Shown here: one piece after another, positions 1 through 64,000 of the stretch | Layout of the letters: the number at the start of each line of letters is the position of its first letter | Numbering within the stretch: position 1 is the first letter of the stretch | DNA from: a virus | UHGV virus genome: UHGV-1497419 | Length of the DNA: 64,000 nt | Strand: one strand, 5' to 3' | Program-made: the position numbers and the translations under genes | Notes under the pieces: generated by a model | The model's input: the letters and a program-made list of their open reading frames with translations, nothing else | Databases searched by the model: none | What the model was told of the DNA's origin: nothing

Positions 1-40
1 AGGGGGAGAGGGGTTGGTCTGGCTCTCTATAAAAACCTAC

Positions 41-179
41 CTGCACAATTCTAAAATGATTTTTCTTGCCCGACCTGAGCGGGGTCTGCACGTTTTGAAA
101 ATGATTTTTCTATCCGGCGATGAGATTTTTGGGGATATCTGTACAGACCCCTACAGATACCTGCACAAATTGAAAATGA
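41..179. repeat. three direct copies of a ~19-bp element CTGCAC-N5-(T/G)AAAATGA at 41-59, 86-104 and 161-179
   Basis: Read directly from the sequence; non-coding DNA downstream of the last leftward gene; the overlapping 61-aa plus ORF (14-199) is probably spurious. Confidence 0.5.
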
Positions 180-180
180 A

Positions 181-229
181 AAAGGCCGCCTTACCTTAAA
201 TTTTTCAATGGGTTAGGCAGCCTTCTTAG
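181..229 (-). terminator. putative terminator hairpin (AAGGCCGCC / GGCAGCCTT, long loop) followed by a T-run on the minus strand
   Basis: Inverted repeat with an A-run on the plus strand immediately downstream of the 258-1037 gene; the 25-nt loop is atypically long. Confidence 0.3.
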
Positions 230-257
230 ATGATTTGCAGATACTGTGAAGTACTAA

Positions 258-1037
258 TCAGCTTATGAATTTGAACTTTTTAGAGTACAGCAAGTAACAA
301 ACTTCATCCTGATTTGTTGTGTAGATGTATGCTGCTGGATGATTACCAAAGAACACCCCTTCGTATCGCCCAAATGGGTCCACTGAGAACATCTCACTGT
401 CACACATACCCATTTCACCAACCAGAGGGTAACTAATCTCCACCTTACCTTCTGCAAGCTGATAGAGGGTAACTTGATTAGTCTTACCATCACTGAGAAC
501 AACACCATCATAAAATTGTGGTGCTGAGGTAGCATACTTAGGGGTAACTACACTTGCCATCTCTTTATCATAGACGTAAAGGTACACATCAACATTGTGC
601 ATGACACTATTAATGATGCTTTTTACAGCCTCCGCATCTAAACCACCAATACCTGCACCAATCATAGGTAATCCAATTTTACGGATAGAGTTCATCCAGC
701 AAAACTTGCGGAGTTTTTCCAGTGCCTCTACTAAGTATCGGTATGATGCGCACTTCCCAACATCCAACTGTGTGTATAGGTTAAAAATGTAACCGTACTC
801 CGTTCGAGCATGTGACACTTCACCAATCATCTGGTAGCCGATATCATGAGCACTGTAGCCAAATTTCTTATGGAATTTCCGGTCAGCTTCTTCAGCTTTT
901 GGGAAAATCTTAGCAATTTTTTGAGCGATTCCAGCACCCATGAGGTTACGACAGTTGCAACCATGAGCAATTAACTCAATATCTGTGTTTTTGAAGGCAG
1001 ATAGTAAGTTACCTTTCACAACTTTTACAATACCCAT
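258..1037 (-). CDS. macrodomain protein, TARG1/OARD1-like ADP-ribose hydrolase family, with a ~110-aa C-terminal extension of unknown function
   Basis: N-terminal region VKGNLLSA...TDIELIAHGCNCRNLMGAGIAQKIAKIFP and later IGLPMIGAGIGGLDAEAV match the pattern I recall for OARD1/TARG1-type macrodomains; not confirmed by search. Confidence 0.55.
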   Translation of the reverse strand: MGIVKVVKGNLLSAFKNTDIELIAHGCNCRNLMGAGIAQKIAKIFPKAEEADRKFHKKFGYSAHDIGYQMIGEVSHARTEYGYIFNLYTQLDVGKCASYRYLVEALEKLRKFCWMNSIRKIGLPMIGAGIGGLDAEAVKSIINSVMHNVDVYLYVYDKEMASVVTPKYATSAPQFYDGVVLSDGKTNQVTLYQLAEGKVEISYPLVGEMGMCDSEMFSVDPFGRYEGVFFGNHPAAYIYTTNQDEVCYLLYSKKFKFIS

Positions 1038-1238
1038 TTAACATCTCTCCCAAGATTCTTTATCTTCTGAAGGTTTTACACGTTGCCCTTCGTGGTCTAC
1101 CCAGATACACCCACAGCCTTCACAGATTACTGGCATTGCATAACCAGCTTTAAAGTCATCTTCAGTGATAAGACCTTTTAAGTCGCCTGTATCACGTCCG
1201 AACATTTCGATAGAACAGTCTTTGCAGAAGTCAGCCAT
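1038..1238 (-). CDS. hypothetical small zinc-ribbon protein (CxxC...CxGC)
   Basis: 66-aa ORF with paired cysteine motifs, tightly packed in the operon. Confidence 0.35.
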   Translation of the reverse strand: MADFCKDCSIEMFGRDTGDLKGLITEDDFKAGYAMPVICEGCGCIWVDHEGQRVKPSEDKESWERC

Positions 1239-1250
1239 ATAATATACACC

Positions 1251-1478
1251 TTATAGTTCAGTTTCTCGTAATTCTTTACCTTCATCATAGAAGCATTTAT
1301 AAAATGTATCTATAGAAATTCTGGCAAAGGTAAGGTCTTCAAAGTATTCTTCTGGAGTTATCCCTGTAAAACTAAAACTATCGAGATTGTAAAATGGTAT
1401 CACTGTGTCGTTACTAACGAAAACACATGCTGATGTAACTTCTCCAGTGTCTTTATCAATTACCTCTAGAGCTTTCAT
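1251..1478 (-). CDS. hypothetical protein
   Basis: 75-aa ORF in the co-directional gene array. Confidence 0.3.
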   Translation of the reverse strand: MKALEVIDKDTGEVTSACVFVSNDTVIPFYNLDSFSFTGITPEEYFEDLTFARISIDTFYKCFYDEGKELRETEL

Positions 1479-1779
1479 AGTTTACCTTCTCAGTTAGCTC
1501 ATATAAATCAACATGCTCAATACTATCAATGTTGATGTCAATCTTTTTGAAACGTTCTATCACTTCGTTGTCAGTCATCCATATCAGACACCAATGGTTC
1601 TGAATGGATTCTTCAAGAAGTTCAACACAATCTTTAAAAGTTTTTGTATCACTTCTTGTGCCTACTACTGCGATTGTTCCATATAGCCACTTACCATTGC
1701 CATAAGATACTTGTGCTACGCCAACTTCTTTACCTTTCTCGTAGTAAACGGCTACAAAGTCTCTTCCATTAATCTGCAT
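1456..1779 (-). CDS. hypothetical protein
   Basis: 107-aa ORF in the co-directional gene array. Confidence 0.35.
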   Translation of the reverse strand: MQINGRDFVAVYYEKGKEVGVAQVSYGNGKWLYGTIAVVGTRSDTKTFKDCVELLEESIQNHWCLIWMTDNEVIERFKKIDINIDSIEHVDLYELTEKVNYESSRGN

Positions 1780-1781
1780 AG

Positions 1782-2051
1782 TTACTTCCTCGTTTTAAGA
1801 ACTGCTAAGATTTCTTTAGAGTCTGGTAAGAACCATGTGTAGTGATTCTCTTTGATTTCTGGATGAGTGTCAACCTTTATTTTGCACTCTTTACCAACAT
1901 GCTTAAGCTGTGCTGTGACACCTTGCATAAAGATATGGCACATCACATTATCCATAATGGTTGGTATGAAGTCAATTCGCATATAAGTTTCTTTTGGTCG
2001 CGGTAACAGTAAGTACCCTTCTACGTAAAAAGTATCTTCATTCTCTGTCAT
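1782..2051 (-). CDS. hypothetical protein
   Basis: 89-aa ORF; its start overlaps the stop of the next gene by 4 nt. Confidence 0.35.
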   Translation of the reverse strand: MTENEDTFYVEGYLLLPRPKETYMRIDFIPTIMDNVMCHIFMQGVTAQLKHVGKECKIKVDTHPEIKENHYTWFLPDSKEILAVLKTRK

Positions 2052-2317
2052 TGCTGTTTATTTCCTAATAAAATCATATCAATAAGGTTATTAGCTTTGA
2101 TTGTGCACTGGTAAAATCCATCACGATAGAACTCAAGGGCTGCTGCCACATCACTACCAGTATTACCTTTGATAGTGAATCTTGAATCTTCTTGAGTGTA
2201 CTTATCACTCTCACTTACTTGGGAGTTTTTGAATGTACTGTTCACTTTGTTCGTTGAACACCCTGACATAATTATCAGTAACACAAACATTATAAAACTC
2301 TGGCTTAGTTTTTTCAT
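2048..2317 (-). CDS. putative o-spanin (outer-membrane lipoprotein)
   Basis: Signal peptide with lipobox-like IMSGC; the gene starts inside the 3' part of the upstream TM/coiled-coil gene in another frame (overlapped spanin architecture). Confidence 0.4.
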   Translation of the reverse strand: MKKLSQSFIMFVLLIIMSGCSTNKVNSTFKNSQVSESDKYTQEDSRFTIKGNTGSDVAAALEFYRDGFYQCTIKANNLIDMILLGNKQQ

Positions 2318-2558
2318 ATGTTAGTACCTCTTTTGTGTGCTTATTCTTAGCAAGCACATCTTTCAAATCATTTTTGTAATTGGTGCTGAGTGTGGCTAAA
2401 CCTTCCTGATAAGCATCTTTGGCAACACTTATTAGTTTCTCATTATTTAGCTCAGTTTCAGCAACTTGGTAGTCTCTGTAAGAGTATCCTCCCCAGACAC
2501 CTGCCCCAACTAAGAAAACAATTATGAAAGTAGCTTGACAAAACTCTTTAAATGTCAT
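2211..2558 (-). CDS. putative i-spanin (N-terminal TM helix plus periplasmic coiled coil)
   Basis: Hydrophobic N-terminal segment FIIVFLVGAGVWGG then a charged helical region; overlapped by the lipoprotein gene; adjacent to the lytic transglycosylase. Confidence 0.4.
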   Translation of the reverse strand: MTFKEFCQATFIIVFLVGAGVWGGYSYRDYQVAETELNNEKLISVAKDAYQEGLATLSTNYKNDLKDVLAKNKHTKEVLTYEKTKPEFYNVCVTDNYVRVFNEQSEQYIQKLPSK

Positions 2559-2575
2559 TTAACAATCTCCTGAAA

Positions 2576-2599
2576 TGAAAAAGGCTCCCTAAGGAGCCT
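2576..2599 (-). terminator. rho-independent terminator (GGCTCC-ctaa-GGAGCC plus T-run on minus strand)
   Basis: Perfect 6-7 bp GC-rich stem with a tetraloop; the A-run on the plus strand gives a U-run after the stem on minus-strand RNA. Confidence 0.55.
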
Positions 2600-2610
2600 G
2601 TATCTTAACC

Positions 2611-3075
2611 TTAACCGAGGACTTTAGCAAGGATATTCGCAGCCATCGAAGAAGCTTTTGCAGCAGCAACTACGCCAGCTTTGACAGTGCTATCCTTAAT
2701 AGCAGATACCGTTGCAGCATCAGTAAAGAGATAAGTGATTGTTTTAGAACCACTTGTAAAGGAAAGCATAAGAGTAGTTTCCAGATTGAAAGAGCGATAC
2801 GGAGCACCTTCTTTAACGATACCTTCAGCACCTAACTCTGAAGCCTTACCCATATCATAGATAGTCATCAGGTTTTCTTTGTGTGCAGTCGTTGAACCAG
2901 CACCTTTTACGTGTTTTTTAACATTCAATAATGCACGATATTCACGAATGCTGCCATCAGCTTTTACATTAACAGCACGAAAAATTTTACCTTCAAAGTT
3001 ACCTTGAATCATTTTACGAACTATTGCAGATTTGTTTGCCGTATCGTCCAGTGCTACCGTAATGATATTATTCAT
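2611..3075 (-). CDS. hypothetical protein
   Basis: 154-aa ORF followed by a strong terminator. Confidence 0.4.
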   Translation of the reverse strand: MNNIITVALDDTANKSAIVRKMIQGNFEGKIFRAVNVKADGSIREYRALLNVKKHVKGAGSTTAHKENLMTIYDMGKASELGAEGIVKEGAPYRSFNLETTLMLSFTSGSKTITYLFTDAATVSAIKDSTVKAGVVAAAKASSMAANILAKVLG

Positions 3076-3085
3076 AAGTTTTCTC

Positions 3086-3781
3086 TCAATGTTTAACTAA
3101 CATGGTTTTAATGTGTGGAAGGATTCTGTTCACCTTCTGCACATTCTTCTCTGTATCTTCTATAAAGCATACTATATTAAAGTAAGGCAGAATGCAAGAC
3201 TGAATCATCCTCACTTTCAAACTTTCTGCACTTATAGAGTTAGCCCCAAAACCACGCATAAAAAGCATGTAGTCATGCTCTGTGTTATGCCTTAAAAACA
3301 TCTCAGTAGGTATTCTCTGAGATTCACCTCTCGCTGTCAAGAGTCCAACAGCAGCATGATTAGCAATTGCATCAATGATATTGAAAACATACGTTGGCTT
3401 TGCTCTTACAGAATCAAGAAGATTGGTATACTGTGAGAATGAACCATCAGTCAATTCCGTTGAGCAATCTTCGTGATTAAAATTTGTAAGAACACCATCA
3501 ATATCTGCTAAGATGAGATTCCCTTTTTCTACAAGGTCTTTATTGACTATGACTAAGCTATCACGACTTACACCTATAGTTTGTCCAGTCTCTTTATCTA
3601 CAACATTCACAATTGGCTCTGATGTGTGAAACTCTTCTAGTGAACATACAACTTCTCTTGCAGTGTCTTCAAAATCCCTACACTGTTCTGGAGTCCATAC
3701 ACAGGAATCAAGACCTAACTCATGAGGATGTAAGTCATAAGCATGACACAGTACTTCATCAGACTTTCTTAATTTTTTCAT
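3086..3781 (-). CDS. HAD-superfamily phosphatase (possible nucleotidase)
   Basis: HAD motif I-like ILADIDGVLT; T5-like phages encode a HAD deoxynucleotidase, so this is a plausible analogue (inference). Confidence 0.4.
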   Translation of the reverse strand: MKKLRKSDEVLCHAYDLHPHELGLDSCVWTPEQCRDFEDTAREVVCSLEEFHTSEPIVNVVDKETGQTIGVSRDSLVIVNKDLVEKGNLILADIDGVLTNFNHEDCSTELTDGSFSQYTNLLDSVRAKPTYVFNIIDAIANHAAVGLLTARGESQRIPTEMFLRHNTEHDYMLFMRGFGANSISAESLKVRMIQSCILPYFNIVCFIEDTEKNVQKVNRILPHIKTMLVKH

Positions 3782-4307
3782 GATTTACCTTAGAAATGTT
3801 TGTTGCAAATTCACATTGAGCAATTACTTTCATGTTGTTATAGACATCTTGAGAATATTTCTTAGCTTTAGGGATTCTGTACGAATACCCAGCATTATAT
3901 GATGCTAAAACTTTTTGTAAAGTCTTCTTTGACTTTGGCTGACCATGCACCTTTGTCCAAAACTCAAGCTCTTTGTGAGTTTCCTTCGCAGCATAGTCAA
4001 AGTCTTTTAAGAGTTTCTTTTTAGCCACATTAGGACTAATTTTGTTACGCTTTACAACAGTCTTCAAGTGATTCTGGAAAATACCATAATCATGTGTCTT
4101 TTTATTCTCTACCTTCAGACCTAACTCTGACTCTTGTAAGGCTATAGCAGCTAGAGTGATACCCCAACCTTTACCCATGTTATTCTCACCATACTGGTAA
4201 GCTTTTAACATGTTTACTTTTTGGCTAATTGATAGCTCTGGGCAGTCAACTGCATAAGATAAGTGTGCTGTAAACATTAAGCACAAACCTAGAATCAATT
4301 TCTTCAT
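3759..4307 (-). CDS. lytic transglycosylase with N-terminal signal peptide (candidate endolysin)
   Basis: Signal peptide MKKLILGLCLMFTAHLSYA; SLT-like core AAIALQESELG...YGIFQ; next to the spanin pair. Confidence 0.5.
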   Translation of the reverse strand: MKKLILGLCLMFTAHLSYAVDCPELSISQKVNMLKAYQYGENNMGKGWGITLAAIALQESELGLKVENKKTHDYGIFQNHLKTVVKRNKISPNVAKKKLLKDFDYAAKETHKELEFWTKVHGQPKSKKTLQKVLASYNAGYSYRIPKAKKYSQDVYNNMKVIAQCEFATNISKVNHEKIKKV

Positions 4308-4368
4308 TGGTTCTCCTGTTTAGTTTATCGTGACAACAATTATACAGTACTCTGCACAAAACACAAAT

Positions 4369-4394
4369 AAAAAAGGCCGCCGAAGCAGCCTTTT
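4369..4394 (-). terminator. terminator hairpin (GGCUGC-UUCG-GCGGCC on minus RNA) flanked by T-runs on both strands
   Basis: Inverted repeat with a UUCG tetraloop and one G-U pair, immediately after the rIIB-like stop. Confidence 0.45.
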
Positions 4395-4407
4395 AAGAAA
4401 TTACTTA

Positions 4408-5517
4408 TTAGATTTCACGTTTACGTTGGGAGATAAGTTCTCCAGCAGTACCAACGATGACATGTAAAGCTTCAGTCTTGCCATCCCATGCTTTCAGCAC
4501 TTTACGTTGATTATCAACGATTGCTGCAACTTCATAACGAGACGAGCGCATCTTCATATCGTTGTAATCAGTTGGTACGGATACAACGTCTCGTGGATGG
4601 ACACGAACCTTCAGAATTGTATCACCTGAGAAACAACGAACATAATCCCAAGCACCAACATGAAGACCTTGAGAGCAAGTCACGTTACGGTTATTATCAA
4701 CCATCCAACGTGGCATTTCTACAATGTTACCCAAATCATTAGGTACTCTGTAGGTGTGGGAGTCAACCAGCTTGCCTTCACGAGTAGATACTTTCTTCCA
4801 ACCAATGATGTAGCCTTCTTCATCAATTTCAACATCAAGGTGAGATACGAAGCCCCAAAGTTGTTCTACGGAATCTTTAGATGGGTTTTCCATCAGTTTT
4901 TCGAAGAACATCACAAGACGTTCGAAACCTTTATCTCCAGTCTTCATCATGTGAAGAATACGGTCAACCAGAGTAGAACGCATCTCAACAGCACCGTAGA
5001 ATAACTTGTCACCTTTGATTGTGATAGCACCCTGAGTGAAGTTTTCGATAGACTTACGAATGTTCATCAGTTCAAAGGCTTTCTTGAACTCACCTTTCAC
5101 AACATGAACTACAATCTCTTGATAGTTCGGATGAGTAGATTCAACAATTTCAGACTCTGAACCGTAAGTCATAATTACAGAGTCGCCAGTAATCATGTAC
5201 TCAATCTTGTCATCTTTCTGCATAGCTTCGTGCAGTTTATTTACCGGAGCTTTCTGTACATCCTCTTTAACAGCCTTTTTAACTGGCTTGTCAGCTTTCT
5301 TTTTAAAGGTCTTAGCAACTTGCTTCAGAGTCTTCGTAGCTGGTGTAGAAGTCGCCTTCTTATTCCCTTTTAAGGTTGCTTCATGACGCTCTACGGCACG
5401 ACCGACTGAACGGGTTGAGGTGTTAAATTTCTGTGCAATAGCGGTTTTAGTCAGCTTGCCCTCTTTAACCAGTTTGTAAATTTCTGCGTCAATCTGTGCT
5501 TTAGTTTTAGTAGTCAT
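4408..5517 (-). CDS. rIIB: rIIB-like protein (putative), N-terminal HTH-like segment
   Basis: Sits immediately downstream of the rIIA-like gene as in T4; similar size class; no diagnostic motif recognised, so the call is positional. Confidence 0.35.
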   Translation of the reverse strand: MTTKTKAQIDAEIYKLVKEGKLTKTAIAQKFNTSTRSVGRAVERHEATLKGNKKATSTPATKTLKQVAKTFKKKADKPVKKAVKEDVQKAPVNKLHEAMQKDDKIEYMITGDSVIMTYGSESEIVESTHPNYQEIVVHVVKGEFKKAFELMNIRKSIENFTQGAITIKGDKLFYGAVEMRSTLVDRILHMMKTGDKGFERLVMFFEKLMENPSKDSVEQLWGFVSHLDVEIDEEGYIIGWKKVSTREGKLVDSHTYRVPNDLGNIVEMPRWMVDNNRNVTCSQGLHVGAWDYVRCFSGDTILKVRVHPRDVVSVPTDYNDMKMRSSRYEVAAIVDNQRKVLKAWDGKTEALHVIVGTAGELISQRKREI

Positions 5518-5596
5518 CTTATTACTCTCTCTTGTTAGTTAATAAATCATTTTGTGATGCTATTTTAAGGGGCTTTGAAGCCCCTTGTCAAACACT

Positions 5597-7963
5597 TTAA
5601 TCGTAAATTGTAGTCCCTTCTGGAACACATTTTACATCAAAGCCTAAGAACTTACTCACTTCGATGGGTGACACTTTATTCCAATCTAAATGAGAAAGCA
5701 AGAAGTTTTCTTGTTTTCTTTTTGAAAGGTAGTTTGTCACCTTAATGACCATACGGTCACCAGCTTTCTTAATTTTCTTGTACAGCTTTGTATCATTGTC
5801 AAGGCATTCTTTCAAAGTTTGCAATCTACTAACAGTGTAAGTGTATGCAAACGGTGCAGCAACGTATTGGATTTTACCGAACATTGCCTCTACAGCCTCT
5901 TCATTACCTTCTAGGAAGATAGTTTTGTTTGTATCCCGTGAATAGCAATAACCACGAGAAATCTTCCTATTATTGAATGTAAAGTTTCTGGCAATAATCC
6001 AGCTACTTGTAAGGTCAAGAACACCATTCATGTAGATGCGTGTCATATACCTGTTATGATTAATCCAATGAACATCAGTTAAGCTGTCGTTCAAGAGCTT
6101 CTCATCTACTTCAATCCAGTCTTCTGGTATCTTTTTCCAATTTGCTTTTCGGAAAACATAGACTGTCTTTCCAATAACATTAGCAACTGACTTAGCTACA
6201 TCTTCTGGGGATGAGCAAAAACATTCACCATCAACTGTGTCACCAATTGCCTTAATGTAAAGCTGAGGTTCTTCAATTGTGTCTAAGTCCTCTGACACCT
6301 CTTTGTAGGAGGCTACACCTTCTGCTGGAACAGCTTTCCAGAGTTTTACAACACCTCTTACAGCTTCTTTACGCTGGTAATGGTGTTCCTTATCAGACAT
6401 TTTCACAATCTTTAACAAGCTTTTATCAAGTTTGTGTAGATTGATTAAATCATCTAACTCTTTTTCAGTCGAGAATACAAACACAATACCATTATATCTG
6501 TGAAACAGACTGGACTCACTGGCGTAGTCTCGACATGCACCACGCAGAATCTGATTGCGTCCTACAGTCTTCTCAGTTCCGTTTTTATTGCGACGGTCAT
6601 TAATCACGAACAAAAACTGTTCAATTTGGCTTTTACGCATTGCACCAAAGATATTGAACATACTTGCCTCTTGAGTGTAGGAAAGTGCTGTTGCACGAAT
6701 CTTACTCTCTAAAGAGTTGAACTTAACATAAGCAACTGGGTTATAAAGATAATCTACTTTAGGAATGTTGTTTCCGTTCCTATCAACCTTAATATTACCT
6801 TTACCGTCACGTTCATAAATAACTGAGCCGTCTTCTGCGTAGATAATCCCACGACGAATGTTTAGCAATTCTTCTTCCAGAGAATCAAGCTTAACACCGC
6901 CCCACTCTAGCTTTGGACACACAGCATTAAACATCTCTCGTGAGTTCAAACGTAACTCAGCATAAGCCTGTGCAGCATCCATGAGTGTAGGTTGGTTATT
7001 AACTTTCTTGATAACATCCTTTGTAATGGCTTCAGTTATCTTTTTGGTAGCCTCAATGATGACATTTTTTGTCGTATCATTCATCTGCAATGCTTCACGA
7101 GAAGCTGCAATAGCAACTGAACCAATAGGCATGTAGATGTTTACAAGGTCTACGCTCCTACGGAAAAATTCTGGCAATACTTTGAAGAAATCATCACCAA
7201 GTAATGCTTCCATGTTAACAGGGTAGGCAATGTTACCCATCACCACATTAAACTCTGTCCTGTTATCACTAGAACGCCAGCTTAGCTTATGAATCATGGC
7301 ATCATAAACACCCTCTTCACGGGCAATGACGTTCATATCTGCTAATACATCGTTGTACACAATATTACTTTCTGGTTTTACAGCAAAGTATGAGTATACA
7401 TTACCAGCTTCTTCAAAGAACTTTGAGATACGGTGGTCAGCAACTGCCACACGTACAGCTAAACCATTAGGTTCTTTTGTTGGGTTAGTTGTCAGCTTAG
7501 TTACTTGAGGAATACCATTCTCAAGATAAACAGAGTACTTATTAACAACACCATCAACATAGCTAGATACTGTGAATGACTGAGCAATTGCAAATGGTGA
7601 CTTTGAGCCGATACCCATTGCACCAATGTAATCATTAGAGTCATTCTTCGTAGAAGCTCCGTAGTTCAGATACAAACTCATTACTTTGTCATGGGTTAAA
7701 CCAGTTCCAAAGTCACGGACTTCAAAGTAAGGCTCAAACCGAGTAGGTAAATGCACATGGAACGGGATGTTCTCTTTTCCAGCTTCTTTCTGAGCATCTA
7801 CTGCGTTACATGACAGTTCACGAATAACTGCCCTTTCTTTAAATGTGTATACACCAGAACTCAAAAGGCTGAACATTTCAGGTGTCATTGTAATCTGTGC
7901 TTGAGACGTCTCTAAAGAAGTTGAACTCTTAATCACTTCTGCGTGGTCGTTTACCATGCGCAT
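5597..7963 (-). CDS. rIIA: rIIA-like protein with GHKL/HATPase_c ATPase domain
   Basis: N-box E..NAVDA (ELSCNAVDA), G1 box DFGTGL and G2 box GAMGIGSKS in the N-terminal third; 788 aa, comparable to T4 rIIA. Confidence 0.55.
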   Translation of the reverse strand: MRMVNDHAEVIKSSTSLETSQAQITMTPEMFSLLSSGVYTFKERAVIRELSCNAVDAQKEAGKENIPFHVHLPTRFEPYFEVRDFGTGLTHDKVMSLYLNYGASTKNDSNDYIGAMGIGSKSPFAIAQSFTVSSYVDGVVNKYSVYLENGIPQVTKLTTNPTKEPNGLAVRVAVADHRISKFFEEAGNVYSYFAVKPESNIVYNDVLADMNVIAREEGVYDAMIHKLSWRSSDNRTEFNVVMGNIAYPVNMEALLGDDFFKVLPEFFRRSVDLVNIYMPIGSVAIAASREALQMNDTTKNVIIEATKKITEAITKDVIKKVNNQPTLMDAAQAYAELRLNSREMFNAVCPKLEWGGVKLDSLEEELLNIRRGIIYAEDGSVIYERDGKGNIKVDRNGNNIPKVDYLYNPVAYVKFNSLESKIRATALSYTQEASMFNIFGAMRKSQIEQFLFVINDRRNKNGTEKTVGRNQILRGACRDYASESSLFHRYNGIVFVFSTEKELDDLINLHKLDKSLLKIVKMSDKEHHYQRKEAVRGVVKLWKAVPAEGVASYKEVSEDLDTIEEPQLYIKAIGDTVDGECFCSSPEDVAKSVANVIGKTVYVFRKANWKKIPEDWIEVDEKLLNDSLTDVHWINHNRYMTRIYMNGVLDLTSSWIIARNFTFNNRKISRGYCYSRDTNKTIFLEGNEEAVEAMFGKIQYVAAPFAYTYTVSRLQTLKECLDNDTKLYKKIKKAGDRMVIKVTNYLSKRKQENFLLSHLDWNKVSPIEVSKFLGFDVKCVPEGTTIYD

Positions 7964-7991
7964 AATACTTTCCTCTTAGTTTACTGTTAAA

Positions 7992-8168
7992 TCACTTATT
8001 AAACATTTTACCAGAACCACCACAAATAGGGCAACAACCTGCTCTTGTATACCCTTCTCCGTTACAGTAGTCACACTTTTTGTGTTCTGCAAAGTACTTA
8101 CAAAGAAGGCAAACAAATATTGCTACACTACCAAGTGACAGTAAAATTTCTATCCAATACGCTTGCAT
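7992..8168 (-). CDS. small membrane protein with two DnaJ-type CxxCxGxG zinc-finger repeats (58 aa; below the ORF-track length cut-off)
   Basis: Hand translation: MQAYWIEILLSLGSVAIFVCLLCKYFAEHKKCDYCNGEGYTRAGCCPICGGSGKMFNK; ATG at 8168, stop at 7992-7994. Confidence 0.3.
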   Translation of the reverse strand: MQAYWIEILLSLGSVAIFVCLLCKYFAEHKKCDYCNGEGYTRAGCCPICGGSGKMFNK

Positions 8169-8485
8169 GACTCACCTCTCATATTCTTGTAAAGGATAAA
8201 GCTTCTGTCATGGACGATACTTGTAGACACTGCAAAGTTACTTTCAAGCATCTGTTTGTTTGGATTGTAGAAGCTTTCTTTAAACTCGTCAAGTGCAAAT
8301 TGGTGATGTTGCGGAAGACCTTTTACACAGACCTTTATTGTGATTGCTGCTGCGACCTTGCCAGTCAGTTCTTCTTGAGCTGCTACCAAGATTTTGTTAA
8401 GGAACTTATGACCATCTTCAGGCTTCTTGATGTTCTCCCAACGTTCTTCTAAGACAATGTTGATGTTCATCTCTTTGATTTTCAT
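8150..8485 (-). CDS. hypothetical protein
   Basis: 111-aa ORF between the NAMPT-like gene and the rIIA-like gene. Confidence 0.35.
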   Translation of the reverse strand: MKIKEMNINIVLEERWENIKKPEDGHKFLNKILVAAQEELTGKVAAAITIKVCVKGLPQHHQFALDEFKESFYNPNKQMLESNFAVSTSIVHDRSFILYKNMRGESCKRIG

Positions 8486-8502
8486 AGTTTTCTCCAGAAA
8501 TT

Positions 8503-8524
8503 AAAAAGGCTCCCGTAGGAGCCT
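8503..8524 (-). terminator. rho-independent terminator (AGGCTCC-cgta-GGAGCCT plus T-run on minus strand)
   Basis: Perfect 7-bp stem and A-run on the plus strand, directly after the NAMPT-like stop. Confidence 0.55.
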
Positions 8525-8538
8525 CTTATCATATACTT

Positions 8539-10320
8539 TTAAAGCTGCTTGTCAATATTATTTCGAATATCCCCAAGAGTTGTGTAACCGAACTGCTCAG
8601 AGTCACTAAAGACTAAACGTAAGGCACAAGCTGGGTGGTCAAGTACATCTGCAAAACTCTGGAATCCATAGCCATCTATAGCTTTCAGCTTGTCACCATC
8701 CCACATAGGTGCTACACCACCAAAGGCAGATTTCTTAACACCACTATCTGTTTTAGGGTCTTTTGCAAGCATAATCTCTTTACCACCAATGCTTGCAAGA
8801 GTTGCTTTGACAGCAAATGCAAAGGTGTCACGAGTCATGTACTGGTAAGTGTAAGAACCTACGCCAAACACTACGTTAGAGCTTGCAAAACCCATTTCAT
8901 ACAGACGCTTCAGGATTTCGTTTGCACGTTCCAGTGTGATAGAGTCACCATAGATAAGGCCGATGTGCTCATCCAGTACCTTAAACCCTTTAGAGTTAAC
9001 AGTTCCCCCAAAGATGTTGTACAGCGTCTTAATAGCTCCATCAATCTCCGCTACAGGACGTGTTACAACGTTTGCAGAACCAACCATATAAGCATTCTTC
9101 AGCAGTACTGTATCAGCAACTTCAAAGTCTTCTCTGTCAACAACCATTTCGTAGCCTTCTGACAGTAGCCATCCAGCAATACCATAGTTAATGTTTTCAA
9201 GCTTCATGTTCAGGACAGAGTTCAGCATTGTATCACTTGCCTCCAGCTTGCTTAGGTGTTCGTAATAAGCCTTCTTAGCACACTCTAAGTGGATTGCTTT
9301 ATAACCTGTGACAATATGTACAGGGTCTCCAGAGTCAGGGCGAATTACCAGTTTACCATCACGTTCCATAATTTCTTTACGGAGTGCTGGTAAGATTTCT
9401 GACACAGTTCTCCAGAAGTTATAAGTATCTGAAACAATGCTTGCAATACCAGTTGGGTAAGTTTCTGTTAAGAAACGACGGAAGGTTTGCAACTCACCTT
9501 TAAAACGTCTTTCTTCTTCAATCAATTCGTTACCGCCTTCCCAAGCAATGTTTGCACACATTACAGAGTGTTCAGTGGCTGGTACAGAGCTACCAATATC
9601 AGAGATTGGGTAAGACTGTCCATAGATTCGTTTAGCCGTATACACAGCAGGGAAGCTATCAGTTCCTTTAAAGCTGGTTAAGTGACCTACAGCGTTAAAT
9701 GCGTCATCAGTAAAGCCGGACATACCACGCATAGCAAAGTCATGGCACTGATAAGGTAAATGTAAGTCGTTGTCGCAAGTAAGGTCAGCCCACTTCTTAC
9801 AGATACGTTTATAATGCAATGCAATAGTTGCAATGGTACAAGCCTTCCAAATCTCAGCAGAGAAAGCATCCTCCAGATACCCCGCTACCCAATGGAAACC
9901 TGAAACAGTGTTCTGGAAGACAATCATTGGGACACGCATAGGGACAACTGTACCTTCTTCTACAGCGTATACTTCAACTGGTAGATAACCTAAGTCGTGA
10001 AGTGCTTCCCAATGCTCTCGACCGATAGCATCTTTACCCAGAACACCATTCATGACTTCTAAGATTTCATCAATGGCTTCTTTTTTATCACGTTCAAAGA
10101 AAGTGGCGTTCCAGTGGTCTATCAAGTAATCTTTAACGAAACGTTGAATACCAAAAGCCACTACACCATCAATTGCTAAGGGGCTGTTAAACCATTTGTC
10201 ACTACGTGGTGTCAGGTTGAACATCAAATACTCTGTTGCACTAGGATACTGGTAAACATGACCAGATTTGTAAGCATCTGCGTTTAAACCTGCTGGTACT
10301 GCATAAAGTGATTTAGTCAT
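8539..10320 (-). CDS. nicotinamide phosphoribosyltransferase family protein (NadV/NAMPT-like; candidate Namat of an NARP1 pathway)
   Basis: Blocks matching human NAMPT from memory: DAYKSGH..QYP, LPVEVYAVEEGTVVP, HDFAMRGMSG...FKGTDS, PATEHSV, SIVSDTYN, VIRPDSGDP, GLIYGDSI. Confidence 0.85.
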   Translation of the reverse strand: MTKSLYAVPAGLNADAYKSGHVYQYPSATEYLMFNLTPRSDKWFNSPLAIDGVVAFGIQRFVKDYLIDHWNATFFERDKKEAIDEILEVMNGVLGKDAIGREHWEALHDLGYLPVEVYAVEEGTVVPMRVPMIVFQNTVSGFHWVAGYLEDAFSAEIWKACTIATIALHYKRICKKWADLTCDNDLHLPYQCHDFAMRGMSGFTDDAFNAVGHLTSFKGTDSFPAVYTAKRIYGQSYPISDIGSSVPATEHSVMCANIAWEGGNELIEEERRFKGELQTFRRFLTETYPTGIASIVSDTYNFWRTVSEILPALRKEIMERDGKLVIRPDSGDPVHIVTGYKAIHLECAKKAYYEHLSKLEASDTMLNSVLNMKLENINYGIAGWLLSEGYEMVVDREDFEVADTVLLKNAYMVGSANVVTRPVAEIDGAIKTLYNIFGGTVNSKGFKVLDEHIGLIYGDSITLERANEILKRLYEMGFASSNVVFGVGSYTYQYMTRDTFAFAVKATLASIGGKEIMLAKDPKTDSGVKKSAFGGVAPMWDGDKLKAIDGYGFQSFADVLDHPACALRLVFSDSEQFGYTTLGDIRNNIDKQL

Positions 10321-10367
10321 CTTTTAATCTCTCTCTCAAAATGGGGCTTTTAAGCCCCTATAAACTT

Positions 10368-11264
10368 TCAATCAAGGTTTGCTACAGTAACTTGACTGTA
10401 ATGTGTTAAGCCACGGTCTTTAGCTTCGCCTAAAGAGTTTGTAGTGTAAATATGGTCGATACCATTGTCAAGAAGGTTTTCAACATCTTTAGAGAAGATA
10501 CCATGTGTTACATAAAGTTCCACACGTTTTGCACCTGCTTCACGAAGATGCTTCGCTGCTTCTATGAAGGTTCGACCACCATCACAGATATCATCCAGAA
10601 TCATGACGGTTTTATCTGTCAAATCAACATCATCAAGGATTCGCATACTAGTAATTTCACCAGTCTTAAGGTTACGCACTTTAGACATTGTGATGTATGG
10701 TTTATCCACCTCTTTAGCAGTCTCTGCAATCTTCTTAGCAGCACCTGCATCTGGGGCTACTAAGTAATCAATCAGTGGGTCATTTGCATAGTGGACTGCA
10801 ATTTCCTTTTGAGGAATACTCTGGAAGCAGTTAAACAGGTTATCTGGTACATAGCTGTGAGGGTCAACTGCACAGACTGCATCAAAACCCATTGCATTAA
10901 CCTGTTGTGCAAACACTTTCAAAGCTGCTGCATCACCTTTAAACATGTGACGGTCGTAACGTGCATTTGGCAAATAGTAAAAGATAGCAGTCTTCATAGC
11001 AAACTTATGAGGTACTAAATCATCAATTGCTTCTTTAGCAAGTGCCACAGCAAACAATGTGTCCTTATCATAACCTTTTACAATCATAATCACATTGTTG
11101 ATAGATGATGCTGCATAAGCAGTAAAATCAACAAACTCTGGCGAAAAGTGTCCACCAATCTCACCAGAAGGGAATTGGACGATGTTAAACTCTTCTTCAT
11201 GAGTCCCTTTAGTTGGTGAATGAACTGTAACACGGATAGATGTTTTCATAGTTTTCTCTCTCAA
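10368..11264 (-). CDS. ribose-phosphate pyrophosphokinase family protein (Prs-like; candidate Adps of an NARP1 pathway)
   Basis: Prs signature blocks LPNARYDR, VDPHS, VAPDAGAAKK and the PRPP-binding loop VMILDDICDGGRTF...AKRVELYVTHGIFS. Confidence 0.8.
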   Translation of the reverse strand: MREKTMKTSIRVTVHSPTKGTHEEEFNIVQFPSGEIGGHFSPEFVDFTAYAASSINNVIMIVKGYDKDTLFAVALAKEAIDDLVPHKFAMKTAIFYYLPNARYDRHMFKGDAAALKVFAQQVNAMGFDAVCAVDPHSYVPDNLFNCFQSIPQKEIAVHYANDPLIDYLVAPDAGAAKKIAETAKEVDKPYITMSKVRNLKTGEITSMRILDDVDLTDKTVMILDDICDGGRTFIEAAKHLREAGAKRVELYVTHGIFSKDVENLLDNGIDHIYTTNSLGEAKDRGLTHYSQVTVANLD

Positions 11265-11539
11265 TCAAAAGTTACGTTTGTTACTGCCATTGCAGATTTG
11301 CATTTTGCAGGGTCTACAACGTGATAAAGTACACTACAGTTACCTGTGCTGTCTGGTACAGGCTTTACCCATTGCTGCTTTATAGTTGGCTCTCCTAAGT
11401 CTTTGTAAGAGCCATCTGTAAAGTTGTTTACCATCTCAAGTGCAATTGGTTCTGGAACATGACCGCGTATCATGTACATCTCACAACCATTACCACATTC
11501 ACTGACTAATGGTAAAATCTCCCACTTCTCTTTAGCCAT
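11261..11539 (-). CDS. hypothetical protein
   Basis: 92-aa ORF; stop overlaps the Prs-like start. Confidence 0.35.
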   Translation of the reverse strand: MAKEKWEILPLVSECGNGCEMYMIRGHVPEPIALEMVNNFTDGSYKDLGEPTIKQQWVKPVPDSTGNCSVLYHVVDPAKCKSAMAVTNVTFD

Positions 11540-12047
11540 TGTAAGTTGCCCTATAAACTGTCTCGAACTTCAACAGGAGAGATATTGCCAAATCTGTATA
11601 GTTGTTGTCAAGCACATCTGGCATATTATTTTTGATATATTTCTCTTGCTCTTCATAGGTCATCTTAGGGATGCTTAGAAGACTATCACCTTGATTCTGA
11701 TTATCAAGTTTAGTCTGGATAAACCAGTTTGCACAGTGATGCTCACCACCCTTTGTAACAGGTTTGTGGTGGCCTAATGTGAAGGATTGACTACCTGTGT
11801 ATCTGCAAAGTTTATTGAGCACTGTAATGGTGTTCTTCACAACAAAACATTCATACAGGTTGTCTATGGTGTAGTATGGGTAATATCGGAATAATGCTCT
11901 TTCACGAGTACTCTCACGATTCCAGAGAATCATGTGATTGGAGTTGGAAGGGTCATATTGGTGGAAGTCAATGAACTCTTGACGTTCCTCAAAGCTGAGC
12001 CTTAACACTGACATTGCAGCCGAACGTTTCAGGTTTGACAGGTACAT
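11532..12047 (-). CDS. hypothetical protein with a possible HNH-like motif
   Basis: GHHKPVTKGGEHHCANW loosely resembles the HNH H-H...GG...N core; weak. Confidence 0.3.
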   Translation of the reverse strand: MYLSNLKRSAAMSVLRLSFEERQEFIDFHQYDPSNSNHMILWNRESTRERALFRYYPYYTIDNLYECFVVKNTITVLNKLCRYTGSQSFTLGHHKPVTKGGEHHCANWFIQTKLDNQNQGDSLLSIPKMTYEEQEKYIKNNMPDVLDNNYTDLAISLLLKFETVYRATYNG

Positions 12048-12098
12048 ATTATCTCCAAAATAAAAAGGGAACCTTTACAGTTCCCTAATCATAGACTC

Positions 12099-12410
12099 TT
12101 ACTGAACTAATTTCAATACTTTGAAGAAACCTTCTTCACCAATTGCATCATAGACCTTTTCAGTTGGCTTGATAAGGTTGTTCAAGCAGATTATTTTCTT
12201 ACGTTTCTTATCATAAGAAAGTTTAAGCTGCTTCAGCTCTTTATCATCTTCAGGGTGCTCATTGTACATCTTTACAGCCTCTTTGAAGCTAATGTAACCG
12301 CCGCCAAGAGTAAGGAAACCTGTGCCACAATAATGTGAATTGTGCTTATCAGCCATAAACTGACACAGAATAGAAATCTGAATTTTACGGGTGTTATAAA
12401 TCTTTTCCAT
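12099..12410 (-). CDS. hypothetical protein
   Basis: 103-aa ORF. Confidence 0.35.
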   Translation of the reverse strand: MEKIYNTRKIQISILCQFMADKHNSHYCGTGFLTLGGGYISFKEAVKMYNEHPEDDKELKQLKLSYDKKRKKIICLNNLIKPTEKVYDAIGEEGFFKVLKLVQ

Positions 12411-12421
12411 TTTGGTTATCC

Positions 12422-12694
12422 TTACTTGTTGCGTTTACGGTTACGAGCTTTCTTAGCTGCTCGTTTAATAGCTGCTGCACCAGACGGACGGTGGGCTTGC
12501 TTCTTACCACCTTTACCACGTCCAACATGAATGTAAGGCTGCTGTTCAATCTGGCTTGCAAGAACCTGTGCAACTGCTGAAGCATCTACACCGACCTGCT
12601 TACCCGTCATAGAAACAATTGCTGCTGCTTTTGCCAGTGCAGCTAAGAAACCAGCTTTCATGTTACTAAAAATTCCCATTTTAATCTCTCTCAT
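12422..12694 (-). CDS. hypothetical protein with a strongly basic C-terminal tail
   Basis: 90-aa ORF ending KRAAKKARNRKRNK. Confidence 0.35.
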   Translation of the reverse strand: MREIKMGIFSNMKAGFLAALAKAAAIVSMTGKQVGVDASAVAQVLASQIEQQPYIHVGRGKGGKKQAHRPSGAAAIKRAAKKARNRKRNK

Positions 12695-12949
12695 TTAAAG
12701 TTTAATACAGAACTTATTAAGTTCTTCTTCAGTAACTGTGACAACTTTATCATCAACACGTAAGTTTGTCGCGTAAAAATTTGAGAAATGTGCTTTGTAT
12801 TTTACTTTAAATACTCCAGCATCCTCAATACATTTCAATGCTTCCATACCAGTGGAGTCAAACAGACTTTTAGTATAGACTTTCCACTCTTCAATGGTTT
12901 CTGGATTTACTTTGTAGCTACCAAATAGTGACATGTTACAGTACGACAT
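12695..12949 (-). CDS. hypothetical protein (start uncertain; track ORF extends to 13096 and overlaps nrdG)
   Basis: ATG at 12949 avoids overlap with the nrdG 3' end; upstream in-frame starts also exist. Confidence 0.3.
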   Translation of the reverse strand: MSYCNMSLFGSYKVNPETIEEWKVYTKSLFDSTGMEALKCIEDAGVFKVKYKAHFSNFYATNLRVDDKVVTVTEEELNKFCIKL

Positions 12950-12977
12950 AACAAACTCACCGCGTTTGAATCCACCG

Positions 12978-13463
12978 CTACTCTGCTCTCCATTGACAGT
13001 CACCTTGCCAGCCATATTCTTTTCTCCACAAGTTTTGGTTGTCTGAACCACGATATGGTTTATTCGTTGGTTTAGAAGCATCATACTTACCATCAATCAC
13101 CACGTCAACATATTTCATCACATCTAAGTGGATTTTTTCGTGCAGTTGAAAACCTGTCCAAAGCCATATAGACTTTTCTGGATAAACAGTTTTAATACGC
13201 TTGCATATGTTGGTGACCTCTTGAATATTTCTATCATCCAGAGGCTCCCCACCAAGTATTGACAGCCCACTGATAGCGTTATCATTCATTAGCTGAATGA
13301 TTCCGTAAAGGTTTGCATAAGTAAATACTTTACCAGCATTAAACTTCCAAGACTCCCTGTTAAAGCAGCCTTCGCAGTGATGCTTACAACCAGCTACGAA
13401 GAGGCTTACACGAACCCCTTCACCATTAGCTGTGTCAAATGGCCTAATCTCCATGTAATTCAT
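12978..13463 (-). CDS. nrdG: anaerobic ribonucleotide reductase activating protein (radical SAM)
   Basis: CKHHCEGC = CxxxCxxC radical-SAM cluster motif near the N-terminus; C-terminal RGSDNQ resembles T4 NrdG; adjacent region contains nrdD. Confidence 0.8.
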   Translation of the reverse strand: MNYMEIRPFDTANGEGVRVSLFVAGCKHHCEGCFNRESWKFNAGKVFTYANLYGIIQLMNDNAISGLSILGGEPLDDRNIQEVTNICKRIKTVYPEKSIWLWTGFQLHEKIHLDVMKYVDVVIDGKYDASKPTNKPYRGSDNQNLWRKEYGWQGDCQWRAE

Positions 13464-13522
13464 CTAGTTACCTCACCAATAAATATAAACGTTCTTTAAA
13501 CCTTTTCTTCGAATTGTTTTAC

Positions 13523-13918
13523 TCATTCAAACACCACCTGACAAGGAACCTGTTTAGTAATAAATTCTTCACAGTGCTCTTTAATGAAGTTTTGTAATGG
13601 TACACAATCTTGTGCGCAAGTCATTAGCATAATGTACTCTGGATTCATGATGTTTTCAAGACTGTAGAAGACAACATCATCAGATAGTTCGTGACCATCT
13701 TCTTCAGACCAAGTTCCAGTGACTACAGCTAATTTGTCAAGCAATTCATTAGGCAATGCTACACCATCTTCTACAGAATCACTTAGAACATTGTCGCCGA
13801 TATACAATGTGAAGACCGTGTGGAATGTTGAGTATCTTACGTGATTCTTTTCACAAGAGCCACACTCTGAGGCATAATCTTTAATCCACTCTAACTGTTT
13901 TTGACTCAACTTAATCAT
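13523..13918 (-). CDS. hypothetical protein
   Basis: 131-aa cysteine-containing ORF. Confidence 0.35.
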   Translation of the reverse strand: MIKLSQKQLEWIKDYASECGSCEKNHVRYSTFHTVFTLYIGDNVLSDSVEDGVALPNELLDKLAVVTGTWSEEDGHELSDDVVFYSLENIMNPEYIMLMTCAQDCVPLQNFIKEHCEEFITKQVPCQVVFE

Positions 13919-14115
13919 AATTTCACCTTAGTTGGTAATGCACTGAATGCTATGACTAACCCTAAAAATGGTTTGAAGCATGACCATAAATCCATCTGAC
14001 CATGATATGAGAAACTCCATTGTGGGTCTGAAAAACCCCATACCATAACACTAACCCCAAAGAAGAAGACTAGAATATGGAGTATGTATATCAACGCTTT
14101 TGATATCTTAAACAT
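13915..14115 (-). CDS. hypothetical small membrane protein
   Basis: 66 aa with a long hydrophobic segment ALIYILHILVFFFGVSVMVWGF. Confidence 0.3.
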   Translation of the reverse strand: MFKISKALIYILHILVFFFGVSVMVWGFSDPQWSFSYHGQMDLWSCFKPFLGLVIAFSALPTKVKL

Positions 14116-14221
14116 TTTAACTTACCTTTCAATTCACAATAAGAGAGTCCTAAAAAGAACCCTAGTAAGACAGAACCTATGAACAATCCAATAATACTCT
14201 CTGCCATATCTAACATCCAAT

Positions 14222-14260
14222 AAAAAAGGTGATGTAAGCCTATCAAGACCCACATCACCT
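14222..14260 (-). terminator. putative terminator (9-bp stem AGGTGATGT/ACATCACCT, 16-nt loop, T-run on minus strand)
   Basis: Perfect inverted repeat immediately downstream of the nrdD stop with an A-run on the plus strand. Confidence 0.4.
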
Positions 14261-14269
14261 TGTCAAGTT

Positions 14270-16414
14270 TTACATAGATACTCTATCACGAATCTCAGCG
14301 ATTTTTGCATCGTTCATTCGGGATTCACCTTTAATCTTAGTCCATCCCAGATATCCGCACACCCTGTTAATCACAGAGATATCATGTGAATGACAAACCT
14401 CACATTCTTCAACATCAGCCTTTGGTCTGTTACCACAATGTTCACAGATTGCTAAGTCAAAGTTAAGCCCCTGATAGAAACCTTTCAACATCCCTCTTGT
14501 AATACAACTTTTAAGTGCTGTTAAGTTTTCTGGGTTAGCTACCCTGACATACTGGATTCTCCCACCTCTACAGATATGGAAGAATGGCTCTTCTAAGTCC
14601 TGCTTCTCAAATGGTGAGATGTCTGCTGCAACATTCATATGGAAACTGTTTGTAAAGTATTCCTTATCAGAAACACCTTTGATAACGCCAAACATATCTC
14701 TGAACTGTTTTAGCTGAGTTCCGCAAAGTGATTCTGCTGGAGTACCATAGACGGCATATAAGAAGCCATCTTCATTTTTAAACTCTTCAGTTTTCATGTT
14801 GATGTATGCCAGAACATCGTATGCAAAACTACAGCTTCCAACTTCATGAAGTCGTTTACCTTCAGCAAGAACAGATAGCTCATCAAGCGCAGTAACACCA
14901 AAAGAAGCTGTGAAGGACTTCACAATATCCCAACCAACCTTGTCAGTAGGTTTCTTAGTTCCTTTGTACAGACCACCTTGTGTAAATGCAAGAGGGTTAG
15001 AACTTGCTGGCATATTAGCAATCATTTCGTAACGTTTCTTGTGGAAACTACGAATCATCTCTAGGTACTTATCAAGCTCTGTCCAGAAATCTAAACCATT
15101 CTCTTTAGAATACTGGTAAATCATTGGTAAGTTCAAAGATACAGCACCAATATTAGCACGACCAACGTAGAACTCTTCTCCATTCTCGTTAAGATATGGG
15201 GATAAGAAAGCTCTGCAACCCATCGGTGAAATTACCTTGCCAGAACGCTCAAAAGCCTCTGCTACAGCACCATGACCAGATACACTTAAAAAATCTGGAT
15301 ACATCGCTTTAGAGCAACACTCAATAGCTTTGCTGTACAGTTGGCCTTGACAGATATTCTCATCGTGTCTCTTCTGGTCATGAATATAAACCAGTTTAGG
15401 GAATACAACAGGCTTCTTACTCTTACCTTGTCCATTCATGCGAACATCAAGAATGGTGTTTGCAATCATGTATTGCAGTCGGTTGTCTTCATTAGACATA
15501 TCTGAGTCAAGTAATCCAAATGTCAAAGTTGTAAATGCAAAATCACCACGGCTACAAGGTACAGTATTTAGTTTCATTTCGAGTGACTGGAAACCCTGAG
15601 TTAATTCAAGCTGTAGCTGCTCCATGACATAATTGTGGTAATGTTCTTTAGGAATACCGTAAGATGCTGCTTTCTCAGCATGGTAGCGTAGAGACTTTTT
15701 AGCATACGGTACAAGCACCTTATCAATCTCTGCTAAAGTAAATCCACCAAATTGCTGTGCAGTTGCTGAAAGAACTACATCACCAATAACCTGTAAGGCT
15801 GACAGCACAGACTTCGGTTCACAGTATTCGATGCCAGACATCTCAAAGCCACCTTTCAGTACTTTACCAATGTCAAACAAGCAACAGTTAATGCCGCCAA
15901 AAATCAGGTCTCTTAAATCGTGGATATAGATAAACCCTTTTTCAATGGCTTCAAGTTCCTCTGGTGTTAAATGGTACTGCTTAAAGATTTCTTTAGTCAG
16001 GTAACCACGAATAATTGAACCTTTTGTAGAAATTAAACTGCTGTCAAAGTTAGCGTTTTCACGGTCACCTAAGAAGAGCGTGTCTCTAGTCTTTTGGTAA
16101 AGCTCATCCCAATTTTGAGCAACCTCTTTCCGGTAATTTCTATATGTTGAGTAAGACTCATAAATCTCGTGATTGACTTCTGCCAAAGCACCCTCAACAA
16201 TGCTGTGAATATCATTGACTGAGATGAGTAAATTATTCTGCTTAGTGGACTTTACCAGAATCCTCATAAATGCTGACTCAAGAGCTTGGGTAACATCTGG
16301 TGGGAGTTCTTTATATCCAACCCTGTTAGCTGACTTAGTTACTGCTGCTAAAACTTTTTTGATATCAGGTTCTTCAAGTGAGCCATTCTTTTTAATAATC
16401 TGTACTTTGTTCAT
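14270..16414 (-). CDS. nrdD: anaerobic ribonucleoside-triphosphate reductase (class III, glycyl radical)
   Basis: C-terminal glycyl-radical motif RVCGYLG and a C-terminal Cys cluster; 714 aa. Confidence 0.9.
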   Translation of the reverse strand: MNKVQIIKKNGSLEEPDIKKVLAAVTKSANRVGYKELPPDVTQALESAFMRILVKSTKQNNLLISVNDIHSIVEGALAEVNHEIYESYSTYRNYRKEVAQNWDELYQKTRDTLFLGDRENANFDSSLISTKGSIIRGYLTKEIFKQYHLTPEELEAIEKGFIYIHDLRDLIFGGINCCLFDIGKVLKGGFEMSGIEYCEPKSVLSALQVIGDVVLSATAQQFGGFTLAEIDKVLVPYAKKSLRYHAEKAASYGIPKEHYHNYVMEQLQLELTQGFQSLEMKLNTVPCSRGDFAFTTLTFGLLDSDMSNEDNRLQYMIANTILDVRMNGQGKSKKPVVFPKLVYIHDQKRHDENICQGQLYSKAIECCSKAMYPDFLSVSGHGAVAEAFERSGKVISPMGCRAFLSPYLNENGEEFYVGRANIGAVSLNLPMIYQYSKENGLDFWTELDKYLEMIRSFHKKRYEMIANMPASSNPLAFTQGGLYKGTKKPTDKVGWDIVKSFTASFGVTALDELSVLAEGKRLHEVGSCSFAYDVLAYINMKTEEFKNEDGFLYAVYGTPAESLCGTQLKQFRDMFGVIKGVSDKEYFTNSFHMNVAADISPFEKQDLEEPFFHICRGGRIQYVRVANPENLTALKSCITRGMLKGFYQGLNFDLAICEHCGNRPKADVEECEVCHSHDISVINRVCGYLGWTKIKGESRMNDAKIAEIRDRVSM

Positions 16415-16433
16415 TATTGCCCCTTTACATGCT

Positions 16434-16454
16434 AAAAAGGTCTCCGAAGAGACC
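16434..16454 (-). terminator. rho-independent terminator (GGTCTC-cgaa-GAGACC plus T-run on minus strand)
   Basis: Perfect 6-bp stem and A-run on the plus strand, between the 68-aa gene and nrdD. Confidence 0.5.
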
Positions 16455-16462
16455 CTTTCATT

Positions 16463-16669
16463 TTAAATCTTTTTAGAAAACTTTGAAACGAGTTTTCTTA
16501 GTTTTTCAGTGATACCTAGCTGTATCTCTAATATTTCAAAGATAACCCATAGTAACATGGCTCCAAACAATGAACCTTGTTCAAAATCAGTAAATAGGTT
16601 AACAACAAGCATACCAATCACAATAGCTGGTGCATCAACAACCAAACCTTCCCAAAGGCGTTTAAGCAT
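16463..16669 (-). CDS. hypothetical small membrane protein
   Basis: 68 aa with hydrophobic segments. Confidence 0.3.
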   Translation of the reverse strand: MLKRLWEGLVVDAPAIVIGMLVVNLFTDFEQGSLFGAMLLWVIFEILEIQLGITEKLRKLVSKFSKKI

Positions 16670-16904
16670 TATTCACCTCTGCCATAAAATTCTGTAGCGT
16701 TCCAACAGGTTTTAGGTTTTGACCGTCAGTTTTCATGATGAATGGCATCTGACGAACTGGCATCTGTGCAATATCCATCAGGTCTGGCAGTTCATAATCC
16801 TGCCCTAACATTCTCACAACATGGTCAATACCACGAGCTTTCGCAAAATTCTTTGCAGTCTCACACTGAGGGCATCCAGTTTTGGAGTAAATTACATAAG
16901 TCAT
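16662..16904 (-). CDS. glutaredoxin/NrdH-like redoxin
   Basis: CPQC active site at residues 11-14, ~80 aa, directly downstream of nrdB. Confidence 0.7.
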   Translation of the reverse strand: MTYVIYSKTGCPQCETAKNFAKARGIDHVVRMLGQDYELPDLMDIAQMPVRQMPFIMKTDGQNLKPVGTLQNFMAEVNNA

Positions 16905-17977
16905 TAAGGAACCTCTAAAAATCCACTATTCAAATCATCTACAACAGTATTCAATAAATACGCACCGTTCTGTTGCTCCTGATTAGCATTCTGCTCTTTA
17001 TCAATTTCCATCTTCTTAATCATATACTTCAAAGGTGGTTCTTTAGGAGCTACAAAATCTCTGGGAATGCCAAACATATCATACAGTGGGGCAGCATTAT
17101 AGTAAACCCACTCATGAAGAAGCTTTGTATTTAACCCAACTACAGCACGTCCTTCGGAGAAGATATAATACGACCATTTCTCTTCACTTTCAACTACTTC
17201 ATCTAAGATTACTTTAATCTCTGGAAGAATTTGTTGGAAAGCTTTTTGCCACTCATCATCTCTTAAAGTTTCTTTTAAAACTTCAATATCAATTTTAGTG
17301 TGAAGGATTTCGTCAAGCATAATTTTCTGGACAGCTTGAGCAATACCTTGAAATTTATCTTGAGCATCAAGTGCAAAAGTACATGCAAAGGATGCCATAA
17401 AAGATATTCCTTCCAGCGCAGTCACTGCAAATAGACCTTTCAGAATCACTTTATGGAAGTGTAAAGGGTCTTTGTCCAGAAGTGAGTCACGCACATAACT
17501 CAGACGATAGTTTATACCTTCATCCAGTAATTCTTCAAGAACACGATTCACAGTTTTTAATCGGTCTTGCACAGCAACATTCTGGTTAATCTCATCTAAG
17601 ATTGTTTCAGGGTTTTTAATACATTGTCTTACAATCTCTGAGTAAGTAAGAGCATGTAGGTTTTCAATCTCAGACTGCTTCATAATTGTAGTTGCATAAA
17701 TGTCATCAGAGATAAAAGGTGCAAAGGCAAATGCCAAGCTCTTAGCAACTTGAGTGTCTGCTTCCCATTGCCACTTAAGAATCTCAAGCATTACACCTGA
17801 CATTGATGCTGGGACACTCTCAAAATCAAGACGTGATTGTTCAAAAGGGAACTCATCTTCTGACCAGTCTTGTGCTTTTTGTTGTTTATAAAGTTCAAAG
17901 ATTTTTGGGTAGTGCTTATTGAGTGAGTCAAAAGTTTTTCTCTCACCACCTAAAAAGATTGGGTGCTGGTTAATCAT
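16904..17977 (-). CDS. nrdB: ribonucleotide reductase class Ia small subunit
   Basis: Ferritin-like R2 features, position after nrdA; start set at the ATG (MINQHP) forming an ATGA overlap with the upstream stop rather than the TTG at 18037. Confidence 0.8.
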   Translation of the reverse strand: MINQHPIFLGGERKTFDSLNKHYPKIFELYKQQKAQDWSEDEFPFEQSRLDFESVPASMSGVMLEILKWQWEADTQVAKSLAFAFAPFISDDIYATTIMKQSEIENLHALTYSEIVRQCIKNPETILDEINQNVAVQDRLKTVNRVLEELLDEGINYRLSYVRDSLLDKDPLHFHKVILKGLFAVTALEGISFMASFACTFALDAQDKFQGIAQAVQKIMLDEILHTKIDIEVLKETLRDDEWQKAFQQILPEIKVILDEVVESEEKWSYYIFSEGRAVVGLNTKLLHEWVYYNAAPLYDMFGIPRDFVAPKEPPLKYMIKKMEIDKEQNANQEQQNGAYLLNTVVDDLNSGFLEVP

Positions 17978-18231
17978 AGCGTGATTTCTCCTTTCTTTAT
18001 CATTTCTAAGGCTTGTTTTCTGTCTAAAACTTCCCAATTCTCTTTGTTAAACATCTCATAAGGTCTTGCGTAGATTTTACCATCTGCTGTAGAGATGTAA
18101 GAGGCTCCAGTGACCCATAAGTCATCATTCTGCTTTATCATGATACCTGTGCTGCTCACATAGTACAATGTTTTGCGGGGTTTGTAGAGCAAGTATATTG
18201 GTCGCTCATGTTTTTCTATTAAATCTTTCAT
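17974..18231 (-). CDS. hypothetical protein between nrdA and nrdB
   Basis: 85-aa ORF from the ATG at 18231 (MKDLIEK); stop overlaps the nrdB start. Confidence 0.35.
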   Translation of the reverse strand: MKDLIEKHERPIYLLYKPRKTLYYVSSTGIMIKQNDDLWVTGASYISTADGKIYARPYEMFNKENWEVLDRKQALEMIKKGEITL

Positions 18232-18286
18232 GGTCTCTCCAAAGTTATTTTTAGAGGGTCTTTTACGACCCTCATAGTTATTAAAA

Positions 18287-20521
18287 CTAAACACCACAAC
18301 CCTCGCAATAAGCATCTTGCAGTGCAGATTTACCTACACCAATGCGACTGTTAAGGTAGTACATGGTTTTCATACCTACCGAGTTGGCATAAATCATGTA
18401 CTTCAAAGCTTGAGCCAATGATACCTTCTTAGCTTTTGCGTAGTCAACATAGAAATCTGAAGAGATAGCTTGACCAGTGAACTTTTGAACAATTGCATAA
18501 CAATCAATCAGGTCAAAGGTGTCAATACCCCAAGCAATTTCATATACATACTTCAACTCTTCATAATCTGGAACAATAAACAGCACGTTACCAGTTGCAG
18601 ACTTTTTAGTTAAAATAAAGTCACGAATTGGGTACAAGCCATTTGTCGTATTAGTTGCCAGTGAAGAACTCTCATTAGGCATGTAAGCTTCTAATACAGA
18701 GTTTCGGATTCCACCATTTTCTTTGATACGTTGTGCTAAGTCATCCCAATCATATCGTAGTTTTGCATCATGCTTTTCATCAATCTTCTTGTTAGCTGTC
18801 TTTGGAGGAACCCAGCCTTCAGGATACTTAGTGAACTCCATGTACTCTGGAACGCCACGCTCTTTAGCAAGTCTCAGAGAGGCTTCATGCAGATAGTAAG
18901 AGTGCATCTCTGCCAGTTCATGAAGTTTCGTTTTACCTGCTCGTGAAGAGTAGTTCACGTAGTTCTTCGCAAGGTAATGAGCCACATTTGTAAGGCCAAT
19001 CCCAACAGAACGACGCTTCTGAACATGGTTGCGCATCGATGGATACGGATAATCCATAAGGTCAATAACGGAGTCAACCATTGCAAGAGCATAATAAGCA
19101 ACGTCAGCGTATTCATCTTCTGAAATTCTCCCTGCAACCAAACTAGCTAGGAAGCAAAGAGCCACCTCACCATCCTCTTTCACAGCATCGTCTCTGTAAA
19201 GGTCTGTCTCTTTCTCAAAACCATACACTGGCAACACAATTTCCATACAAAGATTTGACATCTTCAATGGTTCTTTAAATGGTGTATGTGTGTTTGCGTT
19301 GTTAGTGAAGAATGGATACACACGACCTGTAGCATAACGCTGTTGAATAAACAGCTTAGCAATTTCACGAGCCTTGACTCGTCTGTGCTTAACTCCTGAA
19401 TGTACTGCGTGACCAACTGCCATAGCAAACTCATCAGCAGATGCTGTGTAGAACATGTCATAGAGTTTTGGTGCATCTTTGTAAGAGAATAGCAACCAAT
19501 CTGTATCATACTGAACACACTGCCAGAAATAATCGTTTGTGCCGAATGAGTAGTCCATCTCATTAATACGTTTAGAAGGAACCGTTGTAGGGTGCTTCAA
19601 ACGCAGTAAATCTTCAATCTGCGGGTCTAGAGCAGTGTAGAAGTTATTAGCTGAACCACCACGACTCTTCTGTTTGTTTGCCTCTACAGATGAACGTACA
19701 AGCTTGTAATAAGGCAGTTTACCCATGTGTTCGATAGTGTTTTGACGGATACCATCACCAATAGTGCGAGTCTCCATCAGCATACCGATACCAGCTTGCT
19801 TTGTAGTCATATCATAAGCAACCTTTGCAGCAATACCAAGTGATTCAGCAGTATCGTTTGCCTTAATCAAGCAGCATGACGCATAACCTGATTTAGTTGC
19901 CCTCAAACCGTTTAAATAAGGCGTAGGAGCGTTAATCTTCAGGTCAGATAGGTAAGTGTACAGCTTGATAACATCTTGCAGTCTACGGTGCTTTGGTTGC
20001 TTCTCAAAGGCTTTCATAGCCATACCCATAAACATAAATTGTGGTGACTCAAAAAGTCTTCCCGTTTTAATATCACGGATACCATACTTGTCTCTGAACT
20101 GTTTCAAGACTGCATAACCGTAAGAGATATCTTTTGAGTGCACGATGTAACCTTGCAGGTATTCAAGCTCTTCCTGTGAGTAATCCATCTTCTCCCAAAG
20201 TCCTGCTCTCTCCATATTTTTAACGAAGGTAATCAGCGTAGGAACCTTAGTAAAGCCTCCAAAGGCTTCTTTGTAGATAATACCCAAAAGCAGTCGTCCA
20301 GCCATATCTGAGTACTCTTGAGTTTGTTTATCAACACAAACATCAATCATGGCTTGGTGCATCTCTTTTGTAGTGCAACCCTCATAGACACGTTTCATAG
20401 CTTCCATAGTGACTTCTGACCAGATAATTCCACGTTTATCTGCCCATGATGCCCACTTATTCAGTCTTTCTGGGTCAAAGCTTACTACTGTACCATTTGA
20501 TTTTTTAATTGTCTTAATCAT
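18287..20521 (-). CDS. nrdA: ribonucleotide reductase class Ia large subunit
   Basis: NLCMEIVLP active-site block, 744 aa, C-terminal Cys pair. Confidence 0.9.
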   Translation of the reverse strand: MIKTIKKSNGTVVSFDPERLNKWASWADKRGIIWSEVTMEAMKRVYEGCTTKEMHQAMIDVCVDKQTQEYSDMAGRLLLGIIYKEAFGGFTKVPTLITFVKNMERAGLWEKMDYSQEELEYLQGYIVHSKDISYGYAVLKQFRDKYGIRDIKTGRLFESPQFMFMGMAMKAFEKQPKHRRLQDVIKLYTYLSDLKINAPTPYLNGLRATKSGYASCCLIKANDTAESLGIAAKVAYDMTTKQAGIGMLMETRTIGDGIRQNTIEHMGKLPYYKLVRSSVEANKQKSRGGSANNFYTALDPQIEDLLRLKHPTTVPSKRINEMDYSFGTNDYFWQCVQYDTDWLLFSYKDAPKLYDMFYTASADEFAMAVGHAVHSGVKHRRVKAREIAKLFIQQRYATGRVYPFFTNNANTHTPFKEPLKMSNLCMEIVLPVYGFEKETDLYRDDAVKEDGEVALCFLASLVAGRISEDEYADVAYYALAMVDSVIDLMDYPYPSMRNHVQKRRSVGIGLTNVAHYLAKNYVNYSSRAGKTKLHELAEMHSYYLHEASLRLAKERGVPEYMEFTKYPEGWVPPKTANKKIDEKHDAKLRYDWDDLAQRIKENGGIRNSVLEAYMPNESSSLATNTTNGLYPIRDFILTKKSATGNVLFIVPDYEELKYVYEIAWGIDTFDLIDCYAIVQKFTGQAISSDFYVDYAKAKKVSLAQALKYMIYANSVGMKTMYYLNSRIGVGKSALQDAYCEGCGV

Positions 20522-20539
20522 TTTTGAATCCTACAGATG

Positions 20540-20561
20540 AAAAGAGCCTCCGAAGAGGCTC
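20540..20561 (-). terminator. rho-independent terminator (GAGCCTC-cgaa-GAGGCTC plus T-run on minus strand)
   Basis: Perfect 7-bp stem with an A-run on the plus strand, upstream of nrdA. Confidence 0.5.
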
Positions 20562-20566
20562 CTAGT

Positions 20567-20902
20567 TTAAATCTTGAAAATTTGCTCATTCTGCCACATA
20601 TCGTAAAACTTATCACTTACCTTTGTGACTGAAGAAGTGTGCATACAATTCAGGAGCCATGATGATGTATTATCATCCATAATTGTTTCAAGTTTTTGTG
20701 TAACGTTCACATCCATGTCTGCAACAACGTAATTACCTCGCATCTTGCAAACAATCCTTCCAAACAAGATTGCACTTCTTCCTCTTCGGTCATCACAGTA
20801 CATCACTGTGTCCCCGTGCTTAACATCTTGTCCGATACTATCAACACCTAATTTAGCACCTGATATAATGTCATCATAAGATAGCTTTTTTGCTTTAGAC
20901 AC
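20567..20902 (-). CDS. hypothetical protein
   Basis: 111-aa ORF. Confidence 0.35.
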   Translation of the reverse strand: MSKAKKLSYDDIISGAKLGVDSIGQDVKHGDTVMYCDDRRGRSAILFGRIVCKMRGNYVVADMDVNVTQKLETIMDDNTSSWLLNCMHTSSVTKVSDKFYDMWQNEQIFKI

Positions 20903-21227
20903 GGTATTTCTCCAAGTTTCTTTTTAGATATAACCAACCATAGTCAGTTCTTTCTACACCCATGAAGAGTGGAGCCATCACAACTTTCCCAAAAGTATTT
21001 CTGTGTAGGCAGATTTCAAAGGAATACTCTTTCTCGATATCAATCCCATATTTGTACAGGACTGCTTTTAAAACTTGTTCATTATCCAGAAGTGTATCTG
21101 GAGTCTCACCATACTTCTCAAGTAACGGGTCATACATAAACACCGTCATAGAGATATTGTAGTTTGAGAAGTGGCTCTTCTGAGCCACACCTTCTTTATT
21201 AATGTTCTGTGAATCCATTATAACCAA
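20895..21227 (-). CDS. hypothetical protein
   Basis: 110-aa ORF. Confidence 0.35.
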   Translation of the reverse strand: MVIMDSQNINKEGVAQKSHFSNYNISMTVFMYDPLLEKYGETPDTLLDNEQVLKAVLYKYGIDIEKEYSFEICLHRNTFGKVVMAPLFMGVERTDYGWLYLKRNLEKYRV

Positions 21228-21954
21228 CCCCTTTTAACCAGCACTTCAGGTTATTAGCATCATAATTCAGTTTCGGGTATGAGGTTACATGGAACTGCTC
21301 ACCATCATAGTAGACAATATCTGCAATCCATAGTCCATTCTCTTTACAGAAATCTTTATCTGCTTTAGAGGTAATTGGATTAACTTCTACAAAACCATCT
21401 ACACCCAAATCCTTTAAGCTACCTACAATACCTTTGCAGATAACACATGTCTCAGATACTACCACAAAAAGTTCTTGGCTTTCAAGCTCTACAATGTATT
21501 CACCAAGCTGTACTTTAGGGAGATTTGATTGCTTCATAATCTTCCCATCGGCTGCACGGACAATCGCATACCACTCTTTACCATCAACCACTGACATTCT
21601 GATGATACACTCTTGACCAGTACGCTTCTCAACATCTGCAAGACGCTTTAAAGCTTCTTCATAGTCATCTGTGTACTTCAGGTCATTATTATGGCAAACA
21701 GCTTTCATAGCACCGTTATGGTCATGTTGTGACAGATAAATCAGACCATCAAGAACATATTGCAAATCTGCCTGAGCATCCAGTGTCTCAATGGGGTCTT
21801 TCTCTTCAATTGCTTTTACAAGCTCTTTTGCTTCTTCAAGCATACACAGAGACTGGGATTTTAAAGATTCCCAATACTCATCACTGTAAGGTTGCTTTTG
21901 AGTGTTTCCACAACGAAGATTCCAGTTTTTTACTGCTTCTCTTGAGTTAAACAT
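21199..21954 (-). CDS. MazG-like nucleotide pyrophosphohydrolase domain protein (N-terminal) with an extra C-terminal domain
   Basis: EEAKELVKAIEEKDPIETLDAQADLQYVLDGL resembles the MazG/HisE EExxE...D helix pair. Confidence 0.4.
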   Translation of the reverse strand: MFNSREAVKNWNLRCGNTQKQPYSDEYWESLKSQSLCMLEEAKELVKAIEEKDPIETLDAQADLQYVLDGLIYLSQHDHNGAMKAVCHNNDLKYTDDYEEALKRLADVEKRTGQECIIRMSVVDGKEWYAIVRAADGKIMKQSNLPKVQLGEYIVELESQELFVVVSETCVICKGIVGSLKDLGVDGFVEVNPITSKADKDFCKENGLWIADIVYYDGEQFHVTSYPKLNYDANNLKCWLKGVGYNGFTEH

Positions 21955-22192
21955 TTGGACTCCTTAAAAATCTGTTAACCTTTAGCTCTCGTGTTTCAAT
22001 ATATTCCAGATGCTCACGTAACTCTTGACGTTTAAGCATTAGGTGTTGCATTTGAGATTCAACAGCTTCAACTTCTTTAATTATTGACTCTCTGGCATTT
22101 GCAAGAATGCGCTCAAGTTCTTCAATCTTGCTGTCAACCTTTGCTACATGACTCACAGCTTTACTTTTGTTAAACATTTTATTCTCTCTCAA
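21947..22192 (-). CDS. hypothetical coiled-coil protein
   Basis: 81-aa charged helical ORF. Confidence 0.3.
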   Translation of the reverse strand: MRENKMFNKSKAVSHVAKVDSKIEELERILANARESIIKEVEAVESQMQHLMLKRQELREHLEYIETRELKVNRFLRSPNV

Positions 22193-22198
22193 TAGTTA

Positions 22199-22696
22199 TC
22201 AAGCACAATTTGCTTTCATTACCTTATGGATTCTTTTTTCAGCATCTTCATAAGTTTCTTTAGTGATAAACTTAATTGCTGCAATGTTGGCATTGTAGAA
22301 GAGTCTGAGCTTAGAGTCAATCCTTTTTGTCATTACATCGAATTTATGTTGGAGGTTTGCTTCACCATAAACTAGGCCACCTTTCGTGTAGTAGGTTTGG
22401 ATAATGTAAAAGTCAAAAAATTCTTTTCCAAAGCTTTCAATATCTTTTTTAATATACTCAGAAGAGGTTTCGTAAGTCATCCAATCACTCTCCTTAGTGA
22501 CTACCTTCTTCCGAGTCTTCCCAGCAACTTTTCTTTTTGTCACACTGTTAAGCTGTTTCTTTCCGATATAGTATTGTCCAGTCTTCTTACAGTGCACTAA
22601 ATAGACAAAGCCAAAATGTTTAGTGGGGTCAACTTCCCCACATAAAGATACCCAATGACCGTAGGTGGGGCAATTGCCAAATCCTTTAATTTTCAT
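22199..22696 (-). CDS. hypothetical protein with a possible GIY-YIG-like motif
   Basis: FVYLV...GQYYIGKK resembles the GIY-(N9-11)-YIG spacing; weak. Confidence 0.25.
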   Translation of the reverse strand: MKIKGFGNCPTYGHWVSLCGEVDPTKHFGFVYLVHCKKTGQYYIGKKQLNSVTKRKVAGKTRKKVVTKESDWMTYETSSEYIKKDIESFGKEFFDFYIIQTYYTKGGLVYGEANLQHKFDVMTKRIDSKLRLFYNANIAAIKFITKETYEDAEKRIHKVMKANCA

Positions 22697-23726
22697 TCAT
22701 ACACGGCTCCCAATTATATTTCTTGAAAGAGAAATTGTCTTTTGGATTTCTCTCTTGATATGCTATCCAGAAATGCTGTTCCATTAACTCTAACGGTGTC
22801 TTTGTAACAGTTTGTCCATCCCATGACACATAGGTATAAGAGTCTTTTTTAGCATAGAGTTCATAGATAGCGTCAAGGCACTCTTTGTAGGTCTCTTTGC
22901 CATCCAAAGCATTCATCACAGCTACTTTACCAGCACCTTTTAGGCCGAAGTAGTTGTCTGCATTATCTCCAGCAACAGCCTGATAACACAAGAATTTAAA
23001 ACCTACACCAACTGTTTTTGCAGCTTTTGATTTTGATTTGATAGGACAATCCCAGATGTCACCAACATTATTGTCTGCAATAAAGATTAGTGGTGATTTT
23101 TCATAAGTCATATCGATACAATAAGTCCCTTCAGCTTGTCGAAGGTCTTTGTCAATACTCATAAGAGCAGCTTTCTTACCCATCTTTTCAGCTTTAGCGA
23201 TTACGATTGAATCGGCTTCGAAGCCACCCTTTAAGAGTTTGAACTCTGGTCTTGACAGAAGATATTCACGACAAGCAACTAAGTGTGTTGGTGTGACAGC
23301 ATCTTTGCGGTTACCTTGATATTGGTGCTCAAGACCTTTAATGTCTTTATGTTTATGCACACCTTTCTCTGTTAAATAACCTACCCAAGTTCTTTCTTTA
23401 CCAACAACCTTAAGCCATTCCTGAAGCACCTGTTGAGTAGCCATGATAGCTTCTTTTTCACTCTTAGCTTCTTTCCAAGTCTGTCTTTCCCATTCATCTT
23501 CATCAAATGTCAGTCCAAGCTCTTCCACAAGGATTCTCTGGTCTGCTAACCATCTTGCAGCATCTTTTGCATTATCAAATGGTTCAGATTCTTCTGCTGT
23601 GAGTTTATTGACATATTTATATTTTGCTTTCTCAACTACACAAGCACCTTTATAGGCAATGCTATCAGAGTCAATAAAGACATGTGTAACTGAATCGGGA
23701 AGTTTTTTTAATGTGTACTTCTCCAT
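22686..23726 (-). CDS. RNase H / 5'-3' flap endonuclease (T4 rnh-like)
   Basis: Blocks FIDSDSIAYKG, YQGNRK, FEADSIVIA and SIDKD align with the acidic catalytic clusters of T4 RNase H as recalled. Confidence 0.5.
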   Translation of the reverse strand: MEKYTLKKLPDSVTHVFIDSDSIAYKGACVVEKAKYKYVNKLTAEESEPFDNAKDAARWLADQRILVEELGLTFDEDEWERQTWKEAKSEKEAIMATQQVLQEWLKVVGKERTWVGYLTEKGVHKHKDIKGLEHQYQGNRKDAVTPTHLVACREYLLSRPEFKLLKGGFEADSIVIAKAEKMGKKAALMSIDKDLRQAEGTYCIDMTYEKSPLIFIADNNVGDIWDCPIKSKSKAAKTVGVGFKFLCYQAVAGDNADNYFGLKGAGKVAVMNALDGKETYKECLDAIYELYAKKDSYTYVSWDGQTVTKTPLELMEQHFWIAYQERNPKDNFSFKKYNWEPCMNEN

Positions 23727-23788
23727 TGTGACTCTCCATATGAAAAAGCCCCATACTAAGTACAGGGCTTTAAAGTAACTTTTAGAGA

Positions 23789-24646
23789 TTAGTCTTCTGT
23801 ATCGAAGTCTTCATCTTCTTCGTCATCTGGGTCTGGCAAGTCTTCATCGTCACCATCATCAGAGTTATTCGAAGGTTTGTGGTCTGTTGTGTCTTCTTCA
23901 GTGATTTCACCGTTATCTTCAACACCATCAAGACCAAGCATAGCCAGTTCGTCTTCATCCAGTTCAGGTTCACCATTAGCACCATTACCACCAGTGTAAG
24001 GTACAAGAGTATCGATGATAAACTGTTCCTGAATAGGTTTTGTCAGAACATTGTTCTCAAAAGTGTAGAAGTGAGTAGAAAGAATCACACTACCAAAAGA
24101 ACCGTTACCAACTGCAATATCTGGATGAATTACATCATAGTTCTTGTCATCTTCATGTTTGTCAGATGCTTGAGCTTTGATTTTCTTCATCGGCTGTTTA
24201 ACAGCTACACGCTTACCATTTACTTCTTCAATCAGCATTACAGGGAATGACTGTTTAGCTGTCCACACAGCACCATCTTTATAAGCTGCTGCACGACTTA
24301 CTTTCAAGATGTAGTAAGTGTCTGCTTCAAAAGGTGGTTTACAACCAAACTTCTCTTCGAAGTCATCTGCATCAACTGCTTCAGTAGTAACTTTATCCCA
24401 GCCTTCTGGGTTTTTCTTAGACTTAGTAAACTCTTTAAAGAGCTTGTTACCGTCTTCTGCCAGAATTGAAACACTGTAGTTACAATCTTTTCCTGGGAAT
24501 TTCTTGTCAATAGATTTACCTTTTCCCGGACGTGGTGAAGTGTTCAGGTAATAAAACCAGACATCTTTCAGAAGGTAACGCAGAGTTTGACGTTCAGTGC
24601 CGTTGTACTTCTCTACCGGAGCTTTCATTTTAACAACTTTAGACAT
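23789..24646 (-). CDS. putative single-stranded DNA-binding protein with acidic C-terminal tail
   Basis: C-terminus DDGDDEDLPDPDDEEDEDFDTED is typical of phage SSB tails; sits among replication genes; no OB-fold motif confirmed. Confidence 0.4.
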   Translation of the reverse strand: MSKVVKMKAPVEKYNGTERQTLRYLLKDVWFYYLNTSPRPGKGKSIDKKFPGKDCNYSVSILAEDGNKLFKEFTKSKKNPEGWDKVTTEAVDADDFEEKFGCKPPFEADTYYILKVSRAAAYKDGAVWTAKQSFPVMLIEEVNGKRVAVKQPMKKIKAQASDKHEDDKNYDVIHPDIAVGNGSFGSVILSTHFYTFENNVLTKPIQEQFIIDTLVPYTGGNGANGEPELDEDELAMLGLDGVEDNGEITEEDTTDHKPSNNSDDGDDEDLPDPDDEEDEDFDTED

Positions 24647-24718
24647 TATTTAAACCTCTATCTCAATTTATGAAGAGTACCAATTCTAATTTGTTGATAC
24701 TCTATTGTCAAACATTAA

Positions 24719-24868
24719 TTACTGGAAGTTGTGCTTATCTTTAGAAGCTGCTTTACGTGCAGTTTTTCCAGTTCTTACACGCTTCTCTTCATAGTATTTT
24801 GCTGGTTTACCAGCAGTGGCTTTTAAGGAATCCCCAAAAACTTTTTCAAATGCTTTAGAGTGTTTCAT
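24719..24868 (-). CDS. small basic protein (49 aa; below the ORF-track cut-off)
   Basis: Hand translation MKHSKAFEKVFGDSLKATAGKPAKYYEEKRVRTGKTARKAASKDKHNFQ; ATGA overlap with the upstream stop. Confidence 0.3.
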   Translation of the reverse strand: MKHSKAFEKVFGDSLKATAGKPAKYYEEKRVRTGKTARKAASKDKHNFQ

Positions 24869-25158
24869 GATATTCTCCGATATACTTGATATTCAAACAC
24901 ATTTTCTTTAATTATAAACAGCCAACCAATATTATGTTTAGGTATAGTAATGGTGACTGTGATTATGCTGTGATGGAACTTTTCTTCTGCCTCAACACCT
25001 CCATCACATTTCATGTAGAGCATTCTATAGAACCTATCAATCTTTGTCAAACACTCTTCCTGAAATTTATTTAAACTTTTTTCTTCAAAGAAGGGTGTGA
25101 ACCCCTCTCTTTTATAACTATCACTCAGTTTCGAATTGGCAGTCATCTGCATCCTCAC
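24865..25158 (-). CDS. hypothetical protein
   Basis: 97-aa ORF downstream of the primase-helicase. Confidence 0.3.
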   Translation of the reverse strand: MRMQMTANSKLSDSYKREGFTPFFEEKSLNKFQEECLTKIDRFYRMLYMKCDGGVEAEEKFHHSIITVTITIPKHNIGWLFIIKENVFEYQVYRRIS

Positions 25159-27112
25159 TTAATACAGGTGGAATCGTTGAGCTTTGACGCTGCTCTTCAG
25201 TATAGACTTCACCAGTCTCACGGTCAAACACTTCATCCTCATAATGTGGCAAAGAGTCATCATAATGGTCTTCAGCTTCACCAATACCAAACTGTTGGCG
25301 AATATTTTCTGCTGCGCCATCAATGTCAACTCCACAACCAGATGCTTTGATAAGACGCCCTGTATCTGGATTGTACCAAGTATGACCAGCAATACCAGTT
25401 GACTTACCATGACGACGACATTTAGTTAACTTGATTTTTGTCAAGTTTTTCTTAACAGGGTCTGGGTCAACCTTGTTACGCATTAACAGAATGTTGTTCA
25501 TAGAAATCTGGAAATACGCACCAGAGCCTTTAATATCCTCTTCAGAGATATCTCCACCTTCGGAGTTAGCCTTCTGACCACCTGCACTTTTACGAACGTG
25601 ACAGACGTTAACCTGTGCATACTGGTAGCGTTTGCAACGGCGCAATAGCTCAGACAAAACTTCCTCTTCATCCGTATCTGAACGTGACAGAGCCAACGTA
25701 ATAGGGTCAAGAATAATAATCTTACAGTCTAAACTATTAACAAGATAGTCAACAAACTCCAGCAAGTTATCTTGGTCAATTGCCCCTTGATGGTCTACGA
25801 TGTGGATACGACGACCTTTAGATAGTTCTGCATGTGCTTCCTTCAATTCATCCCAATCACGTTCGTCATAAGGAATCTCAGAAATCTGCTTGCTCAGGTG
25901 GATTGCACAAAGCATCTCCATCAACTCTTCATAGGTATCTTCTACAGGAATTACACCAATATTGTAATCGGTATCTTTCCAAGCTGTGTAAATCATTTCA
26001 CGAGTGTATGCTGATTTACCCACTGAAGATGGTGCTGCCAGAGTTGTAATCTCACCTAGACCATAACCACCATAAGTCAGTCTGTTCAAATCTCCGAAAG
26101 ATTCTGGGAAAGGAATCAATGGAATCTGACCACGATTCTTCATTGCCTCAAAACCATCTGCGAAGTTCTTGATACCAGCAGGACAGTAACGGGGCGCATT
26201 GTAGATACGCTGCTTAAACCCTTCAAGAACTGTGTCTTTCTCTTTATAGAACTTTGTCCACCATTCGTTAAGGTCTTTTACACCCTCTGGATACTGGAAT
26301 AAACGAACCTTCTCAATAGGTAGGATACCAGCAGCCTCTTTGGTAGCTTTAGCACCTGCTTCATCGTTATCAAAGCACAAGTAAATCTCATCAAATGATG
26401 TGATGTACTGATAGTTGTCTTTGATAGACTTAATGTTTGCACCTGACGGAACAGATACGTGACAGTAATTCTTACGACGAGACTTATCTTTAATCGCCAA
26501 AGAAGTCATGTAGATTGCTGTCGCACATTCCATCTCACCTTCCCAGATGAATAGACGGTTACCACCTTCTGGAGCAATCCATGAGCCGAACATTGCCAGT
26601 TCACCTTTAATGTCTCCAACACCACCAGAAAAGTCTTTTAGCTTACCACGTAGGTGCTCTTTTGGATGGTCTTCTGGGTAACGGTGACGAACACGGTAGC
26701 CAACATGTTCTAGCTTACCATCTTCATTACGTTTGTAAGTTGGATAGAAGTGCGCATCAATTTCACCGTCACTGTCAATGTCAACCTTGATACCTAAGCG
26801 TTCAAGGACTTTTGCAGGAATCTTCCTATCTTTCAAGTCCATTGCTTCTAGGTTTTCTTTTACATCGTCTAAATCCATTCCACGGAAAGTACGGTTTTTA
26901 TTGTCTGAACCAGTAGAATAAGTGCTCACGATTTGTCCTTTATCAAAATCCCACTCTGGGAAACCTTTGTTACAGCTAAAGCAAGTCATCGAATAAGAAT
27001 CATCGTCATGATGATAGATTGAACCAGCATCTGATGAACCACAACGTGGACATGCACAATGACCAATAAACTGACCAGCCTCTTTCAATTTACGACCTTT
27101 AGACATTAGCAC
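25121..27112 (-). CDS. bifunctional DNA primase-helicase (T7 gp4-like)
   Basis: Zinc ribbon CPRCGSSD...CFSCNKG, TOPRIM-like YLCFDNDEAGAKA, Walker A AAPSSVGKSAY and Walker B IIILDP. Confidence 0.8.
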   Translation of the reverse strand: MLMSKGRKLKEAGQFIGHCACPRCGSSDAGSIYHHDDDSYSMTCFSCNKGFPEWDFDKGQIVSTYSTGSDNKNRTFRGMDLDDVKENLEAMDLKDRKIPAKVLERLGIKVDIDSDGEIDAHFYPTYKRNEDGKLEHVGYRVRHRYPEDHPKEHLRGKLKDFSGGVGDIKGELAMFGSWIAPEGGNRLFIWEGEMECATAIYMTSLAIKDKSRRKNYCHVSVPSGANIKSIKDNYQYITSFDEIYLCFDNDEAGAKATKEAAGILPIEKVRLFQYPEGVKDLNEWWTKFYKEKDTVLEGFKQRIYNAPRYCPAGIKNFADGFEAMKNRGQIPLIPFPESFGDLNRLTYGGYGLGEITTLAAPSSVGKSAYTREMIYTAWKDTDYNIGVIPVEDTYEELMEMLCAIHLSKQISEIPYDERDWDELKEAHAELSKGRRIHIVDHQGAIDQDNLLEFVDYLVNSLDCKIIILDPITLALSRSDTDEEEVLSELLRRCKRYQYAQVNVCHVRKSAGGQKANSEGGDISEEDIKGSGAYFQISMNNILLMRNKVDPDPVKKNLTKIKLTKCRRHGKSTGIAGHTWYNPDTGRLIKASGCGVDIDGAAENIRQQFGIGEAEDHYDDSLPHYEDEVFDRETGEVYTEEQRQSSTIPPVLSEDADDCQFETE

Positions 27113-27299
27113 CTCTTCGTTGTAGTTCTGCCTTCAATCCATTTTCAATCTTGTCCAGTTCATGAATTTCATCTGCAATCTCTTTCCTTCGTGATTCAAC
27201 TCTCTTAAGACGTTCAATCATTACCTCATTGGAAAGAGATGAGAGTTCCACTAAACGGTGGTCAATAACTTTAAAATTGTCTTTTACTCTCATCTTCAT
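27099..27299 (-). CDS. hypothetical coiled-coil protein
   Basis: 66-aa charged ORF. Confidence 0.3.
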   Translation of the reverse strand: MKMRVKDNFKVIDHRLVELSSLSNEVMIERLKRVESRRKEIADEIHELDKIENGLKAELQRRGANV

Positions 27300-27307
27300 T
27301 CTCTCTT

Positions 27308-28051
27308 TTAAACTTTAATGATGGCTCTTAGCTTGTTCTCAAGGTCTGTAAGAGTACCATTATTATGAATAATGTCACGCTCATATTTGGTGGATAGCCC
27401 ATTTTCTGAAACGTGTGATGAAATCTTATCCACATTGTCTCTTTTTACTTCAATAGTTTGGTGTGCAAATCTACTCAGCCACTCAGCTTCAGAGTCAAAT
27501 CTTAAATCACTGATTAAGACAAAACCATATTGATTTCTAAGTGAGCAACTTTCATAGAATCTAACCATTCTTTTTTCAAGGTCTTTAGACCAGAACTTGT
27601 CGCCCATTACTTTACGGACAACTTCAGTACCCCAAATCTGTTGAATTTGTCTTGATGAGAATTTATACTTTTTGCTAAACCCCAGACGTGTCAATAGAGT
27701 CGGTTTAGCAACCTTCTTAAGCTCCATGATTAATCGTCCGGTTAACTCTGATATAAGCTTGAAGTCCATATGGTAACGTTCATCTCTGAAGGTGAACTCC
27801 ATAGCTTCCGTAACTTTAAACATCAGTTCAGGATATGATAAGTCAAATACCTGCGGAGTCTCTTTAGTTTCACCGTACAGGTCATTCCAAGTCAAGTCAA
27901 ATATCTTTGATGCAGATAGTTTAAGGTTGTCTGCAAAGGCCATTATTGCAACATTGTAGCCGTGCTCATCCTCTAAGATATTCTTCACAATAGAACATGA
28001 GGTGTCTTTTCCAGAACGTGCCTTTCCAGTAAATGCGATAATATTACTCAT
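27308..28051 (-). CDS. deoxynucleoside monophosphate kinase (T4 gp1-like)
   Basis: P-loop FTGKARSGKDT matches the GxxRSGKDT loop of T4 dNMP kinase; 247 aa. Confidence 0.6.
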   Translation of the reverse strand: MSNIIAFTGKARSGKDTSCSIVKNILEDEHGYNVAIMAFADNLKLSASKIFDLTWNDLYGETKETPQVFDLSYPELMFKVTEAMEFTFRDERYHMDFKLISELTGRLIMELKKVAKPTLLTRLGFSKKYKFSSRQIQQIWGTEVVRKVMGDKFWSKDLEKRMVRFYESCSLRNQYGFVLISDLRFDSEAEWLSRFAHQTIEVKRDNVDKISSHVSENGLSTKYERDIIHNNGTLTDLENKLRAIIKV

Positions 28052-28112
28052 TTTATCTCCATTAATTACTAAAAAGCCCCCAACTAAGGAGGCTTGTAAG
28101 ATTTATAAAGAC

Positions 28113-28913
28113 TTATTGCAGTTGCTCAGCATACTCTTTTTCAGCCATAGCTGAGATTTGCTTCACAAAATCATCACCGAAGTTAATGCGTAGTTTCTCT
28201 TCAATGATTGAAGCACCAATGTTCACCAAAACATCATTGATTGCTTGCATACTAACGCCACCAGTCATCTCTTCAATGAACTCAATACTTACACCCATCA
28301 TCTGTGACAGTTGGATTAGTGCAACGATATTCATCATCGTAGAGATAGCTGGAATCATCAGTGCAACTTTCACCTGAAGTGGTTCAATGTCAGCTACAGA
28401 GTCATTTTCAACAGCTTCTTCCAAAGACTCTTTAGTTTGCTGGATAATCTCTTTGATTCGTGGGTTTAATTCTTCTACGCCCCAATCAAGTTTTTCATAT
28501 CGTGAAAGTTTCTCTTCCATACGCTTCTCAAGAACAGCCATAACAGCACTCGTTGATGAGATAAGCGTATCAATAATGAAATCAGTGTCCTTAGTCAGCA
28601 ACAGTTCCTTATCTTCGTCTGACATCCTGATATAGTCATTCTTTTGCATTTCATAAAAAATGAACTCAGCAAGTGCATCAACACCAACCGCAATAGATGC
28701 CAGAGCAAGTGTAGTGTCTGTTAACATCATGTTGACCTGTTCTGCAAAAGCACCGTTATCAGACTTGTCTTCAGGCAAGTTATAGCTTGCAGGCATAAAC
28801 TGTTCTGTGTAGTTGTTACCACGAAGAATCATAGCCATGCTTTCTACGGCATTGATTAAGAATGCTTCATCAACACCTTTCTCTTCAAGCATCTTTTCTA
28901 CATCGATATTCAT
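28113..28913 (-). CDS. hypothetical acidic protein
   Basis: 266-aa ORF, second gene of the leftward early operon. Confidence 0.4.
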   Translation of the reverse strand: MNIDVEKMLEEKGVDEAFLINAVESMAMILRGNNYTEQFMPASYNLPEDKSDNGAFAEQVNMMLTDTTLALASIAVGVDALAEFIFYEMQKNDYIRMSDEDKELLLTKDTDFIIDTLISSTSAVMAVLEKRMEEKLSRYEKLDWGVEELNPRIKEIIQQTKESLEEAVENDSVADIEPLQVKVALMIPAISTMMNIVALIQLSQMMGVSIEFIEEMTGGVSMQAINDVLVNIGASIIEEKLRINFGDDFVKQISAMAEKEYAEQLQ

Positions 28914-28914
28914 A

Positions 28915-29337
28915 TTATTTCTCTCTCAGTTGGTTAAGTTTCTTTCTAGAACATTTTAAGTTTTCGGATGAAGAAAAGTCAAGTGTCTTTTCAGAACGTG
29001 GATAATAGTGCCTATCCCAAGAAGTTTCAACATCGTTAATCAGTGACGCTAGATTACACAGGTCTGTACCACTTTGCAACCTCTTTTTAAGAGAATCTAG
29101 TAAAGCAACTGTGTCTTTAGCTTTACGTCTCGCTGTAGCAACATCTTTCATATGCTCAAATACAGAGCATTTTAAGTCATCTTCATAGTTTTCAGACAAC
29201 TCTATTTCATGTTGTATATCAACCATTCTCCTGTGATGGTGAGCATATTCCCGTTGAGCAGCAATGTCAAGTTCTTCCAACTTCTGCAAAGCTCTAACAA
29301 AGTCAGCTATGTCTGGGTGAACAAACATTTTCTGCAT
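28915..29337 (-). CDS. hypothetical protein
   Basis: 140-aa ORF, first gene after the divergent intergenic region. Confidence 0.4.
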   Translation of the reverse strand: MQKMFVHPDIADFVRALQKLEELDIAAQREYAHHHRRMVDIQHEIELSENYEDDLKCSVFEHMKDVATARRKAKDTVALLDSLKKRLQSGTDLCNLASLINDVETSWDRHYYPRSEKTLDFSSSENLKCSRKKLNQLREK

Positions 29338-29594
29338 GTAAGCCTCTTTTAAGTAACTATTAAGTTTTAATCTTTTATCTTAACGTATTCTATACGTTAT
29401 ACTTTAAAGCTTTTTAAAAGCTATTAAATAATCTTTTAAGAATTTTAAAGTATCTGTATAGTTAAACTGTTAAGTAACCTTTTAAGTAAAAACCCACTTC
29501 GCAAAGATTAACACCTTGTCAAGTGCATTGTCAACTTGCTTTTTATAATTTTTTGCAGTAATGTATGAGGTTAATGATTTTAGAGGGAGTAAAA
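29338..29594. promoter_or_regulatory. AT-rich divergent intergenic region with repeated CTTTTAAG / TTTTAAAAG motifs (candidate bidirectional promoter region)
   Basis: Strand-switch point between the leftward and rightward blocks; includes TTGTCA...TATAAT elements upstream of the polymerase gene, but with a non-canonical 22-nt spacer. Confidence 0.4.
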
Positions 29595-32294
29595 ATGGAA
29601 AACGTAGATTTTAAAAACTTACATTTAGTTGGTGATACAGAAACTGATGGTTTACTCCTTGAGTTCACTAAAGTGCACGTAATGGCTTTCGCAGACTATA
29701 AATCTGATGATGAAGAGCCGCCTGTATGGGTCTTTACAGATGAGCCTATCCTCGGTCACAAGTATACCAAGTACATTAAGGGTGGCTTACGTGAAGGTAT
29801 TGAGTTTGCGTTAAAGGCAAAACGTCTTTGCATCCATAATGGTCTCGGTTATGACTGGTGGGTTTTCAATCACATTGCACCTGATTTATGGAACTTTGAT
29901 AATCCAAAGTGTAAACCGTGGAGTAATTTCTTTCAGGATTCTCTTATCCAGTCTCGTGTTCAGTGGATGGATAGACCAACTCCAAAGGGCTATAAAGGTG
30001 CTCATGGTTTGGCTGCATGGGGTGCTCGTGTTGGTGTTCGTAAACCAGAGATTGAGCATTGGGGTGTGTGGAATGCAGAAATCTTCACTCGTGTTGTAGA
30101 AGATATACGTATTAACGCCAAAACTAAACGGGCACTTGATAACGAGTATCTCAAGCTTAAGAAGTGTGGTATAGACACTTATGAAACTTACATGCGAGCT
30201 AAAGAAACATCTTTCTGGATGAGTCAACAAGCTATCAATGGTTGGAAAGCTGATAAAGAGCTTATGGAGTTCCATGTAAAGGAGCTTGACAAGTTGACTA
30301 ATGAGCTTGCTTCAGAGGTTGAACCACATCTACCTCCAACTATTAAGACCAAAGGTAAAGTCACTGGAGAAGAGTTTGCAAAAGCTTGGAATGAGTATGT
30401 TGAAACATTTGGTCATGCAGATGGACTGAAAAGAATTACCAAGTACCCTAAGACAAAGTATCGTCAGCAGGTACGTAATGGTGAGATGCAGACATACGAA
30501 ATCAAACCATTTGGTAAGCCAACTACAAAGATTTTTAACATTGAAAAGAGAAATTGCTATACACCAACCAACTCTGTAACTGGTGAAGAGTACAAGGAAG
30601 GCTTTGTAGCAATGAAGGATGCTCGTGCAATTTGCAATGAGTTGAACGCAAAGATTGGTAAGAAATGCAAAGACTGGAAGCCAGTAAAAACAGTCAAAAC
30701 TGTGAAGTACTATAACAGCCACGTTGTTAACCACTTTGAACTTGAGTCAAGTCGCTACACAGGTTTGATTGATGCACCATATACACCAATTGAGTTTGAA
30801 GTTTCTCGTATGACTCAGGTAGCAGTTGTTAAAGACTACTTGAAATCAGTTGGTTGGATTCCAGATGACTGGAACTACAAGAAAGACTCAGATGGTCGCC
30901 CTGTCAAAGTTTGTCGTTTCAAAGACAATAAAAAGATGATTACAAAACATCCTAAGTGGCAGGAGATGGTGGAACGATGTGGTTTAAGTTATGTTGAACA
31001 TGAAGGTGTCCAGTACATTGAGCATAACTGGTCTGTGAAGAAGTACACAGATTTGCTTGAGCCTTGCTTAATCCGTACTTCACCAAAACTTACTGAATCA
31101 TCTTATGATACGATTGAAGGTGAGCTTGGACAGAAGATTGCTAAGTACTATACTTTGATGCACCGACGCAGAACTATTGAGAACTCAAAGGATGATGAAA
31201 AAGGTTGGTTGAACCAGATTCGTCCTGATGGTCGCCTTAGTGCTGGTGCAATGGTGTTCGGTACTTCAACTGGACGTATGACGCAATATGGTATTGTAAA
31301 CGTACCGTCTGGTGCTGCTGTCTATGGGGAACCAATGAGGGCAGTGTGGATTTGTGAGGAAGGTACTAACGTTGTCTCTGTAGATATGAACTCGGCCCAG
31401 CTAGTTCTGCTTTGTAACTTTATGGGTGATAAAGACTTCACCAAAGCGGTAACACAAGGTAAAGAAGAAATTGAGTTCATTCGTCAAGAAGATGGACGCT
31501 ATTACTGCAAACATTTTGATGAGTACCTAAACCCAGAAATTGATAAGTACCTTCGCTATGACTCTGAGAATGACCTGTACGTTGTCTATTCAGGGACTGA
31601 TGCACATACACTGAACAGTATTTACTTTAGCTTGAATGATGAGCAGGATATCTTGACTTGTCGAGCTACTCAGGATGAGAATCTTCTTCATGAGATTAGC
31701 AAAGGTCGTAAGAAAGCTAAGAATGGTATCTATGCACTGCTGTTCGGTGCAGGTGATGAGAAGTTTGCTAAGACGATTAAAGCTGCAACTACTCAGGAAG
31801 GTGCGCTGACTAAACAGACTTACTTTATTCGTTTGCCTAAAATTAAGAAGCTGCTAGATGACTTGGAAGCTGACTACAAAGCAACTAAAAAGGCACTTGA
31901 AGAGGTGTTTGGTAAGACTGCTGCAATCTCTAAAGGAGGTTTTGTAAAGGTTGCTGGAGCTTGGTTGTGGTGTAAATCTCCACACAAACTGTTGAACTAT
32001 CTTTTGATGGGTTCAGAGGCTCAGATTCAAAATGAGGCAATTAACCTTGCTTGTCGTCGTATGATTGACGAAGGTTTGATGAAGTTGAATGGTCGTAAAC
32101 CAGCTATTGGTGCTCGCTTACTCTGCGCATATCACGATGAGACAAGCTGGGAATGCCCAGAAAGTATGACGGCAGAGGTGAAAGCAGTTACTGACTGGTA
32201 TTATGGGCAAGCTTCTAAGAACTTAGGTCTTAAGAAAGAAACACTTGTTACAGGTACTGGTAAGGTTGGTAAAAGCTGGCTTGAGGTTCACTAA
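29595..32294 (+). CDS. DNA polymerase, family A, with 3'-5' exonuclease domain
   Basis: Exo I motif VGDTETDGL; motif B RKKAKNGIYALLFGAG; motif C YHDE; RBS GAGGGAG 5 nt upstream of the ATG at 29595. Confidence 0.85.
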   Translation: MENVDFKNLHLVGDTETDGLLLEFTKVHVMAFADYKSDDEEPPVWVFTDEPILGHKYTKYIKGGLREGIEFALKAKRLCIHNGLGYDWWVFNHIAPDLWNFDNPKCKPWSNFFQDSLIQSRVQWMDRPTPKGYKGAHGLAAWGARVGVRKPEIEHWGVWNAEIFTRVVEDIRINAKTKRALDNEYLKLKKCGIDTYETYMRAKETSFWMSQQAINGWKADKELMEFHVKELDKLTNELASEVEPHLPPTIKTKGKVTGEEFAKAWNEYVETFGHADGLKRITKYPKTKYRQQVRNGEMQTYEIKPFGKPTTKIFNIEKRNCYTPTNSVTGEEYKEGFVAMKDARAICNELNAKIGKKCKDWKPVKTVKTVKYYNSHVVNHFELESSRYTGLIDAPYTPIEFEVSRMTQVAVVKDYLKSVGWIPDDWNYKKDSDGRPVKVCRFKDNKKMITKHPKWQEMVERCGLSYVEHEGVQYIEHNWSVKKYTDLLEPCLIRTSPKLTESSYDTIEGELGQKIAKYYTLMHRRRTIENSKDDEKGWLNQIRPDGRLSAGAMVFGTSTGRMTQYGIVNVPSGAAVYGEPMRAVWICEEGTNVVSVDMNSAQLVLLCNFMGDKDFTKAVTQGKEEIEFIRQEDGRYYCKHFDEYLNPEIDKYLRYDSENDLYVVYSGTDAHTLNSIYFSLNDEQDILTCRATQDENLLHEISKGRKKAKNGIYALLFGAGDEKFAKTIKAATTQEGALTKQTYFIRLPKIKKLLDDLEADYKATKKALEEVFGKTAAISKGGFVKVAGAWLWCKSPHKLLNYLLMGSEAQIQNEAINLACRRMIDEGLMKLNGRKPAIGARLLCAYHDETSWECPESMTAEVKAVTDWYYGQASKNLGLKKETLVTGTGKVGKSWLEVH

Positions 32295-32301
32295 TTAGTG
32301 T

Positions 32302-32334
32302 TGACAAGGTGCTCATGGAAGAGTACCTTATACT
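32302..32334 (+). promoter_or_regulatory. candidate promoter (TTGACA ... TATACT, non-canonical 21-nt spacer)
   Basis: Consensus -35 hexamer and -10-like hexamer directly upstream of the 32356 gene; the spacing is atypical for sigma-70. Confidence 0.3.
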
Positions 32335-32355
32335 ATATCTTATATAGGAGGGCTT

Positions 32356-32565
32356 ATGAGCCATCGTGGAAGAACCCATGCAGCGATGATGAAAGGTGCT
32401 TCAAAGGAGACTATCAAAAATCGTAAGCAGAAGTTGTTTGAGAGAATGAACAGGTTAATTGACAACTCATCTCTTTCAGGTTCTGAGAAGGTTTTCTTGA
32501 AAGGTAATCTGAAAAGCATTGCACGAGAACTTATTGACATTGAGTATTGGAGACATCAAAAATGA
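32356..32565 (+). CDS. hypothetical protein
   Basis: 69-aa ORF with RBS AGGAGG. Confidence 0.4.
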   Translation: MSHRGRTHAAMMKGASKETIKNRKQKLFERMNRLIDNSSLSGSEKVFLKGNLKSIARELIDIEYWRHQK

Positions 32566-32780
32566 CACTTGCAGACGTTATTCAGCAACTTCACGACAAC
32601 TGCTATACCCCAGAGTTGATTCAGGAGATGTGTATTGTAGTGATGCCTAGCAAGTTCGTAAAAGCCTTTAACAGTGACACTTTAAGGTCTGCACACATTC
32701 TTATTGTTGAAGGTAAGATTGCAAAAGACCGTACAGGTGTTCTTAAGGGTGAACGTATTGATATCTTGGAATTGTTATGA
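32562..32780 (+). CDS. hypothetical protein
   Basis: ATG at 32562 forms an ATGA overlap with the upstream stop. Confidence 0.35.
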   Translation: MTLADVIQQLHDNCYTPELIQEMCIVVMPSKFVKAFNSDTLRSAHILIVEGKIAKDRTGVLKGERIDILELL

Positions 32781-32937
32781 ATAAGTTATATAGTCTCTGG
32801 GGAAGGATGGGTAAAGATTCTGACTGGAATCTGCTCAAAACAAATGTAAAAAGTAATGAGATAGCGTACTACAAAATTCATTACTACAAAACTTTCAGAG
32901 AGTTTGAGTATCGTGAACAACAGACAGGAGAAGTATT

Positions 32938-33174
32938 ATGTGGAAATCAGTAATTGTGCTTGGTGTTATTTTTCTATCTGGCTGCAACCCTTCTTATGAA
33001 GATAAAAATGCTTCTTATAGTCTCCCACCAGAGATGCAAGATTGTAAAGTCTATAAGCTGAATGGGGATGCAATAAGCACAGATATTGTTGTTGTAAGAT
33101 GTCCAAACTCTCAAACGACAACATCTTATCGTTATGGTAAAAATAGTCAATCACACACTACTGTTATTGAGTGA
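32938..33174 (+). CDS. putative lipoprotein
   Basis: Signal peptide MWKSVIVLGVIFLSGC with lipobox LSGC. Confidence 0.45.
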   Translation: MWKSVIVLGVIFLSGCNPSYEDKNASYSLPPEMQDCKVYKLNGDAISTDIVVVRCPNSQTTTSYRYGKNSQSHTTVIE

Positions 33175-33185
33175 GGTTTTTCAAG

Positions 33186-33392
33186 ATGCAAGTCTTAGTA
33201 AACTATATCTACCGTTATGATACTGTTCACTCCACTACAAACATAGCTCAACGTAACCCAATCGTACCGCGAGAAGGTGAATTGGTTCGCATTGAGGGTT
33301 GGACTTACACTGTGGAAAACATCATTCATAAGTTTGATGTTGCTGGTGATGTTCAAGTTATTGACGTAGAGATTGGTGGTAAGAGAAAATGA
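33186..33392 (+). CDS. hypothetical protein
   Basis: ATG at 33186 preceded by GAGG. Confidence 0.35.
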   Translation: MQVLVNYIYRYDTVHSTTNIAQRNPIVPREGELVRIEGWTYTVENIIHKFDVAGDVQVIDVEIGGKRK

Positions 33393-33580
33393 ACAAAGAA
33401 GATAAGCATAAAAATGCTGTACGAACTCCTGATGGGAAGATTCAATCATTCACCCTGACAGTTGGTGGAAAGCCATTCCGTTGCCACTGCGGAGCAAACT
33501 GCTTTCATAAACCAGATAAAAATGACTTAGAGCTTTACGCATGTAATGCTTGCAATACTTGGTATCATTCAGAGGAATAA
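33389..33580 (+). CDS. hypothetical zinc-ribbon protein
   Basis: CHC...C and CNAC cysteine pairs; ATGA overlap with the upstream gene. Confidence 0.35.
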   Translation: MNKEDKHKNAVRTPDGKIQSFTLTVGGKPFRCHCGANCFHKPDKNDLELYACNACNTWYHSEE

Positions 33581-33581
33581 A

Positions 33582-34682
33582 ATGACAATTCTGTACAAAC
33601 AAAATAAAGATGGTTCCTTCAACGTCTGGTCATGTGTTGCTGTAGGTGACAAAGTTATTACAACCTACGGTAAAGAAAATGGCAAGATGATGTTTGAAGA
33701 GTACACAGCAGAGCCTAAAAACATCGGTAAAAAGAATGAGCGTAACGCTGAACAACAAGCTCTCTTTGAAGTTGCTGCTAAGTATAAAAAGCAAGTAGAC
33801 CGCAAAGGTTATGCTTACACAAAAGAGTCTGCACAGAATACTGAGAAGGTAGGTGTACAGCTTGCTCATGATGCTGCAAAGGTTAGCCATGCAAAGTATC
33901 TGAAGTTCCCTGCTGATGCTCAACCAAAACTTGATGGTGTCCGTTGTAGGATTTCAAGAGATGCTGATTTAGTTAGTTTTACGGCTTATTCTCGTGAGAA
34001 TACTGTTTACAACGTTCCAGCAGAACTAATTCCAGATTTGCTTTTGTTGCTTAAATTACATCCACAAGTTGAAGACTTTGATGGTGAGATTTATGCTCAT
34101 GGTTGGGACTTAGAAGATATTGTATCTATGATTAAGAATGCTGACAATCCAGACCGTCACCTTCTTAAATTCTACTGGTATGATATCTGCGACAATTCAA
34201 AATCTTGGCCTGAGCGTCGTGAAGTTATTGATAACTCACCTATTGTTGAGCTTGGGGATACCTGTAGAGTTGTTCCTGTGCAGACTATCCGTGTAAATTC
34301 TTGGGAAGAGTTTGATGAAGCTCATGATAAGTGGGTTGAAGCTAAGTTTGAAGGTGCAATGTACCGTTCAATCTCTGAAGACTCCTTCTACGAGTGTTGT
34401 CACCGTTCATACTTCTTGATTAAGCACAAGAAGATGCACACTGAAGAGTTTAAAGTAACTGGTGTAAAGACTGATAAACGTGGTCATGGTAAGTTCGTTG
34501 TAGAGACTCTTCCTAACGTCTTTGTAGATGTCTCATGGAAAACCACTCATGAGAAAAAGCAGTATCTGGCTGAGCATCCTGAAGAGTTTATCGGGAAGCC
34601 TTTAACGGTTCAGTTCCAGAAGATGACTCGTAAGGGGTCTTTACAGTTCCCTGTTGGGTTAGTTATTAGGGATTATGAGTAA
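33582..34682 (+). CDS. ATP-dependent DNA ligase
   Basis: Adenylation motif I PKLDGVRC (KxDG); ~366 aa; RBS GAGGA upstream of the ATG at 33582. Confidence 0.8.
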   Translation: MTILYKQNKDGSFNVWSCVAVGDKVITTYGKENGKMMFEEYTAEPKNIGKKNERNAEQQALFEVAAKYKKQVDRKGYAYTKESAQNTEKVGVQLAHDAAKVSHAKYLKFPADAQPKLDGVRCRISRDADLVSFTAYSRENTVYNVPAELIPDLLLLLKLHPQVEDFDGEIYAHGWDLEDIVSMIKNADNPDRHLLKFYWYDICDNSKSWPERREVIDNSPIVELGDTCRVVPVQTIRVNSWEEFDEAHDKWVEAKFEGAMYRSISEDSFYECCHRSYFLIKHKKMHTEEFKVTGVKTDKRGHGKFVVETLPNVFVDVSWKTTHEKKQYLAEHPEEFIGKPLTVQFQKMTRKGSLQFPVGLVIRDYE

Positions 34683-34689
34683 AAAGTTG

Positions 34690-34717
34690 TTGACATAGAA
34701 AATTTGGTGAGTATACT
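34690..34717 (+). promoter_or_regulatory. sigma-70-like promoter (TTGACA - 16 nt - TATACT)
   Basis: Consensus -35 at 34690-34695 and near-consensus -10 at 34712-34717, just after the ligase stop. Confidence 0.45.
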
Positions 34718-34756
34718 GAGCAGCATAAACCAACGGGTACTCACCAACACCCCTTA

Positions 34757-35021
34757 AGAGTCTTTGAAAAGGGTTTTTAAGTGATGTGGGGCGAGGCTCG
34801 GTGAGGTGGGGTAAGGCATAGTGCGGTGCTGTTTGGTATGGGTAGTTAGTCTCAGCTACATTAAAATGAGACTTACCTTTTTAAAGGGTCTTTAAACAGG
34901 GTCTTTTAATAAGGTTGTGTGATGTGATGTATGGTGCTGTGGAGTTTGGTTAGGTCCGGTCAGGTATGGTATGGTGATGTGAGGTATGGGTGGATGGTAG
35001 TAGCCACGTTAAAAATCTACC
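34757..35021 (+). repeat. structured GT-rich intergenic element, copy A (GGTCTTTAA-type boxes, GGT-rich tracts, conserved 37-nt hairpin at 34841-34877 with T-run, distal stem GGTAG/CTACC)
   Basis: Near-identical in architecture to copy B at 36162-36408; the 37-nt hairpin block is identical in both. Confidence 0.6.
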
Positions 35022-35079
35022 AAGTTTCTAAAGAGTCTTCTGTTGAGGGTTCTTTATAAACAACTTAACAATCAATTAA

Positions 35080-35685
<606 letters not shown>

Positions 35686-35687
35686 TT

Positions 35688-36128
35688 ATGAATACAAAAG
35701 CATTAGCAGCAAAGTTTAGTTACGGTGACACTGTATCACACTCTGAGATGGATACCTTCTTAGGTATTGTGAAGCCAACTTATCAAGGTGACATTGTTAA
35801 GTACGAAGATGAAATGAAGGCTTATGCACTTACACGTCTAAACCGACTTGAGAAGTTTATTGAAAAGCTTCTTAAAGAAGAGAAGATTTATCTGGTTGCT
35901 TCAATGGGTGTTGGTTATCGTGTTGTTGAACCTAAGCATCAAGCAACTATTGCAAAACGTAAAATGTCTGGTAAGATTGGTCGAGCTTTAAAGCAAGCCA
36001 CTCAAGCGATTGAGAATGTGAACACTATGGCACTTAGCCATCAAGAACGTTCACGACTGATTGAACAGCAAAACCACTTAGCTGCTATGAAAGCTAACAT
36101 TAACAAGCAACGTAGAAAACCTTTCTAA
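35688..36128 (+). CDS. hypothetical protein (cassette gene 2)
   Basis: 146-aa ORF, 2-nt gap from the upstream gene. Confidence 0.45.
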   Translation: MNTKALAAKFSYGDTVSHSEMDTFLGIVKPTYQGDIVKYEDEMKAYALTRLNRLEKFIEKLLKEEKIYLVASMGVGYRVVEPKHQATIAKRKMSGKIGRALKQATQAIENVNTMALSHQERSRLIEQQNHLAAMKANINKQRRKPF

Positions 36129-36139
36129 GTTGACTAGGT

Positions 36140-36162
36140 AGCCTCTTCGGAGGCTCCTTTTT
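36140..36162 (+). terminator. rho-independent terminator (AGCCTC-UUCG-GAGGCU plus T5)
   Basis: 6-bp stem with UUCG tetraloop followed by TTTTT immediately after the 36128 stop. Confidence 0.55.
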
Positions 36163-36408
36163 AAAAGGTCTTTAAACAGGGTCTTTTAATGAGGTTATGT
36201 ATGGTTTGGTTGGGTGTGGTGGTGTAAGGTGTAGTCAGGCTTGGTGAGGGTAGTTAGTCTCAGCTACATTAAAATGAGACTTACCTTTTTAAAAGGTCTT
36301 TAAGAGGGTCTTTTAACAAGGTTAGGTTAGGTCTGGTGTGGTAGGGTTAGGTGGGGTTAGGTTTGGTGTGGTATGGAAGGATGGCAGTAGCCTTATAAAA
36401 AATCTGCC
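36162..36408 (+). repeat. structured GT-rich intergenic element, copy B (hairpin at 36249-36285; distal stem GGCAG/CTGCC)
   Basis: Same order of boxes, GT tracts and hairpin as copy A; distal stem shows compensatory changes relative to copy A. Confidence 0.6.
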
Positions 36409-36427
36409 AAATAAGCTATAAAGTCTG

Positions 36428-36462
36428 TTGACAAGTCAGGTGTTATAGCTTATTTTTATACT
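36428..36462 (+). promoter_or_regulatory. candidate promoter (TTGACA - 17 nt - TATTTT, followed by TATACT)
   Basis: Consensus -35 hexamer at 36428-36433 upstream of the 36501 gene. Confidence 0.35.
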
Positions 36463-36500
36463 CAATGTAATACAAAATTTAATATAACTTTGAGGTCATT

Positions 36501-36884
36501 ATGAAAAAGATTTTATTAGCTGCTGCAATGGTTATGGCAATGAATTTACCAGTCAATGCAACAGAACTTCCAAATGTGGACTTATCAGGTGTTCCAGAAG
36601 ACACTTGCCAGATTGTAAAAGGTGTTGCTCTAGCTAATGGTGAGTTACTTAAACCCATCTCTGAAGAGTCTTTGACAGAGATGACTGATAAGGTGACTGA
36701 CTACCAGTATCGTGTTCTTGCAGAGTATTTCCTGCAATCTGCAAACATTAAAGAGAAACACCATGACGATATTGATGTACAGGCGATGCTCAACCACCGT
36801 ATCCAGTTTAAAGAAGATTTGATGCAAAAAGCTATGTATGGTGTGGAGTATTTCTTAGAAAACAGAAGCTGCACAGGTATTTGA
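36501..36884 (+). CDS. hypothetical secreted/periplasmic protein
   Basis: Signal peptide MKKILLAAAMVMAMNLPVNA; RBS GAGG. Confidence 0.45.
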   Translation: MKKILLAAAMVMAMNLPVNATELPNVDLSGVPEDTCQIVKGVALANGELLKPISEESLTEMTDKVTDYQYRVLAEYFLQSANIKEKHHDDIDVQAMLNHRIQFKEDLMQKAMYGVEYFLENRSCTGI

Positions 36885-36885
36885 T

Positions 36886-37098
36886 ATGGCTCTTAAAAAG
36901 TTACATCCCAGAAGCGGTTATGGTAAGATAATTGACGATACAGACGGATTTACAGTCTTTACAGTTATCTGTCAAGATGATTCACAGATTGAAAAGGCTC
37001 TTGATGATTATCTTAATGATGAACGTGAAAAGGTTAGGGCTACAAACATAGATTCATTGATTGACACTTCACGCAAACGGAAGAAGAAAGATGAATGA
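36886..37098 (+). CDS. hypothetical protein
   Basis: 70-aa ORF. Confidence 0.35.
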   Translation: MALKKLHPRSGYGKIIDDTDGFTVFTVICQDDSQIEKALDDYLNDEREKVRATNIDSLIDTSRKRKKKDE

Positions 37099-37390
37099 GG
37101 TTTTTGACCCTTATGCCCCACAAGATGATTGGGAGGCTGATAGAGAGGCTGAAATGGAGAGTTATATTTGTCCAATGGATGTAAACGAAATGAGAGACTT
37201 CGTTGCACATCGTTTTAAGAGAGAGATTAAATCCAGAGGTCTTTCTCAAGAGCAAGTTGCTAAAATTTGTGGTATCTCTCAGGCTCGTGTATCCAACATA
37301 ATCCATCTCACTGGTAACGTCTCCCTTGAGTATATGTTGGAAGTATGTGAAAAATTTGGTGTTAATTTCAATTTAAGGTTGGCAGATTAA
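37091..37390 (+). CDS. HTH DNA-binding protein (XRE/Cro-like)
   Basis: LSQEQVAKICGISQARVSNI helix-turn-helix pattern; ATG at 37091. Confidence 0.5.
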   Translation: MNEVFDPYAPQDDWEADREAEMESYICPMDVNEMRDFVAHRFKREIKSRGLSQEQVAKICGISQARVSNIIHLTGNVSLEYMLEVCEKFGVNFNLRLAD

Positions 37391-37391
37391 T

Positions 37392-37751
37392 ATGAAACGT
37401 GAAAACATTATCCACTCTGAAAACTTCGCATTAGGCTTTTATGGCGTACCAACTCACCTTGAAAAGTATTATGGTGTGAAGATTCTCTCCAATCTCATTA
37501 TGGCTTACAAAGATGGTAAGATTAAGCACACTGAGAAGAAACGTGTCATGGGCTATATGGCTGTAGGTTCAGCAATCTCAAACATCAAGCTGGAAACCAC
37601 TAGTAGCCAGATTGTGAAAGACCACTTCATCAAAGAGCTTTACCAGAATCTTGATGGTGTAGATGTTCAGGCTGTTTGGTTGGATGTTGATGGTCATAAC
37701 TACACAAGTTTCGTTTTCAAAAACGATGACATTAAGTGTTTGTTCCCATAA
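37392..37751 (+). CDS. hypothetical protein
   Basis: 119-aa ORF. Confidence 0.35.
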   Translation: MKRENIIHSENFALGFYGVPTHLEKYYGVKILSNLIMAYKDGKIKHTEKKRVMGYMAVGSAISNIKLETTSSQIVKDHFIKELYQNLDGVDVQAVWLDVDGHNYTSFVFKNDDIKCLFP

Positions 37752-37764
37752 TAGGTGATTAACT

Positions 37765-38280
37765 ATGATTGATATCTACTTACAAGATGCTCATGCAGAT
37801 TTCCTTAAAGAGATGCTTAAAAAGTTTATGGCTTCACAGTATGAGAATGAAGCATCTTTTAAAATAGTTACATGTGGCGACGAAGCTGGTTTTGTTGAGA
37901 TTGAACATGAAGGTACTGGAAAGAGTGTTTGTAAGTTACCTGATAGTATGTTCTCTAACACGTTCTTAACAAAGACTAGTATAAATGTTAAGCTTGTGCC
38001 TCAGATTGAAACATACTCTGGTACAGATTATCCTAAAGGTTTTAAGTCACTGATGAAGTACTTCTTAGATGACTTTGTGGGTAATCTTCTGAGGGAGGTA
38101 AAAGAAAGTCGTACAGTGTTAACTGTAGAGAATATCGGAGGAACTATCAGGATTACTTCTGACCGCTACTCTATGAGTCTCTTCGACTTCGTTCCTAAGA
38201 ACTTTGATGGTATTCTGGATGAAGAAGATGACTGTGTAGACTTTATATTGGTTCTTGAACCAGTTTTTGAGGTTAAATAA
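37765..38280 (+). CDS. hypothetical protein
   Basis: 171-aa ORF. Confidence 0.35.
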   Translation: MIDIYLQDAHADFLKEMLKKFMASQYENEASFKIVTCGDEAGFVEIEHEGTGKSVCKLPDSMFSNTFLTKTSINVKLVPQIETYSGTDYPKGFKSLMKYFLDDFVGNLLREVKESRTVLTVENIGGTIRITSDRYSMSLFDFVPKNFDGILDEEDDCVDFILVLEPVFEVK

Positions 38281-38541
38281 ATGAAAATTGAACACTGCTA
38301 TGAGTCTGACGGAACACCTATCCGTTGTCCACATTGTGGGTGTACAGACTTGCAAGGTGAAGTTCATGTGATTGTTAATGGTCATATAGCTGAAGAAAGT
38401 ACTACATGTGTTGGTTGTGGTGAGCAACTATCATTCTGGGCTTATGGTTCATACCAACCTGCACCACACTTAATCTACCATAGCAATAAAGCTGTGAAGA
38501 ATGTTATCAACTGGTTTATTAAGAAAGGATTTACAAAATGA
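38281..38541 (+). CDS. hypothetical zinc-ribbon protein
   Basis: CPHCGC ... CVGCGE cysteine pairs; ATGA overlap with the DHFR start. Confidence 0.35.
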   Translation: MKIEHCYESDGTPIRCPHCGCTDLQGEVHVIVNGHIAEESTTCVGCGEQLSFWAYGSYQPAPHLIYHSNKAVKNVINWFIKKGFTK

Positions 38542-39083
38542 TTAAATTAATCTTTGCAAGTGGTGAAAATGGTGAGTTTGGTACTCCAACTGGTATGCCG
38601 TGGCCTCGACATAAACAGGACATGCAAGAGTTTAAGAGACTCACTAAAAACAACTTAGTAGTGATGGGTAACGAGACTTTCAAGACTCTGGGGGGTAAAC
38701 CTTTACCAGAACGTGCAAATCTCATCTTAACAAATTCTGTACCATATCTAGGCATAGATTTTGGCAAAGATGATGTGATGTATGCTAAGGCCAGCAAAGA
38801 ATCCTTTGGAGCATTTTTGAATTATCTTGATAGCTCTATTGATGAAGATGTCTTTGTAATTGGTGGTGCAGGTGTCCTTGTCAATGCTTTACCATATGCT
38901 GGTGTAGTTTTCCATACAGTTTTCCATAAAGTTACTGAAGAGGCCACTGTGCATTTACCTTTTGAAAACTTCTTTGAGAAGCTGTATGATAACCGTGTAT
39001 TTACAAAGGTACAGTCAAAACCATCAGATGATGGTAAAGCAACCTTTGAAATTTATGTTCCACAAGCAAAAGGACACTTTTGA
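38538..39083 (+). CDS. frd: dihydrofolate reductase
   Basis: N-terminal MIKLIFASGENGEFG..MPW and VVMGNETFKTLGGKPLPERANLILT match the DHFR fold signature; directly upstream of thyA. Confidence 0.8.
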   Translation: MIKLIFASGENGEFGTPTGMPWPRHKQDMQEFKRLTKNNLVVMGNETFKTLGGKPLPERANLILTNSVPYLGIDFGKDDVMYAKASKESFGAFLNYLDSSIDEDVFVIGGAGVLVNALPYAGVVFHTVFHKVTEEATVHLPFENFFEKLYDNRVFTKVQSKPSDDGKATFEIYVPQAKGHF

Positions 39084-39084
39084 T

Positions 39085-39984
39085 ATGTCACAAGCAGATA
39101 CAAGTTACAAAAATATCCTGAACCATGTTTTATCAGTTGGTGAACTGCGTACTACACGAACTGGAGATGTTATCTCTGCATTTGCTCCACCTAAGTTTCG
39201 TTTTGATATGCGAACTGGTTTCCCACTCTTAACATCTAAACAGGTGTTTACACGGCAAGTTATTGGGGAAGCTTTATGGTTCCTGAATGGTGAGAATAAG
39301 CTTGGTGAACTTCGTTACCGTACTTGGGGTGAAAATGACGGAGAACGCTGGACTATCTGGTCAGATGATTTTAAACGCTGGTTAAGCTCTAATTATTCTT
39401 CTGAACAAGATTGGTTAGAGGATGCAGGTGGAAGAATCTATGGGGTTCAGTGGAGAAACTTTGAAGGTCATAATGGTTGTGTTGTAGACCAACTAGAGAC
39501 CTTAGTAGCGAAGATGAAGGGTGATATCACAGACCGCTACATGCTTGTTAATGCTTGGAATGCAGCAGATATTGCAGCTAACTCTATGGCTTTAGCACCT
39601 TGCCATGTACTGTTTCAGATTTATATCACTAACGAAGGTGAAGTTGACTTACAATGGTATCAACGTTCTGTAGACACCTTTTTAGGACTTCCGTTTAACA
39701 TTGCATCTTATGGTTTTATTCTGGAAGTTCTTTGCAAGATGACTGGATACACTCCACGGTACTTGATAGGTGTCTTTGGAGATACTCAGATTTATCAGAA
39801 CCATATGAAGCAGGTTTATGAACTGATGAACAATGAAGAGTTCCATGCACCTACTTTTGAGATTGGGCTACCACTTAACACTTTAAGTGACTTAAAACAT
39901 CTTACTGCAAGTGATTTTATTGGTGGCATTAACAACTACCAACATGCAGGGAAGATTGAAGCACCTCTGTCAGTAGGTAAGTAA
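39085..39984 (+). CDS. thyA: thymidylate synthase
   Basis: Signature blocks LAPCH and YQRSVDTFLGLPFNIASY; start set at the ATG at 39085 after the DHFR stop. Confidence 0.9.
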   Translation: MSQADTSYKNILNHVLSVGELRTTRTGDVISAFAPPKFRFDMRTGFPLLTSKQVFTRQVIGEALWFLNGENKLGELRYRTWGENDGERWTIWSDDFKRWLSSNYSSEQDWLEDAGGRIYGVQWRNFEGHNGCVVDQLETLVAKMKGDITDRYMLVNAWNAADIAANSMALAPCHVLFQIYITNEGEVDLQWYQRSVDTFLGLPFNIASYGFILEVLCKMTGYTPRYLIGVFGDTQIYQNHMKQVYELMNNEEFHAPTFEIGLPLNTLSDLKHLTASDFIGGINNYQHAGKIEAPLSVGK

Positions 39985-40020
39985 AACAAAAAAGGCTCCC
40001 GTAAAAAGGAGCCTTAAATT
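39984..40020. terminator. bidirectional rho-independent terminator (AGGCTCC-cgtaaaaa-GGAGCCT with A-run upstream and T-rich downstream)
   Basis: Perfect 7-bp stem at the convergent junction between thyA (+) and the 40021 gene (-). Confidence 0.6.
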
Positions 40021-40392
40021 TTATCTTTCAGTATTCTTTGTGTTCTTTTCAGTAATAGCTTGCAAGGCTGATACTGATTGAGCCAGATTGTTCACACTGT
40101 CAGAGAATTTATCGAGAGTCTTAGTAAGTTTTGCGTTTTCACCCTTAACATTCTCTAACTGAACTTTCTGGTTCTCCATCCCTAGCTGAATCAGTCTCAT
40201 GTCAGACTGTAAATCACGAATAGCTGAGTAATTAGATTTGCTATAATTATCTAGCTGCTGTAACTTTGTTGTGACAGACACTTCTTGCTTACCATCCGAA
40301 ACTTGCATGGTGGTATACATCCCAATAACACTAAAAATACCAACTACAATTGCACCAATATTATTTTTAAAAGCTTCCTCTAGCCACTTCAT
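40021..40392 (-). CDS. hypothetical membrane-anchored coiled-coil protein
   Basis: TM segment IGAIVVGIFSVIGMY then a helical charged region; last gene of the structural operon. Confidence 0.35.
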   Translation of the reverse strand: MKWLEEAFKNNIGAIVVGIFSVIGMYTTMQVSDGKQEVSVTTKLQQLDNYSKSNYSAIRDLQSDMRLIQLGMENQKVQLENVKGENAKLTKTLDKFSDSVNNLAQSVSALQAITEKNTKNTER

Positions 40393-40587
40393 TTATTTCT
40401 CCCCCTTAAAAGCTTTTTCTAAGTTATCTACGAACTCATCATCAATAGGTGTGTCTGTTTTACTCGCAAGGTATCTTGCAAGCTTAAAGAACACTTTCTC
40501 AATCATGTATTCACTTAGAAGGGATAAAATGAGTTTCCAGAAGAAGCTACCTAGATTTTTTAGAAGAATTGCTAGGATTGTAGGCAT
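40393..40587 (-). CDS. hypothetical small membrane protein
   Basis: 64 aa with N-terminal hydrophobic segment. Confidence 0.3.
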   Translation of the reverse strand: MPTILAILLKNLGSFFWKLILSLLSEYMIEKVFFKLARYLASKTDTPIDDEFVDNLEKAFKGEK

Positions 40588-40666
40588 TTAATCACCTCAT
40601 CAGCCAAGATGGTGAGAATACCCATAAAGAATATTAACACCATCTTAACAATCAGTCAATAAGTGA

Positions 40667-43051
40667 TTAAGCAGTTCTTACCCAAGCCATTAACTTATAG
40701 AACTGGTTAGTAACACTAAATGCTGAACCAGAACCAGTACCACCTGTGTTACCACTAACTGTATGGGTGTGAGCACCAATACCTACAGAGTGGGTGTGAG
40801 CACCAGTGTTACTTGTAGTACCAGACCATGTGTGTGTATGGTTACCAGTTGTGTTAGTGTTAGGGAACTTGTTATCAGTTCTGTCAAGCCAGTCAAGAGT
40901 TCTCGTCTTGTTATTGCTAACAGTTGTATAACCGTACTGAGCATCACCACCATTAACCAATAGCAGACCTAAGTGGTGAGCGTGGTTACCAGCAGCACTT
41001 GTTGTGCCACTTACAGAGTGAGTATGACCACCAGTGCTATTAGTGCTCTTCGTACCATAATCGAAAGACGAAGTGGTAGCAGAGAAACTATGGGTGTGTG
41101 ATGGTAAGTTACCAACAGCTAACGTCACAGAGTCTGAACCGCCTGTTGTAGCAACATCTGAACCATTTGCTGCTGCAATTCTGATAGTTCTACCAACACC
41201 ATTGTTCAGGTACGTCCAAGTTAACCCAGGAAGTGCTGTATTAGGGTCAACATTACTGTTAAACCACGTTACAATACCTACTGGATAGATTTTATTAAGG
41301 TCTGTAGAGTCACTTACTGCCTGTGCAATCTTCTGGTCAGTTTCAGCTTTAGTGTATGCACCAATCTCTGAAGGGTTTGGTCTCTGAGCTTCAGTGTAAA
41401 CCTTAGACCATTCAGCCTCAAAACCCTGCCTATCTCTGGCTGTTCTATACCATAAACCACTATTCCTGTAATCAAACCTTAATTGTGCAGTTGGTGTTGA
41501 TGCTAACATATTAGCGAATAGGTGTAAGACTAAACGGCTTGAACCACCACCCTTGATAGTCTCTACATAAATTCCTGAAGGTTGGTTCCAAGCCACACCA
41601 CCATCAGACTCCTCCACTAAAGCTCTGGATGCTGACCATAAGTACTTTGCATCGGTTGCAGATTTAACGTAGTATCTATCATCTAAGTTAGACCAATCAG
41701 ATGGTTGTACCTGACCAGTGATTCTAACAGTTTTATTCAGTAAGAAATCACTCCCCATGTAAATGGTGGTAGCAGTCCTGTCATTGTGAATAATGAGTCT
41801 GGTCGGGTCTGCTGTTTCTCCATTCCCAATATACCACCTTCTCACATCGTCAGCATTATGGGCAGAGAGATACACCTCTTTATCCTGAATAGTATTCCTT
41901 AGTTGCAATAATGGGCCATTCTGTTTAATAACCTGTGCAGACCTGAAAGTGTTTACATCACTTAGCTTAGCAAGATTACTCAAAGTTCCTGCTGGAATAT
42001 ATCTAGAGTCGATGTTAGTCCAATCAGAAGGTTGAACTTGACCAGTGATTTGGACTGTTCTGCTCATGGCAATGGTGTTACCTAGTGAGATTTGTGTATT
42101 TGCTAAGTAGTTATAGATGTTTACAGTGTTTTCATCGGTATCATTACCAATATACCACTTACGAGTTCCATCTGATTTTTTTGCTTGGATATACAAAGCA
42201 GCAGTTGTATCTACATTTTGCAGAGTGATAGCATTAGCATTCTTCTTAACAACAAAGTTAGTGAAAATATTAGAGCCACTAAAAGTATTATCACCAGCTA
42301 ACTGTGCAAATCTCTGATTAGCTACTGTCTGAGTAAAGTATCTAGCATCTAAGTTAGAGAAGTCAGAAGGTTGAACTTGACCCATGACTCTTAGTGTCTT
42401 GTTAAATGACGCTGTTGCGTCAAGGGTTAACATTGAGCCAGTGGCATGATTGTACAGATAAACATTAGTGTTGTTTGCATTTCCCTGTCCAACATACCAC
42501 GTTTGCTGGTTATTAGCATCTCTACCCTGAATATATGAAGCTCCTGCATTAGTTGCTTTCTTAAGGGTTAACTGCTCACCATCAGTTACAATTGCTTGCC
42601 TAATGTTGAAGTTATTTGTTACAGCCAGCCTTGCATATCTTGCATCATTCTCTTCATTAGTTCTCATCCCAAGTTCATTAGGGCTTGGTTTATTCAGAGT
42701 ATGATAAACAGTTGCCGACCTTGAAGCATCTGCAATAGTTAGCTTAAGACCGTTTGCGTTAATTTTAAAAGTCTTTAAAACATCCCCGATAGTAATCTCA
42801 GAAGAACCTGTTGGGTCAAATACTGCCTTACCGCCATAGAGTAACTTAACAATCCCTAAGTCACCTGTCATAGTACTACCAGCAATCTGAACAAATCTCT
42901 CAAGTTTAAAAGATGCTAAGAAGTCTTGATAGGTCATTCGACGGTCTTCATCACCCAGCATTTCAGGTCTCTTTTTAACTCTGACATGAAGAAGGTCATC
43001 TGAACGGATTGTATCGATTGAGTTTAATTCACTCAATTTGTAATCTGCCAT
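40667..43051 (-). CDS. tail fibre protein with three ~95-aa internal repeats and a C-terminal His-x-His-rich tip
   Basis: Repeats carrying VQPSD(F/W)(S/T)N(L/I)D(A/S/D)RY; C-terminal [31 protein letters not shown]; ATG at 43051. Confidence 0.6.
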
Positions 43052-43097
43052 TATAAATTTTCCTCTCAAAAGGGGCTATAAAGCCCCTGTAAAGAAA

Positions 43098-44285
43098 TTA
43101 AGCTGTTCTCTGCCATACATACAGTACGAAGGATGGCTGCTCAATGTTGAAAGCTTGTCCACCACCAACACTATTCGTGTTTCCACTATGTGTATGCTCA
43201 GAAGAAGAAACTGTCACAGTACCGTTGTGTGTATGTGAACCAATACCAACTGTATGGCTATGAGCACCAATACCCACTGTGTGATTGTGGTTACCAGTTG
43301 TGTTAGTGGTAACGCTAAAAGAGTGGGTGTGCGAACCAGCGACTTCGCAGACAGCATCTGCTGAGTACCACGATTGGTCATTCCTTGTAGACCAAACCAT
43401 TGCAGGTCTTTCCGACAGACCACCACCTGCTTCATAAGTCAATCTGTGGTTGTGAGCACCAGCAGCACTTGTTGACCCACTACCAACGTGATTGTGGTTA
43501 CCAGTTGTGTTAGTGGTCTTTGTTCCATAGTCAAAAGAGTTGGTAGTCTTAGTTCCATAGTCAAAAGCTGAGATTGAAACAGTTGCATTATGAGTGTGAC
43601 CACCACCACTGAGAGACACAGAGTGTGAGTGTTGAGGCATATTATTAACTGACAAAGTGACAGTTGAAGCACCAAATACAGAACCTGCTGGCCTTGTATC
43701 AGAGTCATAACCAACCAACGCCATACCTTTTGAAACTAACTCCCAAGTACCTCCACAAATTAAGTATGTAGAGGGGTTTGCAGAGTTCATCGAAAGATGG
43801 ATAGTACCTACTGGATAAGAAGCCTGAACAGCCTTGTACAAGTTATTTACTGCTCTTGCTGTAGCATACTTATCTGCATCCTCGTTATACAGGTTAGATG
43901 TTGTCCAGTTCTGAACATTACTTAAACCAACCTGTGCCTTAGTTGTATTGTGTGGGTTACTCTTGTCCTTGATATGTTGCTGGACAAGGCTATTAACCTC
44001 TTCTGAAGACATAATCTGTAGATTTGCTCTTGCCTCAGCTACATTAACAATATCTGATAAGTTATTTGCAGCAACTAACTGAAGAGCATTAATAACATTA
44101 TCTAAACCAATTTGTGTTTTAGTAACACCATGAGGGTTATTTTTTAGGCTTGCGTGTGGAGCAAGTAATTGCTCAAGAGTACACCTCTTATCCTCAATAC
44201 CCTGCTTAAGATGGAAGATATCACTAAGGTCAATTGGTAAGGCTGCTTGAGGCAAGGCACTAATTTGAATTTCACCTACTGCCAT
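43098..44285 (-). CDS. tail fibre protein 2 with His-x-His repeats
   Basis: N-terminal T(K)xQ(I/V)GL(D/S)NV repeats; HxH clusters; C-terminal ...LYVWQRTA parallels ...LMAWVRTA of the longer fibre. Confidence 0.55.
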   Translation of the reverse strand: MAVGEIQISALPQAALPIDLSDIFHLKQGIEDKRCTLEQLLAPHASLKNNPHGVTKTQIGLDNVINALQLVAANNLSDIVNVAEARANLQIMSSEEVNSLVQQHIKDKSNPHNTTKAQVGLSNVQNWTTSNLYNEDADKYATARAVNNLYKAVQASYPVGTIHLSMNSANPSTYLICGGTWELVSKGMALVGYDSDTRPAGSVFGASTVTLSVNNMPQHSHSVSLSGGGHTHNATVSISAFDYGTKTTNSFDYGTKTTNTTGNHNHVGSGSTSAAGAHNHRLTYEAGGGLSERPAMVWSTRNDQSWYSADAVCEVAGSHTHSFSVTTNTTGNHNHTVGIGAHSHTVGIGSHTHNGTVTVSSSEHTHSGNTNSVGGGQAFNIEQPSFVLYVWQRTA

Positions 44286-44287
44286 TA

Positions 44288-52303
<8,016 letters not shown>

Positions 52304-52304
<1 letters not shown>

Positions 52305-52944
52305 TACATTTTTCCTGCTCTTCTAAGTTCGTTGTAAGCAATTTCCTCTTTATACGACCTCTGAATCTCAAGAAATTGTCTCAATGATAATAAATCAGAG
52401 AATGTCATAGCAAAGAGTTGGTCAAGTGTTTCTTTACACCCTTCCATACCATAAATAGCAAGCACAAATTTCATCTCGTCTGCTTCTTCATAGGTTGCCT
52501 CTACAGCAGCATCAGTTAGTGGTGTCTGTAGAGTGTTACCCATGTTTACTGAGAAGTTAGGCTTTTGAAAATGCTTGCTTCGAAAAAACTTCCGAAGTTT
52601 GCCTCCAGCGCAAATGCTAAGTAATCAATAAACTCACCGTAGTTTGCTTGGAAGTACGTATCAATATTAAGTGGGAAGTCGTCAACAGTTGCCCCTTGAA
52701 ATAATAAGGTAGCCATCTCTTCAAGGTTAATTTCTTCAATTCTGTCAAAACAAGCTTCAACAAGTTCTTTAAATGGAACCATTGGAGCTTCTTTCTTACC
52801 CTTGTCAGTCAGACTTGATAGCATCTGTGCAAAAGTTGGAACAACAATTTTACCCAACTTCATAGACATCTTAATACCATCTCTTGCCCCAAGCAGAATG
52901 ATATTCACTTTCTTACCGTTAATTACTCTAGATTCTGTTTTCAT
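52304..52944 (-). CDS. tail assembly chaperone, predicted -1 frameshift fusion product (G-T type)
   Basis: Slippery heptamer U_UUU_UUC in the 52546-52944 frame; the -1 frame is open from there into the 52304-52543 ORF. Confidence 0.45.
52546..52944 (-). CDS. tail assembly chaperone (G-type, unshifted product)
   Basis: 132-aa ORF between tube and tape measure genes. Confidence 0.5.
   Translation of the reverse strand: MKTESRVINGKKVNIILLGARDGIKMSMKLGKIVVPTFAQMLSSLTDKGKKEAPMVPFKELVEACFDRIEEINLEEMATLLFQGATVDDFPLNIDTYFQANYGEFIDYLAFALEANFGSFFEASIFKSLTSQ
52582..52588 (-). other. programmed -1 ribosomal frameshift slippery site TTTTTTC
   Basis: X_XXY_YYZ heptamer in the zero frame of the chaperone gene, ~36 nt before its stop. 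Confidence 0.45.
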
Positions 52945-52974
52945 TGTGATTCCTTAATACTTTTAAAAGAAACA

Positions 52975-53010
52975 AAAAAGGGGAAGACCTTTTAAAGTCT
53001 CCCCCTTATA
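52975..53010 (-). terminator. putative terminator hairpin after the tail tube gene
   Basis: GGGGAAGAC / GTCTCCCC imperfect inverted repeat with an A-run on the plus strand. Confidence 0.3.
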
Positions 53011-53017
53011 GGATTTA

Positions 53018-53464
53018 TTAAACACTTGACGCTGGAATTGTAGAAGTGTAGTCTAACTTCTCACAACCAAAAATCCAAGTTTTAGAGTTCTGGTCACGAC
53101 CAAGTTCAATCTGCGGTAATTCCTGCAACCAAGCATTAATACCAGTTGCCAGAACAGAGCCTGATGGGTCGTAGATTACGAAGTTAGAAGAGATATCTTC
53201 TTCAAGTTCCATATTGTCTTGTTTAGCTTGAATTGCAGAAAGCATCTGGTTAGAGAGAGAAGTCTGCATTAACTCAATCTCAATAGTACCTGTCTTGTCT
53301 GCATTTCTTGTCAGAGCAACTTGACCACCTGCACCAACAACTGGTGTCACAAGTGGTGATGTTCTCTGTAGACGCAAGAATGAATCTGGGGCAAAGCCTT
53401 CAATGGCAATACCATTCCAGCTACATACAACGTCTTTAGGGGAATATTGCTGATACATAGCCAT
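53018..53464 (-). CDS. putative tail tube protein
   Basis: 148-aa protein between sheath and chaperone genes; positional. Confidence 0.45.
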   Translation of the reverse strand: MAMYQQYSPKDVVCSWNGIAIEGFAPDSFLRLQRTSPLVTPVVGAGGQVALTRNADKTGTIEIELMQTSLSNQMLSAIQAKQDNMELEEDISSNFVIYDPSGSVLATGINAWLQELPQIELGRDQNSKTWIFGCEKLDYTSTIPASSV

Positions 53465-53479
53465 TCCAATTTACCTCTA

Positions 53480-54832
53480 TTATTCGTAAGCCACTGTACC
53501 TTTCAAGTCAACATCCAAGATAGCCCCTGCTAAGATACCTGCGAAGGTAACATCTTTCAGGATACGAGCTTTCTTGTCTGCCAAAGCAACTTGAGAGGCT
53601 TTAGGAACATTAACTGTGTAAGATGACAGGAAGTTTCTGTTGACTGCTCTTTGTAGAGAGGTTTCAATGACTTGACGAATACGGGTAATACCAGTATCAT
53701 CATAAGTAATCTTACCACCCTTCTGGTTAATTAGCAAGTCTCTCAGAGAAGTTTTCAGGTCTGATTCTAACCAGTCAACGCCACGGACGATATCAATCCA
53801 TTCCCCACCAGAAGTAATCCCTCTACGAACCACTGGAACACCACCATCAAGGTCAATAAAGTTACAGTGACGTACATCTAAAGCAGACTTCTGAATACTT
53901 GTCAGAGGTCTCTGATTAGATGGTTGTAGAGAAGCTGCTACACCAGTTAGCTGAGCATTACCCCAAGCAATTGAACCTGCATCATATGGAGCACCATAAG
54001 CAATGTATGCCATCTCTGGATAGTCTTCTGCTGCTGCGTGATGCCACAAGCAAACTGTACGAGTGTACATATTCTTAGCAAGCTGTGCTGGAACATCATT
54101 TGCACTGGCTAATTCTGTACCTTGCAGGGCTGTTACATCGGAGTTAGCTGTAAAGAAGATTTTCTTGCGAGCCTGAATCTCAGAAGCCATTGCTAAGACA
54201 AACTGTTGAGTTCTGTCTTCTGCTGCAATGAAATACCAGTCATTAGAGTAAGCTTCGATAGCTGCCAGAGCAGTTGATGCTGTATCGGCAGTTGTACTTG
54301 CAATATACACAGTCTGTGCTGTAGTTGTTACTTTCACAAAGTCATTATCACCAGCTTTGGTAATAATCATTGTGGCAGAGCCATTGCTACCAGTTACGTT
54401 CACAGAAACCTTATCTTTGATTGTTGGGTCAGCTTCAATCTGTGTTTTAAACTGTTGCAACACGTTTTCAGCAGTGTCTTCAGCTTGTGCTGTATACTGA
54501 TATGGTTGAGAAATTCCACCGCCAGCAGCTACAGTAATTGAGTAGTCTGTACTTTCAGCAACGGCATTAGGAATTGATACAGTGTACTGCATAGCACGTC
54601 TACCAATATAAAGCTGAGTTACTTTAGGAGTCTGACTCCAAAGTTGTTTAGCAGCCTTATATGCAGCAGTATTCTCATCGAAATCTTCAGCAACTTCAGT
54701 TAAGGAAGTGTAACCACGTACTCTTTCTTCAAAATTATCTGTTGAAGCTAAGAATAGTGGCAAACCAAAACCTTCTCTTGTAGTTCCTGCGGTGTTCAAT
54801 GTAATATCTACATTAACAATTGGATTCCACAT
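53480..54832 (-). CDS. putative tail sheath protein
   Basis: 450-aa protein immediately upstream of the tube gene; positional. Confidence 0.45.
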   Translation of the reverse strand: MWNPIVNVDITLNTAGTTREGFGLPLFLASTDNFEERVRGYTSLTEVAEDFDENTAAYKAAKQLWSQTPKVTQLYIGRRAMQYTVSIPNAVAESTDYSITVAAGGGISQPYQYTAQAEDTAENVLQQFKTQIEADPTIKDKVSVNVTGSNGSATMIITKAGDNDFVKVTTTAQTVYIASTTADTASTALAAIEAYSNDWYFIAAEDRTQQFVLAMASEIQARKKIFFTANSDVTALQGTELASANDVPAQLAKNMYTRTVCLWHHAAAEDYPEMAYIAYGAPYDAGSIAWGNAQLTGVAASLQPSNQRPLTSIQKSALDVRHCNFIDLDGGVPVVRRGITSGGEWIDIVRGVDWLESDLKTSLRDLLINQKGGKITYDDTGITRIRQVIETSLQRAVNRNFLSSYTVNVPKASQVALADKKARILKDVTFAGILAGAILDVDLKGTVAYE

Positions 54833-55432
54833 TTATTTTACCCCTTTGGAGTCTACATCTAGATGGATAGTATATTCTGGTGGCTCTTGTCCTTCTTCAT
54901 AAACCAACTCACCATCAACAATGACACGCTCAATAATACTTCCACGTTCATCTTTCAGGACTGAGTTTTTTACAAGAGTTACAACAAGAGGTGCAGAATT
55001 TTCGAAATCTGTATTGAGATAAGTGTAATCATTTGGGATTGCTCCAGTGTCTAGTACTGTAGCTCCTGTTTCTTCAAGGATTAAATCTCTGACTGAACTC
55101 ATCTCTAATCTTTGTTTAAGCTCAAGCATAATACTGTGAGCACCTTTACCATTTACCGTAATTAATACAGGAATCTGAAAAGCAATTCTGTAGCAAACTA
55201 CATCATCCTCAACAAACTTATCAAGAACCCAACCATAAGGTGTTGCGGCATCTTGACAATATACGGTAATAAATGGCTGGTCAGGTTTTAAACCTTTGTC
55301 ATTTGAGTTATCAGAAGGGTAAGCTCTAATTACGTTTGGTCTATTATTTTTATCACGAGCTAATCTGTGACCAATAACATCCACTAAGGTTCTAACTAGA
55401 CCTTTTTCAAGTTCTGCTGTTTCTAACTGCAT
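54833..55432 (-). CDS. hypothetical tail completion/neck protein
   Basis: 199-aa ORF between head and sheath genes. Confidence 0.3.
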   Translation of the reverse strand: MQLETAELEKGLVRTLVDVIGHRLARDKNNRPNVIRAYPSDNSNDKGLKPDQPFITVYCQDAATPYGWVLDKFVEDDVVCYRIAFQIPVLITVNGKGAHSIMLELKQRLEMSSVRDLILEETGATVLDTGAIPNDYTYLNTDFENSAPLVVTLVKNSVLKDERGSIIERVIVDGELVYEEGQEPPEYTIHLDVDSKGVK

Positions 55433-55808
55433 TCATTTTATCCCTTCTAATAATGATATATTCATAATGGGACGTATGGGCTAATTGCTGTGACCAATCC
55501 ATAGTCATAAATACTTCATACTCATGACCATCAATCATAACAATATCAGACTCATTCCACTCTACATCATCTGAAGTTCTAAGTTTATATGTGGTATACA
55601 GGATTCTTGTATCGGTAAGCCTAATACCTTCCGGTAAAGCAATCTGTGTACCATTCTTTACAGAACCTTTGATATATGGCTGGATATTACCTTTACAGTT
55701 AACCTCTACAATATCTTGTGAAGCTACCCAATCACCATCATCATTATAATAACCGTCTTCAGAGACTTTACGCTTTACTACAAAGCTGTGTCTGTTTAAG
55801 AGTCTCAT
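55407..55808 (-). CDS. hypothetical head-tail joining protein
   Basis: 133-aa ORF. Confidence 0.3.
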   Translation of the reverse strand: MRLLNRHSFVVKRKVSEDGYYNDDGDWVASQDIVEVNCKGNIQPYIKGSVKNGTQIALPEGIRLTDTRILYTTYKLRTSDDVEWNESDIVMIDGHEYEVFMTMDWSQQLAHTSHYEYIIIRRDKMNAVRNSRT

Positions 55809-56287
55809 TTTTTAATACCCTTCTTAGTAGAAATTTTATAAGCAAGGTTATCCCTTAAGTCACCTGTCTCAACAAGAGGTGCATTAAAGCCTTTTTTCTT
55901 GACTGTGGAAGGTGCGTTAGGAGGGAGGATAGCAGAATTACCAAAACCCCTTTTAATTACCTTTTGAGTATTCTTTGCAAATGCTTCTAAGGTATTTGAA
56001 GGGTCTGTGTTGAGACTGCTAAGTTGCTTATATAGATTCTTCTTAGTCTGCTCTAACAAGGTCTGTTTGTTTAGCATCATAGTGATTTCAAACAACCTAC
56101 GATATACTTTACCAGAAGCTGAAGGAACCCCAATAACTTCTTGCAAATACATTAAAGCAGGATAAGAAAAACCAGAGCTATGTTGACCTTGTTCTTGAAA
56201 ATACCCAACTTGAGCATTAGCCGTTTGCAAGTTCTTCATAGCCCCGACTAATTTTGCTCTAGCGGGGTGAATAACCCTTTTAACCAT
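55805..56287 (-). CDS. hypothetical head-tail connector/completion protein
   Basis: 160-aa ORF. Confidence 0.3.
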   Translation of the reverse strand: MVKRVIHPARAKLVGAMKNLQTANAQVGYFQEQGQHSSGFSYPALMYLQEVIGVPSASGKVYRRLFEITMMLNKQTLLEQTKKNLYKQLSSLNTDPSNTLEAFAKNTQKVIKRGFGNSAILPPNAPSTVKKKGFNAPLVETGDLRDNLAYKISTKKGIKK

Positions 56288-56736
56288 TATTCATCTCGCT
56301 CGATAATAAATACGCCATTAACACGGTTGCAGTAATCTCTGCCTTCGTATCTGGCAGCATCACCATATTCTGTGTATTTCTTGACAGAGCAAGGATTCTG
56401 ACGACGCATGTCAATATCACACTGATTAATACCACCTGCATAGGGTAGTCCTGAAACAGAGCTTTTAACAAGGTCATCATAAACAGCTTTCAGAGATTTG
56501 AATCTGGAAGAGTTACGTAAATAAACACCACCAACCTTCTCATCTCCCATCTTGGCTACTTGAAAGAGTAAATATTTAAGAGCTTTGATGGCTGCTTTCT
56601 TTTCATCCTTTCCAGATTCTAGATAGAACCACTCTAGCACAGACTGCTCAATAAGAATTTCATCATTATTAGTGTCTGTGCAGAGGATTCTTACTCTATC
56701 AAGAGGGTTATTGGCTGGGTCGCCTGTATAGCACAT
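56287..56736 (-). CDS. hypothetical head completion protein
   Basis: 149-aa ORF just after the capsid gene. Confidence 0.3.
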   Translation of the reverse strand: MCYTGDPANNPLDRVRILCTDTNNDEILIEQSVLEWFYLESGKDEKKAAIKALKYLLFQVAKMGDEKVGGVYLRNSSRFKSLKAVYDDLVKSSVSGLPYAGGINQCDIDMRRQNPCSVKKYTEYGDAARYEGRDYCNRVNGVFIIERDE

Positions 56737-56757
56737 TCATAACCCTCCTTAAGAATA

Positions 56758-57864
56758 TTAGTCTGGTTTAGCGTCAGAACGAACGTCTACCAGCAACTGA
56801 GGACGTGTGCAGTATGGCAGCATGTAAGAGTGAGCTTCAAAGTCAATACCTTCGTCACGGTCTTTTTCGTATTCGAATACGTACAGTTCCTGACCAAGTG
56901 TATTTGCATAACCCATCTTAGGACATGGACCATATGCCACTTCGAAGATGTTGTTTGCTTCACCCAGCATAGAAACGTTAGGGAAAGCATGACCTACACC
57001 AACAGTTGCTGCTACACTATCAATACTCACCAGAGTGTGAACCTTACCACGCTTGTCTTTGAACTTACCGTTGTACTGGACAAACTTAACACCACCGTAG
57101 TAGAAAGTGTTCATGTGAGCCTGAACGCCGTCAGTACCACCAGTTCTCAGAGAACCAGTAATCTGTTGCCAAGCCAGCGGAGTCTGCTGTGCAAGATAAG
57201 CGTCACGAATCTTAGGGTGTTTAACCAGTTTGCTGAAGAATAAGCGGTCAACAACTACGTGAATTTCTTCACCGTTGATTACAGTGCCAGTCTTAGCTTC
57301 GTCTTCCATGTGCATACGCAGTTCTTCAATAGCAGCGTCAATGTCAGCATTAGGGTTGTCAAGGTCGAAGTAAACAGTCTTCTTCTGAACGTCGAACTGC
57401 TGGTACAGGTCAGCATACAGAGTACCACGAGCATCAACAACTTTACCCTTCAGAGCTTGCATAAACAGGAACTCACGAGTAATATCGAACTTGGTACGAA
57501 TCTTCATCAGCTTCTTAGCACGTACTACAGCTTCAGTAGTTAGTTCGTTTGCAGTGCCTGGCTGACGTACACCCTGAATCTCATCAGGAGTAATGCTTTC
57601 AACTTCTTTGAAGTACATCATTGGGAAGCTGATTTGACGAACACGCTCAGGTGCGCTAGTCTCTGCTTTACGGCTATCACGGTCTACCGCATCAAGCAAG
57701 CTAACATCCCAATCAGTCAAGTCCATAAGGAAAGTAGTTTGGGTGATTGGTGCTGAACGGAACAGACCTAAGTTGGAAATATACCCATAAGTATTAGGGA
57801 TAGACTGGACTTCACCAGTCAGGTCAGCAAGGAAAAATCTGCTTTTTTCAGAATTAGTCAACAT
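56758..57864 (-). CDS. major capsid protein
   Basis: 368 aa, preceded by protease-scaffold and decoration genes (lambda-like head gene order); positional and size-based. Confidence 0.6.
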   Translation of the reverse strand: MLTNSEKSRFFLADLTGEVQSIPNTYGYISNLGLFRSAPITQTTFLMDLTDWDVSLLDAVDRDSRKAETSAPERVRQISFPMMYFKEVESITPDEIQGVRQPGTANELTTEAVVRAKKLMKIRTKFDITREFLFMQALKGKVVDARGTLYADLYQQFDVQKKTVYFDLDNPNADIDAAIEELRMHMEDEAKTGTVINGEEIHVVVDRLFFSKLVKHPKIRDAYLAQQTPLAWQQITGSLRTGGTDGVQAHMNTFYYGGVKFVQYNGKFKDKRGKVHTLVSIDSVAATVGVGHAFPNVSMLGEANNIFEVAYGPCPKMGYANTLGQELYVFEYEKDRDEGIDFEAHSYMLPYCTRPQLLVDVRSDAKPD

Positions 57865-57897
57865 TGTAAAATTCTCCAGAATGTCTTATTATTGTTA

Positions 57898-58275
57898 TTA
57901 CAGGCCAGTTGGTACGAAATCAATACCTTTAGCAGCCAGAGCTGCCTTAACACTATCAGCATTAACACTTGCTTCAAGAGTAAGCATGTCTTTCAGTTCT
58001 GCATCGCGGTAGATGCCTACCACTTTCAACTGACCATGATAAGACAGTTGTGAGTCTGCGTAGAAGTTAACGATACATACAGAGTCAGCCTGAGCTTCTT
58101 CCCCTGCTGCAACTTTAGTACCGTCTGCTTTCAGAACTTCACCTACACGGTATTCTGTTGAAGCAACTGGAGTGTACTCTTTACGAGAGTGACCTGTTGG
58201 GGTAATCTGTTCCCAAAGAATGATATCATTCAGAGGTTCTCTGTTACCTAACTTAGTAAAACCTTGATATGCCAT
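57898..58275 (-). CDS. putative head decoration protein
   Basis: 125-aa protein between the protease-scaffold and capsid genes, as lambda gpD. Confidence 0.4.
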   Translation of the reverse strand: MAYQGFTKLGNREPLNDIILWEQITPTGHSRKEYTPVASTEYRVGEVLKADGTKVAAGEEAQADSVCIVNFYADSQLSYHGQLKVVGIYRDAELKDMLTLEASVNADSVKAALAAKGIDFVPTGL

Positions 58276-58286
58276 TATTGTGTTCC

Positions 58287-59633
58287 TTATTTGATAAGAG
58301 ATTTTAGAGCATTCTGGAGAGCCAGTTTGCGTTGTTCAGCGGTGTCTTCGGAAGCATTCTTAGCTGGTTCTTTTTCTTCTTCAACCAAATCAGCTTCGCC
58401 GTCATTACCCATTTCTTCCATAGCGTTGGAATGCTCAAGAACAGCACCAGCAGTTTCTTTCAGCTTGGTAATTTCTGATTCTTTTTCTTCCATTGCAGAA
58501 GCATGGGACGCGATAGTTTCATTAAGTTTCTGGTTAGCACCTTCCATAGCATTCATAAACAGAACACTCAGAGGGTTATCAAGACCAGCACCTAAAATAG
58601 TCGTTGCAGCTTCTTTTGCATCAAATCCAAAAGCTTCAGCAGAAGCAGAAATCTTATTAGTCAAATCTGACAAAGCAGCTTCCTGTTCTTTAGCTTTCAT
58701 TTGAGCAACCTGAAGACGCAAAGCTTCTAGTTCTTGCTTTTCTTGTTCAGTCATTTCTTCACCTGAATTGTTAACGTTTAAACTTACAGGAGCCTCTTCA
58801 GAACCTTGTAAGTAATTTAAGAAATCATCTTGAGACATGATTGAGTTAATTAAACCAAGTTCAAGAGCTTCCTGAGCAGAATAAACATTCGCCTCAGTAT
58901 TCTTTACAGCTTCTTCAGAGAGATTACGAGATTCGGCTACAAAACCTGTAAAGGTTGCGTAGGTATCATTAATTCTCTTTTGAAGTCTTTCTTTGCTTTC
59001 TTCTGAGAGTGCTTGGAATGGTGAACCCATACCTTTAAACTCACCAGCTTTGATGACGTTAATTGTTACGCCATTCTTTTCAAATGCCTTAGTTAATTCC
59101 TGATGAACCATAATTACACCAATAGAACCAACATCTGCATCTGGTGATGCAATAATTTCTTCAGCAGAAGATGCAAGAGCGTATGCAGCGGAACAAGCGA
59201 ACTCATCTACATAAGCAATAATTTTCTTTTGGCCTCTTGAAGCCATAATGTGACGTGCTAATTCAAAGCAACCTGAAGCTTCACCACCACCAGAATCGAT
59301 GTGCAGAACAATAGTCTTGATTGACTCATCTGCTAAAGCTTCGTCAAAGCCTCTACGCAAACCTTCATAAGAGCTTAATCCACCTGTACACATTGCATCA
59401 ATGAATGTCATACGATGGGTTAAACCACCCATAATAGGAATAATAGCAATGTCATCTTTTACTTTTAAAAGACTTCTTGCTTCACCTTTGGGTTTATCAA
59501 AGTTTACTGCTGCTTGGACATCACCCAGCAATCTGTTATTCACATAAGTTGCTGCTGAGTGAGCTAATGATTCAGTGGCTAGTAAAGGTTGGTTGAATAA
59601 TCTATCAGCAAGTCTGAAGATATTCGAACTCAT
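58287..59633 (-). CDS. prohead protease (S49/ClpP-like) fused to a scaffold-like C-terminal domain
   Basis: IVLHIDSGGGEA and ACSAAYALAS serine-protease blocks; C-terminal helical repeat region EELEALRLQVAQMKAKEQEA. Confidence 0.7.
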   Translation of the reverse strand: MSSNIFRLADRLFNQPLLATESLAHSAATYVNNRLLGDVQAAVNFDKPKGEARSLLKVKDDIAIIPIMGGLTHRMTFIDAMCTGGLSSYEGLRRGFDEALADESIKTIVLHIDSGGGEASGCFELARHIMASRGQKKIIAYVDEFACSAAYALASSAEEIIASPDADVGSIGVIMVHQELTKAFEKNGVTINVIKAGEFKGMGSPFQALSEESKERLQKRINDTYATFTGFVAESRNLSEEAVKNTEANVYSAQEALELGLINSIMSQDDFLNYLQGSEEAPVSLNVNNSGEEMTEQEKQELEALRLQVAQMKAKEQEAALSDLTNKISASAEAFGFDAKEAATTILGAGLDNPLSVLFMNAMEGANQKLNETIASHASAMEEKESEITKLKETAGAVLEHSNAMEEMGNDGEADLVEEEKEPAKNASEDTAEQRKLALQNALKSLIK

Positions 59634-59644
59634 TTTTACTCACC

Positions 59645-59977
59645 CTATTTGTTTAAATCTACAGAGACTGAAGAGATAACATAGATACCTTCTTCAGCAA
59701 AGAATTGAGGTTTGCTAAGAGCACCAGTTGCCACGCATTTATCGTTAGCATCCCACAAGCTATAGTGTGAGACCGTTGCAGAAGCTGGAACAGTAATATT
59801 AACTGTATCTTCTGAGGCAATTAAGCCATTATCCGGTTCAGAAAAATAAATAGCCACTGGCTGAGTAACCTTATTTGCTGTAGGGTCTGCCGTTGGGTCT
59901 ACATTGTGTAAAATAATAGTCGTTGGGGTTAGCGTGGCGAGGATTTTATTCTTACCATCAATAGTTAATGTTCCCAT
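59645..59977 (-). CDS. hypothetical protein
   Basis: 110-aa ORF in the head module. Confidence 0.3.
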   Translation of the reverse strand: MGTLTIDGKNKILATLTPTTIILHNVDPTADPTANKVTQPVAIYFSEPDNGLIASEDTVNITVPASATVSHYSLWDANDKCVATGALSKPQFFAEEGIYVISSVSVDLNK

Positions 59978-60477
59978 TAATTAAACCTTACTTTTTGTTT
60001 AAGGACTGTTGAATGGTTACCAGATTCATCTACCACATTTACAATCATATCATATACTTTACCTTTGACAAGTACTTTGTAATCATTTTGTGAAAAAATG
60101 TATTCAAGTCTGTTTGTTTCTTTATTAACTGTCATTGGAGATTGAAATGCAGTGTCGAGGGTAATGAAAGCGGCTTCAATGCTATTAACATTGATACGTT
60201 TATTCTCGCAGTTATATAACTTTACACCCAAAAGGCATGAACTGTCAAATGGAATTTTAACAATTTCACTACAATTTCCTGAAATAAACGGTTTTCCACT
60301 CATTGGTGCATCAAGTAACCTACAAATAGTGAAAACGTCAGAGATTCCACCATCACTAACATAACCTGAAAGGCTGACCCTTGAGCCAGCCTCTACAGAT
60401 AGCCTATCAGTAATGATAAGAACACCTCTATACGAATGCACTCGTGCAGCATTTGAAATAGAGATAACTTCAGCCAT
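59977..60477 (-). CDS. hypothetical head protein
   Basis: 166-aa ORF in the head module. Confidence 0.3.
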   Translation of the reverse strand: MAEVISISNAARVHSYRGVLIITDRLSVEAGSRVSLSGYVSDGGISDVFTICRLLDAPMSGKPFISGNCSEIVKIPFDSSCLLGVKLYNCENKRINVNSIEAAFITLDTAFQSPMTVNKETNRLEYIFSQNDYKVLVKGKVYDMIVNVVDESGNHSTVLKQKVRFN

Positions 60478-61943
60478 TATTTATTTGCCTTATTTGCTGT
60501 GCTTGGGTCTTTCGCTGAAGGTGTCTTTGCAGTACCTTCTCCAGCGGTCTTATAACCATCTCCTGAACGGCTTTGGCTATTCGGAGAAAGCTTTTCAGAT
60601 ACTGGCTGAGACTCATCAGCAGGAGGAAGACCAATATGCTCTCTAAGTTTGTTAGATAGCTCTTTGTCAACTTCCAAAGCACCTACTGCAACAGTCTTCT
60701 GAATATAAGAACCAATTGCTTCAAGGTCTGGAGTTTCGATATCATCATATGTGATTTGTACATGTTCTTCATCATCCCACATATTAAGAGCATAAGTCTG
60801 TGCAACTAAGTCACGGTTAATTACGTTCTTAATTTGCTTCAGCAGAATATCTACTGACATTGCTAATAGACTTGTCTTAGAATCTGCAAGAGAGAATGAA
60901 CCGTACTTTGACTGACCCATAGCAAGAACATCTGACATAAATGCCATCATAATCTGCTTAGAATATCTGTCAATGATAGAGCCTGTGTCATATGCTTTAG
61001 CACCCTGTCTAGAAACTAATGAGAACTCAAAGATATCCTCTTTAGTTTCTGGGTCGATATATCTAGGCCAGATTAAACCTGCTCTGTCATTAGCAATCAT
61101 ATCATTAACAACAGTTTTGCAGTATTGTACGAAAGCTTTCTTTTCAGGTTCTGCATTTTCATCCAGATAATCTGGTGGTAAACCAATCTTTGGCATACCT
61201 ACTAAGTCTCTTGAAACACCAACAGCTTCGTACTCTTCAATCTGTACTTTATACTTCCACGGTACATAAGCATTAAGTAATGGTGAACGACCTTCTGGAT
61301 TTCCATATTCATCGTCATACTTAAACAGCATGAATTTAGCTCGTGGAAGTTTTCTTGTCAGTGGTCTTTCTCCGAGATTAATTGCTCCAGCAATATGTGA
61401 AACATTTCTCAGATTTTGTCTGACACCAGTAACTTTTCTAAAGTCTTCGTCAAAATACCACTTATCAAGTGTTGATTGGTTTCTGATTGGTAATTTAGCC
61501 CATCCAATTAAACCGTCATCAAATTTTGACTGGTACTTTCCTTTCTTACCCTGACGTTTCTTATAAACCTTTTCATTAACACAGAACCCATAAGTGCAGA
61601 ATGACATTACAGAATTAATAAAATCTGCCCAATCATGCTCCATGTCATCCATTAAAGAATTAAAGAAGTCTGCTCTTTCAAGCATTTTAGGGTCTTGCTC
61701 TTTTCCCTTTGGAGGTACGAATCTCCAGTTGACTTTTCTGACAAACATCTTAATAATATTTACAGATGCTGCTACAGCAGGGTCACGCATCATTAATTGG
61801 AAAGTTTTAATACTTTCAGGGAACCTTAGTGCCTGACGAGGTTCTTCATAGATTCTTCCATTCTTAACCTTCAGACCCAAAGAACCTACTTCACCCATTC
61901 TAAATGGTGGTAAGCTTTCTTGTGTTTCTGTAATATCTGCCAT
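60477..61943 (-). CDS. portal protein
   Basis: 488-aa protein immediately downstream of the large terminase; positional. Confidence 0.55.
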   Translation of the reverse strand: MADITETQESLPPFRMGEVGSLGLKVKNGRIYEEPRQALRFPESIKTFQLMMRDPAVAASVNIIKMFVRKVNWRFVPPKGKEQDPKMLERADFFNSLMDDMEHDWADFINSVMSFCTYGFCVNEKVYKKRQGKKGKYQSKFDDGLIGWAKLPIRNQSTLDKWYFDEDFRKVTGVRQNLRNVSHIAGAINLGERPLTRKLPRAKFMLFKYDDEYGNPEGRSPLLNAYVPWKYKVQIEEYEAVGVSRDLVGMPKIGLPPDYLDENAEPEKKAFVQYCKTVVNDMIANDRAGLIWPRYIDPETKEDIFEFSLVSRQGAKAYDTGSIIDRYSKQIMMAFMSDVLAMGQSKYGSFSLADSKTSLLAMSVDILLKQIKNVINRDLVAQTYALNMWDDEEHVQITYDDIETPDLEAIGSYIQKTVAVGALEVDKELSNKLREHIGLPPADESQPVSEKLSPNSQSRSGDGYKTAGEGTAKTPSAKDPSTANKANK

Positions 61944-61960
61944 TCTTCTTCACCTAGCTA

Positions 61961-63577
61961 TCAACGTCTAAGCCCCTCATATGGGTTTCCTCTCACTAAG
62001 TCTGTGTGAGCACCCATTGATGGTGGCTTGAATAATTTAACTTCGTTAAGACTGTTGAAAGCATCACTGGTAGCATCCACTTGGTCATCTTTAGTTTTGC
62101 CATCACCACAAAAGCCTTCAAGCTCTTGAAAGTAAGCTTCGTTCCAACTACCTCTCAAGACTTTTACAAGTCCAGCTTCAGAAGCAGCAGAAAATCCCGC
62201 AAAGCGGGTAACTTTATCTTTATTTGTTGGTTTAGCTCTTGCACGATAGCCTTTCTCGGCAAGTTTCCTGATGAGGGATGTTGCGTAGGATTTACCAGCA
62301 GCGCCTGGGTCTTGAGGGATAAAAATACCAGTTCGCTTACCGTCACTTTCAGCAGTCAAATTAATTTGTGTTTCGACTCCAGAGGGTCTATCTCTAAATC
62401 TTACTACATCAATGATATAATAGCAACCGTCTTTTTTAGATTTACCCATCTTAACACCTGCTGTCCAGTCTGGATTAGGGTTAACCTCAGATGGTAAAGT
62501 TGCTGCTAAGTCCCATGCTCTAACATCAAATACATCTTCTGGGAGTGAATCAACAATCTCACACCATTGTCTTTGCCAATAGTTTGAACCTTCTGCACGA
62601 GCCTTCCAGTTACCGAAACGAAGTCTTGCAACGTTTACAGGGGTGTTGTTTTCCAACTTACCACGGTACTTAGGTTCTAAGAAGTCAAGGATTGGGTTAT
62701 CATCAATCGTACCAGAGATAAAGGTGTATGTTTGAGGAATCTCAAGAGGGAACATTTCAAGAATCTTGTCTCTCTCCCAATCAGAAACCATCACACCATC
62801 ATTCATTACATACCAACGAATACGACCACACTTTTCAGGGTCTGGATAACCTTCTTCATCTAAGAAAGGTTCTACCCAATCGTAAATAAAGTGGTCTCTG
62901 TCTGGGTTCATAGAAATCTTCATGTATGAATCACCTTCAGCACCAGAACGTAGACGGGTTTGTAGGTATGAAATCTGTGAAGCAGAGAAGTGTGTACCTT
63001 CGTCAAAGTAAATAGCTGAGTATTCAATACCCTGATGACCTTCAGCGTGTTTTTCAAGTTCTAAATAAGTAAACTTGATAGTTGCCCCAGAAGGGAATGT
63101 GATAGTCATCTTCTGCTCGTGAGGAACCCCACCAAACTTACCAAATAGTTTCTTTGCAGCAGGCCATAAACCACCTTGTAACTGTGTTGTATTTCGACGG
63201 AAATATACAGCATTATAGTTAGGGTCTTCAATAAACCTTAAAGAGTCCATTAACAATGCAGCAGTTTTACCAGCACCAGCAGCACCACCATAGAGAACCA
63301 AGTCAGCATTAGTATTTAAAAAGACCTCTTGAGAACCCGGCTGAGGGGCTACATAGTTCTTATCAGTCATCAATTTAAAGATAAGGCGAACTTGGTCTGG
63401 TGTGTATCTTAATAAAGTCAGAATTTGAGTTGGAAGGAATTTAGAGGGGTCTTTACCGAATGATTTGATAATTTCTTTTACTTCATCAGAAAGCCCCAAC
63501 TCTCCAGCTAGGACTTTCCTAACATCTTCCACTCGCTTCTGCTTAACAGCATTTAAGTCCATTAAGCACCTCCGCAA
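61961..63577 (-). CDS. terminase large subunit
   Basis: Walker A LYGGAAGAGKT near the N-terminus; 538 aa; first large gene of the structural operon. Confidence 0.8.
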   Translation of the reverse strand: MRRCLMDLNAVKQKRVEDVRKVLAGELGLSDEVKEIIKSFGKDPSKFLPTQILTLLRYTPDQVRLIFKLMTDKNYVAPQPGSQEVFLNTNADLVLYGGAAGAGKTAALLMDSLRFIEDPNYNAVYFRRNTTQLQGGLWPAAKKLFGKFGGVPHEQKMTITFPSGATIKFTYLELEKHAEGHQGIEYSAIYFDEGTHFSASQISYLQTRLRSGAEGDSYMKISMNPDRDHFIYDWVEPFLDEEGYPDPEKCGRIRWYVMNDGVMVSDWERDKILEMFPLEIPQTYTFISGTIDDNPILDFLEPKYRGKLENNTPVNVARLRFGNWKARAEGSNYWQRQWCEIVDSLPEDVFDVRAWDLAATLPSEVNPNPDWTAGVKMGKSKKDGCYYIIDVVRFRDRPSGVETQINLTAESDGKRTGIFIPQDPGAAGKSYATSLIRKLAEKGYRARAKPTNKDKVTRFAGFSAASEAGLVKVLRGSWNEAYFQELEGFCGDGKTKDDQVDATSDAFNSLNEVKLFKPPSMGAHTDLVRGNPYEGLRR

Positions 63578-63583
63578 ATAGAA

Positions 63584-63784
63584 TTATTCAGAGTCTGTAG
63601 CAGTCTCTTCTTTCTTAACTTCGAACTTTGCATCAACAGCATCAAGAAGTGCATCCATAGATGCTTCTTTAATATCAATACCTGTTGCTACAGACAATCT
63701 GTCTGCAATTGCCATGATAGTATTCTGCATAAATTCTAGCTTTTTGTTAGCTTCATAAAGTTCTTTATAAACGGTCTCACTCAT
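63584..63784 (-). CDS. hypothetical protein upstream of terminase (too short for a typical small terminase)
   Basis: 66-aa ORF with GGAG 9 nt upstream. Confidence 0.35.
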   Translation of the reverse strand: MSETVYKELYEANKKLEFMQNTIMAIADRLSVATGIDIKEASMDALLDAVDAKFEVKKEETATDSE

Positions 63785-63810
63785 TATGTTTTCTCCAAAT
63801 AATTAACCAT

Positions 63811-63854
63811 GTTTCTCCTTAAAAAAGACGGCACAGAGACCGTCAAGGAGAAAC
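63811..63854 (-). terminator. nested hairpin: inner terminator GACGG-N8-CCGTC plus T6 on the minus strand, enclosed by a perfect 10-bp inverted repeat GTTTCTCCTT/AAGGAGAAAC
   Basis: Read from the sequence; the outer arm contains a Shine-Dalgarno-like AAGGAG. Confidence 0.45.
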
Positions 63855-63910
63855 CACAATGTACGTCAGAGACATACTGTATAAGCCTTCTTATAAAGTA
63901 TAACTCTGTA

Positions 63911-63971
63911 AAAAAGCCCTGTCTAAAAATACTCTTCGGTAGCGAAAGGAAGAATACTTATAGCAGGGCAT
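63911..63971 (-). terminator. putative structured terminator (GCCCTG ... CAGGGC with long internal loop, T6 on minus strand)
   Basis: Inverted repeat with an A-run on the plus strand upstream of the structural operon. Confidence 0.3.
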
Positions 63972-64000
63972 TATTATTATTTTAATTGAGAGAGAGTAAA

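Follow-up and report, generated by a model that had tools for sequence, protein, structure and literature searches.

The stretch of DNA analysed here, which we call the window, comprises 64,000 nucleotides of the virus genome UHGV-1497419. By its sequence it is a Felixounavirus, a Felix O1-type myovirus of the subfamily Ounavirinae with a genome of ~88 kb, and its first 6 kb are 93–96% identical to felixounaviruses, including FSL SP-107, VpaE1_ev035 and Si3. Every gene around the repeat array described below lies on the minus strand, so this is the correct strand on which to read the array. A leftward operon that includes rIIA and rIIB ends with a macro-domain gene, annotated as ‘phosphatase’ in relatives. 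The same gene order is present in Si3 and VpaE1_ev035, where ~470–510 bp separate the macro-domain gene from the one that follows; of this ~0.5-kb noncoding region, one of two large noncoding regions of the genome, the window holds only the first part. The coordinates of all features are reported in Table 1.

Table 1. Genes and sequence features of the macro-domain gene boundary and the rIIB boundary in the window.
Feature	Position	Strand	Remarks
C-rich homopyrimidine tract (edge)	1–17	−	compared with Si3, VpaE1_ev035, Felix O1 and Moogle
Repeat copy TCATTTTAGAATTGTGCAG	41–59	−	plus strand CTGCACAATTCTAAAATGA; 39.2 bits; corresponds to copy D, with which the array ends
Spacer	60–85		minus strand ACCCCGCTCAGGTCGGGCAAGAAAAA
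Repeat copy TCATTTTCAAAACGTGCAG	86–104	−	plus strand CTGCACGTTTTGAAAATGA; 29.8 bits; corresponds to copy C of four-copy phages
Spacer with imperfect palindrome (125–143 / 152–170) and GACCCC	105–160		lineage-specific; 28 distinct loci aligned
Repeat copy A, TCATTTTCAATTTGTGCAG	161–179	−	plus strand CTGCACAAATTGAAAATGA; 40.5 bits
Predicted intrinsic (Rho-independent) terminator hairpin	179–227	−	U-tail at ~178–168 enters copy A
Macro-domain gene, last of the leftward operon	258–1037	−	from the open reading frame list; Pfam Macro E = 3e-7
SLT-like gene	3759–4307	−	Pfam SLT E = 9e-4, weaker than the Pfam cut-off
Promoter-like segment fused to the T-tail of the t2 homolog	4339–4370	−	upstream of the SLT-like gene
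Predicted intrinsic terminator after rIIB, homolog of Felix O1 t2	4371–4394	−	−14.7 kcal/mol, z = −4.1; terminator scan
rIIB	4408–5517	−	
rIIA	5597–7963	−	
Polynucleotide kinase and several small genes	within the leftward operon	−	

The noncoding region opens with a stable hairpin. The minus strand from 227 to 179 folds with −23.3 kcal/mol (z = −4.3) and continues into the tail UUUUUCAUUUUC. With the hairpin starting at 227 and the macro-domain gene ending at 258, the structure comes directly after the stop of the last gene of the operon. Its homolog in Felix O1 was called by our terminator scan and corresponds to t13, published at 7947–7994 (Whichard et al. 2010, Table 2, PMC3185647). The hairpin is thus very probably an intrinsic terminator that ends the rIIA-rIIB-...-macro-domain operon and is homologous to t13.

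Beyond the terminator stem lie three direct copies of a short element, which on the minus strand read TCATTTTC-N5-GTGCAG. The plus-strand pattern of the array is CTGCAC-N5/6-AAAATGA, and a search of the 64 kb with CTGCAC-N6-AAAATGA, allowing at most one mismatch, returned exactly three matches against 0.24 expected, a number reached by 0 of 100 shuffled sequences. Copy A, as an extended unit, spans ~156–185 and overlaps the tail of the terminator. On the plus strand, 41–79 and 86–124 are 74% identical over 39 nt, which suggests that whole units of ~45 bp were duplicated. The spacers are less uniform: the GGTCGGGCAAGAAAAA part of the spacer at 60–85 resembles GGTCTGGCAAGAAAAA of Erwinia phages, and at the position of the spacer at 105–160 Felix O1 carries a different spacer together with an additional repeat copy.

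Much of the first-pass annotation of this locus, made from the letters alone, is borne out by these results. It had placed three direct copies downstream of the leftward operon, and its coordinates for them are exact; the array does follow the terminator of the macro-domain gene, and the shuffles show the iteration to be genuine and beyond chance. The hairpin that it drew at 181–229 is real, and the GGGGTC and GACCCC sequences that it reported between the copies were found at 81–86 and 146–151, respectively. Its view that the stretch is not coding sequence agrees with the spacing and frame evidence. A protein-coding function was ruled out, as the distances between units shift from lineage to lineage by 2, 4 or 6 bp, including steps that are not multiples of three. 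The conserved block that follows the array in relatives has stops in all frames, and the small open reading frames drawn over the region in old annotations of Felix O1, FO1a and Mordin lie on both strands.

To describe the unit more closely, we built a position matrix on 39 distinct units, with a listing threshold of 12 bits. The minus-strand consensus is S-W5-TCATTTY-N2-A-N3-GTGCA-K, an asymmetric unit of ~24 bp. Two pentamers, CATTT and GTGCA, are invariant among the 39 units and stand 12 bp apart; two invariant blocks about one helical turn apart would fit a protein that contacts one face of the helix. TCATTT is preceded by a tract of AAAAA, AAAAT, AAATT, ATTTT or TTTTT, which is always of the AnTm type and never has a TpA step, an argument drawn from units that are related to each other and are not independent samples. 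Acceptance of the A-tract in either orientation points to a readout of duplex DNA shape, unlike an RNA signal. After GTGCAGG, the dinucleotide TA is frequent in the units. We therefore consider it reasonably probable that the units form a putative protein-binding array that acts at the level of DNA. In a comparison by eye, which can give no more than leads, the sites of DnaA, IHF, Fis, Fur, CRP, LexA, OmpR, PhoB and Lrp did not fit the invariant positions, and neither did the RfaH ops element, Ter or the RepE iteron of the F plasmid.

The array occurs at a single place in the ~88-kb genome. Its three copies in the window score 30–40 bits, the best other site in the window reaches 13 bits, and in the closest relative the 24.5 kb that extend beyond the window contain no site above 12 bits outside the array. 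IMG/VR, when scanned with the pattern, likewise gave one matching locus per felixounavirus contig. The suggestion in the first-pass annotation of a reused regulatory site did not hold, since the motif search, which covered the window and those 24.5 kb of the closest relative, returned nothing above background outside the array. TGTGCAG and related words do occur elsewhere in the window, almost all of them within genes and away from promoters, and a wider regulon of the motif was rejected on these grounds.

Relatives in related genera retain the array, the outcome of a conservation check that the same annotation had proposed. Four copies with start-to-start distances of 73, 39 and 45 bp are found in Felix O1, KhF1, ASO1A and most felixounavirus contigs, whereas the lineage of the window has three copies (75 and 45 bp), the second copy being missing and the first spacer different. 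In Citrobacter phage Moogle the copies again number four (75, 41 and 45 bp), and Escherichia phage SUSP1 has this Moogle-type region at 97% identity. Two Erwinia-type Kolesnikvirus phages carry four copies of TCATTTTCAATTTGTGCAT at 37, 37 and 39 bp, likewise directly after the terminator of the macro-domain gene. By these comparisons each of the four genera of the subfamily, Felixounavirus, Mooglevirus, Suspvirus and Kolesnikvirus, carries the array, with a spacing that is fixed by lineage. Between Felix O1 and Moogle-type phages, the 19-bp cores are 83–91% identical and the spacers 50–83%, compared with 76% for the DNA of the macro-domain gene and 91% for a 68-nt block further on. As judged from these identities, the array cores are better conserved than the adjacent gene.

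This pattern bears on whether the repeats do anything at all. They might be functionless, a duplicated terminator tail or decayed promoter cassette that persists as patches of homology for recombination. The tail GCCTTTTTCATTT is common to other terminators of the operon, copy A with its terminator resembles the cassette after rIIB (see below), and the 74% identity of 41–79 to 86–124 is what duplication of whole units would leave. The macro-domain gene adds to this. More than 90% amino acid identity to the protein of the window is found in only 13 phage records, and the proteins of other sampled felixounaviruses are ~40–45% identical to it, so that on these counts the window carries a rare allele. 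The alleles are of two unrelated kinds and the switch between them falls exactly at a repeat unit; homology to Felix O1 is regained only from the next repeat copy on, past the spacer at 105–160. The repeats therefore appear to serve also as recombination joints, and this role could contribute to their persistence. Alone, it does not account for invariant pentamers and fixed spacing across genera. Neutral duplicates would be expected to lose the pentamers, the copy number and the exact spacing over distances at which the macro-domain protein has fallen to 64% identity (Moogle) or, relative to that of the window, to ~33% (Erwinia phage), and it is the spacers that diverge, not the cores. We regard absence of function as improbable.

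The only look-alike of the array is found at another terminator-promoter junction, the module at 4339–4394 after rIIB. Here the t2 homolog (t2 itself was published at 3499–3531 of Felix O1; Whichard et al. 2010, Table 2, PMC3185647) runs into a promoter-like segment. On the minus strand, this consists of a weak −35 element TTTGTG at 4367–4362, TGTGCAG at 4358–4352 within the promoter spacer, and an extended −10 element with TG at 4346–4345 and TATAAT at 4344–4339. The TTTGTG-N17-TATAAT arrangement given in the first-pass annotation can thus be read directly from the sequence; owing to its weak −35 element, it went uncalled in a simple promoter scan. The cassette, including TGTGCAG, is kept in both Felixounavirus and Moogle-type phages, although adjoining bases of the spacer differ, and we take the module to be a terminator-promoter cassette with a predicted promoter.

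The relation of this module to the array proved to be partial. The annotation had listed 4352–4394 as a related module, and the similarity is real, with 4343–4381 matching copy A and its terminator at 77% over 39 nt. The module is nevertheless not a further copy of the element: its counterpart, at 4352–4370, has two mismatches to the 19-nt pattern and falls below the 12-bit threshold, and at two mismatches chance matches in coding regions also arise (nine found against 4.7 expected). The common ground with the array unit is only the T-rich tail and TGTGCAG. We read the array locus and the rIIB cassette as paralogous terminator-promoter cassettes, and the units are probably the product of a tandem amplification in which the tail and spacer part of such a cassette was copied. 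In Si3, TGTATAGG follows copy A at the distance at which TGTATAAT stands in the cassette at 4339–4370. The Erwinia phages, in which we sought a comparison of GTGCAG with GTGCAT for covariation, have no rIIB cassette.

The units might themselves be tandem sigma-70 early promoters, like A1–A3 of T7. The array does lie ahead of a cluster of early genes, and the Si3 sequence after copy A and the TA that often follows GTGCAGG also speak for this. However, the promoter scan made no call in the arrays of Felix O1 and VpaE1_ev035 or in positions 1–260 of the window, the would-be −10 elements (ACCCCG, TAGGGG, TCTAGA and GGAACT) are not conserved among units or genera, and the real promoter lies ~200 bp further on. 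Tandem promoters are therefore a very unlikely explanation of the units.

The remainder of the noncoding region was followed in relatives. On the gene strand of Si3 and VpaE1_ev035, the order is terminator, array, C-rich mirror repeat and conserved block, followed by a variable stretch, an A/T-rich segment, a sigma-70 promoter and the small early genes. The C-rich tract, of which the window retains the edge, is in relatives a homopyrimidine mirror repeat, CCCCTCTCCCCCTC-TTA-CTCCCCCTCTCCCC. The conserved block of 68 nt reads CTCTTAC...AAAAGTCAAGAGAAAAATTTGTAG...AATAATTCTTGA. The early promoter, TTGACA-17-TACTAT, has an A/T-rich upstream element and lies ~200–350 bp past the array. Behind it, the small early genes form a series in which each has its own promoter and terminator; no Pfam hit was obtained for the small proteins next to the array.

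Published expression data touch on this region. In RT-PCR of Felix O1, which was not strand-specific, ‘ORF14’ reached its maximum at 25 min and the flanking ORF13 and ORF16 peaked at 5 min (PMC3185647). We infer from the sister records FO1a gp14 and AF320576 ORF33 that ‘ORF14’ overlies the array. The region is thus transcribed with a maximum unlike that of its neighbours, as would be seen if the repeats acted as RNA, either as protein or RNase sites before a C-rich Rho-loading tract or within a middle-time noncoding RNA. Downstream of the array, C locally far outnumbers G on the sense strand, as would be expected of a Rho-loading site. For antisense transcription, the units of the Erwinia phages and a site at 3640–3611 match antisense sigma-70 promoters, and within the 68-nt block both the Felix and the Moogle type keep TTGACT-17-TAAGAG on the antisense strand. 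Against this stands the interchange of A5 and T5 tracts, which makes no sense for a single-stranded RNA signal. The folds of the array are weak (z = −2.0 and −0.7) and located in the non-conserved spacers, the Erwinia antisense promoter geometry is lost in the Felix type, in which the spacer would be ~25 nt, and TAAGAG does not end in the T that is key to a −10 element. A search of the whole gap against Rfam, on both strands, gave no match up to E = 1, and a known RNA family was ruled out on that result. On this evidence we consider it unlikely that the repeats act as RNA.

The explanation that we prefer, and put forward tentatively, is a putative binding array at a boundary between terminator and early promoter, on the promoter-distal side of a conserved ~0.5-kb control region of Ounavirinae. 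The terminator hairpin ends the rIIA-rIIB-...-macro-domain operon and is followed by three same-orientation units of ~24 bp (four in most relatives), unique in the genome and with lineage-fixed spacing. As double-stranded DNA, the units would be docking sites for one sequence-specific protein of phage or host. The bound array may then separate the terminator from the strong early promoter as a nucleoprotein boundary, this being the least certain step, and such a boundary would set the amount and timing of read-through from the operon via the C-rich tract into the small early genes. Alternatively, within the same proposal, the array might control the firing of the early promoter.

A role of the array at a transcription boundary is a possibility that we hold with less confidence than DNA-level binding. 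The array is linked to transcription by its place between the terminator and the TTGACA-17-TACTAT promoter, and its sole look-alike is again a terminator-promoter junction, with TGTGCAG kept inside the promoter spacer. The timing of ‘ORF14’ relative to its neighbours lends this role some support. On the other side, direct repeats 37–75 bp apart and 170–360 bp upstream of the promoter are a non-standard geometry for an operator, and regulators often have more sites in a genome, of which there are none here. One HTH_3 regulator, the homolog of Si3 gp083, is annotated, and none of our tests tied it to the array.

The strongest competitor in kind is a replication origin, which the first-pass annotation had hinted at with the term iteron array. 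Here the repeats would be an iteron set bound by an initiator, and the mirror repeat of homopurine-homopyrimidine type, the A/T-rich block and the strong promoter nearby would help to open or prime the DNA. The site is unique in the genome, consists of three or four same-orientation repeats of ~19–24 bp, is more conserved than the flanking genes across four genera and lies in a large noncoding region beside a G+C-rich tract, an A-rich block and a promoter; in the literature examined, no origin is reported for the subfamily. Classical iterons have a phasing of ~22 bp, whereas spacings of 37, 39, 41, 45, 73 and 75 bp show no regular phasing of two helical turns. GC skew is positive on both sides of the array with no switch, a weak criterion in phages, and the 15 least stable 50-bp windows in a range of 16–24 kb all lie outside the gap, the lowest adjoining the terminal repeat. 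No initiator-like gene is annotated nearby or in Si3 1–45000, which holds the replication genes. Origins of the T7 type are promoter-driven. According to the Felix O1 paper (PMC3185647), the replication proteins are T7-like. None of the spacing, unwinding, skew and initiator tests supported an origin, and we judge it a doubtful reading, weaker than that of a protein-binding array.

Physical genome ends were also considered, since the first-pass annotation had proposed checking whether the region lies near a terminus. KhF1, TH10 and an FSL SP-107 contig end near the array and some records contain the region twice, as they would if the array were a terminus or packaging site. Yet the terminal repeat of UAB_Phi87, which was determined experimentally (608 bp, given as 590 nt in the supplement, and rich in TGTTAAG repeats), is a different sequence and absent from the window. 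In relatives the terminal repeat lies ~4.6–7 kb beyond the array (7.0 kb in VpaE1_ev035), and in Felix O1 it spans 12779–13341, with the array at ~7989–8165. Records with a terminal duplication carry the UAB_Phi87-type repeat at their ends, and in KhF1 the duplicate proved to be an end of low quality, rich in N. Record ends are not the physical ends, because the UAB_Phi87 record starts inside a tRNA gene. The array is not at a physical genome end, the terminal repeat being ~7 kb away, and we give almost no credence to a terminus or packaging site.

The array might instead act on DNA entry without being a terminus. Together with the mirror repeat and the conserved block, it would be a checkpoint akin to the first-step transfer of T5: the ~5–7.6 kb towards the right genome end, with the terminal repeat and the small early genes, would enter first, and the bound array would hold the remaining genome outside until early proteins act. 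If true, this would be T5-like transfer in a myovirus whose terminal repeat measures no more than 0.6 kb. The evidence in its favour is position and the pattern of conservation. The array region has no inverted copies of the unit, as would be looked for in an inverted-repeat arrangement of the T5 type, and similarity to a DnaA box reaches 8/9 in the Erwinia phages only, with ~6/9 in the Felix type. As hallmarks of T5 are missing, we rate an entry checkpoint as highly improbable.

A putative protein-binding array at this place would be of practical use. Felix O1 and its relatives are widely used in Salmonella typing and biocontrol, and the Felix O1 genome paper states the replication origin and the timing of early, middle and late transcription as unknown. 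Our literature search found no felixounavirus transcriptome. The array offers a defined, mutable target of three or four short units with two invariant pentamers, and a route to its binding protein; with it, control of read-through, replication start or DNA entry could be tested. It also carries a warning for annotation, as several records place small genes over it. The hairpins were already published, while the array, the mirror repeat and the conserved block are without description in the genome papers and our full-text search, which gave no match for the motif in the published literature.

Among the closest known systems are the terminators of Felix O1 itself. The hairpins at the two loci share with t13 and t2 their positions, after the macro-domain gene and after rIIB, as well as stable stems and T-rich tails; the paper that reported t13 and t2 gives the hairpins only, without an array after t13 or a promoter fused to t2. 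The form of the promoter-early stem-loop cassettes known from T4-type phages is seen in the module at 4339–4394 and in repeats of 57 bp that belong to the early cluster of Felix O1. Arbiol et al., in 2010, are said to have described such cassettes as a stem-loop fused to a sigma-70 promoter of the early type, found repeatedly at gene boundaries and serving as joints for modular exchange. The switch of modules at a repeat unit is a further likeness, whereas the array units differ in having neither a stem-loop nor a usable −10 element.

Iterons of plasmids and lambdoid phages resemble the array as direct, same-orientation repeats that are unique in the replicon and lie near A/T-rich and G+C-rich tracts and a promoter. 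In lambda ori, P1 oriR and RK2 oriV, these are 3–5 direct repeats of ~17–22 bp with a spacing of ~22 bp. The array differs in its spacing of 37–75 bp, and no adjacent initiator, unwinding-prone segment or skew switch was found; membership among the iterons is therefore unsupported. Another comparison is with the conserved untranslated repeat regions of the first-step-transfer DNA of T5, its injection stop signal (Davison, bioRxiv 10.1101/866236). Both regions are large and noncoding, lie a few kb from a genome end, bound poorly conserved small early genes and contain noncoding repeats that are better conserved than the genes. T5, however, has terminal repeats that are long, inverted repeats that are large and DnaA boxes in pairs, whereas the array consists of direct repeats in a phage with a terminal repeat of ~600 bp. 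With its putative binding function, the array would best be placed as a previously undescribed case of the direct-repeat binding-site arrays of phage control regions.

The window's macro-domain gene (258-1037), the last of the operon that ends at the hairpin terminator (179-227, minus strand), is a rare allele. Amino acid identity above 90% was found in only 13 phage records, and the protein is approximately 40-45% identical to those of the other felixounaviruses sampled. DNA homology to Felix O1 restarts exactly at the second repeat copy (86-104), and a module exchange junction therefore lies inside the array. Within the same operon, a third internal terminator, AGGCTCCTTAGGGAGCCT, has a tail (TTTTCATTTC) identical to that of the hairpin terminator, leading directly into the ribosome-binding site and start codon of the next gene.

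In Felixounavirus, CCCCTCTCCCCCTC-TTA-CTCCCCCTCTCCCC follows the array, a homopyrimidine mirror repeat that is perfect and of a type able to form triplex (H-) DNA. Moogle-type phages carry a shorter version, and in the Erwinia phages a plain C-rich tract takes its place. The C-rich tract of VpaE1_ev035, the window's closest relative, holds a 16-bp palindrome, CTGTCTCTAGAGACAG, with a duplicated CTCTTACTCCCCCT on its flanks, which looks like a small insertion with target duplication. The window begins too late to include that part of the tract. Annotations of Felix O1 (ORF31-34), FO1a (gp14) and Mordin (gp014) place small ORFs across the array and the C-rich tract, with both strands represented, and these are most likely not genes; the plus-strand ORF at 14-199 of the window is of the same kind.

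Coordinates of features in the window and in other phage sequences (L numbers)
Feature	Sequence	Position	Remarks
Mirror repeat, edge	Window	1-17	Remainder left of window
Mirror repeat, whole copy	L003	~993-1023	
Mirror repeat, whole copy	L001	~6016-5986	Minus ruler
Operon-internal terminator	Window	2582-2599	Minus strand
Palindrome	L002 (VpaE1_ev035)	~3000-2950	
Small annotated ORFs	L174	195-516	
Small annotated ORFs	L176	318-530	
Small annotated ORFs	L175	700-888	
Erwinia-phage units	L009 (Ep030)	3339-3470	
Downstream antisense promoter-like match	L009 (Ep030)	3611-3640	
Duplicate at record start	L006 (KhF1)	1-160	
471-aa protein (DUF2828 + DUF7788)	L173 (Si3)	573-1988	Outside window; adjoins tRNA cluster
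99-aa HTH_3 protein	L173 (Si3)	32953-33252	
1.6-kb noncoding region with ~600-bp terminal repeat	L171 (Felix O1)	12306-13927	
Same region	L172	~6900-8400	

At its start, the KhF1 record carries a second copy of the noncoding region, rich in N and of low quality, which is why this region is seen twice there; the duplicate is an artefact of assembly rather than a terminal repeat. Felixounavirus sequence, 85-94% identical, also turns up in GU169904.1 and MG065664.1, whose labels are Staphylococcus phage SA1 (147 kb) and Campylobacter phage A132, which suggests that these submissions are contaminated or chimeric.

Si3 encodes a 471-aa protein annotated as RNA-binding and an HTH_3 protein. Within the examined part of the Si3 genome, its first 45 kb, no gene other than that of the HTH_3 protein is annotated as a transcriptional regulator.

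The Felix type keeps neither the 8/9 DnaA-box matches nor the antisense sigma-70 matches of Erwinia phage Ep030. The Ep030 units contain the DnaA-box matches cTATGCACA and TTATGCACg and, on the antisense strand, a sigma-70 promoter match (TTGCCA-17-TAAAAT), with another antisense promoter-like match (TTGACG-18-TATACT) downstream. The noncoding region with the terminal repeat carries more than 20 YTGTTAR repeats on one strand together with CTATAG-type repeats, and includes the least stable DNA among the 16-24 kb examined. For packaging or origin functions, this region is a better candidate than the array.

Follow-up and report, generated by a model that had tools for sequence, protein, structure and literature searches.

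What does a phage macrodomain protein do when the residues with which its nearest solved relatives work have been replaced, and what is the role of the extra domain to which it is joined? These questions are raised by a gene on the minus strand of the viral genome UHGV-1497419, at positions 258..1037 of the 64,000 nucleotides analysed here, which we call the window. It is a complete coding sequence in the ORF list, with an ATG start and a stop codon at 258-260, and in its 259-aa product a macrodomain is fused to an orphan C-terminal domain. The gene is referred to below as the macro gene.

Genomic context

By sequence, the window is assigned to a Felix-O1-like myovirus (Ounavirinae, Felixounavirus). 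Its first 3 kb are 95.5% identical at the DNA level to Escherichia phage VpaE1_ev035 and match 258 phage records, nearly all of them Felixounaviruses of Escherichia, Salmonella, Shigella and Citrobacter. In VpaE1_ev035, rIIA and rIIB are followed by several small genes, a PNK-like gene, spanins, more small genes and then the macro gene, which lies on the same strand as rIIA and rIIB and downstream of both. Further upstream on this strand, about 7.5 kb from the macro gene, are a Nampt-like gene and a PRPP-synthetase-like gene. Immediately upstream is a 66-aa Cys-rich ORF (1038-1238), the stop codon of which (1038-1040) directly abuts the ATG of the macro gene, and a Shine-Dalgarno sequence, GGGAGAG, can be read 7 nt upstream of this ATG (1045..1051, minus strand).

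According to their annotations, the neighbours of the macro gene are small phage genes, spanins and a PNK-like protein, and none of them is DarT-sized or annotated as DarT. The 64-kb window was also searched for an anti-DarTG1 NADAR protein (T4 AdfN) and for an Alt-like ADP-ribosyltransferase, the latter by tblastn with T4 Alt as the single query, and neither search gave a match better than E 0.1.

The gene had been described in an earlier note, made from the sequence, as the end of a leftward early operon that is followed by an iterated repeat array. In VpaE1_ev035 there is a gap of about 0.5 kb past the macro gene, after which further genes follow on the same strand; the macro gene therefore ends a transcription unit but not the whole leftward block. 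Just downstream of its stop codon is a structure resembling an intrinsic terminator (168..227, minus strand), made up of a hairpin (179-227) and a U-rich tail (168-178). When folded as RNA, hairpin and tail are predicted to reach -26.6 kcal/mol (z-score -3.6), and none of 200 shuffled sequences folded as well. A scan for the terminator consensus missed this hairpin, probably because of its long branched loop.

Direct repeats are indeed present in the same region, although the array amounts to three copies. A repeat search found them on the plus strand (41..199), with starts at 41, 86 and 161 and a sequence that begins CTGCAC-N2-TT-N2-AAAATGA; the third copy overlaps the terminator. When the window was searched with this motif, five matches were returned, namely the three local copies and two matches with two mismatches elsewhere, against 0.32 expected by chance, and no other close copy was found elsewhere in the window. 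The possibility that the repeat is a genome-wide promoter or operator motif was rejected, as the good matches are confined to the three local copies. No sigma-70-like site was found in the downstream repeat region.

Fold and family of the macrodomain

The earlier note had placed a macrodomain in the first 150 or so residues, and had proposed to check it by HMM searches and by structure prediction with comparison to TARG1 and DarG. Both approaches confirmed the three-layer alpha/beta/alpha macro fold, and the solved structures that came nearest were those of TARG1 and DarG. The domain covers residues 1-157 (567..1037, minus strand) and, on the evidence of Pfam, structure and BLASTP, belongs to a subfamily with the signature HGCNC...NLYTQ...IGAGIGG, which includes T4 Tk.4/AdfM and is called the Gln-type subfamily here. 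The Pfam Macro profile (PF01661) matched residues 25-141 with 30.8 bits (gathering cut-off 22), and the full-length AF2 model, built on the alignment of the relatives, had a pLDDT of 91.3 and a pTM of 0.87. Two glycine-rich ADP-ribose-binding loops, GAGIA (34-38) and IGAGIGG (126-132), are conserved among the relatives.

Among solved structures, human TARG1/OARD1 was the best match by sequence, with E 1.2e-8 in phmmer and 1.4e-16 when a profile of 25 relatives was used. Taq (Thermus) DarG came next in the sequence search (E 5.9e-7), then Poa1p, in its N-terminal part only, and Mtb DarG; with the 25-relative profile the DarG macrodomains reached E ~1e-12. Foldseek against the PDB likewise put TARG1 first (target TM-score 0.83-0.85), and gave 0.81-0.85 for Taq DarG, 0.83 for Mtb DarG and about 0.77 for Poa1p, with 0.76-0.85 as the range across the top matches to these proteins.

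Among phage protein families, PHROG 335 ('phosphatase') matched residues 1-258 with E 4e-84. The macro part of the window protein on its own matched this family with E 1.2e-64, T4 Tk.4 with 1.3e-65 and PhiKZ gp104 with 8e-43. By BLASTP the protein is 33% identical to T4 Tk.4 over residues 3-157 (E 2e-23), and the motifs HGCNC, NLYTQ and IGAGIG are identical in the two. The DarG models of PADLOC (E 2e-16) and NCBIfam (E 2.7e-15) both match the macro part only, and the NCBIfam equivalog for DarG, NF048014, scored 56.5 bits against its cut-off of 250, over profile positions 2-154 of 338. Relatives were detected by tblastn in 2,747 phage records. In T-even-like phages they adjoin the vs gene, and the T4 counterpart in this position is tk.4.

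Active-site residues

A lysine is essential in both TARG1 and DarG, and in TARG1 this catalytic residue, K84, forms a covalent intermediate. The window protein has Gln90 (CAG, 768..770, minus strand) at the position of TARG1 K84 and DarG K80. The phmmer, profile and MAFFT alignments agree in setting K84 opposite Gln90, and the lysine in the FPTK motif of Taq DarG, Mtb DarG and PhiKZ gp104 aligns with the same residue, where the window protein reads LYTQ. The second member of the TARG1 dyad, D125, aligns with Gly131, so that the TARG1-type catalytic Lys and Asp are both absent. The glutamine is invariant within its NLYTQ motif in all 25 relatives, and T4 Tk.4 also carries it where the catalytic Lys would be.

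Several other residues are also invariant across these 25 widely differing relatives: His25 (codon 963..965, minus strand), Gly26, Asn28 (codon 954..956, minus strand), Asp52 and the glycine loops. His25 aligns with H23 of Poa1p and H32 of TARG1. Asn28 aligns with N26 of Poa1p, within the motif H-x-C-N-C (the Poa1p sequence was checked against 6lfq), and is equivalent to N23 of PhiKZ AdfM. Poa1p Ser30, which is mutated in deposited structures, corresponds to Leu32 in the window protein.

As the catalytic lysine is an invariant glutamine, the window protein cannot use the lysine-based chemistry of TARG1 and DarG. Judged by these alignments, the protein belongs to a distinct Gln-type subfamily which is TARG1/DarG-like in fold and the chemistry of which must differ. 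Its earlier description as an OARD1/TARG1-type macrodomain, of the same type as that of DarG, consequently holds for the fold but not for the mechanism. It had also been assumed that loss of the lysine and aspartate would leave a module that only binds, but this does not follow: T4 Tk.4 has the same Gln yet protects T4 from DarTG2, Asn28, whose counterpart in PhiKZ AdfM lowers activity when mutated, is invariant, and Poa1p, the yeast ADP-ribose-1''-phosphate phosphatase of the eukaryotic tRNA-splicing context, is an active enzyme without the Lys. Strict conservation of the active-site residues, together with the phenotype of the T4 member, leads us to take the window protein for more than a binding module.

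To survey bacterial relatives of the Gln-type subfamily, one genome per bacterial species was scanned with a pattern from which the motif at the NLYTQ position had been left out. The scan gave 52 loci, in Verrucomicrobia, Planctomycetes, Hyphomicrobiaceae, cyanobacteria and others, with HGCN in every one. Gln was present at the Lys position in all of the 48 loci that cover it, and Thr-Gln in 44 of these. The bacterial relatives are standalone and some are in housekeeping neighbourhoods. In Hyphomicrobiaceae, for example, the gene is flanked by an ORF resembling isoleucyl-tRNA synthetase and by one for a membrane protein that we take for signal peptidase II, both identities being judged by eye from the translated sequences. 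Clustering of the neighbouring genes gave just lineage-specific synteny and spurious high-GC ORFs. A linkage to DarT was rejected, as no DarT2 homologue was found within 4 kb of the 52 relatives by tblastn with a single P. aeruginosa DarT2 query, a search of limited sensitivity. With no DarT2 nearby and with these housekeeping contexts, an origin of the subfamily from captured DarG is weakened, and a general role as a hydrolase of ADP-ribose derivatives is kept in play. The Gln-type subfamily is not obviously DarG-derived, and it may have a more general substrate.

The C-terminal domain

The remainder of the protein, residues 158-259 (261..566, minus strand), consists of a linker and an orphan C-terminal domain, delimited by AF2 models and profile searches. 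AF2 predicts six beta-strands and a C-terminal helix for it, and it folds confidently both alone (pLDDT 85) and in the full-length model (pLDDT 91 for the whole protein). The pTM of 0.87 for the latter suggests that the domain has a fixed orientation. P173 and G178, both within a PxxFDG-like motif, are its sole invariant residues.

The earlier note had recognised no motif in this extension, and our searches agree, as no Pfam, PDB-sequence or BFVD relative was detected outside its own family. Pfam searches with 15 members of the domain gave nothing below E 0.016, with each weak match in a single member, and a profile search of the PDB gave nothing below E 0.5. Foldseek against BFVD returned its own family alone, in the form of a protein from the Felix-like phage SUSP2. 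In an exhaustive profile search of 1.84 billion representatives the domain appeared only in macro fusions, besides repeat and beta-propeller artefacts. It is confined to Ounavirinae-like phages, always joined to this macrodomain; a divergent 252-aa version of the protein is present on a metagenomic phage contig with the same synteny (rIIB, PNK-like gene, small gene, macro gene). There is no similarity to the DarT-binding domain of DarG, the HMMs of which align to the macro part alone. A role as a nucleic-acid binder or DNA mimic on the basis of charge was rejected, with a pI that runs from 4.6 to 9.4 among alleles and a net charge that is unconserved. Because the domain diverges rapidly, we infer that it is a targeting or partner-binding module.

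Variation between phages

By tblastn, this allele is present in 13 phage records, which match the protein with 90-99% identity. All other matches fall short of 60%, among them the remaining ~244 records with at least 80% protein coverage. In a global alignment with phage EC6, the DNA ahead of the start codon is 95-100% identical, and at this codon the identity falls from 97% to 44-75% (mean about 57%), a level that continues over the gene and its downstream spacer; the drop lies inside the 60-nt bin that contains the ATG. Identity between alleles is about 60% in residues 1-48, 38-51% in the remainder of the macrodomain and 12-31% in the C-terminal domain. One common allele is roughly 42% identical to that of the window.

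A recombination break at around codon 48, where a blastn HSP had placed it, was rejected, since the global alignment puts the jump at the start codon and residues 1-48 are just about 60% identical between alleles, which counts against such a break. The whole gene is a hypervariable cassette, exchanged or fast-evolving, among closely related phages. This pattern is typical of counter-defence genes but is not proof of one.

Function of the protein

DarT2 puts thymidine-linked ADP-ribose on single-stranded DNA and blocks replication. According to a 2025 preprint, growth of a T4 transposon library on a host with DarTG2 singled out tk.4 as the one significant gene, and T4 with a clean tk.4 deletion was sensitive to DarTG2; the gene was named adfM, for anti-DarT factor Macrodomain (10.1101/2025.11.20.689424). 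PhiKZ gp104, independently named AdfM, was shown in vitro to clear an oligonucleotide of the ADP-ribose placed by DarT2, an activity that the N23A substitution lowers (PMC13309987). The suggestion in the earlier note that a phage copy could act against DarT is plausible by analogy with these PHROG 335 relatives. As PHROG 335 is shared with both T4 Tk.4 and PhiKZ gp104, the likeliest function of the window protein is that of an ADP-ribosyl hydrolase acting against an ADP-ribosylation defence of the host. On balance, and by analogy, it is probably an AdfM-like enzyme that counters host ADP-ribosylation, most likely by DarT2, and that carries a variable accessory domain.

Building on the observed fold, family and residue substitutions, residues 1-157 would be an ADP-ribose-binding macrodomain of the Tk.4/AdfM family and an active ADP-ribosyl hydrolase, freeing phage nucleic acid of the ADP-ribose added by host defence transferases, of which the DarT2 mark is the best-documented case. 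Catalysis would rest on His25, Asn28, Asp52 and Gln90 together with the two glycine-rich loops, in an arrangement nearer to the lysine-less Poa1p than to TARG1. The C-terminal 100 residues, whose distribution across phages is described above, would form a separate and compact beta-rich targeting or partner-binding module that diverges much faster than the enzyme domain.

Several observations count against an AdfM-like activity directed at DarT2. TARG1 and DarG both depend on a lysine for which the window protein has Gln, and it has Gly for D125 of TARG1. The T4 evidence is purely genetic and was taken from a preprint, the window protein is just 33% identical to T4 Tk.4, and the AdfM that was assayed biochemically, from PhiKZ, keeps the Lys. 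The 52 bacterial HGCN relatives are without a DarT2 homologue in the 4 kb searched, some of them in housekeeping contexts, and the C-terminal domain is unlike the DarT-binding domain of DarG. In addition, a literature search found no paper joining DarTG with Felixounavirus, Ounavirinae or Felix O1, and a Felixounavirus comparative-genomics paper makes no mention of the macro gene.

In the main rival explanation, the protein would not repair DNA but hydrolyse small derivatives of ADP-ribose. Its substrates could be ADP-ribose-1''-phosphate, O-acetyl-ADP-ribose, and ADPR-derived immune signals or toxins from defence enzymes of the TIR, Sir2 or RES type, and the ADP-ribose might be fed into the phage's own NAD+ salvage. 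The Nampt-like and PRPP-synthetase-like genes upstream would fit with this, as would the active-site HxCNC motif, which matches that of Poa1p (H23/N26) in two proteins without the Lys, and the standalone Gln-type relatives in bacteria, which are not beside DarT and are sometimes in housekeeping neighbourhoods. It also agrees with a comparative-genomics survey in which most phage macrodomains were argued to target low-molecular-weight ADPr derivatives (PMC9503650). However, the sole known phenotype of a close family member, T4 Tk.4, is protection from the DNA-modifying DarTG2, and our literature search found no phage macrodomain acting on Thoeris signals. We regard this explanation as fairly unlikely in place of DNA repair, though the two activities are not mutually exclusive.

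Removal of ADP-ribose from proteins or RNA is distinctly unlikely, although the best solved match by sequence and fold, TARG1, is a protein and nucleic-acid ADP-ribosyl hydrolase and the variable C-terminal domain could serve as the contact to a protein substrate. An enzyme of this kind would reverse the effect of host toxins that hit the translation or transcription machinery or mRNA, or would limit a phage-encoded transferase. The catalytic dyad of TARG1 is missing from the window protein, however, and the tblastn search with the single T4 Alt query showed no phage ADP-ribosyltransferase in the 64-kb window. The loss of both TARG1 residues (K84 to Gln and D125 to Gly), on which the earlier note had hung a binding-only role, could instead point to a catalytically dead ADP-ribose reader or sponge, sequestering ADP-ribosylated DNA or protein or an ADPR-derived signal, with the C-terminal domain for effector function or oligomerisation. 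This is very improbable. The strict invariance of His25, Asn28, Asp52 and Gln90 in 25 otherwise divergent relatives points to a conserved active site and not just a binding pocket, Poa1p is catalytically active although it has no such Lys, and mutation of the equivalent Asn in PhiKZ AdfM lowers hydrolysis.

The C-terminal domain could also go beyond targeting and serve as a second, stoichiometric counter-defence arm, which binds and inhibits a host ADP-ribosyltransferase toxin or docks the enzyme onto the toxin or the replisome. We consider this arm unlikely. Were it true, the protein would be a convergent analogue of DarG, an enzyme with a toxin-binding domain, but of unrelated fold, and each of the discrete, mutually very divergent alleles of Felixounaviruses that are otherwise 93-97% identical would answer to a different toxin variant. 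In a related vein, the invariant Lys-to-Gln exchange would define a mechanistically distinct class of DNA de-ADP-ribosylating macrodomains.

Phages of the Felix-O1 group are widely used in the typing and biocontrol of Salmonella and E. coli. The group carries a T4-type, lysine-less version of AdfM with an extra domain attached, at a time when the job of AdfM against DarTG2 has only just been defined. The macro gene is among the sharpest hypervariable cassettes in near-identical genomes, and so provides a natural series of alleles for the study of de-ADP-ribosylation specificity. The same series is suited to the question of how a macrodomain without the lysine of TARG1 and DarG cleaves its substrate. 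The allele in a therapeutic Felixounavirus may influence which defence-carrying hosts it infects. If the protein is merely a generic hydrolase of ADP-ribose derivatives, the finding is an ordinary one.

Comparison with known systems

The protein family is already known and annotated. An identical protein is public (e.g. EIY1698388.1, 'macro domain-containing protein', 29 contigs), and phage records name their copies 'phosphatase', 'Macro domain, Poa1p_like family' or 'high-affinity ADP-ribose binding module'. Absent from the annotations are the link to T4 AdfM, the invariant Lys-to-Gln exchange, the orphan C-terminal domain and the cassette behaviour of the gene.

With Poa1p, the window protein shares the H-x-C-N-C motif and the G-x-G-I-A loop that follows it, the lack of a Lys, and the fold at a target TM-score of about 0.77. 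Overall similarity is lower, however, and Poa1p has a long insertion, a serine (Ser30) where the phage protein has Leu, and a context in tRNA splicing. TARG1/OARD1 is the best solved match by sequence and fold, and His32 and the glycine-rich loops are common to both proteins, whereas K84 and D125 are replaced in the window protein (by Gln90 and Gly131) and TARG1 has Ser at the position of the invariant Asn28.

The DarG antitoxin (DarG2) of DarTG2 resembles the window protein in the sequence and fold of its macrodomain and in its layout of a macrodomain followed by a C-terminal domain, and the GGLD loop of the window protein is nearer to DarG than to TARG1. The differences are the score against the DarG equivalog, 56.5 bits where 250 is the cut-off, the Gln in place of Lys, and a C-terminal domain that does not align to the DarT-binding half of DarG. 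PhiKZ gp104, the chimallivirus AdfM, which is DarG2-like, is, like the window protein, an orphan antitoxin-like protein of PHROG 335 with a macro fold and the conserved Asn (N23, against N28 here), but it keeps the FPTK lysine where the window protein has Gln, is without a C-terminal domain and is imported into the phage nucleus.

T4 Tk.4, the other protein named AdfM, is likewise the product of a non-structural phage gene in PHROG 335, and it shares with the window protein 33% identity across the macrodomain and the HGCNC, NLYTQ and IGAGIG motifs, including the Gln. It differs in its architecture: Tk.4 is a standalone macrodomain of 155 aa, whereas the window protein adds a C-terminal domain of 100 residues to the same lysine-less core.

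Genes upstream of the macrodomain gene

A nicotinamide-phosphoribosyltransferase-like gene (NAPRTase/NAMPT_N; 8539-10320, minus strand) and a PRPP-synthetase-like gene (10368-11264, minus strand) were located about 7.5 kb upstream of the macrodomain gene and on the same strand as it. With these two genes present, the phage therefore pairs NAD+ salvage functions with an ADP-ribose-processing enzyme.

The start codon of the macrodomain gene is directly abutted by the stop codon of a 66-aa Cys-rich ORF (1038-1238, minus strand; CxxC ... CxxCxC), which belongs to PHROG 2210, a family of unknown function. In L007, a divergent metagenomic phage contig, a 63-aa ORF (5810-6001) abuts the macrodomain gene in the same manner, and the arrangement may reflect translational coupling or a functional partnership between the small ORF and the macrodomain gene.

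The gene block that includes the macrodomain gene also contains a gene for a 231-aa protein (3086-3781, minus strand), which matched PHROG 3970, annotated as 'polynucleotide kinase' (PNK), with an E-value of 2e-134, and had no Pfam match. Its syntenic counterpart in L007 gave a weak match to HAD_PNKP, and the protein is possibly a phosphatase-only relative of PNK. Within the gene block on the rIIA/rIIB side lie overlapping Rz-like, spanin-like genes (2048-2558, minus strand; PHROGs 1152 and 456), with the endolysin located far away according to the annotation of the related phage EC6. Compared with the window and the close relative VpaE1_ev035, EC6 carries approximately 280 extra bases between two small genes (L003:3296-3577), inserted at about 1775-1791 of the window, where the blastn pieces overlap. 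This difference is a small ORF indel, and the surrounding region is 92-97% identical.

Repeats downstream of the macrodomain gene

Three direct repeats with the unit CTGCAC-N2-TT-N2-AAAATGA (41-199, plus strand) are found in the spacer downstream of the macrodomain gene, the third overlapping the terminator of this gene. No sigma-70-like site was found in this spacer. By blastn, EC6 was 91% identical over the stretch with units 1 and 2, and 75% over the stretch with unit 3. Beyond the start of the window, the VpaE1_ev035 spacer (L001:6800-7160) contains G-rich GGGGAGAGGGG/GGGGAGTAAGAG units with the palindrome CTGTCTCTAGAGACAG between them.

Bacterial relatives

In Hyphomicrobiaceae and Rhizobiales, a standalone macrodomain gene of the Gln-type (HGCN ... 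NAYTQ) was found at the bacterial loci L023, L025, L027, L029, L030, L037, L039 and L043, with no DarT2 homologue within 4 kb by tblastn with a single query. It adjoins an isoleucyl-tRNA-synthetase-like ORF and a signal peptidase II-looking ORF, both identified by eye from the translations rather than by family search. The genomic context of this bacterial gene is housekeeping-looking.

Follow-up and report, generated by a model that had tools for sequence, protein, structure and literature searches.

An rIIA/rIIB gene pair in a Felixounavirus genome, probably a counter-defence module, and a possible Hsp90-like working mode of rIIA

The 64,000-nucleotide stretch of the virus genome UHGV-1497419 analysed here (hereafter, the window) contains two adjacent genes for which a sequence-only reading had proposed an rIIA/rIIB-like pair in a non-T4-type genome. 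This locus raises the question of whether the two genes are orthologues of T4 rIIA and rIIB and what role they would play in infection. The genome type had been described correctly, as the window was assigned to Felixounavirus (Ounavirinae), Felix-O1-like myoviruses whose relatives are about 85-90 kb long with 95-97% nucleotide identity. In the phage collection searched, the best match was about 95% identical over 25 kb and a record identical to the window was not found. The genome is thus of the Ounavirinae type of about 87 kb, whereas T4 is a member of Tevenvirinae with 169 kb. A scan of the window for tRNA genes was negative. The coordinates and lengths of the two ORFs exactly matched the ORF list, and both genes were located on the minus strand; the reading had given no strand for either.

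5597..7963, minus strand: rIIA gene, ORF with an ATG start, 2367 nt, 788 aa, about 89.5 kDa
4408..5517, minus strand: rIIB gene, ORF with an ATG start, 1110 nt, 369 aa, about 41.9 kDa, pI 9.3

Because ORFs of such length (2367 and 1110 nt) lie in DNA of 39% G+C, chance was ruled out and both were regarded as real. Shine-Dalgarno-like sequences were observed ahead of both ATGs. rIIB is downstream of rIIA after a 79-nt spacer, and T4 rIIA (NP_049616) and rIIB (NP_049889) likewise form an adjacent, co-oriented pair with rIIA first.

The 788-aa protein matched the RIIA family phrog_612 with an E value of 1.2e-189 (aa 1-770, profile positions 1-716 of 725), and BLASTP against T4 rIIA showed 32% identity over 306 columns (aa 24-317, E 2e-36). 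The identity was 97.6% to Bas63 gp84, 96.5% to Felix O1 rIIA, and 62.9% to SUSP1 rIIA. In contrast to the N-terminal part, the C-terminal 60% of the protein (aa >320) showed no sequence similarity to T4 rIIA by BLASTP, and the C-terminal halves of the two proteins were unalignable. The rIIB call had been flagged for confirmation. The 369-aa protein was 36% identical to T4 rIIB over 331 columns (aa 11-339 against T4 13-312, E 1e-60) and matched phrog_609 (RIIB) with an E value of 9.7e-89; the identity was 94.9% to Felix O1, 83.2% to Bas63 gp85, and 79.8% to SUSP1. The homology with T4 rIIB extends over the full length, the helix-turn-helix (HTH) region included, and the window protein is longer by a lysine-rich linker (about 35 aa) and by 30 aa at its C-terminus. 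PF26926.1 is precomputed on 118 of the 120 rIIB homologues among those listed. When the rIIB model was used for a fold search of BFVD, 32 matches with E<=0.001 were obtained, in which the named proteins were RIIB or membrane-integrity-protector except for one 'Transposase' label; they included T4-like, N4-like, and phiW-14 proteins and the RB43 fusion. Both pairwise and profile comparisons therefore grouped the upstream protein with rIIA and the downstream protein with rIIB. The rIIB assignment is firmer than the rIIA assignment. In a Pfam scan, neither protein reached a family threshold, and Pfam alone would leave the call undecided. The occurrence of an rII pair outside T4-type phages was borne out, but its presentation as a surprise was not, since 2911 phage records from many different lineages contain rIIB relatives.

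Indeed, the pair is already known. Gene 1 of Felix O1 was described as rIIA in 2010 (PMC3185647), the pair has been annotated in Felix-O1-type phages since then, and the finding is correct but ordinary. In total, 211 phage records with rIIA/rIIB annotation were 90-97% identical over 80% or more of the locus. A synteny comparison showed the same gene order in the window, Bas63, SUSP1, and Felix O1, namely PRPP synthetase, NAMPT, small ORFs, rIIA, rIIB, SLT-like protein, polynucleotide kinase, and spanins. The i- and o-spanins are about 2 kb from the rII genes, and the SLT-like ORF adjoins them.

3759-4307: SLT-domain-like ORF, Pfam SLT with E 9e-4, under the family cut-off

The closest known systems are g84/g85 of Bas63 (Escherichia phage JohannRWettstein, MZ501086) and genes 1 and 2 of Felix O1 (NC_005282), which share genus, gene order, and lengths with the window. 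The start of rIIA at the internal Met26 in the Felix O1 record results from the opening of the genome at this point. Most differences between Bas63 gp85 and the window rIIB fall in the linker and aa 240-369, and this pattern suggests a mosaic origin. SUSP1 (Suspvirus, NC_028808 agp081/agp082) shares the subfamily and synteny at the lower identities given above.

Several signals that may control transcription of the pair were observed, together with two small ORFs that precede rIIA in what is putatively the same unit.

8504..8555, minus strand: promoter-like TTGACA-N16-TATGAT (8555-8528), consensus match only
8150-8485, minus strand: orf111, 111 aa
7992-8168, minus strand: orf58, 58 aa
5562..5591, minus strand: promoter-like TTGACA-N18-TAAAAT in the rIIA-rIIB spacer, 11/12 matches in the scan
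4371..4394, minus strand: intrinsic-terminator-like hairpin and T-run, 14 nt past the rIIB stop, with a 10-bp stem, 5 G-C pairs, and a TTTTTTATTT tail

The most upstream promoter-like site overlaps a terminator-like hairpin (8527-8504) of the upstream NAMPT gene, and this segment is probably the 5' boundary of a unit consisting of orf111, orf58, rIIA, and rIIB. The rII transcription unit probably has its 3' end at the hairpin at 4371..4394, which is kept in Bas63, SUSP1, and Felix O1. The intergenic promoter-like site contains in its spacer region a hairpin, GGGGCT-tcaa-AGCCCC (5584-5569); the hexamers and the hairpin stem are kept in the same three phages and only the loop varies. As far as can be read from these signals, rIIA and rIIB are co-oriented genes flanked by terminator-like hairpins, with rIIB preceded by a conserved promoter-like site inside the unit. 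The small ORFs orf111 and orf58 belong to phrog_4262 and phrog_3931, both of which are function-unknown families, and their counterparts in Bas63 are bas63_0082 and bas63_0083 'putative membrane protein'. Within the 58-aa product, a hydrophobic helix is accompanied by two CxxCxGxG motifs. This small protein was considered as a counterpart of T4 rIIA.1 and rejected by inspection, as the T4 protein has neither cysteines nor a hydrophobic helix.

The reading had assigned a GHKL-type ATPase domain to the 788-aa protein, and this was confirmed.

7364..7891, minus strand: N-terminal GHKL (Bergerat-fold) ATPase domain of rIIA, about aa 25-200

The N-box (ExxxNxxD; E49/N53/D56), G1 (DxGxG; D84-G86-G88), and G2 (GxxGxG; G114-G117-G119) were invariant in 68 aligned homologues. 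The protein matched the NCBIfam Hsp90-family N-terminus (E 2.7e-11), the rIIA family profile matched the Hsp90/TRAP1 N-domain in PDB (E 5e-5), and hhalign with E. coli HtpG (aa 16-181) gave a probability of 94.6%. The match to Pfam HATPase_c was marginal (E 0.12) and short of the family threshold, PF13589 is carried by some rIIA homologues, and a single-sequence search of PDB sequences with rIIA gave no match. Judging by these motifs, the ATP-binding site is intact. GHKL membership of rIIA has already been published (PMC7824862). We also considered the pair as a defence system in its own right; PADLOC gave no sign of this, as rIIA showed only GHKL-level similarity to Tiamat TmtA (E 1.2e-8) and neither rIIB nor the two small upstream ORFs had a match.

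The predicted structure of rIIA resembled Hsp90 beyond the N-domain. With an AF2 model (pLDDT 87.7) as the query, the best 50 matches of the PDB fold search were all Hsp90-family proteins, with a best E value of 2e-18 and 580-780 aligned columns; the TM-scores were modest (0.3-0.57) and the rmsd was 8-18 A. The aligned span goes well past the N-domain (about 200 residues) and reaches structures comprising the Hsp90 N-terminal and middle domains. In this region, a conserved motif was observed.

7094..7102, minus strand: S288-R289-E290 of rIIA in the family motif 'IAASREaL', candidate counterpart of the catalytic-arginine loop in the Hsp90 middle domain

R289 and E290 did not vary among the 68 homologues and S288 and L292 hardly did, and the SRE motif is also present in T4 rIIA, which shares the GHKL N-domain as well. 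A profile of the rIIA segment placed the motif on HtpG 334-376 (VSREILQ, R336), although this match was weak (6.4 bits, E 5e-4, one sequence). Except for the SRE motif, hhalign of rIIA and HtpG showed no sequence similarity past about aa 175, and segment 300-788 had none to HtpG (E 0.15). rIIA has the Bergerat-fold N-domain motifs in common with the Hsp90 family (HtpG, TRAP1, GRP94), its predicted structure aligns with modest scores over the N and middle domains, and its 'SRE-L' loop may correspond to the catalytic-arginine loop, whereas the spacing in rIIA is tighter (R289 against HtpG R336) and the C-terminal part is unlike that of Hsp90. Past the N-domain, the modelled likeness points to a possible working mode and not to family membership. 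A literature search on an Hsp90 likeness of rIIA yielded nearly exclusively papers on Fc-gamma receptors.

The rIIB model showed three parts.

5365..5517, minus strand: three-helix HTH domain of rIIB, aa 1-51, AF2 pLDDT 95-97, helices 6-19, 24-30, and 35-51
5257..5358, minus strand: lysine-rich linker of rIIB, aa 54-87, predicted disordered, pLDDT <50
4498..5235, minus strand: conserved alpha/beta body of rIIB, about aa 95-340, from conservation in 82 homologues, the T4 alignment, and high pLDDT

Foldseek matched the HTH domain to the N-terminal DNA-binding domains of DeoR, RcsB, DosR, and MuB with an rmsd of 1.2-1.5 A and a probability of 0.9-0.96; the E values were above 0.7 because the domain is small. 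Pfam gave weak HTH matches (HTH_Tnp_ISL3, E 0.0014) below the family threshold, and several rIIB homologues carry precomputed HTH families. The segment aa 46-110 contains 17 K+R and is variable, or absent in T4 rIIB. The body contains the motifs NPS..V..L, TCSxGLHV, and HPRDVVS[VI]PxDYNDxKMR (HPRDVVSVPxDYNxxKMR in the window), which are aligned with T4. C281, G284, and P308 were invariant in 82 sequences, and H286, D310-P315, K322, and R324 were nearly so. In the PDB fold search only the 40-45-residue HTH was matched, and the body had no match at E<=0.001; the profile search of PDB was empty and the single-sequence search gave chance-level matches only. The models thus suggest a three-part rIIB, in which a disordered linker joins the HTH domain to a conserved body matching no solved structure.

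The reading had also suggested a counter-exclusion role. This is supported by experiments in Ounavirinae relatives and is not new. When rIIA/B were knocked down in SUSP1, plating was lowered only on lambda RexAB+ cells, and in five phages including SUSP1 the knock-down left plating unaffected without Rex (PMC11879866). Deletion of g84 or g85 of Bas63 lowered plating 10^4-10^5-fold on QatABCD; the deletions were complemented and viable, and the defect was limited to the defence host (bioRxiv 10.1101/2024.10.10.617714). The Bas63 genes are therefore proven QatABCD counters, and T4 rII counters RexAB. On this basis, we consider it very probable that the window pair are rIIA/rIIB orthologues forming a counter-defence module, dispensable on naive hosts, by which infection would be completed despite RexAB and QatABCD. 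The specificity towards the two systems may differ in the window, because its rIIB is only 83% identical to that of Bas63 and its rIIA only 63% identical to that of SUSP1.

A mechanism can be proposed from these features, in which the pair would let infection finish in cells with abortive-infection systems such as RexAB, acting by membrane depolarisation, and QatABCD. rIIA may be an ATP-driven, Hsp90-style dimeric clamp, in which ATP would be hydrolysed by the conserved N-domain and the 'SRE' arginine loop. The lineage-variable C-terminal half of rIIA and the rIIB body would engage a membrane-proximal host or defence component, and the defence would thereby be blocked or reversed at its trigger or effector step. 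Membrane association of the rII proteins is assumed here from knowledge of T4; no transmembrane segment was predicted in rIIA or rIIB (maximum Kyte-Doolittle 19-residue means of 1.29 and 0.69, respectively). The existence of phages in which both are encoded as a single fused polypeptide suggests that rIIA and rIIB act as one unit: the N-terminal part of phrog_609 (1055 positions) matches rIIA and its C-terminal part rIIB, and RB43 has a 1049-aa 'RIIA-RIIB' fusion matching the rIIB model. For QatABCD, action via depolarisation by QatB is a proposal of the PhageMaP preprint only (bioRxiv 10.1101/2024.10.10.617714). A stronger form of the clamp proposal, that rIIA is a genuine viral branch of the Hsp90 clade and not a generic GHKL protein, with an ATP lid domain and the catalytic arginine R289, and that this ATP-driven clamp captures or remodels components of the unrelated systems RexAB and QatABCD with the variable C-terminal half and the rIIB body, is offered tentatively, and we would put it at somewhat below even chances. 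The module is predicted to carry a cost, in that other defences could detect rIIB itself; such sensing of T6 RIIB is known for a CARD-gasdermin system, which RIIB alone activates, and RIIB expressed by itself is toxic (bioRxiv 10.1101/2023.05.28.542683).

The setting of the pair could also be explained by a lysis-timing (lysis-inhibition) module that acts together with the SLT-like protein and spanins close by to delay lysis. In PHROG and RefSeq, both families bear the name 'lysis inhibitor' (RIIA/RIIB) and are filed under 'lysis', and rapid lysis is the classical T4 r phenotype. However, neither protein resembled a holin, antiholin, or endolysin in the Pfam and fold searches, the knock-downs had no plating effect when Rex was absent, and the viable Bas63 deletions were defective on the defence host only. 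Moreover, Paddison et al. reportedly placed T4 rII outside the lysis-inhibition machinery proper in 1998. We regard a lysis module as improbable.

Scarcely more probable is the explanation that rIIB is mainly a DNA-binding transcription factor tuning phage or host transcription, with an indirect anti-defence phenotype. The confidently predicted N-terminal HTH (pLDDT about 96; DeoR-, RcsB-, and DosR-like), the weak Pfam matches and precomputed HTH families, and the basic, lysine-rich linker are in line with it, but the HTH and linker are the least conserved parts, for most of the distant homologues the alignment begins only at about aa 100-130, and all the invariant residues of rIIB are within aa 235-308. 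In classical T4 genetics, the rIIB start tolerates frameshift pairs and the r1589 fusion deletion keeps B function, which also speaks against such a factor, although an r1589-like fusion is hypomorphic in one literature mention. Furthermore, a plain repressor need not be toxic or trigger the gasdermin system as RIIB alone does. The transcription-factor role was put forward by Iyer et al. in 2021, and rIIB is listed among specific transcription factors in PMC7824862.

With the counter-defence module as the preferred reading, the window represents a routine annotation confirmed in a much-sequenced phage genus and by itself matters little. Its 4.4-11.3 kb region may be viewed as an anti-defence neighbourhood, with rIIA/rIIB beside the NAD+ salvage pair of NAMPT and PRPP synthetase. 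What this analysis adds, on the basis of models, is the Hsp90-like appearance of rIIA past the N-domain with the 'SRE-L' loop and the three-part architecture of rIIB. If true, an Hsp90-clade clamp would provide a concrete mechanism for a 70-year-old locus, as a property of the whole rII family and not of the window. Since genetics is now feasible in Felixounaviruses such as Bas63, these structural leads are directly testable: the Hsp90-like rIIA with its invariant arginine loop, the probably dispensable HTH of rIIB, and the invariant Cys281 and nearly invariant His286 of rIIB. As a minor observation, the '>80% homology' of Bas63 gp84/85 to T4 RIIA/B given in the PhageMaP preprint clashes with the 32%/36% measured on the near-identical window proteins.

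Two adjacent genes with ATG starts were found on the minus strand in the six-frame ORF list, with exactly the limits and lengths given by the sequence-only reading, which had proposed an rIIA/rIIB-like pair. The 788-aa gene is followed by a 79-nt spacer and then by the 369-aa gene. Purine-rich Shine-Dalgarno-like sequences precede both start codons, and the plus-strand ORFs in the region were short (51-114 aa). The features of the locus are as follows.

3759-4307, minus strand: 182-aa ORF just downstream of rIIB (phrog_600, function unassigned)
4394-4371, minus strand: terminator-like hairpin and T-run after rIIB (consensus match)
4408..5517, minus strand: rIIB gene (369 aa)
5562-5591, minus strand: TTGACA-N18-TAAAAT promoter-like site in the rIIA-rIIB spacer (consensus match)
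5597..7963, minus strand: rIIA gene (788 aa)
7992-8168, minus strand: 58-aa ORF of the putative rII transcription unit, 28 nt before rIIA
8527-8504, minus strand: terminator-like hairpin after the NAMPT gene, overlapping a promoter-like site (consensus match)
8555-8528, minus strand: near-consensus promoter-like site (consensus match)
8539-10320, minus strand: nicotinamide phosphoribosyltransferase (NAMPT) gene, directly upstream of the rII unit
10368-11264, minus strand: ribose-phosphate pyrophosphokinase (PRPP synthetase) gene, directly upstream of the rII unit

When the proteins were compared with PHROG profiles, the 788-aa protein matched phrog_612 'RIIA' over its whole length (E 1.2e-189) and the 369-aa protein matched phrog_609 'RIIB' (E 9.7e-89). 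In BLASTP against the T4 proteins (NC_000866), rIIA showed 32% identity over aa 24-317 (E 2e-36), with similarity to T4 rIIA not found in its C-terminal 60%, and rIIB showed 36% identity along virtually the full length of T4 rIIB (E 1e-60). Furthermore, the GHKL N-box (E49, N53, D56), G1 box (D84, G86, G88) and G2 box (G114, G117, G119) were invariant in an alignment of 68 rIIA homologues. The 788-aa protein is accordingly a GHKL-bearing rIIA as had been claimed, and the rIIB call, which had been flagged for confirmation, was borne out. Judged from these alignments, rIIB is the more securely identified of the two, because its match spans essentially all of T4 rIIB, whereas that of rIIA covers the N-terminal part only. 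An unrelated ATPase followed by a protein lacking rIIB similarity was excluded by the PHROG and T4 BLASTP matches.

By megablast, the locus matched 278 phage records, of which 211 covered at least 80% of it, mostly at 90-97% identity. All belong to Felix-O1-like phages (hosts Escherichia, Salmonella, Shigella and Citrobacter), and the genes beneath the matches bear rIIA/rIIB annotation. Since the window's first 25 kb also shared about 95% identity with the best records, the window is, on sequence grounds, a new isolate of the heavily sampled genus Felixounavirus (Ounavirinae), and the description of the genome as non-T4-type was right. Relatives of rIIB were found by tblastn in 2911 phage records, including Vequintavirinae, Ackermannviridae, N4-like podoviruses, phiCbK and Streptomyces phages; the rII pair is common in phages other than the T4-type ones.

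Iyer et al. described rIIA as a GHKL domain with a variable C-terminal domain (PMC7824862). Pfam HATPase_c was marginal on rIIA when used alone (E 0.12), NCBIfam detected an Hsp90-family N-terminus (E 2.7e-11), and the rIIA family profile matched TRAP1, the mitochondrial Hsp90, in the PDB (E 5e-5). In addition, aa 30-175 aligned with E. coli HtpG 16-181 at 94.6% probability (hhalign). An AlphaFold2 model was built on the 68-homologue alignment (mean pLDDT 87.7), and its best 50 PDB fold matches were all Hsp90-family proteins (TRAP1, HtpG, GRP94, Hsc82, Hsp90), with a best E of 2e-18 and 580-780 aligned columns, well past the N-domain. The TM-scores were modest (0.3-0.57), as would be expected when several domains are flexibly oriented to one another. 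R289-E290 was invariant in the family motif 'IAASREaL', which T4 rIIA also has. The profile of this segment aligned on HtpG 334-376 ('VSREILQ...'), the catalytic-arginine loop of Hsp90; as the alignment was weak (6.4 bits), the 'SRE' segment is held as a lead only, a candidate counterpart of that loop. What is added here for rIIA is a lead, a predicted architecture like that of Hsp90 in which an arginine loop is conserved.

In the AlphaFold2 model of rIIB (mean pLDDT 86.6), an N-terminal domain of three helices (aa 1-51, pLDDT about 96) is joined by a lysine-rich linker predicted to be disordered (aa 54-87) to an alpha/beta body (aa about 94-366). The body holds all the invariant residues (G235, V273, C281, G284, P308), and H286 and D310-P315 are among the nearly invariant ones. 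Solved structures matching the body were found neither by fold nor by sequence profile. The BFVD search gave 32 significant matches, the named ones being RIIB save one labelled 'Transposase', and among these was the 1049-aa 'RIIA-RIIB' fusion encoded by phage RB43. The front part of phrog_609 likewise matches rIIA and its end matches rIIB; such fused forms argue that rIIA and rIIB act together. A transmembrane-grade hydrophobic segment was absent from both proteins. For rIIB, the lead added is a predicted three-part protein with one invariant Cys and one nearly invariant His in the body, the part that matched none of the solved structures.

The flanking sites at 8.5 kb and 4.4 kb enclose a 111-aa ORF, the 58-aa ORF, rIIA and rIIB. 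The spacer region of the 5562-5591 site contains a perfect 6-bp G+C hairpin (GGGGCT/AGCCCC). Its stem and the hexamers are kept in Bas63, Felix O1 and SUSP1, and the loop alone varies among the four Ounavirinae (TTCAA, TGAAA, TTTGA); possible roles for this element are those of a regulated promoter, of an RNA-stability element or of a weak attenuator. The hairpin 3' of rIIB is also conserved among relatives. The 58-aa ORF, which adjoins rIIA in SUSP1 and Bas63 too, has an N-terminal hydrophobic helix and then two DnaJ-type zinc-finger motifs CxxCxGxG (CDYCNGEG, CPICGGSG); it matches phrog_3931 (function unassigned), and the Bas63 record labels it 'putative membrane protein'. Because the Bas63 orthologues of the NAMPT and PRPP synthetase genes (g80 and g79) act against the NAD+-depleting Sir2-HerA and, in part, against retron Ec86, and these genes adjoin the rII unit, the 4.4-11.3 kb region is an anti-defence cluster. 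The counterpart of the 182-aa ORF in phage Andreotti is annotated 'putative lysin'. This label is doubtful, since the SLT transglycosylase match was sub-threshold (E 9e-4, 19.2 bits against a cut-off of 21.3), phrog_600 is unassigned and the endolysin label of SUSP1 is on a different gene.

In the database, rIIA/rIIB bear the name 'lysis inhibitor', and spanins and the SLT-like ORF lie nearby. This function is contradicted by the phenotypes of relatives, and we regard it as highly improbable. Knock-down of rIIA or rIIB by CRISPRi-ART in T4, MM02, EdH4, SUSP1 and N4 had no effect on Rex-free cells and reduced plating where lambda RexAB was expressed (PMC11879866). PhageMaP identified Bas63 g84 and g85 as counters of QatABCD; deletion of either decreased plating 10^4-10^5-fold, which was largely restored by complementation (bioRxiv 10.1101/2024.10.10.617714). 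These tests in the same subfamily (SUSP1 on RexAB, Bas63 on QatABCD) support the counter-exclusion idea of the sequence-only reading.

The N-terminal domain of rIIB superposed at 1.2-1.5 A on the helix-turn-helix DNA-binding domains of DeoR, RcsB, DosR and the MuB N-terminal domain. This helix-turn-helix is the least conserved part of rIIB, and classical T4 genetics points to a dispensable rIIB start. Hence, a role of rIIB as a transcription factor (PMC7824862), which would fit the predicted fold, seems very unlikely. By analogy with the tested relatives, a counter-defence module is the best-supported reading of the pair, in which the predicted Hsp90-like ATPase rIIA would act with rIIB to neutralise RexAB or QatABCD. 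T6 RIIB by itself activates CARD-gasdermin defence (bioRxiv 10.1101/2023.05.28.542683); therefore, the rII module can also be sensed. The pair itself is not new: hundreds of genomes carry it under this annotation, and near-identical relatives have served to test its role; the structural points are the sole addition of this analysis and are leads for the entire rII family.

Identities to the window rIIA and rIIB were 97.6% and 83.2% for Bas63 gp84 and gp85, 96.5% and 94.9% for Felix O1, and 62.9% and 79.8% for SUSP1, respectively. The PhageMaP preprint gives '>80%' sequence homology between Bas63 gp84/85 and T4 RIIA/B (bioRxiv 10.1101/2024.10.10.617714). This figure does not agree with the values found here, as proteins 83-98% identical to gp84/85 gave only 32% and 36% identity against T4. 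The lower identity of rIIB than of rIIA to Bas63, with Felix O1 rIIB at 95%, suggests recombination (mosaicism) inside the rII unit or faster rIIB evolution, the latter possibly driven by defences that sense rIIB. The rIIB differences from Bas63 cluster in the linker and aa 240-369 (window 4408-5517, minus strand, against L007:18827-19933, the Bas63-side stretch).

No tRNA genes were found anywhere in the 64-kb window, so the counterpart of the tRNA cluster in the SUSP1 record presumably lies outside it. The GC skew changed sign, from about -0.1 to +0.17, at roughly 30-40 kb (window 30000-40000) and then returned. An opposite-strand gene block there would explain the change; the remaining window is minus-strand coding.

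Follow-up and report, generated by a model that had tools for sequence, protein, structure and literature searches.

A probable NARP1 anti-defence operon in a Felixounavirus genome, orthologous to genes 79–80 of phage Bas63

Two adjacent genes in the 64,000-nucleotide stretch of phage DNA analysed here (the window), which belongs to Felixounavirus and shows 95–97% nucleotide identity with many FelixO1-like phages, very probably constitute adps-namat, the NARP1 anti-defence operon of this genus. The earlier note, made from the sequence alone, had described a NAMPT-family gene adjoining a Prs-family gene, with a hairpin between them, and the open reading frames are found at the coordinates it gave, on the minus strand. 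They are adjacent and co-oriented with a 47-nucleotide spacer, the arrangement of a Prs-like and a Nampt-like gene that is expected of NARP1 in a phage genome.

10368–11249, minus strand: adps, predicted ADP-ribose pyrophosphokinase (Prs-like), 293 amino acids, 232 of 293 residues identical to Bas63_0079.
10343–10358, minus strand: stem-loop in the adps-namat spacer, GGGGCU-UAAA-AGCCCC, with AUUUUG after it.
8539–10320, minus strand: namat, predicted nicotinamide ADP-ribose transferase (NAMPT-like), 593 amino acids from an ATG start, 586 of 593 residues identical to Bas63_0080.

The products are 99% and 79% identical to Bas63_0080 and Bas63_0079, respectively, and synteny is kept, the order NrdG ... 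77, 78, 79, 80 ... rIIA being common to the window and to Bas63 (reference record MZ501086, an 87.1-kb genome). The small gene bas63_0081, which lies 3′ of namat in Bas63, is absent from the window. NARP1 was defined by deletion of genes 79–80 in the Felixounavirus Bas63/JohannRWettstein; in the absence of these genes Bas63 is sensitised to SIR2-HerA, ADPR-pyrophosphate (ADPR-PP) is seen only with the wild-type phage in combination with the defence system, and protection is kept when the host has neither pncC nor nadR (bioRxiv 10.1101/2024.02.11.579819). Our literature search found no paper that pairs NARP1 with Felixounavirus, and the connection is made through the phage name Bas63/JohannRWettstein. 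Although the earlier note spoke of a candidate for a recently described pathway, the pair is, as judged from sequence, an orthologue of the founding example (Bas63 79–80) of a system that is already published, and is not novel.

In the published NARP1 pathway, host defence systems (SIR2-HerA, DSR1/2, type I Thoeris, SEFIR and similar) cleave NAD+ to ADP-ribose and nicotinamide, Adps pyrophosphorylates ADP-ribose at its 1″ position with the β,γ-pyrophosphate of ATP to give ADPR-PP, and Namat lets nicotinamide displace the pyrophosphate of ADPR-PP, so that NAD+ is formed directly, by a route with neither an NMN intermediate nor an NMN adenylyltransferase (NMNAT). The two enzymatic steps, ADPR + ATP → ADPR-PP and ADPR-PP + nicotinamide → NAD+, were measured with the SpbetaL1 and ICP1 enzymes, and it should be noted that the in vitro work is confined to these, the Bas63 Adps itself never having been purified, whereas the anti-defence phenotype comes from deletions in Bas63 and FADO. 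By analogy, we infer that the enzymes encoded in the window behave in the same way as these validated NARP1 enzymes.

The principal alternative is classical salvage, in which the Prs-like protein would make PRPP, the NAMPT-like protein would make NMN and host NadR or PncC would complete NAD+ synthesis. This is what routine annotation implies: a profile search, suggested in the earlier note, confirmed the two families (for the NAMPT-like gene, Pfam NAPRTase, 3e-35, PHROG 448, 3e-202, and PDB Namat, 2e-128; for the Prs-like gene, Pfam Pribosyltran/Pribosyl_synth, PHROG 619, 8e-98, and PDB Prs, 2e-19) but was unable to do what was asked of it, since Pfam, PHROG and NCBIfam do not split Adps and Namat from Prs and NadV. 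None of these libraries contains a NARP-specific model, and their labels for the pair mislead. Namat passes the NCBIfam equivalog cut-off for “nicotinate phosphoribosyltransferase,” and Adps passes the broad TIGR01251 subfamily model alone (128.7 against a cut-off of 113). Namat enzymes also retain residual PRPP-to-NMN activity in vitro, about half of the NMN-forming activity of human Nampt, and some classical salvage flux may arise in this way. As the main role of the pair, however, salvage is very improbable, because the 99% and 79% identical Bas63 orthologues protect without host pncC and nadR and produce ADPR-PP in vivo, the SpbetaL1 Adps reportedly lacks Prs activity (bioRxiv 10.1101/2024.02.11.579819), Adps scores 45–107 bits against NCBIfam Prs models with cut-offs of 296–536 bits, and Namat contains the adenine clamp described below. 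Adps, which is 24% identical to Escherichia coli Prs, falls far below every NCBIfam Prs equivalog cut-off, the level expected of a canonical ribose-phosphate pyrophosphokinase.

The residues that distinguish the two readings place Namat with NARP1. SpbetaL1 Namat (9w5w/9w5x) is its best PDB match in both sequence and fold; the AF2 model (pLDDT 93.3) has the Namat crystal structures as its top structural matches in Foldseek, with target-normalised TM-scores of 0.94–0.95. The Nampt-type core is conserved (D15, Y17, F195, R198, D221, A248, H251, R327, D329, G458, D459, G488, S489, T496, R497 and D498, the codon of the catalytic His251 being at 9570–9568), and most of these residues are invariant across 46 homologues, as expected of an intact core. 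SpbetaL1 Namat has the same residue at 17 of the 20 positions that contact NAD+, and the remaining 3 differ by conservative substitutions. Two elements of the substrate pocket carry the specificity.

10174–10209, minus strand: selectivity-clamp loop (SCL) of Namat, residues 38–49, PRSDKWFNSPLA, with K42-W43; located by alignment and identical in sequence to Bas63.
8827–8859, minus strand: selectivity-clamp helix (SCH) motif of Namat, GSYTYQYMTRD, residues 488–498, the published signature of ADPR-PP specificity.

Adenine stacking by the SCL is expected of an Arg, or of a Lys or Tyr followed by a stacking residue; with Lys at the third SCL position the next residue stacks on the adenine, Bas63 being an example (PMC12774641), and K42-W43 corresponds to this arrangement, whereas SpbetaL1 uses R40. 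The SCH motif is absent from the controls, Haemophilus ducreyi NadV (GAQTYQRNTRD) and Xanthomonas (Xcc) Nampt (GGALLQKVDRD), in which the aromatic residues are missing, and it provides a simple test for telling Namat from NadV. The residue patterns, which the earlier note had named as a test, lie on the Namat/Adps side and not the NadV/Prs side, and, together with Bas63 orthology and synteny, they bear out the earlier preference for NARP1 over Prs plus NadV salvage.

The biochemically characterised SpbetaL1 pair (PMC12774641) has the same two-gene order and SCH motif as the window, but its Namat is only 37–39% identical (Foldseek). The NARP2 or NadV-NatV salvage system of Vibrio phage KVP40 and cellular Nampt/NadV likewise share the NAMPT fold and catalytic core, including the phospho-His, the Arg and Asp ribose contacts and the nicotinamide-stacking Phe/Tyr; the window differs from NARP2/NadV-NatV in the adenine clamp at the SCH, in the Prs-like partner and in that no NMNAT partner was found. 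The last point had been made for the neighbourhood in the earlier note and extends to the whole window, where Pfam gave no PF01467 match in 26 ORFs of 92–788 residues and neither an HxGH nor an ISSTxxR signature occurs in any of the six frames of the 64 kb, with about 23 kb of the phage genome falling beyond it. The annotation of the 87.1-kb Bas63 genome likewise lists no NMNAT. NARP2, which combines Nampt and Nmnat with no Adps, does not fit the window, in which no NMNAT was found and Adps is present.

The Prs-like gene requires one correction. The mechanical ORF of 10368–11264, which gave the 298 residues of the earlier note, begins at a TTG at 11264 and adds 5 residues, and this start is probably an artefact; judged from the sequence context, the start is most likely the ATG at 11249, which gives 293 residues. 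In Bas63 the matching ATG is the annotated start, and the stop codon of the gene upstream of adps is at 11261–11263. The 593 residues given for the NAMPT-like protein stand.

Adps is related to the Vibrio phage ICP1 Adps, for which structures and kinetics are available and from whose structure the roles of the residues are known (PMC13586617). The two are only 31% identical but belong to the same PRPS-like fold family and have in common the catalytic Lys, the DD acceptor pair, the PP-loop Cys-Asp and the Phe lid residue. ICP1 R87, H121, D161, K185 and D212 correspond to R97, H131, D167, K190 and D219 of the window Adps, and ICP1 D213, C215, D216 and F221 to D220, C222, D223 and F228, so that the window Adps retains the catalytic Lys (K185 in ICP1, K162 in SpbetaL1; Lys190 here, codon at 10682–10680) as well as the acceptor and donor residues expected of NARP1. 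The two Felixounavirus alleles (window and Bas63), however, have H17 and M102 in place of F18 and F92, which contact the ADPR adenine in ICP1, and the mode of adenine recognition by the window Adps is therefore not readable from the ICP1 structure.

Bas63 NARP1 (bas63_0079 and bas63_0080; bioRxiv 10.1101/2024.02.11.579819) resembles that of the window in genus, flanking genes and spacer hairpin, and its Namat has the same length, SCL and SCH residues and two insertions. It differs, apart from bas63_0081, in the N-terminal allele of Adps. Over the first ∼80 residues the amino acid identity is 60–65% (35–40% different), compared with 79% overall, and nucleotide identity falls to 58–68% across 11270–10971, between flanks of 95–99%. 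This raises a second alternative, that the operon is NARP1 but that the divergent N-terminal domain alters the oligomerisation, regulation or acceptor range of Adps or weakens the allele relative to that of Bas63. We consider this improbable, if marginally less so than classical salvage: all mapped catalytic and binding positions are identical in the two alleles, dN/dS over residues 1–135 is 0.065 with saturated synonymous sites, indicating an old allele under purifying selection, and the window-type allele is the commoner among phage records (119 at ≥95% identity). The same dN/dS and saturation rule out positive selection on this domain, and dN/dS of 0.03–0.14 across adps and namat relative to Bas63 indicates purifying selection on both genes. 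The sequences fit a mosaic Adps N-terminal domain, that is, an old recombined and anciently diverged allele held under purifying selection.

The length of Namat had been remarked on as ∼100 residues beyond that of typical NadV. The extra length is real, the protein having 593 residues compared with 491 in SpbetaL1 Namat, but it is no departure from NARP1, as the Bas63 Namat also has 593. The difference comes from two insertions, absent from SpbetaL1 Namat, and 4 residues in the β1-β2 loop, with most of the extra ∼100 residues contributed by a single subdomain.

9040–9291, minus strand: 84-residue inserted α/β subdomain of Namat, residues 344–427, specific to the Ounavirinae lineage.
9493–9549, minus strand: second, smaller insertion (∼15 residues) at approximately residues 258–276, which faces a gap when the protein is aligned with SpbetaL1 Namat; among homologues, the length at this site ranges from 8 to 43 residues.

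The 84-residue subdomain is confidently folded but has no recognisable fold relative. When used alone in tblastn searches of the phage collection, it matched only within the Namat genes of enterobacterial Felix-type phages, which rules out a mobile or stand-alone domain in that collection. A regulatory or anti-inhibitor role for this insert in Ounavirinae Namat may be imagined, more tentatively still than the association with a Macro protein considered next.

The criterion used for NARP1-AP, represented by the operon Adps, Macro-domain phosphatase Adpp, Namat of Vibrio phage Gary, is a Macro-domain ADPR-1″-P phosphatase no more than two genes from Adps/Namat (bioRxiv 10.64898/2026.01.28.702374). 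The core enzymes are common to the window. Macro/Adpp or RyR/RyDEP genes were sought among the immediate neighbours of adps-namat (11261–11539, 11532–12047 and 8150–8485), and neither domain was found there in Pfam and NCBIfam scans. A gene for a Poa1p/Adpp-like Macro-domain protein is present at 258–1037, ∼7.5 kb and ∼14 ORFs downstream of the operon; its product, the only Macro protein found in the Pfam scan of the 26 ORFs, is 28% identical to Gary Adpp and is the counterpart of Bas63_0095, a “putative phosphatase.” At that distance the locus is not NARP1-AP. It is conceivable, although we think it unlikely, that this putative phosphatase acts unlinked on ADPR-1″-phosphate, feeding ADPR to NARP1 as a “split” NARP1-AP that would resist RES-type (aRES) NAD+ phosphorolysis. 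Such an arrangement would be missed by the published surveys because the scan covered only two genes on each side of NARP1.

With NARP1 published and its type example supplied by the same genus, the discovery value of the locus is small, and in practice it is annotation that stands to gain. The names given to the proteins by Pfam, PHROG and NCBIfam are “ribose-phosphate pyrophosphokinase” and “nicotinate/nicotinamide phosphoribosyltransferase,” and because of these names and the equivalog cut-off that Namat passes, a broad-spectrum counter-defence against NAD+ depletion by SIR2, TIR and SEFIR systems goes unlabelled in ∼250 FelixO1-like genomes; several FelixO1-like phages are biocontrol or typing phages. 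Three features offer small, testable extensions of NARP1: the Adpp-like Macro gene far from the operon, the mosaic N-terminal domain of Adps and the orphan insert of Namat.

A further element lies beyond the 3′ end of the pair.

8504–8527, minus strand: terminator-like hairpin with a 10-bp stem and T-run, 12 nucleotides 3′ of the namat stop codon, from a consensus scan only.

Promoter-like matches in the promoter/terminator scan occurred at only ∼1.7 times the shuffled expectation, one of them upstream of a terminator-like hairpin, and for these reasons no transcription unit is defined. The hairpin that separates the two genes has a 6-bp GC stem (10358–10343) within the 47-nucleotide spacer; the 61-nucleotide fold has a free energy of −13.4 kcal/mol (z = −2.7), and the stem is kept in Bas63 with one loop change. 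It was not called by the terminator scan because its T-run is too short. Phage Si3 carries a gene for an HNH endonuclease between adps and namat.

The NAMPT-like and Prs-like genes adjoin each other on the minus strand, as follows.

8539..10320, minus strand: namat, 593 aa, from the ORF list
10368..11264, minus strand: Prs-like ORF as called mechanically, 298 aa from a TTG, upstream of the NAMPT-like gene
10368..11249, minus strand: adps as adopted here, 293 aa from the ATG at 11249

The earlier note had described a 593-aa NAMPT-family ORF beside a 298-aa Prs-family ORF; both appear in the ORF list, and Pfam and PHROG searches agree on the families. The 593-aa protein matches Pfam NAPRTase (3e-35), with NAMPT_N slightly under the cut-off, and PHROG 448, "nicotinamide phosphoribosyl transferase" (3e-202), while the Prs-like protein matches Pfam Pribosyltran and Pribosyl_synth and PHROG 619, "ribose-phosphate pyrophosphokinase" (8e-98). 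The length of 593 aa stands but that of 298 aa probably does not: the TTG at 11264, a mechanical output of the ORF finder, shares bases with the stop codon that ends the upstream gene, and because the annotated orthologue in Escherichia phage JohannRWettstein (Bas63) begins at the ATG corresponding to 11249, adps is taken as 293 aa.

A megablast search with positions 8000-12000 matched 258 phage records, 230 of which span 80% or more of the query; identity is mostly 90-97%. To judge by their names, the matched records are FelixO1-like phages from Escherichia, Salmonella, Shigella, and Citrobacter, which indicates that the window is from a Felixounavirus (Ounavirinae). Bas63 (MZ501086) is also a Felixounavirus, and the gene order around bas63_0079 and bas63_0080 (NrdG, small ORFs, 77, 78, 79, 80, small ORFs, rIIA) is identical in the window. 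Namat is identical to Bas63_0080 at 586 of 593 positions, without gaps and at equal length, and Adps to Bas63_0079 at 232 of 293. Shared gene order and these identities thus indicate that the pair is orthologous to the type example of NARP1, the pathway formed by the ADP-ribose pyrophosphokinase Adps and the nicotinamide ADP-ribose transferase Namat. Deletion of genes 79-80 renders Bas63 ~20-fold sensitive to SIR2-HerA, whereas the wild-type phage restores NAD+; protection is kept when the host has neither pncC nor nadR, and ADPR-pyrophosphate (ADPR-PP; m/z 720.01) is seen only with wild-type Bas63 plus the defence system (bioRxiv 10.1101/2024.02.11.579819). The interpretation as NARP1 is supported by this orthology and synteny and by retention of the Namat clamp and the Adps catalytic residues. 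The system is, however, already known, its founding example having come from the same genus, and what remains of worth is an annotation correction and three small side observations.

The structure of SpbetaL1 Namat with NAD+ defined a two-part adenine "selectivity clamp", in which the variable loop (SCL) contributes either an Arg that stacks on the adenine or a Lys/Tyr followed by a stacking residue, Bas63 being an example of the second type (PMC12774641). When the SpbetaL1 contact residues were transferred through a HMMER alignment, with a numbering offset for which 20/20 residue identities agree with PMC12774641, 17 of the 20 NAD+ contacts proved identical in the window Namat, and the remaining three are conservative replacements: K42, with W43 next to it, stands in for R40, A196 for S190, and Y490 for F392. 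The clamp helix (SCH) reads GSYTYQYMTRD (aa 488-498), a motif that neither a true NadV, from Haemophilus ducreyi (PDB 9ke8; GAQTYQRNTRD), nor Xanthomonas Nampt (GGALLQKVDRD) has; the residue pattern, including K42-W43, is therefore that of Namat. An AlphaFold2 prediction that drew on 46 homologues (mean pLDDT 93.3) is closest in Foldseek to 9w5x and 9w5w, both structures of Namat (target-normalised TM-score 0.94-0.95), followed by HdNadV and then human or mouse NAMPT. Bacterial homologues P0065-P0095 (494-497 aa; Klebsiella, Cronobacter, and Erwinia among others), which are annotated as nicotinate phosphoribosyltransferase, carry a Namat-type SCH, GS[FY]TYQYNTRD, consistent with reported bacterial NARP1 homologues.

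The excess of ~100 aa over typical NadV, remarked on earlier, has three sources: the SCL is longer by 4 residues, ~15 residues are added at aa 258-276, and an 84-residue insertion occupies aa 344-427, directly after the RPDSGDP strand. These residues are common to Bas63 Namat, which is equally long, so they do not separate the window protein from NARP1. Insertion lengths vary over 48 homologues (8-43 aa at the first site, aa 258-276, and 14-99 aa at aa 344-427); used alone as a tblastn query, the long insert matches nothing but Namat genes, in 254 phage records whose names almost all point to phages of Escherichia, Salmonella, Shigella, or Citrobacter or to Felixounavirus.

For Adps, the ICP1 enzyme has been solved with ADPR and ATP; K185 is catalytic, R87, H121, D161, D212, D213, and D216 are acceptor/core residues, C215-S220 form the PP loop, and F221 and F223 the adenine lid (PMC13586617). 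In an alignment of the window, Bas63, ICP1, and FADO Adps with E. coli Prs, the window protein keeps K190, R97, H131, D167, D219, D220, C222, D223, and F228. The two window genes carry all mapped catalytic and specificity residues except the ICP1 adenine contacts F18 and F92, in whose place both Felixounavirus alleles have H17 and M102, so that adenine recognition is not transferable from ICP1 Adps for that part. The profile comparison points away from a true Prs: Adps clears only the broad NCBIfam subfamily model ribP_PPkin (TIGR01251) and lies 190-480 bits below every Prs equivalog cut-off.

Both genes are intact and under purifying selection (dN/dS 0.03-0.14 versus Bas63), but adps is a mosaic. 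Nucleotide identity to Bas63 is 58-68% over 11270-10971, the 5' third of adps, and 95-99% in the flanks (upstream gene 97-99%, namat 95-98%), with a sharp boundary. Because synonymous sites in the divergent stretch are saturated (pS 0.74) and dN/dS is 0.065, the N-terminal domain fits an old allele that recombination introduced, not one that has changed fast under adaptation. Among phage records the window-type allele is commoner than the Bas63 type.

By analogy with the literature enzymes, the window Adps would transfer the β-γ pyrophosphate of ATP to ADPR, and Namat would join ADPR-PP to nicotinamide to form NAD+. NARP1 is active against SIR2-HerA, DSR1/2, type I Thoeris, and SEFIR; type II Thoeris escapes it, as does aRES, whose product is ADPR-1''-P. 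The window alleles may be expected to act likewise. The absence of an NMN adenylyltransferase, noted earlier, held: no cytidylyltransferase-family match was found among 26 ORFs of the 64-kb window (Pfam), neither an HxGH nor an ISSTxxR signature in a six-frame scan of it, and no NMNAT in the annotation of the full Bas63 genome. Curated libraries mislabel both genes; Namat clears the NCBIfam equivalog NF006629, "nicotinate phosphoribosyltransferase" (469; cut-off 405), and neither Pfam, PHROGs, nor NCBIfam gave a match to an Adps or Namat model.

The short hairpin reported between the genes is also borne out.

10358..10337, minus strand: spacer stem-loop GGGGCU-UAAA-AGCCCC, then AUUUUG, between adps and namat

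The 61-nt fold has −13.4 kcal/mol (z = −2.7), and the GC stem is kept in Bas63 with one loop change. An extra ~470 bp breaks the match to Salmonella phage Si3 and several other Felixounaviruses; in the Si3 record a free-standing HNH endonuclease gene of 492 nt (2097-2588) lies between adps and namat, where the window (10321-10367) and Bas63 have the "empty" hairpin-bearing spacer.

Other neighbours are listed here.

258-1037, minus strand: Macro-domain protein, Poa1p/TARG1-like, 259 aa
11261-12047, minus strand: two small genes upstream of adps, 171 aa (PHROG 3500) and 92 aa (PHROG 4726)

The Macro gene, met during the NMNAT scan (Pfam PF01661, 3e-7), lies ~7.5 kb from NARP1. With Adpp of Vibrio phage Gary, an ADPR-1''-P phosphatase whose presence converts NARP1 to NARP1-AP (bioRxiv 10.64898/2026.01.28.702374), it shares 28% identity (pairwise E 6e-13); further matches are a Macro gene that adjoins the Prs-like gene in Vibrio phage Pylo and, in the PDB, TARG1/OARD1 and yeast Poa1p. 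The aRES study (bioRxiv 10.64898/2026.01.28.702374) looked no further than two genes on each side of NARP1, and "Felix", "JohannRWettstein", and "Escherichia phage" are all absent from its supplementary tables; an Adpp-like gene at a distance would therefore have been missed. The allele is rare (only 13 phage records at >90% identity); most Felixounaviruses have at the same position a version ~41% identical, in Bas63 the "putative phosphatase" Bas63_0095. The protein may be an Adpp encoded away from NARP1, or else an ADP-ribosyl hydrolase of the DarG/TARG1 type, but a functional link to NARP1 is unlikely: the family is very common (2855 phage records), the best NCBIfam match is a weak one to a DarG-type glycohydrolase, and the family is present in T4, T2, and T6, which are not known to carry NARP1.

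The two small genes are tightly packed (an 8-nt overlap, then an 11-nt gap) and 91-99% identical to Bas63_0077/0078; neither has a Macro or RyR domain, with only faint HNH and DUF7167 hints. The 345-nt bas63_0081, between namat and the next gene in Bas63, is missing from the window, where the alignment has a gap of ~350 nt at ~8486-8538. Unrelated to NARP1 are a 251-aa protein with a MazG/PRA-PH-like pyrophosphohydrolase domain (21199-21954, minus strand) and a SegE-type GIY-YIG homing endonuclease (22199-22696, minus strand).

Follow-up and report, generated by a model that had tools for sequence, protein, structure and literature searches.

Short and long tail fibers of a Felix O1-like phage genome and the T4 gp37-type tip architecture proposed for both

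Tail fibers of Felix O1-like phages and the gene pair in the window

That the C-termini of the Felix O1 fibers are similar to T4 gp37 was already pointed out in 2010 (Whichard et al. 2010, PMC3185647), and a cryo-EM study of Bas63 (Escherichia phage JohannRWettstein; Sci Adv 2025, PMC12609058) described a collar-needle-head topology for its short (STF) and long (LTF) tail fibers, with the trimeric needle at domain-level resolution only. The Bas63 structure shows the STF attached to wedge protein 2, at the D2 domain of gp23, and the LTF attached to a small platform protein encoded just upstream, the trimeric gp25 (PMC12609058). In T4 gp37, the collar D10 is formed by residues 811-881 and 1010-1026, the needle D11 is inserted in D10, and His residues, which are essential, bind seven irons (Islam et al. 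2019, PMC6957217). The LPS core is the receptor for the genus, according to the literature (PMC8594841). The identity of these fibers and the architecture of their tips were, thus, already known from the Felix O1 genome in 2010 and the Bas63 cryo-EM in 2025.

The window analyzed here, i.e., the whole stretch of 64,000 nucleotides, is a piece of a Felixounavirus genome; E. coli phage vB_EcoM_LMP34 is 95% identical to it at the nt level. Its gene order is that of Bas63, namely wedge 2, wedge 1, platform, STF, LTF, two small ORFs, and thyA on the opposite strand, and the two fiber genes, which are orthologous to Bas63 gp26 and gp27, hold this conserved position beside the baseplate wedge and platform genes (Table 1). 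The STF exhibited 99.2% aa identity to the "tail fiber protein" of ECP2307 and 77.9% to Bas63 gp26; the corresponding values for the LTF were 97.5% to the LMP34 tail fiber and 73% to Bas63 gp27, and phrog_4277 covered the LTF end to end. The two genes are the short and long tail fibers of a Felix O1-like myovirus infecting E. coli, and the original prediction that both encode tail fibers was borne out by orthology and by the homology to the T4 gp37 tip described below.

The longest ORF of the LTF (40667-43069) comprises 800 aa and opens at a TTG codon. The true start is the ATG at 43051, because it is annotated so in close relatives, GAGAGGA lies 5' of this ATG, and the TTG lies inside the tail of the intergenic hairpin; the 794-aa numbering is used for the LTF in Table 1. 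The hairpin itself is probably a weak terminator or attenuator, as judged from its sequence. The equivalent site in phage wV8 is annotated as a Rho-independent terminator, and a simple terminator scan did not call the hairpin at 43071-43088. Plus-strand ORFs of 66-71 aa inside the fiber genes were rejected as mechanical antisense ORFs, without annotation in modern relatives, and a tRNA scan of the window found none.

Table 1. Fiber genes, fiber domains, and neighboring features in the window
Feature	Coordinates (nt)	Strand	Description
STF gene	43098..44285	-	395-aa ORF; orthologue of Bas63 gp26 and Felix O1 gp76
STF aa 1-140	43866..44285	-	N-terminal baseplate-binding part and helical stalk; 80-94% mean identity to 10 orthologues
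STF aa 141-222	43620..43865	-	First collar part (gp10/gp12/gp37 D10 fold), ending with the first HxH, HSH 219-221
STF aa 223-280	43446..43619	-	Needle ascending arm; HxH 230, 264, 278; tandem FDYGTKTTN duplication
STF aa 281-318	43332..43445	-	Hypervariable head (tip); aligns with T4 gp37 tip 932-959
STF aa 319-366	43188..43331	-	Needle descending arm; HxH 319, 333, 342, 351, 364
STF aa 367-395 + stop	43098..43187	-	C-terminal motif GGGQAFNIEQPSFVLYVWQRTA; predicted strand returning to complete the collar
Intergenic hairpin	43071..43088	-	AGGGGC-TTTATA-GCCCCT, then TTT; between STF and LTF genes; read from the sequence
LTF gene	40667..43051	-	794 aa from ATG 43051; orthologue of Bas63 gp27 and Felix O1 gp77
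LTF aa 1-131	42659..43051	-	Conserved N-terminal baseplate-binding domain; 88-96% mean identity to orthologues
LTF aa 132-460	41672..42658	-	Three tandem repeats: 132-238, 239-351, 352-460
LTF aa 484-583	41303..41602	-	gp37_C-type knob; common to P2 H, Mu S, and P1 S fibers
LTF aa 584-654	41090..41302	-	First collar part, ending with HTH 652-654; 87-94% conserved
LTF aa 655-692	40976..41089	-	Needle ascending arm; HxH 676, 690; HAHH 690-693
LTF aa 693-737	40841..40975	-	Hypervariable head (tip); identity to orthologues 0.37-0.51
LTF aa 738-763	40763..40840	-	Needle descending arm; HxH 738, 752, 761
LTF aa 764-794 + stop	40667..40762	-	C-terminal motif, predicted collar-closing strand; aligns with gp37 C-terminus
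Needle-plus-head cassette	40758..41065	-	LTF nt 1987-2294; common with Tequatrovirus gp37
100-aa protein	44288..44590	-	Orthologue of Bas63 gp25; synteny with bas63_0025; phrog_4141
Baseplate wedge 2	45450..46919	-	Orthologue of Bas63 gp23; Pfam Baseplate_J; synteny

HxH motifs and domain map of the two fibers

Both fibers carry the dense C-terminal HxH clusters that had been predicted. The STF contains nine HxH motifs, all in aa 219-366, as compared with a mean of 1.4 and a maximum of six in shuffled sequences, and the LTF contains six, all in aa 658-769 (800-aa numbering), as compared with a mean of 0.42 and a maximum of four in 2000 shuffles. A phmmer search against the PDB matched the crystallized T4 gp37 tip (2XGF, residues 785-1026) to STF 146-367 (E = 5.4e-26) and to LTF 653-779 (E = 7.3e-20), and the matches take in both HxH arms of each fiber. 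The suspected likeness to the metal-coordinating HxH needle of gp37 is, therefore, true homology. In a three-way alignment, the HxH motifs of the fibers were in register with T4 H883, H915, H929, H966, H980, H989, and H998. Both fibers show the gp37-type arrangement, with HxH motifs on an ascending arm (including the motif that ends the first collar part) and on a descending arm, and a short non-repetitive head between them. Among 65 homologues, the most distant of them about 30% identical, STF residues H319, H321, H342, H344, H351, and H353 were invariant. The likeness to T4 gp12, which had also been proposed, extends to the common collar fold but not to the HxH needle: gp12 has one HxH (HKH 445-447), and BLASTP of both fibers of the window against it found nothing significant, so that the comparison draws only on the collar fold known from the literature.

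The roles assigned to the N-terminal parts of both fibers are taken from the Bas63 cryo-EM study (PMC12609058). The stalk of the STF contains two NPHxxTKxQxGLxNV repeats (aa 50-66 and 110-126), and its first collar part matched Pfam Gp10_C and T4 gp10 441-533 and aligned with T4 gp37 811-885. Identity to orthologues dropped to 0.27-0.38 in the STF head, as compared with 0.65-0.9 in the rest of the protein. For the longer fiber, three internal repeats of about 95 aa had been predicted; the number was right, but the unit is 107-113 aa (pairwise identity 30-41%, E 5e-20 to 1e-24). BLASTP of the whole LTF and STF against themselves missed these repeats, which were recovered by cutting the sequence at the GQVQPSD linkers. 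Each repeat ends with the conserved linker GQVQPSDxxNxDxRY, and it is the bodies that are variable. Pfam gp37_trimer (PF20744) gave three matches on the LTF (E = 1.4e-51), and LTF aa 164-231 (800-aa numbering) matched T7 gp17 (4A0T). The knob that follows matched PF12604 (E = 3.6e-14) and the Mu fiber S (PDB 8JU3, E = 2.9e-21), with tblastn matches among P2-, Mu-, and P1-type fibers.

The shared C-terminal motif, the variable heads, and cassette exchange

A similar C-terminal motif is indeed present in both fibers, with 9 of the last 22 residues identical, and it lies within a wider paralogy of LTF 572-800 (800-aa numbering) and STF 140-395 (33% identity, BLASTP E = 1e-36). The comparison across related phages, which had been proposed as a check, showed that the motif is near-invariant in 11 STF and 8 LTF orthologues across Ounavirinae (identical in 6 of the 7 LTF orthologues compared), whereas the region between the HxH arms is hypervariable. 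Because the motif aligned with the last 17 residues of T4 gp37 (1010-1026, in the collar D10) and with the C-terminus of T4 gp10 (...QPYITVYRWIRIA), and because it is near-invariant, it appears to supply the gp10/gp12/gp37 collar fold with its last strand and not to be a receptor-binding part. The STF matched Gp10_C (PF21939) with 67.4 bits (gathering cut-off 27, E = 3e-18; E = 7.7e-19 without the needle), and the LTF, which scored 21.5 bits at full length, below the cut-off, reached 28.3 bits (E = 3.7e-6) when the needle insert was removed. On the needle-deleted chimeras, Pfam Collar (PF07484) gave no match and the related Gp10_C model alone matched; more distant homologues carry PF07484 Collar and PF03335 Phage_fiber. 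An AF2 model of the STF monomer from the 65-sequence alignment was of low confidence (mean pLDDT 61, pTM 0.26), with the highest pLDDT at the collar and the last six residues (85 for the C-terminal motif), and a Foldseek search of the PDB with this low-confidence monomer returned only weak matches from the gp10 family (E = 0.03-0.08), 2XGF not being among them.

The original prediction had taken the roughly 25-residue motif for a receptor-binding tip duplicated or exchanged between the two fibers, which would imply one common receptor. The similarity of the motifs and the paralogy of the C-terminal 230-256 aa or so are in keeping with such an event, and the fibers of Felix O1 do carry nearly identical heads (29/31 aa; 81% nt identity over 270 nt). 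However, the motif does not vary among phages of Salmonella, E. coli, and Erwinia and, therefore, cannot encode specificity, and its alignment partners are the collar-closing C-termini of gp37 and gp10; further, the heads of the window phage (38 aa in the STF and 45 aa in the LTF) showed no similarity, and the two genes resembled each other at the DNA level only in stretches of 34-81 nt located at the HxH strands. We, therefore, consider a duplicated tip very improbable and prefer the motif as a collar strand.

The receptor-contacting parts are presumably the hypervariable heads, STF aa 281-318 and LTF aa 693-737, as their variability among orthologues suggests. Because the two heads differ, the two fibers probably see different epitopes. 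Records with the STF head type numbered 32, all of them of Felixounavirus type, while the LTF head type occurred in 22 Felixounavirus records at at least 95% identity and in Tequatrovirus gp37 at 82-86%, its Tequatrovirus carriers including SHBML-50-1, AV122, BYEP01, and sutha; some 30 Felixounavirus genomes (E. coli and Shigella phages) have both head types as a pair. The two genes make up the part of the genome that is variable and mosaic, which fits the prediction that they are host-range determinants.

The needle-plus-head cassette of the LTF and gp37 of the Tequatrovirus Shigella phage SHBML-50-1 share 84.4% nt identity over 308 nt; the flanking collars are of different types, and the borders of the cassette fall in SSFDYGTK and GIGAHTHTV. 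The FDYGTK and GIGAHxH strands around the head thus appear to be homology patches for swapping needle-head cassettes between phages. One could go further and suppose that the HxH strands are kept mainly as such recombination linkers ("His boxes") rather than for metal binding, a reading in line with these borders and with the HxH strands being the only DNA similarity between the two fiber genes of the window. We regard it as highly unlikely, since the His residues are invariant at the protein level in the 65 homologues, which indicates selection on the residues and not just on the DNA, and the iron-binding His residues are essential in T4 (PMC6957217). Because the linker and metal roles are compatible, a His-box function would be an added role of the metal-binding needle and not a true alternative to it.

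Two chaperones, gp38 (Tfa type) and gp57A, are required by T4 gp37. A tblastn search of the window with these T4 proteins detected no homologue (best E = 0.09), and none of the 348 and 797 phage records with a match to them was a "Felixounavirus" record. Fiber folding must, therefore, differ in some respect from that of T4, and chaperone dependence belongs to the T4 system as an accessory feature rather than to the fold. We tentatively suggest, though at somewhat less than even odds, that fairly recent recombination via FDYGTK and GIGAHxH moved the cassette between Felixounavirus and T4-like phages and, because Felixounaviruses lack detectable gp38 and gp57A, that it folds without T4 chaperones or with an unrecognized helper; possible helpers are a host factor or either of the conserved small downstream ORFs (40393-40587 and 40021-40392). 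If so, host-range engineering would gain in the LTF cassette a portable receptor-binding module that needs no T4 chaperones. A length of about 20 residues is far below that of known intramolecular chaperone domains. That the C-terminal motif is such a chaperone, cleaved after trimerization as in endosialidase-type and T5 L-shaped fibers, is the least credible reading of all: a built-in folding aid is conceivable where no gp38/Tfa- or gp57A-type gene is detected, but Pfam gave no Peptidase_S74 or other chaperone domain (E <= 0.01), the motif has some 20 aa as compared with about 100 aa or more for a Peptidase_S74-type domain, the homologous gp37 residues 1010-1026 belong to D10 of the mature structure (PMC6957217) and lie within the crystallized construct, and the chain returns to the collar in Bas63 (PMC12609058).

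Proposed architecture and comparison with known systems

Taken together, these data make it very probable that the two proteins are a Felixounavirus STF and LTF, both with a collar-needle-head tip of the T4 gp37 type. Each fiber would be a homotrimer whose conserved N-terminal domain plugs into the baseplate, and the shaft of the LTF would consist of three gp37_trimer-type repeats and a Mu/P2-type knob. In the tip, each chain is predicted to build most of the collar (gp10/gp12/gp37 D10 fold), to leave it and extend outward as one strand of a six-stranded needle, to form a small head at the far end, and then to double back along the needle so that its last 20 residues or so complete the collar. 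By analogy with T4 gp37 and the Bas63 cryo-EM, from which we infer the intertwined trimer and the octahedral metal sites, each HxH of the three chains would provide six imidazoles for one such site on the fiber axis, and up to nine sites in the STF and six in the LTF may staple the needle (the metal is iron in T4). Recognition of the receptor, for which the LPS core is inferred from the genus, would reside in the hypervariable head.

As a discovery, this reading carries small weight; what it offers in practice is a precise map for this phage. Efforts in host-range engineering or prediction should aim at the heads (nt 43332-43445 and 40841-40975) and not at the C-terminal motif. The likeness of the LTF cassette to Tequatrovirus gp37 and the lack of a detected gp38 or gp57A homologue are side results that were new to us, and a cross-family cassette together with the apparent lack of T4-type chaperones offers a modest lead for fiber engineering.

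As compared with T4, the homology of the window fibers to gp37 spans the collar, the needle, and the HxH motifs, of which gp37 has seven as compared with nine in the STF and six in the LTF. However, the T4 fiber is made of four proteins (gp34-37), whereas the tip in the window phage would sit on a much shorter single-protein fiber directly on the baseplate. The C-terminal collar strand of the window fibers is longer than that of gp37 and closer to that of gp10, whose C-terminus (...NIQPYITVYRWIRIA) is close to the fiber sequence ...NIEQPSFVLYVWQRTA; gp10 belongs to the same collar fold family but is without the HxH needle. Bas63 (PMC12609058) has orthologous STF and LTF with the same tip on both fibers, and its LTF likewise has six HxH with an extra adjacent His, arranged as HHxH in Bas63 and as HAHH in the window. 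The nine HxH of the window STF are shared with Felix O1 and wV8, whereas Bas63 and SUSP2 have seven, a third YDYG repeat replacing the ascending HxH 264 and 278 of the window STF; both heads of Bas63 are of different sequence types from those of the window. Felix O1 gp76 and gp77 (PMC3185647) exhibited 78% and 63% aa identity to the window STF and LTF, respectively, but Felix O1 carries the same head on both fibers, whereas the window phage carries two different heads.

Genomic setting of the two fibre genes

The window was assigned to the genus Felixounavirus by megablast (241 phage records matched), and the Escherichia phages vB_EcoM_LMP34, LMP33, and LMP25 showed 95% nucleotide identity across the whole region. 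The gene order was that of Bas63 (JohannRWettstein), Felix O1, wV8, and others, namely baseplate wedge 2 (489 aa), wedge 1 (285 aa), a 100-aa protein, the short tail fibre (STF), and the long tail fibre (LTF), followed by two small ORFs and then thymidylate synthase on the opposite strand. In relatives, LTF starts at the ATG equivalent to position 43051, which gives 794 aa, and GAGAGGA lies 5' of this codon. Because the TTG that opens the longer reading frame at 43069 sits within the tail of the hairpin between the two fibre genes, the ATG is the likely start. The same hairpin may attenuate the expression of LTF relative to STF.

Features of the fibre region and domain limits of the two tips (LTF residues in the 794-aa numbering)
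Feature	Window position (nt)	Strand	STF residues	LTF residues	Basis or remark
STF gene, 395 aa	43098-44285	minus			ORF
Hairpin between STF and LTF	43071-43088				annotated terminator in wV8; only three T residues then follow
LTF gene, 800 aa counted from TTG	40667-43069	minus			ORF; adjoins the 395-aa gene
Small ORF, 64 aa	40393-40587	minus			hydrophobic; phrog_402; conserved, directly downstream of LTF
Small ORF, 123 aa	40021-40392	minus			phrog_4038; N-terminal transmembrane segment and coiled coil; conserved
Terminator-like hairpin	39992-40015				T-runs on both strands
Collar, first part			141-222	584-654	alignment to gp37
Ascending arm			223-280	655-692	alignment to gp37
Head			281-318	693-737	alignment to gp37
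Descending arm			319-366	738-763	alignment to gp37
Collar-closing strand			367-395	764-794	alignment to gp37

The 123-aa ORF carries the label "holin" in some relatives, without evidence. The strong bidirectional hairpin beyond it (AAGGCTCCC...GGGAGCCTT) forms the junction of the minus-strand structural block with the plus-strand thyA/DHFR block, and the sign of the GC skew flips near 30 kb and near 40 kb, in agreement with the strand switches of the gene blocks. No tRNA genes were found within the 64-kb window (1-64000), and 22 are reported for Felix O1; the tRNA cluster is presumably located outside the window.

gp37-like needles and the repeats of the long fibre

The original prediction described dense C-terminal His-x-His (HxH) clusters in both fibres, of a metal-binding type resembling T4 gp37, and the analysis bore this out. 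STF contains nine HxH motifs (shuffled mean 1.4, maximum 6) and LTF six (shuffled mean 0.42, maximum 4 in 2000 shuffles), every one of them within the C-terminal 110-150 residues. Both C-termini matched the crystallised receptor-binding tip of T4 gp37, 2XGF (E = 5e-26 for STF and 7e-20 for LTF), the N-terminal portion of each tip matched the Gp10_C (collar) family, and remoter homologues in a large protein database carried Collar PF07484 and Phage_fiber PF03335. In a three-way alignment with T4 gp37 785-1026, the fibre motifs lined up with the seven of T4, at H883, 915, 929, 966, 980, 989, and 998. The T4 collar, D10, comprises residues 811-881 and 1010-1026, and the needle, D11 (882-1009), is inserted into it, with its tip around 932-959 and seven iron atoms held by His residues (Islam et al. 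2019, PMC6957217). The domain limits in the table are those of T4 gp37 carried across via the alignment. An AF2 monomer model of STF was weak (pLDDT 61), with marginal Foldseek matches to the gp10 family only; a trimeric state and metal coordination of both tips are predicted from homology together with the Bas63 and T4 structures.

The three internal repeats noted earlier in LTF were recovered (aa 132-238, 239-351, and 352-460), with a unit of 107-113 aa and not the ~95 aa first given. They share 30-41% pairwise identity (E 5e-20 to 1e-24), each is closed by GQVQPSDxxNxDxRY, and Pfam assigned gp37_trimer three times; in an orthologue alignment the repeat bodies were variable and the linkers conserved. 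Residues 484-583 form a gp37_C-type knob common to the Mu S, P2 H, and P1 S fibres, and some relatives carry a different knob. The wV8 long fibre (848 aa; sequence L005, 4723-7269) has another knob, a 67-aa head, and only four HxH motifs, so putative metal sites vary in number among members of the genus. The unit FDYGTKTTN occurs as a tandem duplicate in STF (aa 243-262, nt about 43500-43559), once in LTF, twice in T4 gp37, and three times in the short fibres of Bas63 and SUSP2, where the third copy takes the place of two HxH motifs in the ascending arm and leaves seven rather than nine.

The C-terminal motif and the heads

The C-terminal regions of STF and LTF were paralogous across ~230-256 residues (33% identity, E = 1e-36), and their last 22 residues, nine of them identical, are simply the terminus of this longer alignment. 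T4 gp10 and gp37 end in ...NIQPYITVYRWIRIA and ...KNIAFNYIVRLA, and the two window fibres in ...NIEQPSFVLYVWQRTA and in a further string of 15 residues. Among 11 STF and 8 LTF orthologues, taken from phages that infect E. coli, Salmonella, Shigella, and Erwinia, the motif was almost invariant, and identity fell exactly between both HxH arms (0.27-0.38 at STF 281-320 and 0.37-0.51 at LTF 681-740). Taken together, these comparisons identify the motif as the predicted strand closing the collar, not the receptor-binding tip. The likeness seen in the ~25-residue motif thus held, and its reading as a duplicated or exchanged receptor-binding tip did not: the strand is near-invariant, and the STF head (38 aa) and LTF head (45 aa) were unrelated when compared. 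There is no sign that the motif is a chaperone that gets cleaved off; a Pfam search detected no domain of that kind in either fibre.

The proposed relevance of both fibres to host range was upheld. Their collar and needle scaffold is paralogous, with DNA similarity confined to patches of 34-81 nt within the HxH strands. The two head types are paired in about 30 genomes of felixounaviruses of E. coli and Shigella. STF is 99.2% identical to its counterpart in ECP2307, and LTF 97.5% to that of LMP34 (the next at most 74% among the matches listed, a spread sample), which indicates mosaic inheritance.

Tip exchange and comparison with known systems

In Felix O1 (sequence L003, 3501-4667 and 4718-7066), STF and LTF carry a near-identical head (29/31 aa) and share 81% nucleotide identity over 270 nt spanning needle and head. 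The pattern suggests that gene conversion has taken place within a single genome, from one fibre gene to the other, so intragenomic tip exchange occurs in the genus, though not in the window.

The LTF head type was also found in Tequatrovirus gp37 (SHBML-50-1, AV122, BYEP01, and sutha). LTF nt 1987-2294 (window 40758-41065) were 84.4% identical over 308 nt to SHBML-50-1 gp37 (sequence L013, about 3414-3721), and the flanking collars were unrelated, being of T4 type in SHBML-50-1 and of Felix type in the window. By this comparison, the needle-head cassette appears clearly to have been exchanged across phage families. Its borders lie within SSFDYGTK and GIGAHTHTV, which fits the old idea, reportedly of Tétart and Krisch, that recombination in T-even adhesins uses the conserved His-containing strands as linkers. 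T4 gp37 requires gp38 and gp57A; although the tips are gp37-like, a search of the window and of records under the name Felixounavirus turned up no homologue of gp38 (Tfa type) or gp57A.

That gp76 and gp77 of Felix O1 resemble T4 gp37 at their C-termini has been reported before (Whichard et al. 2010). Cryo-EM of Bas63 revealed an STF of 430 Å attached to wedge 2 and an LTF of 630 Å attached to a gp9-like platform, both with a collar, HxH needle, and head as in T4 gp37 and a chain that doubles back to the collar, and receptor-binding tips that vary strongly across the genus (PMC12609058). The genus is reported to rely on the LPS core and not on protein receptors (PMC8594841). Given Whichard et al. 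and the Bas63 structure, two fibres with gp37-like tips are not a new finding, and only details set the window apart from Bas63: nine rather than seven HxH motifs in STF, and different head types.
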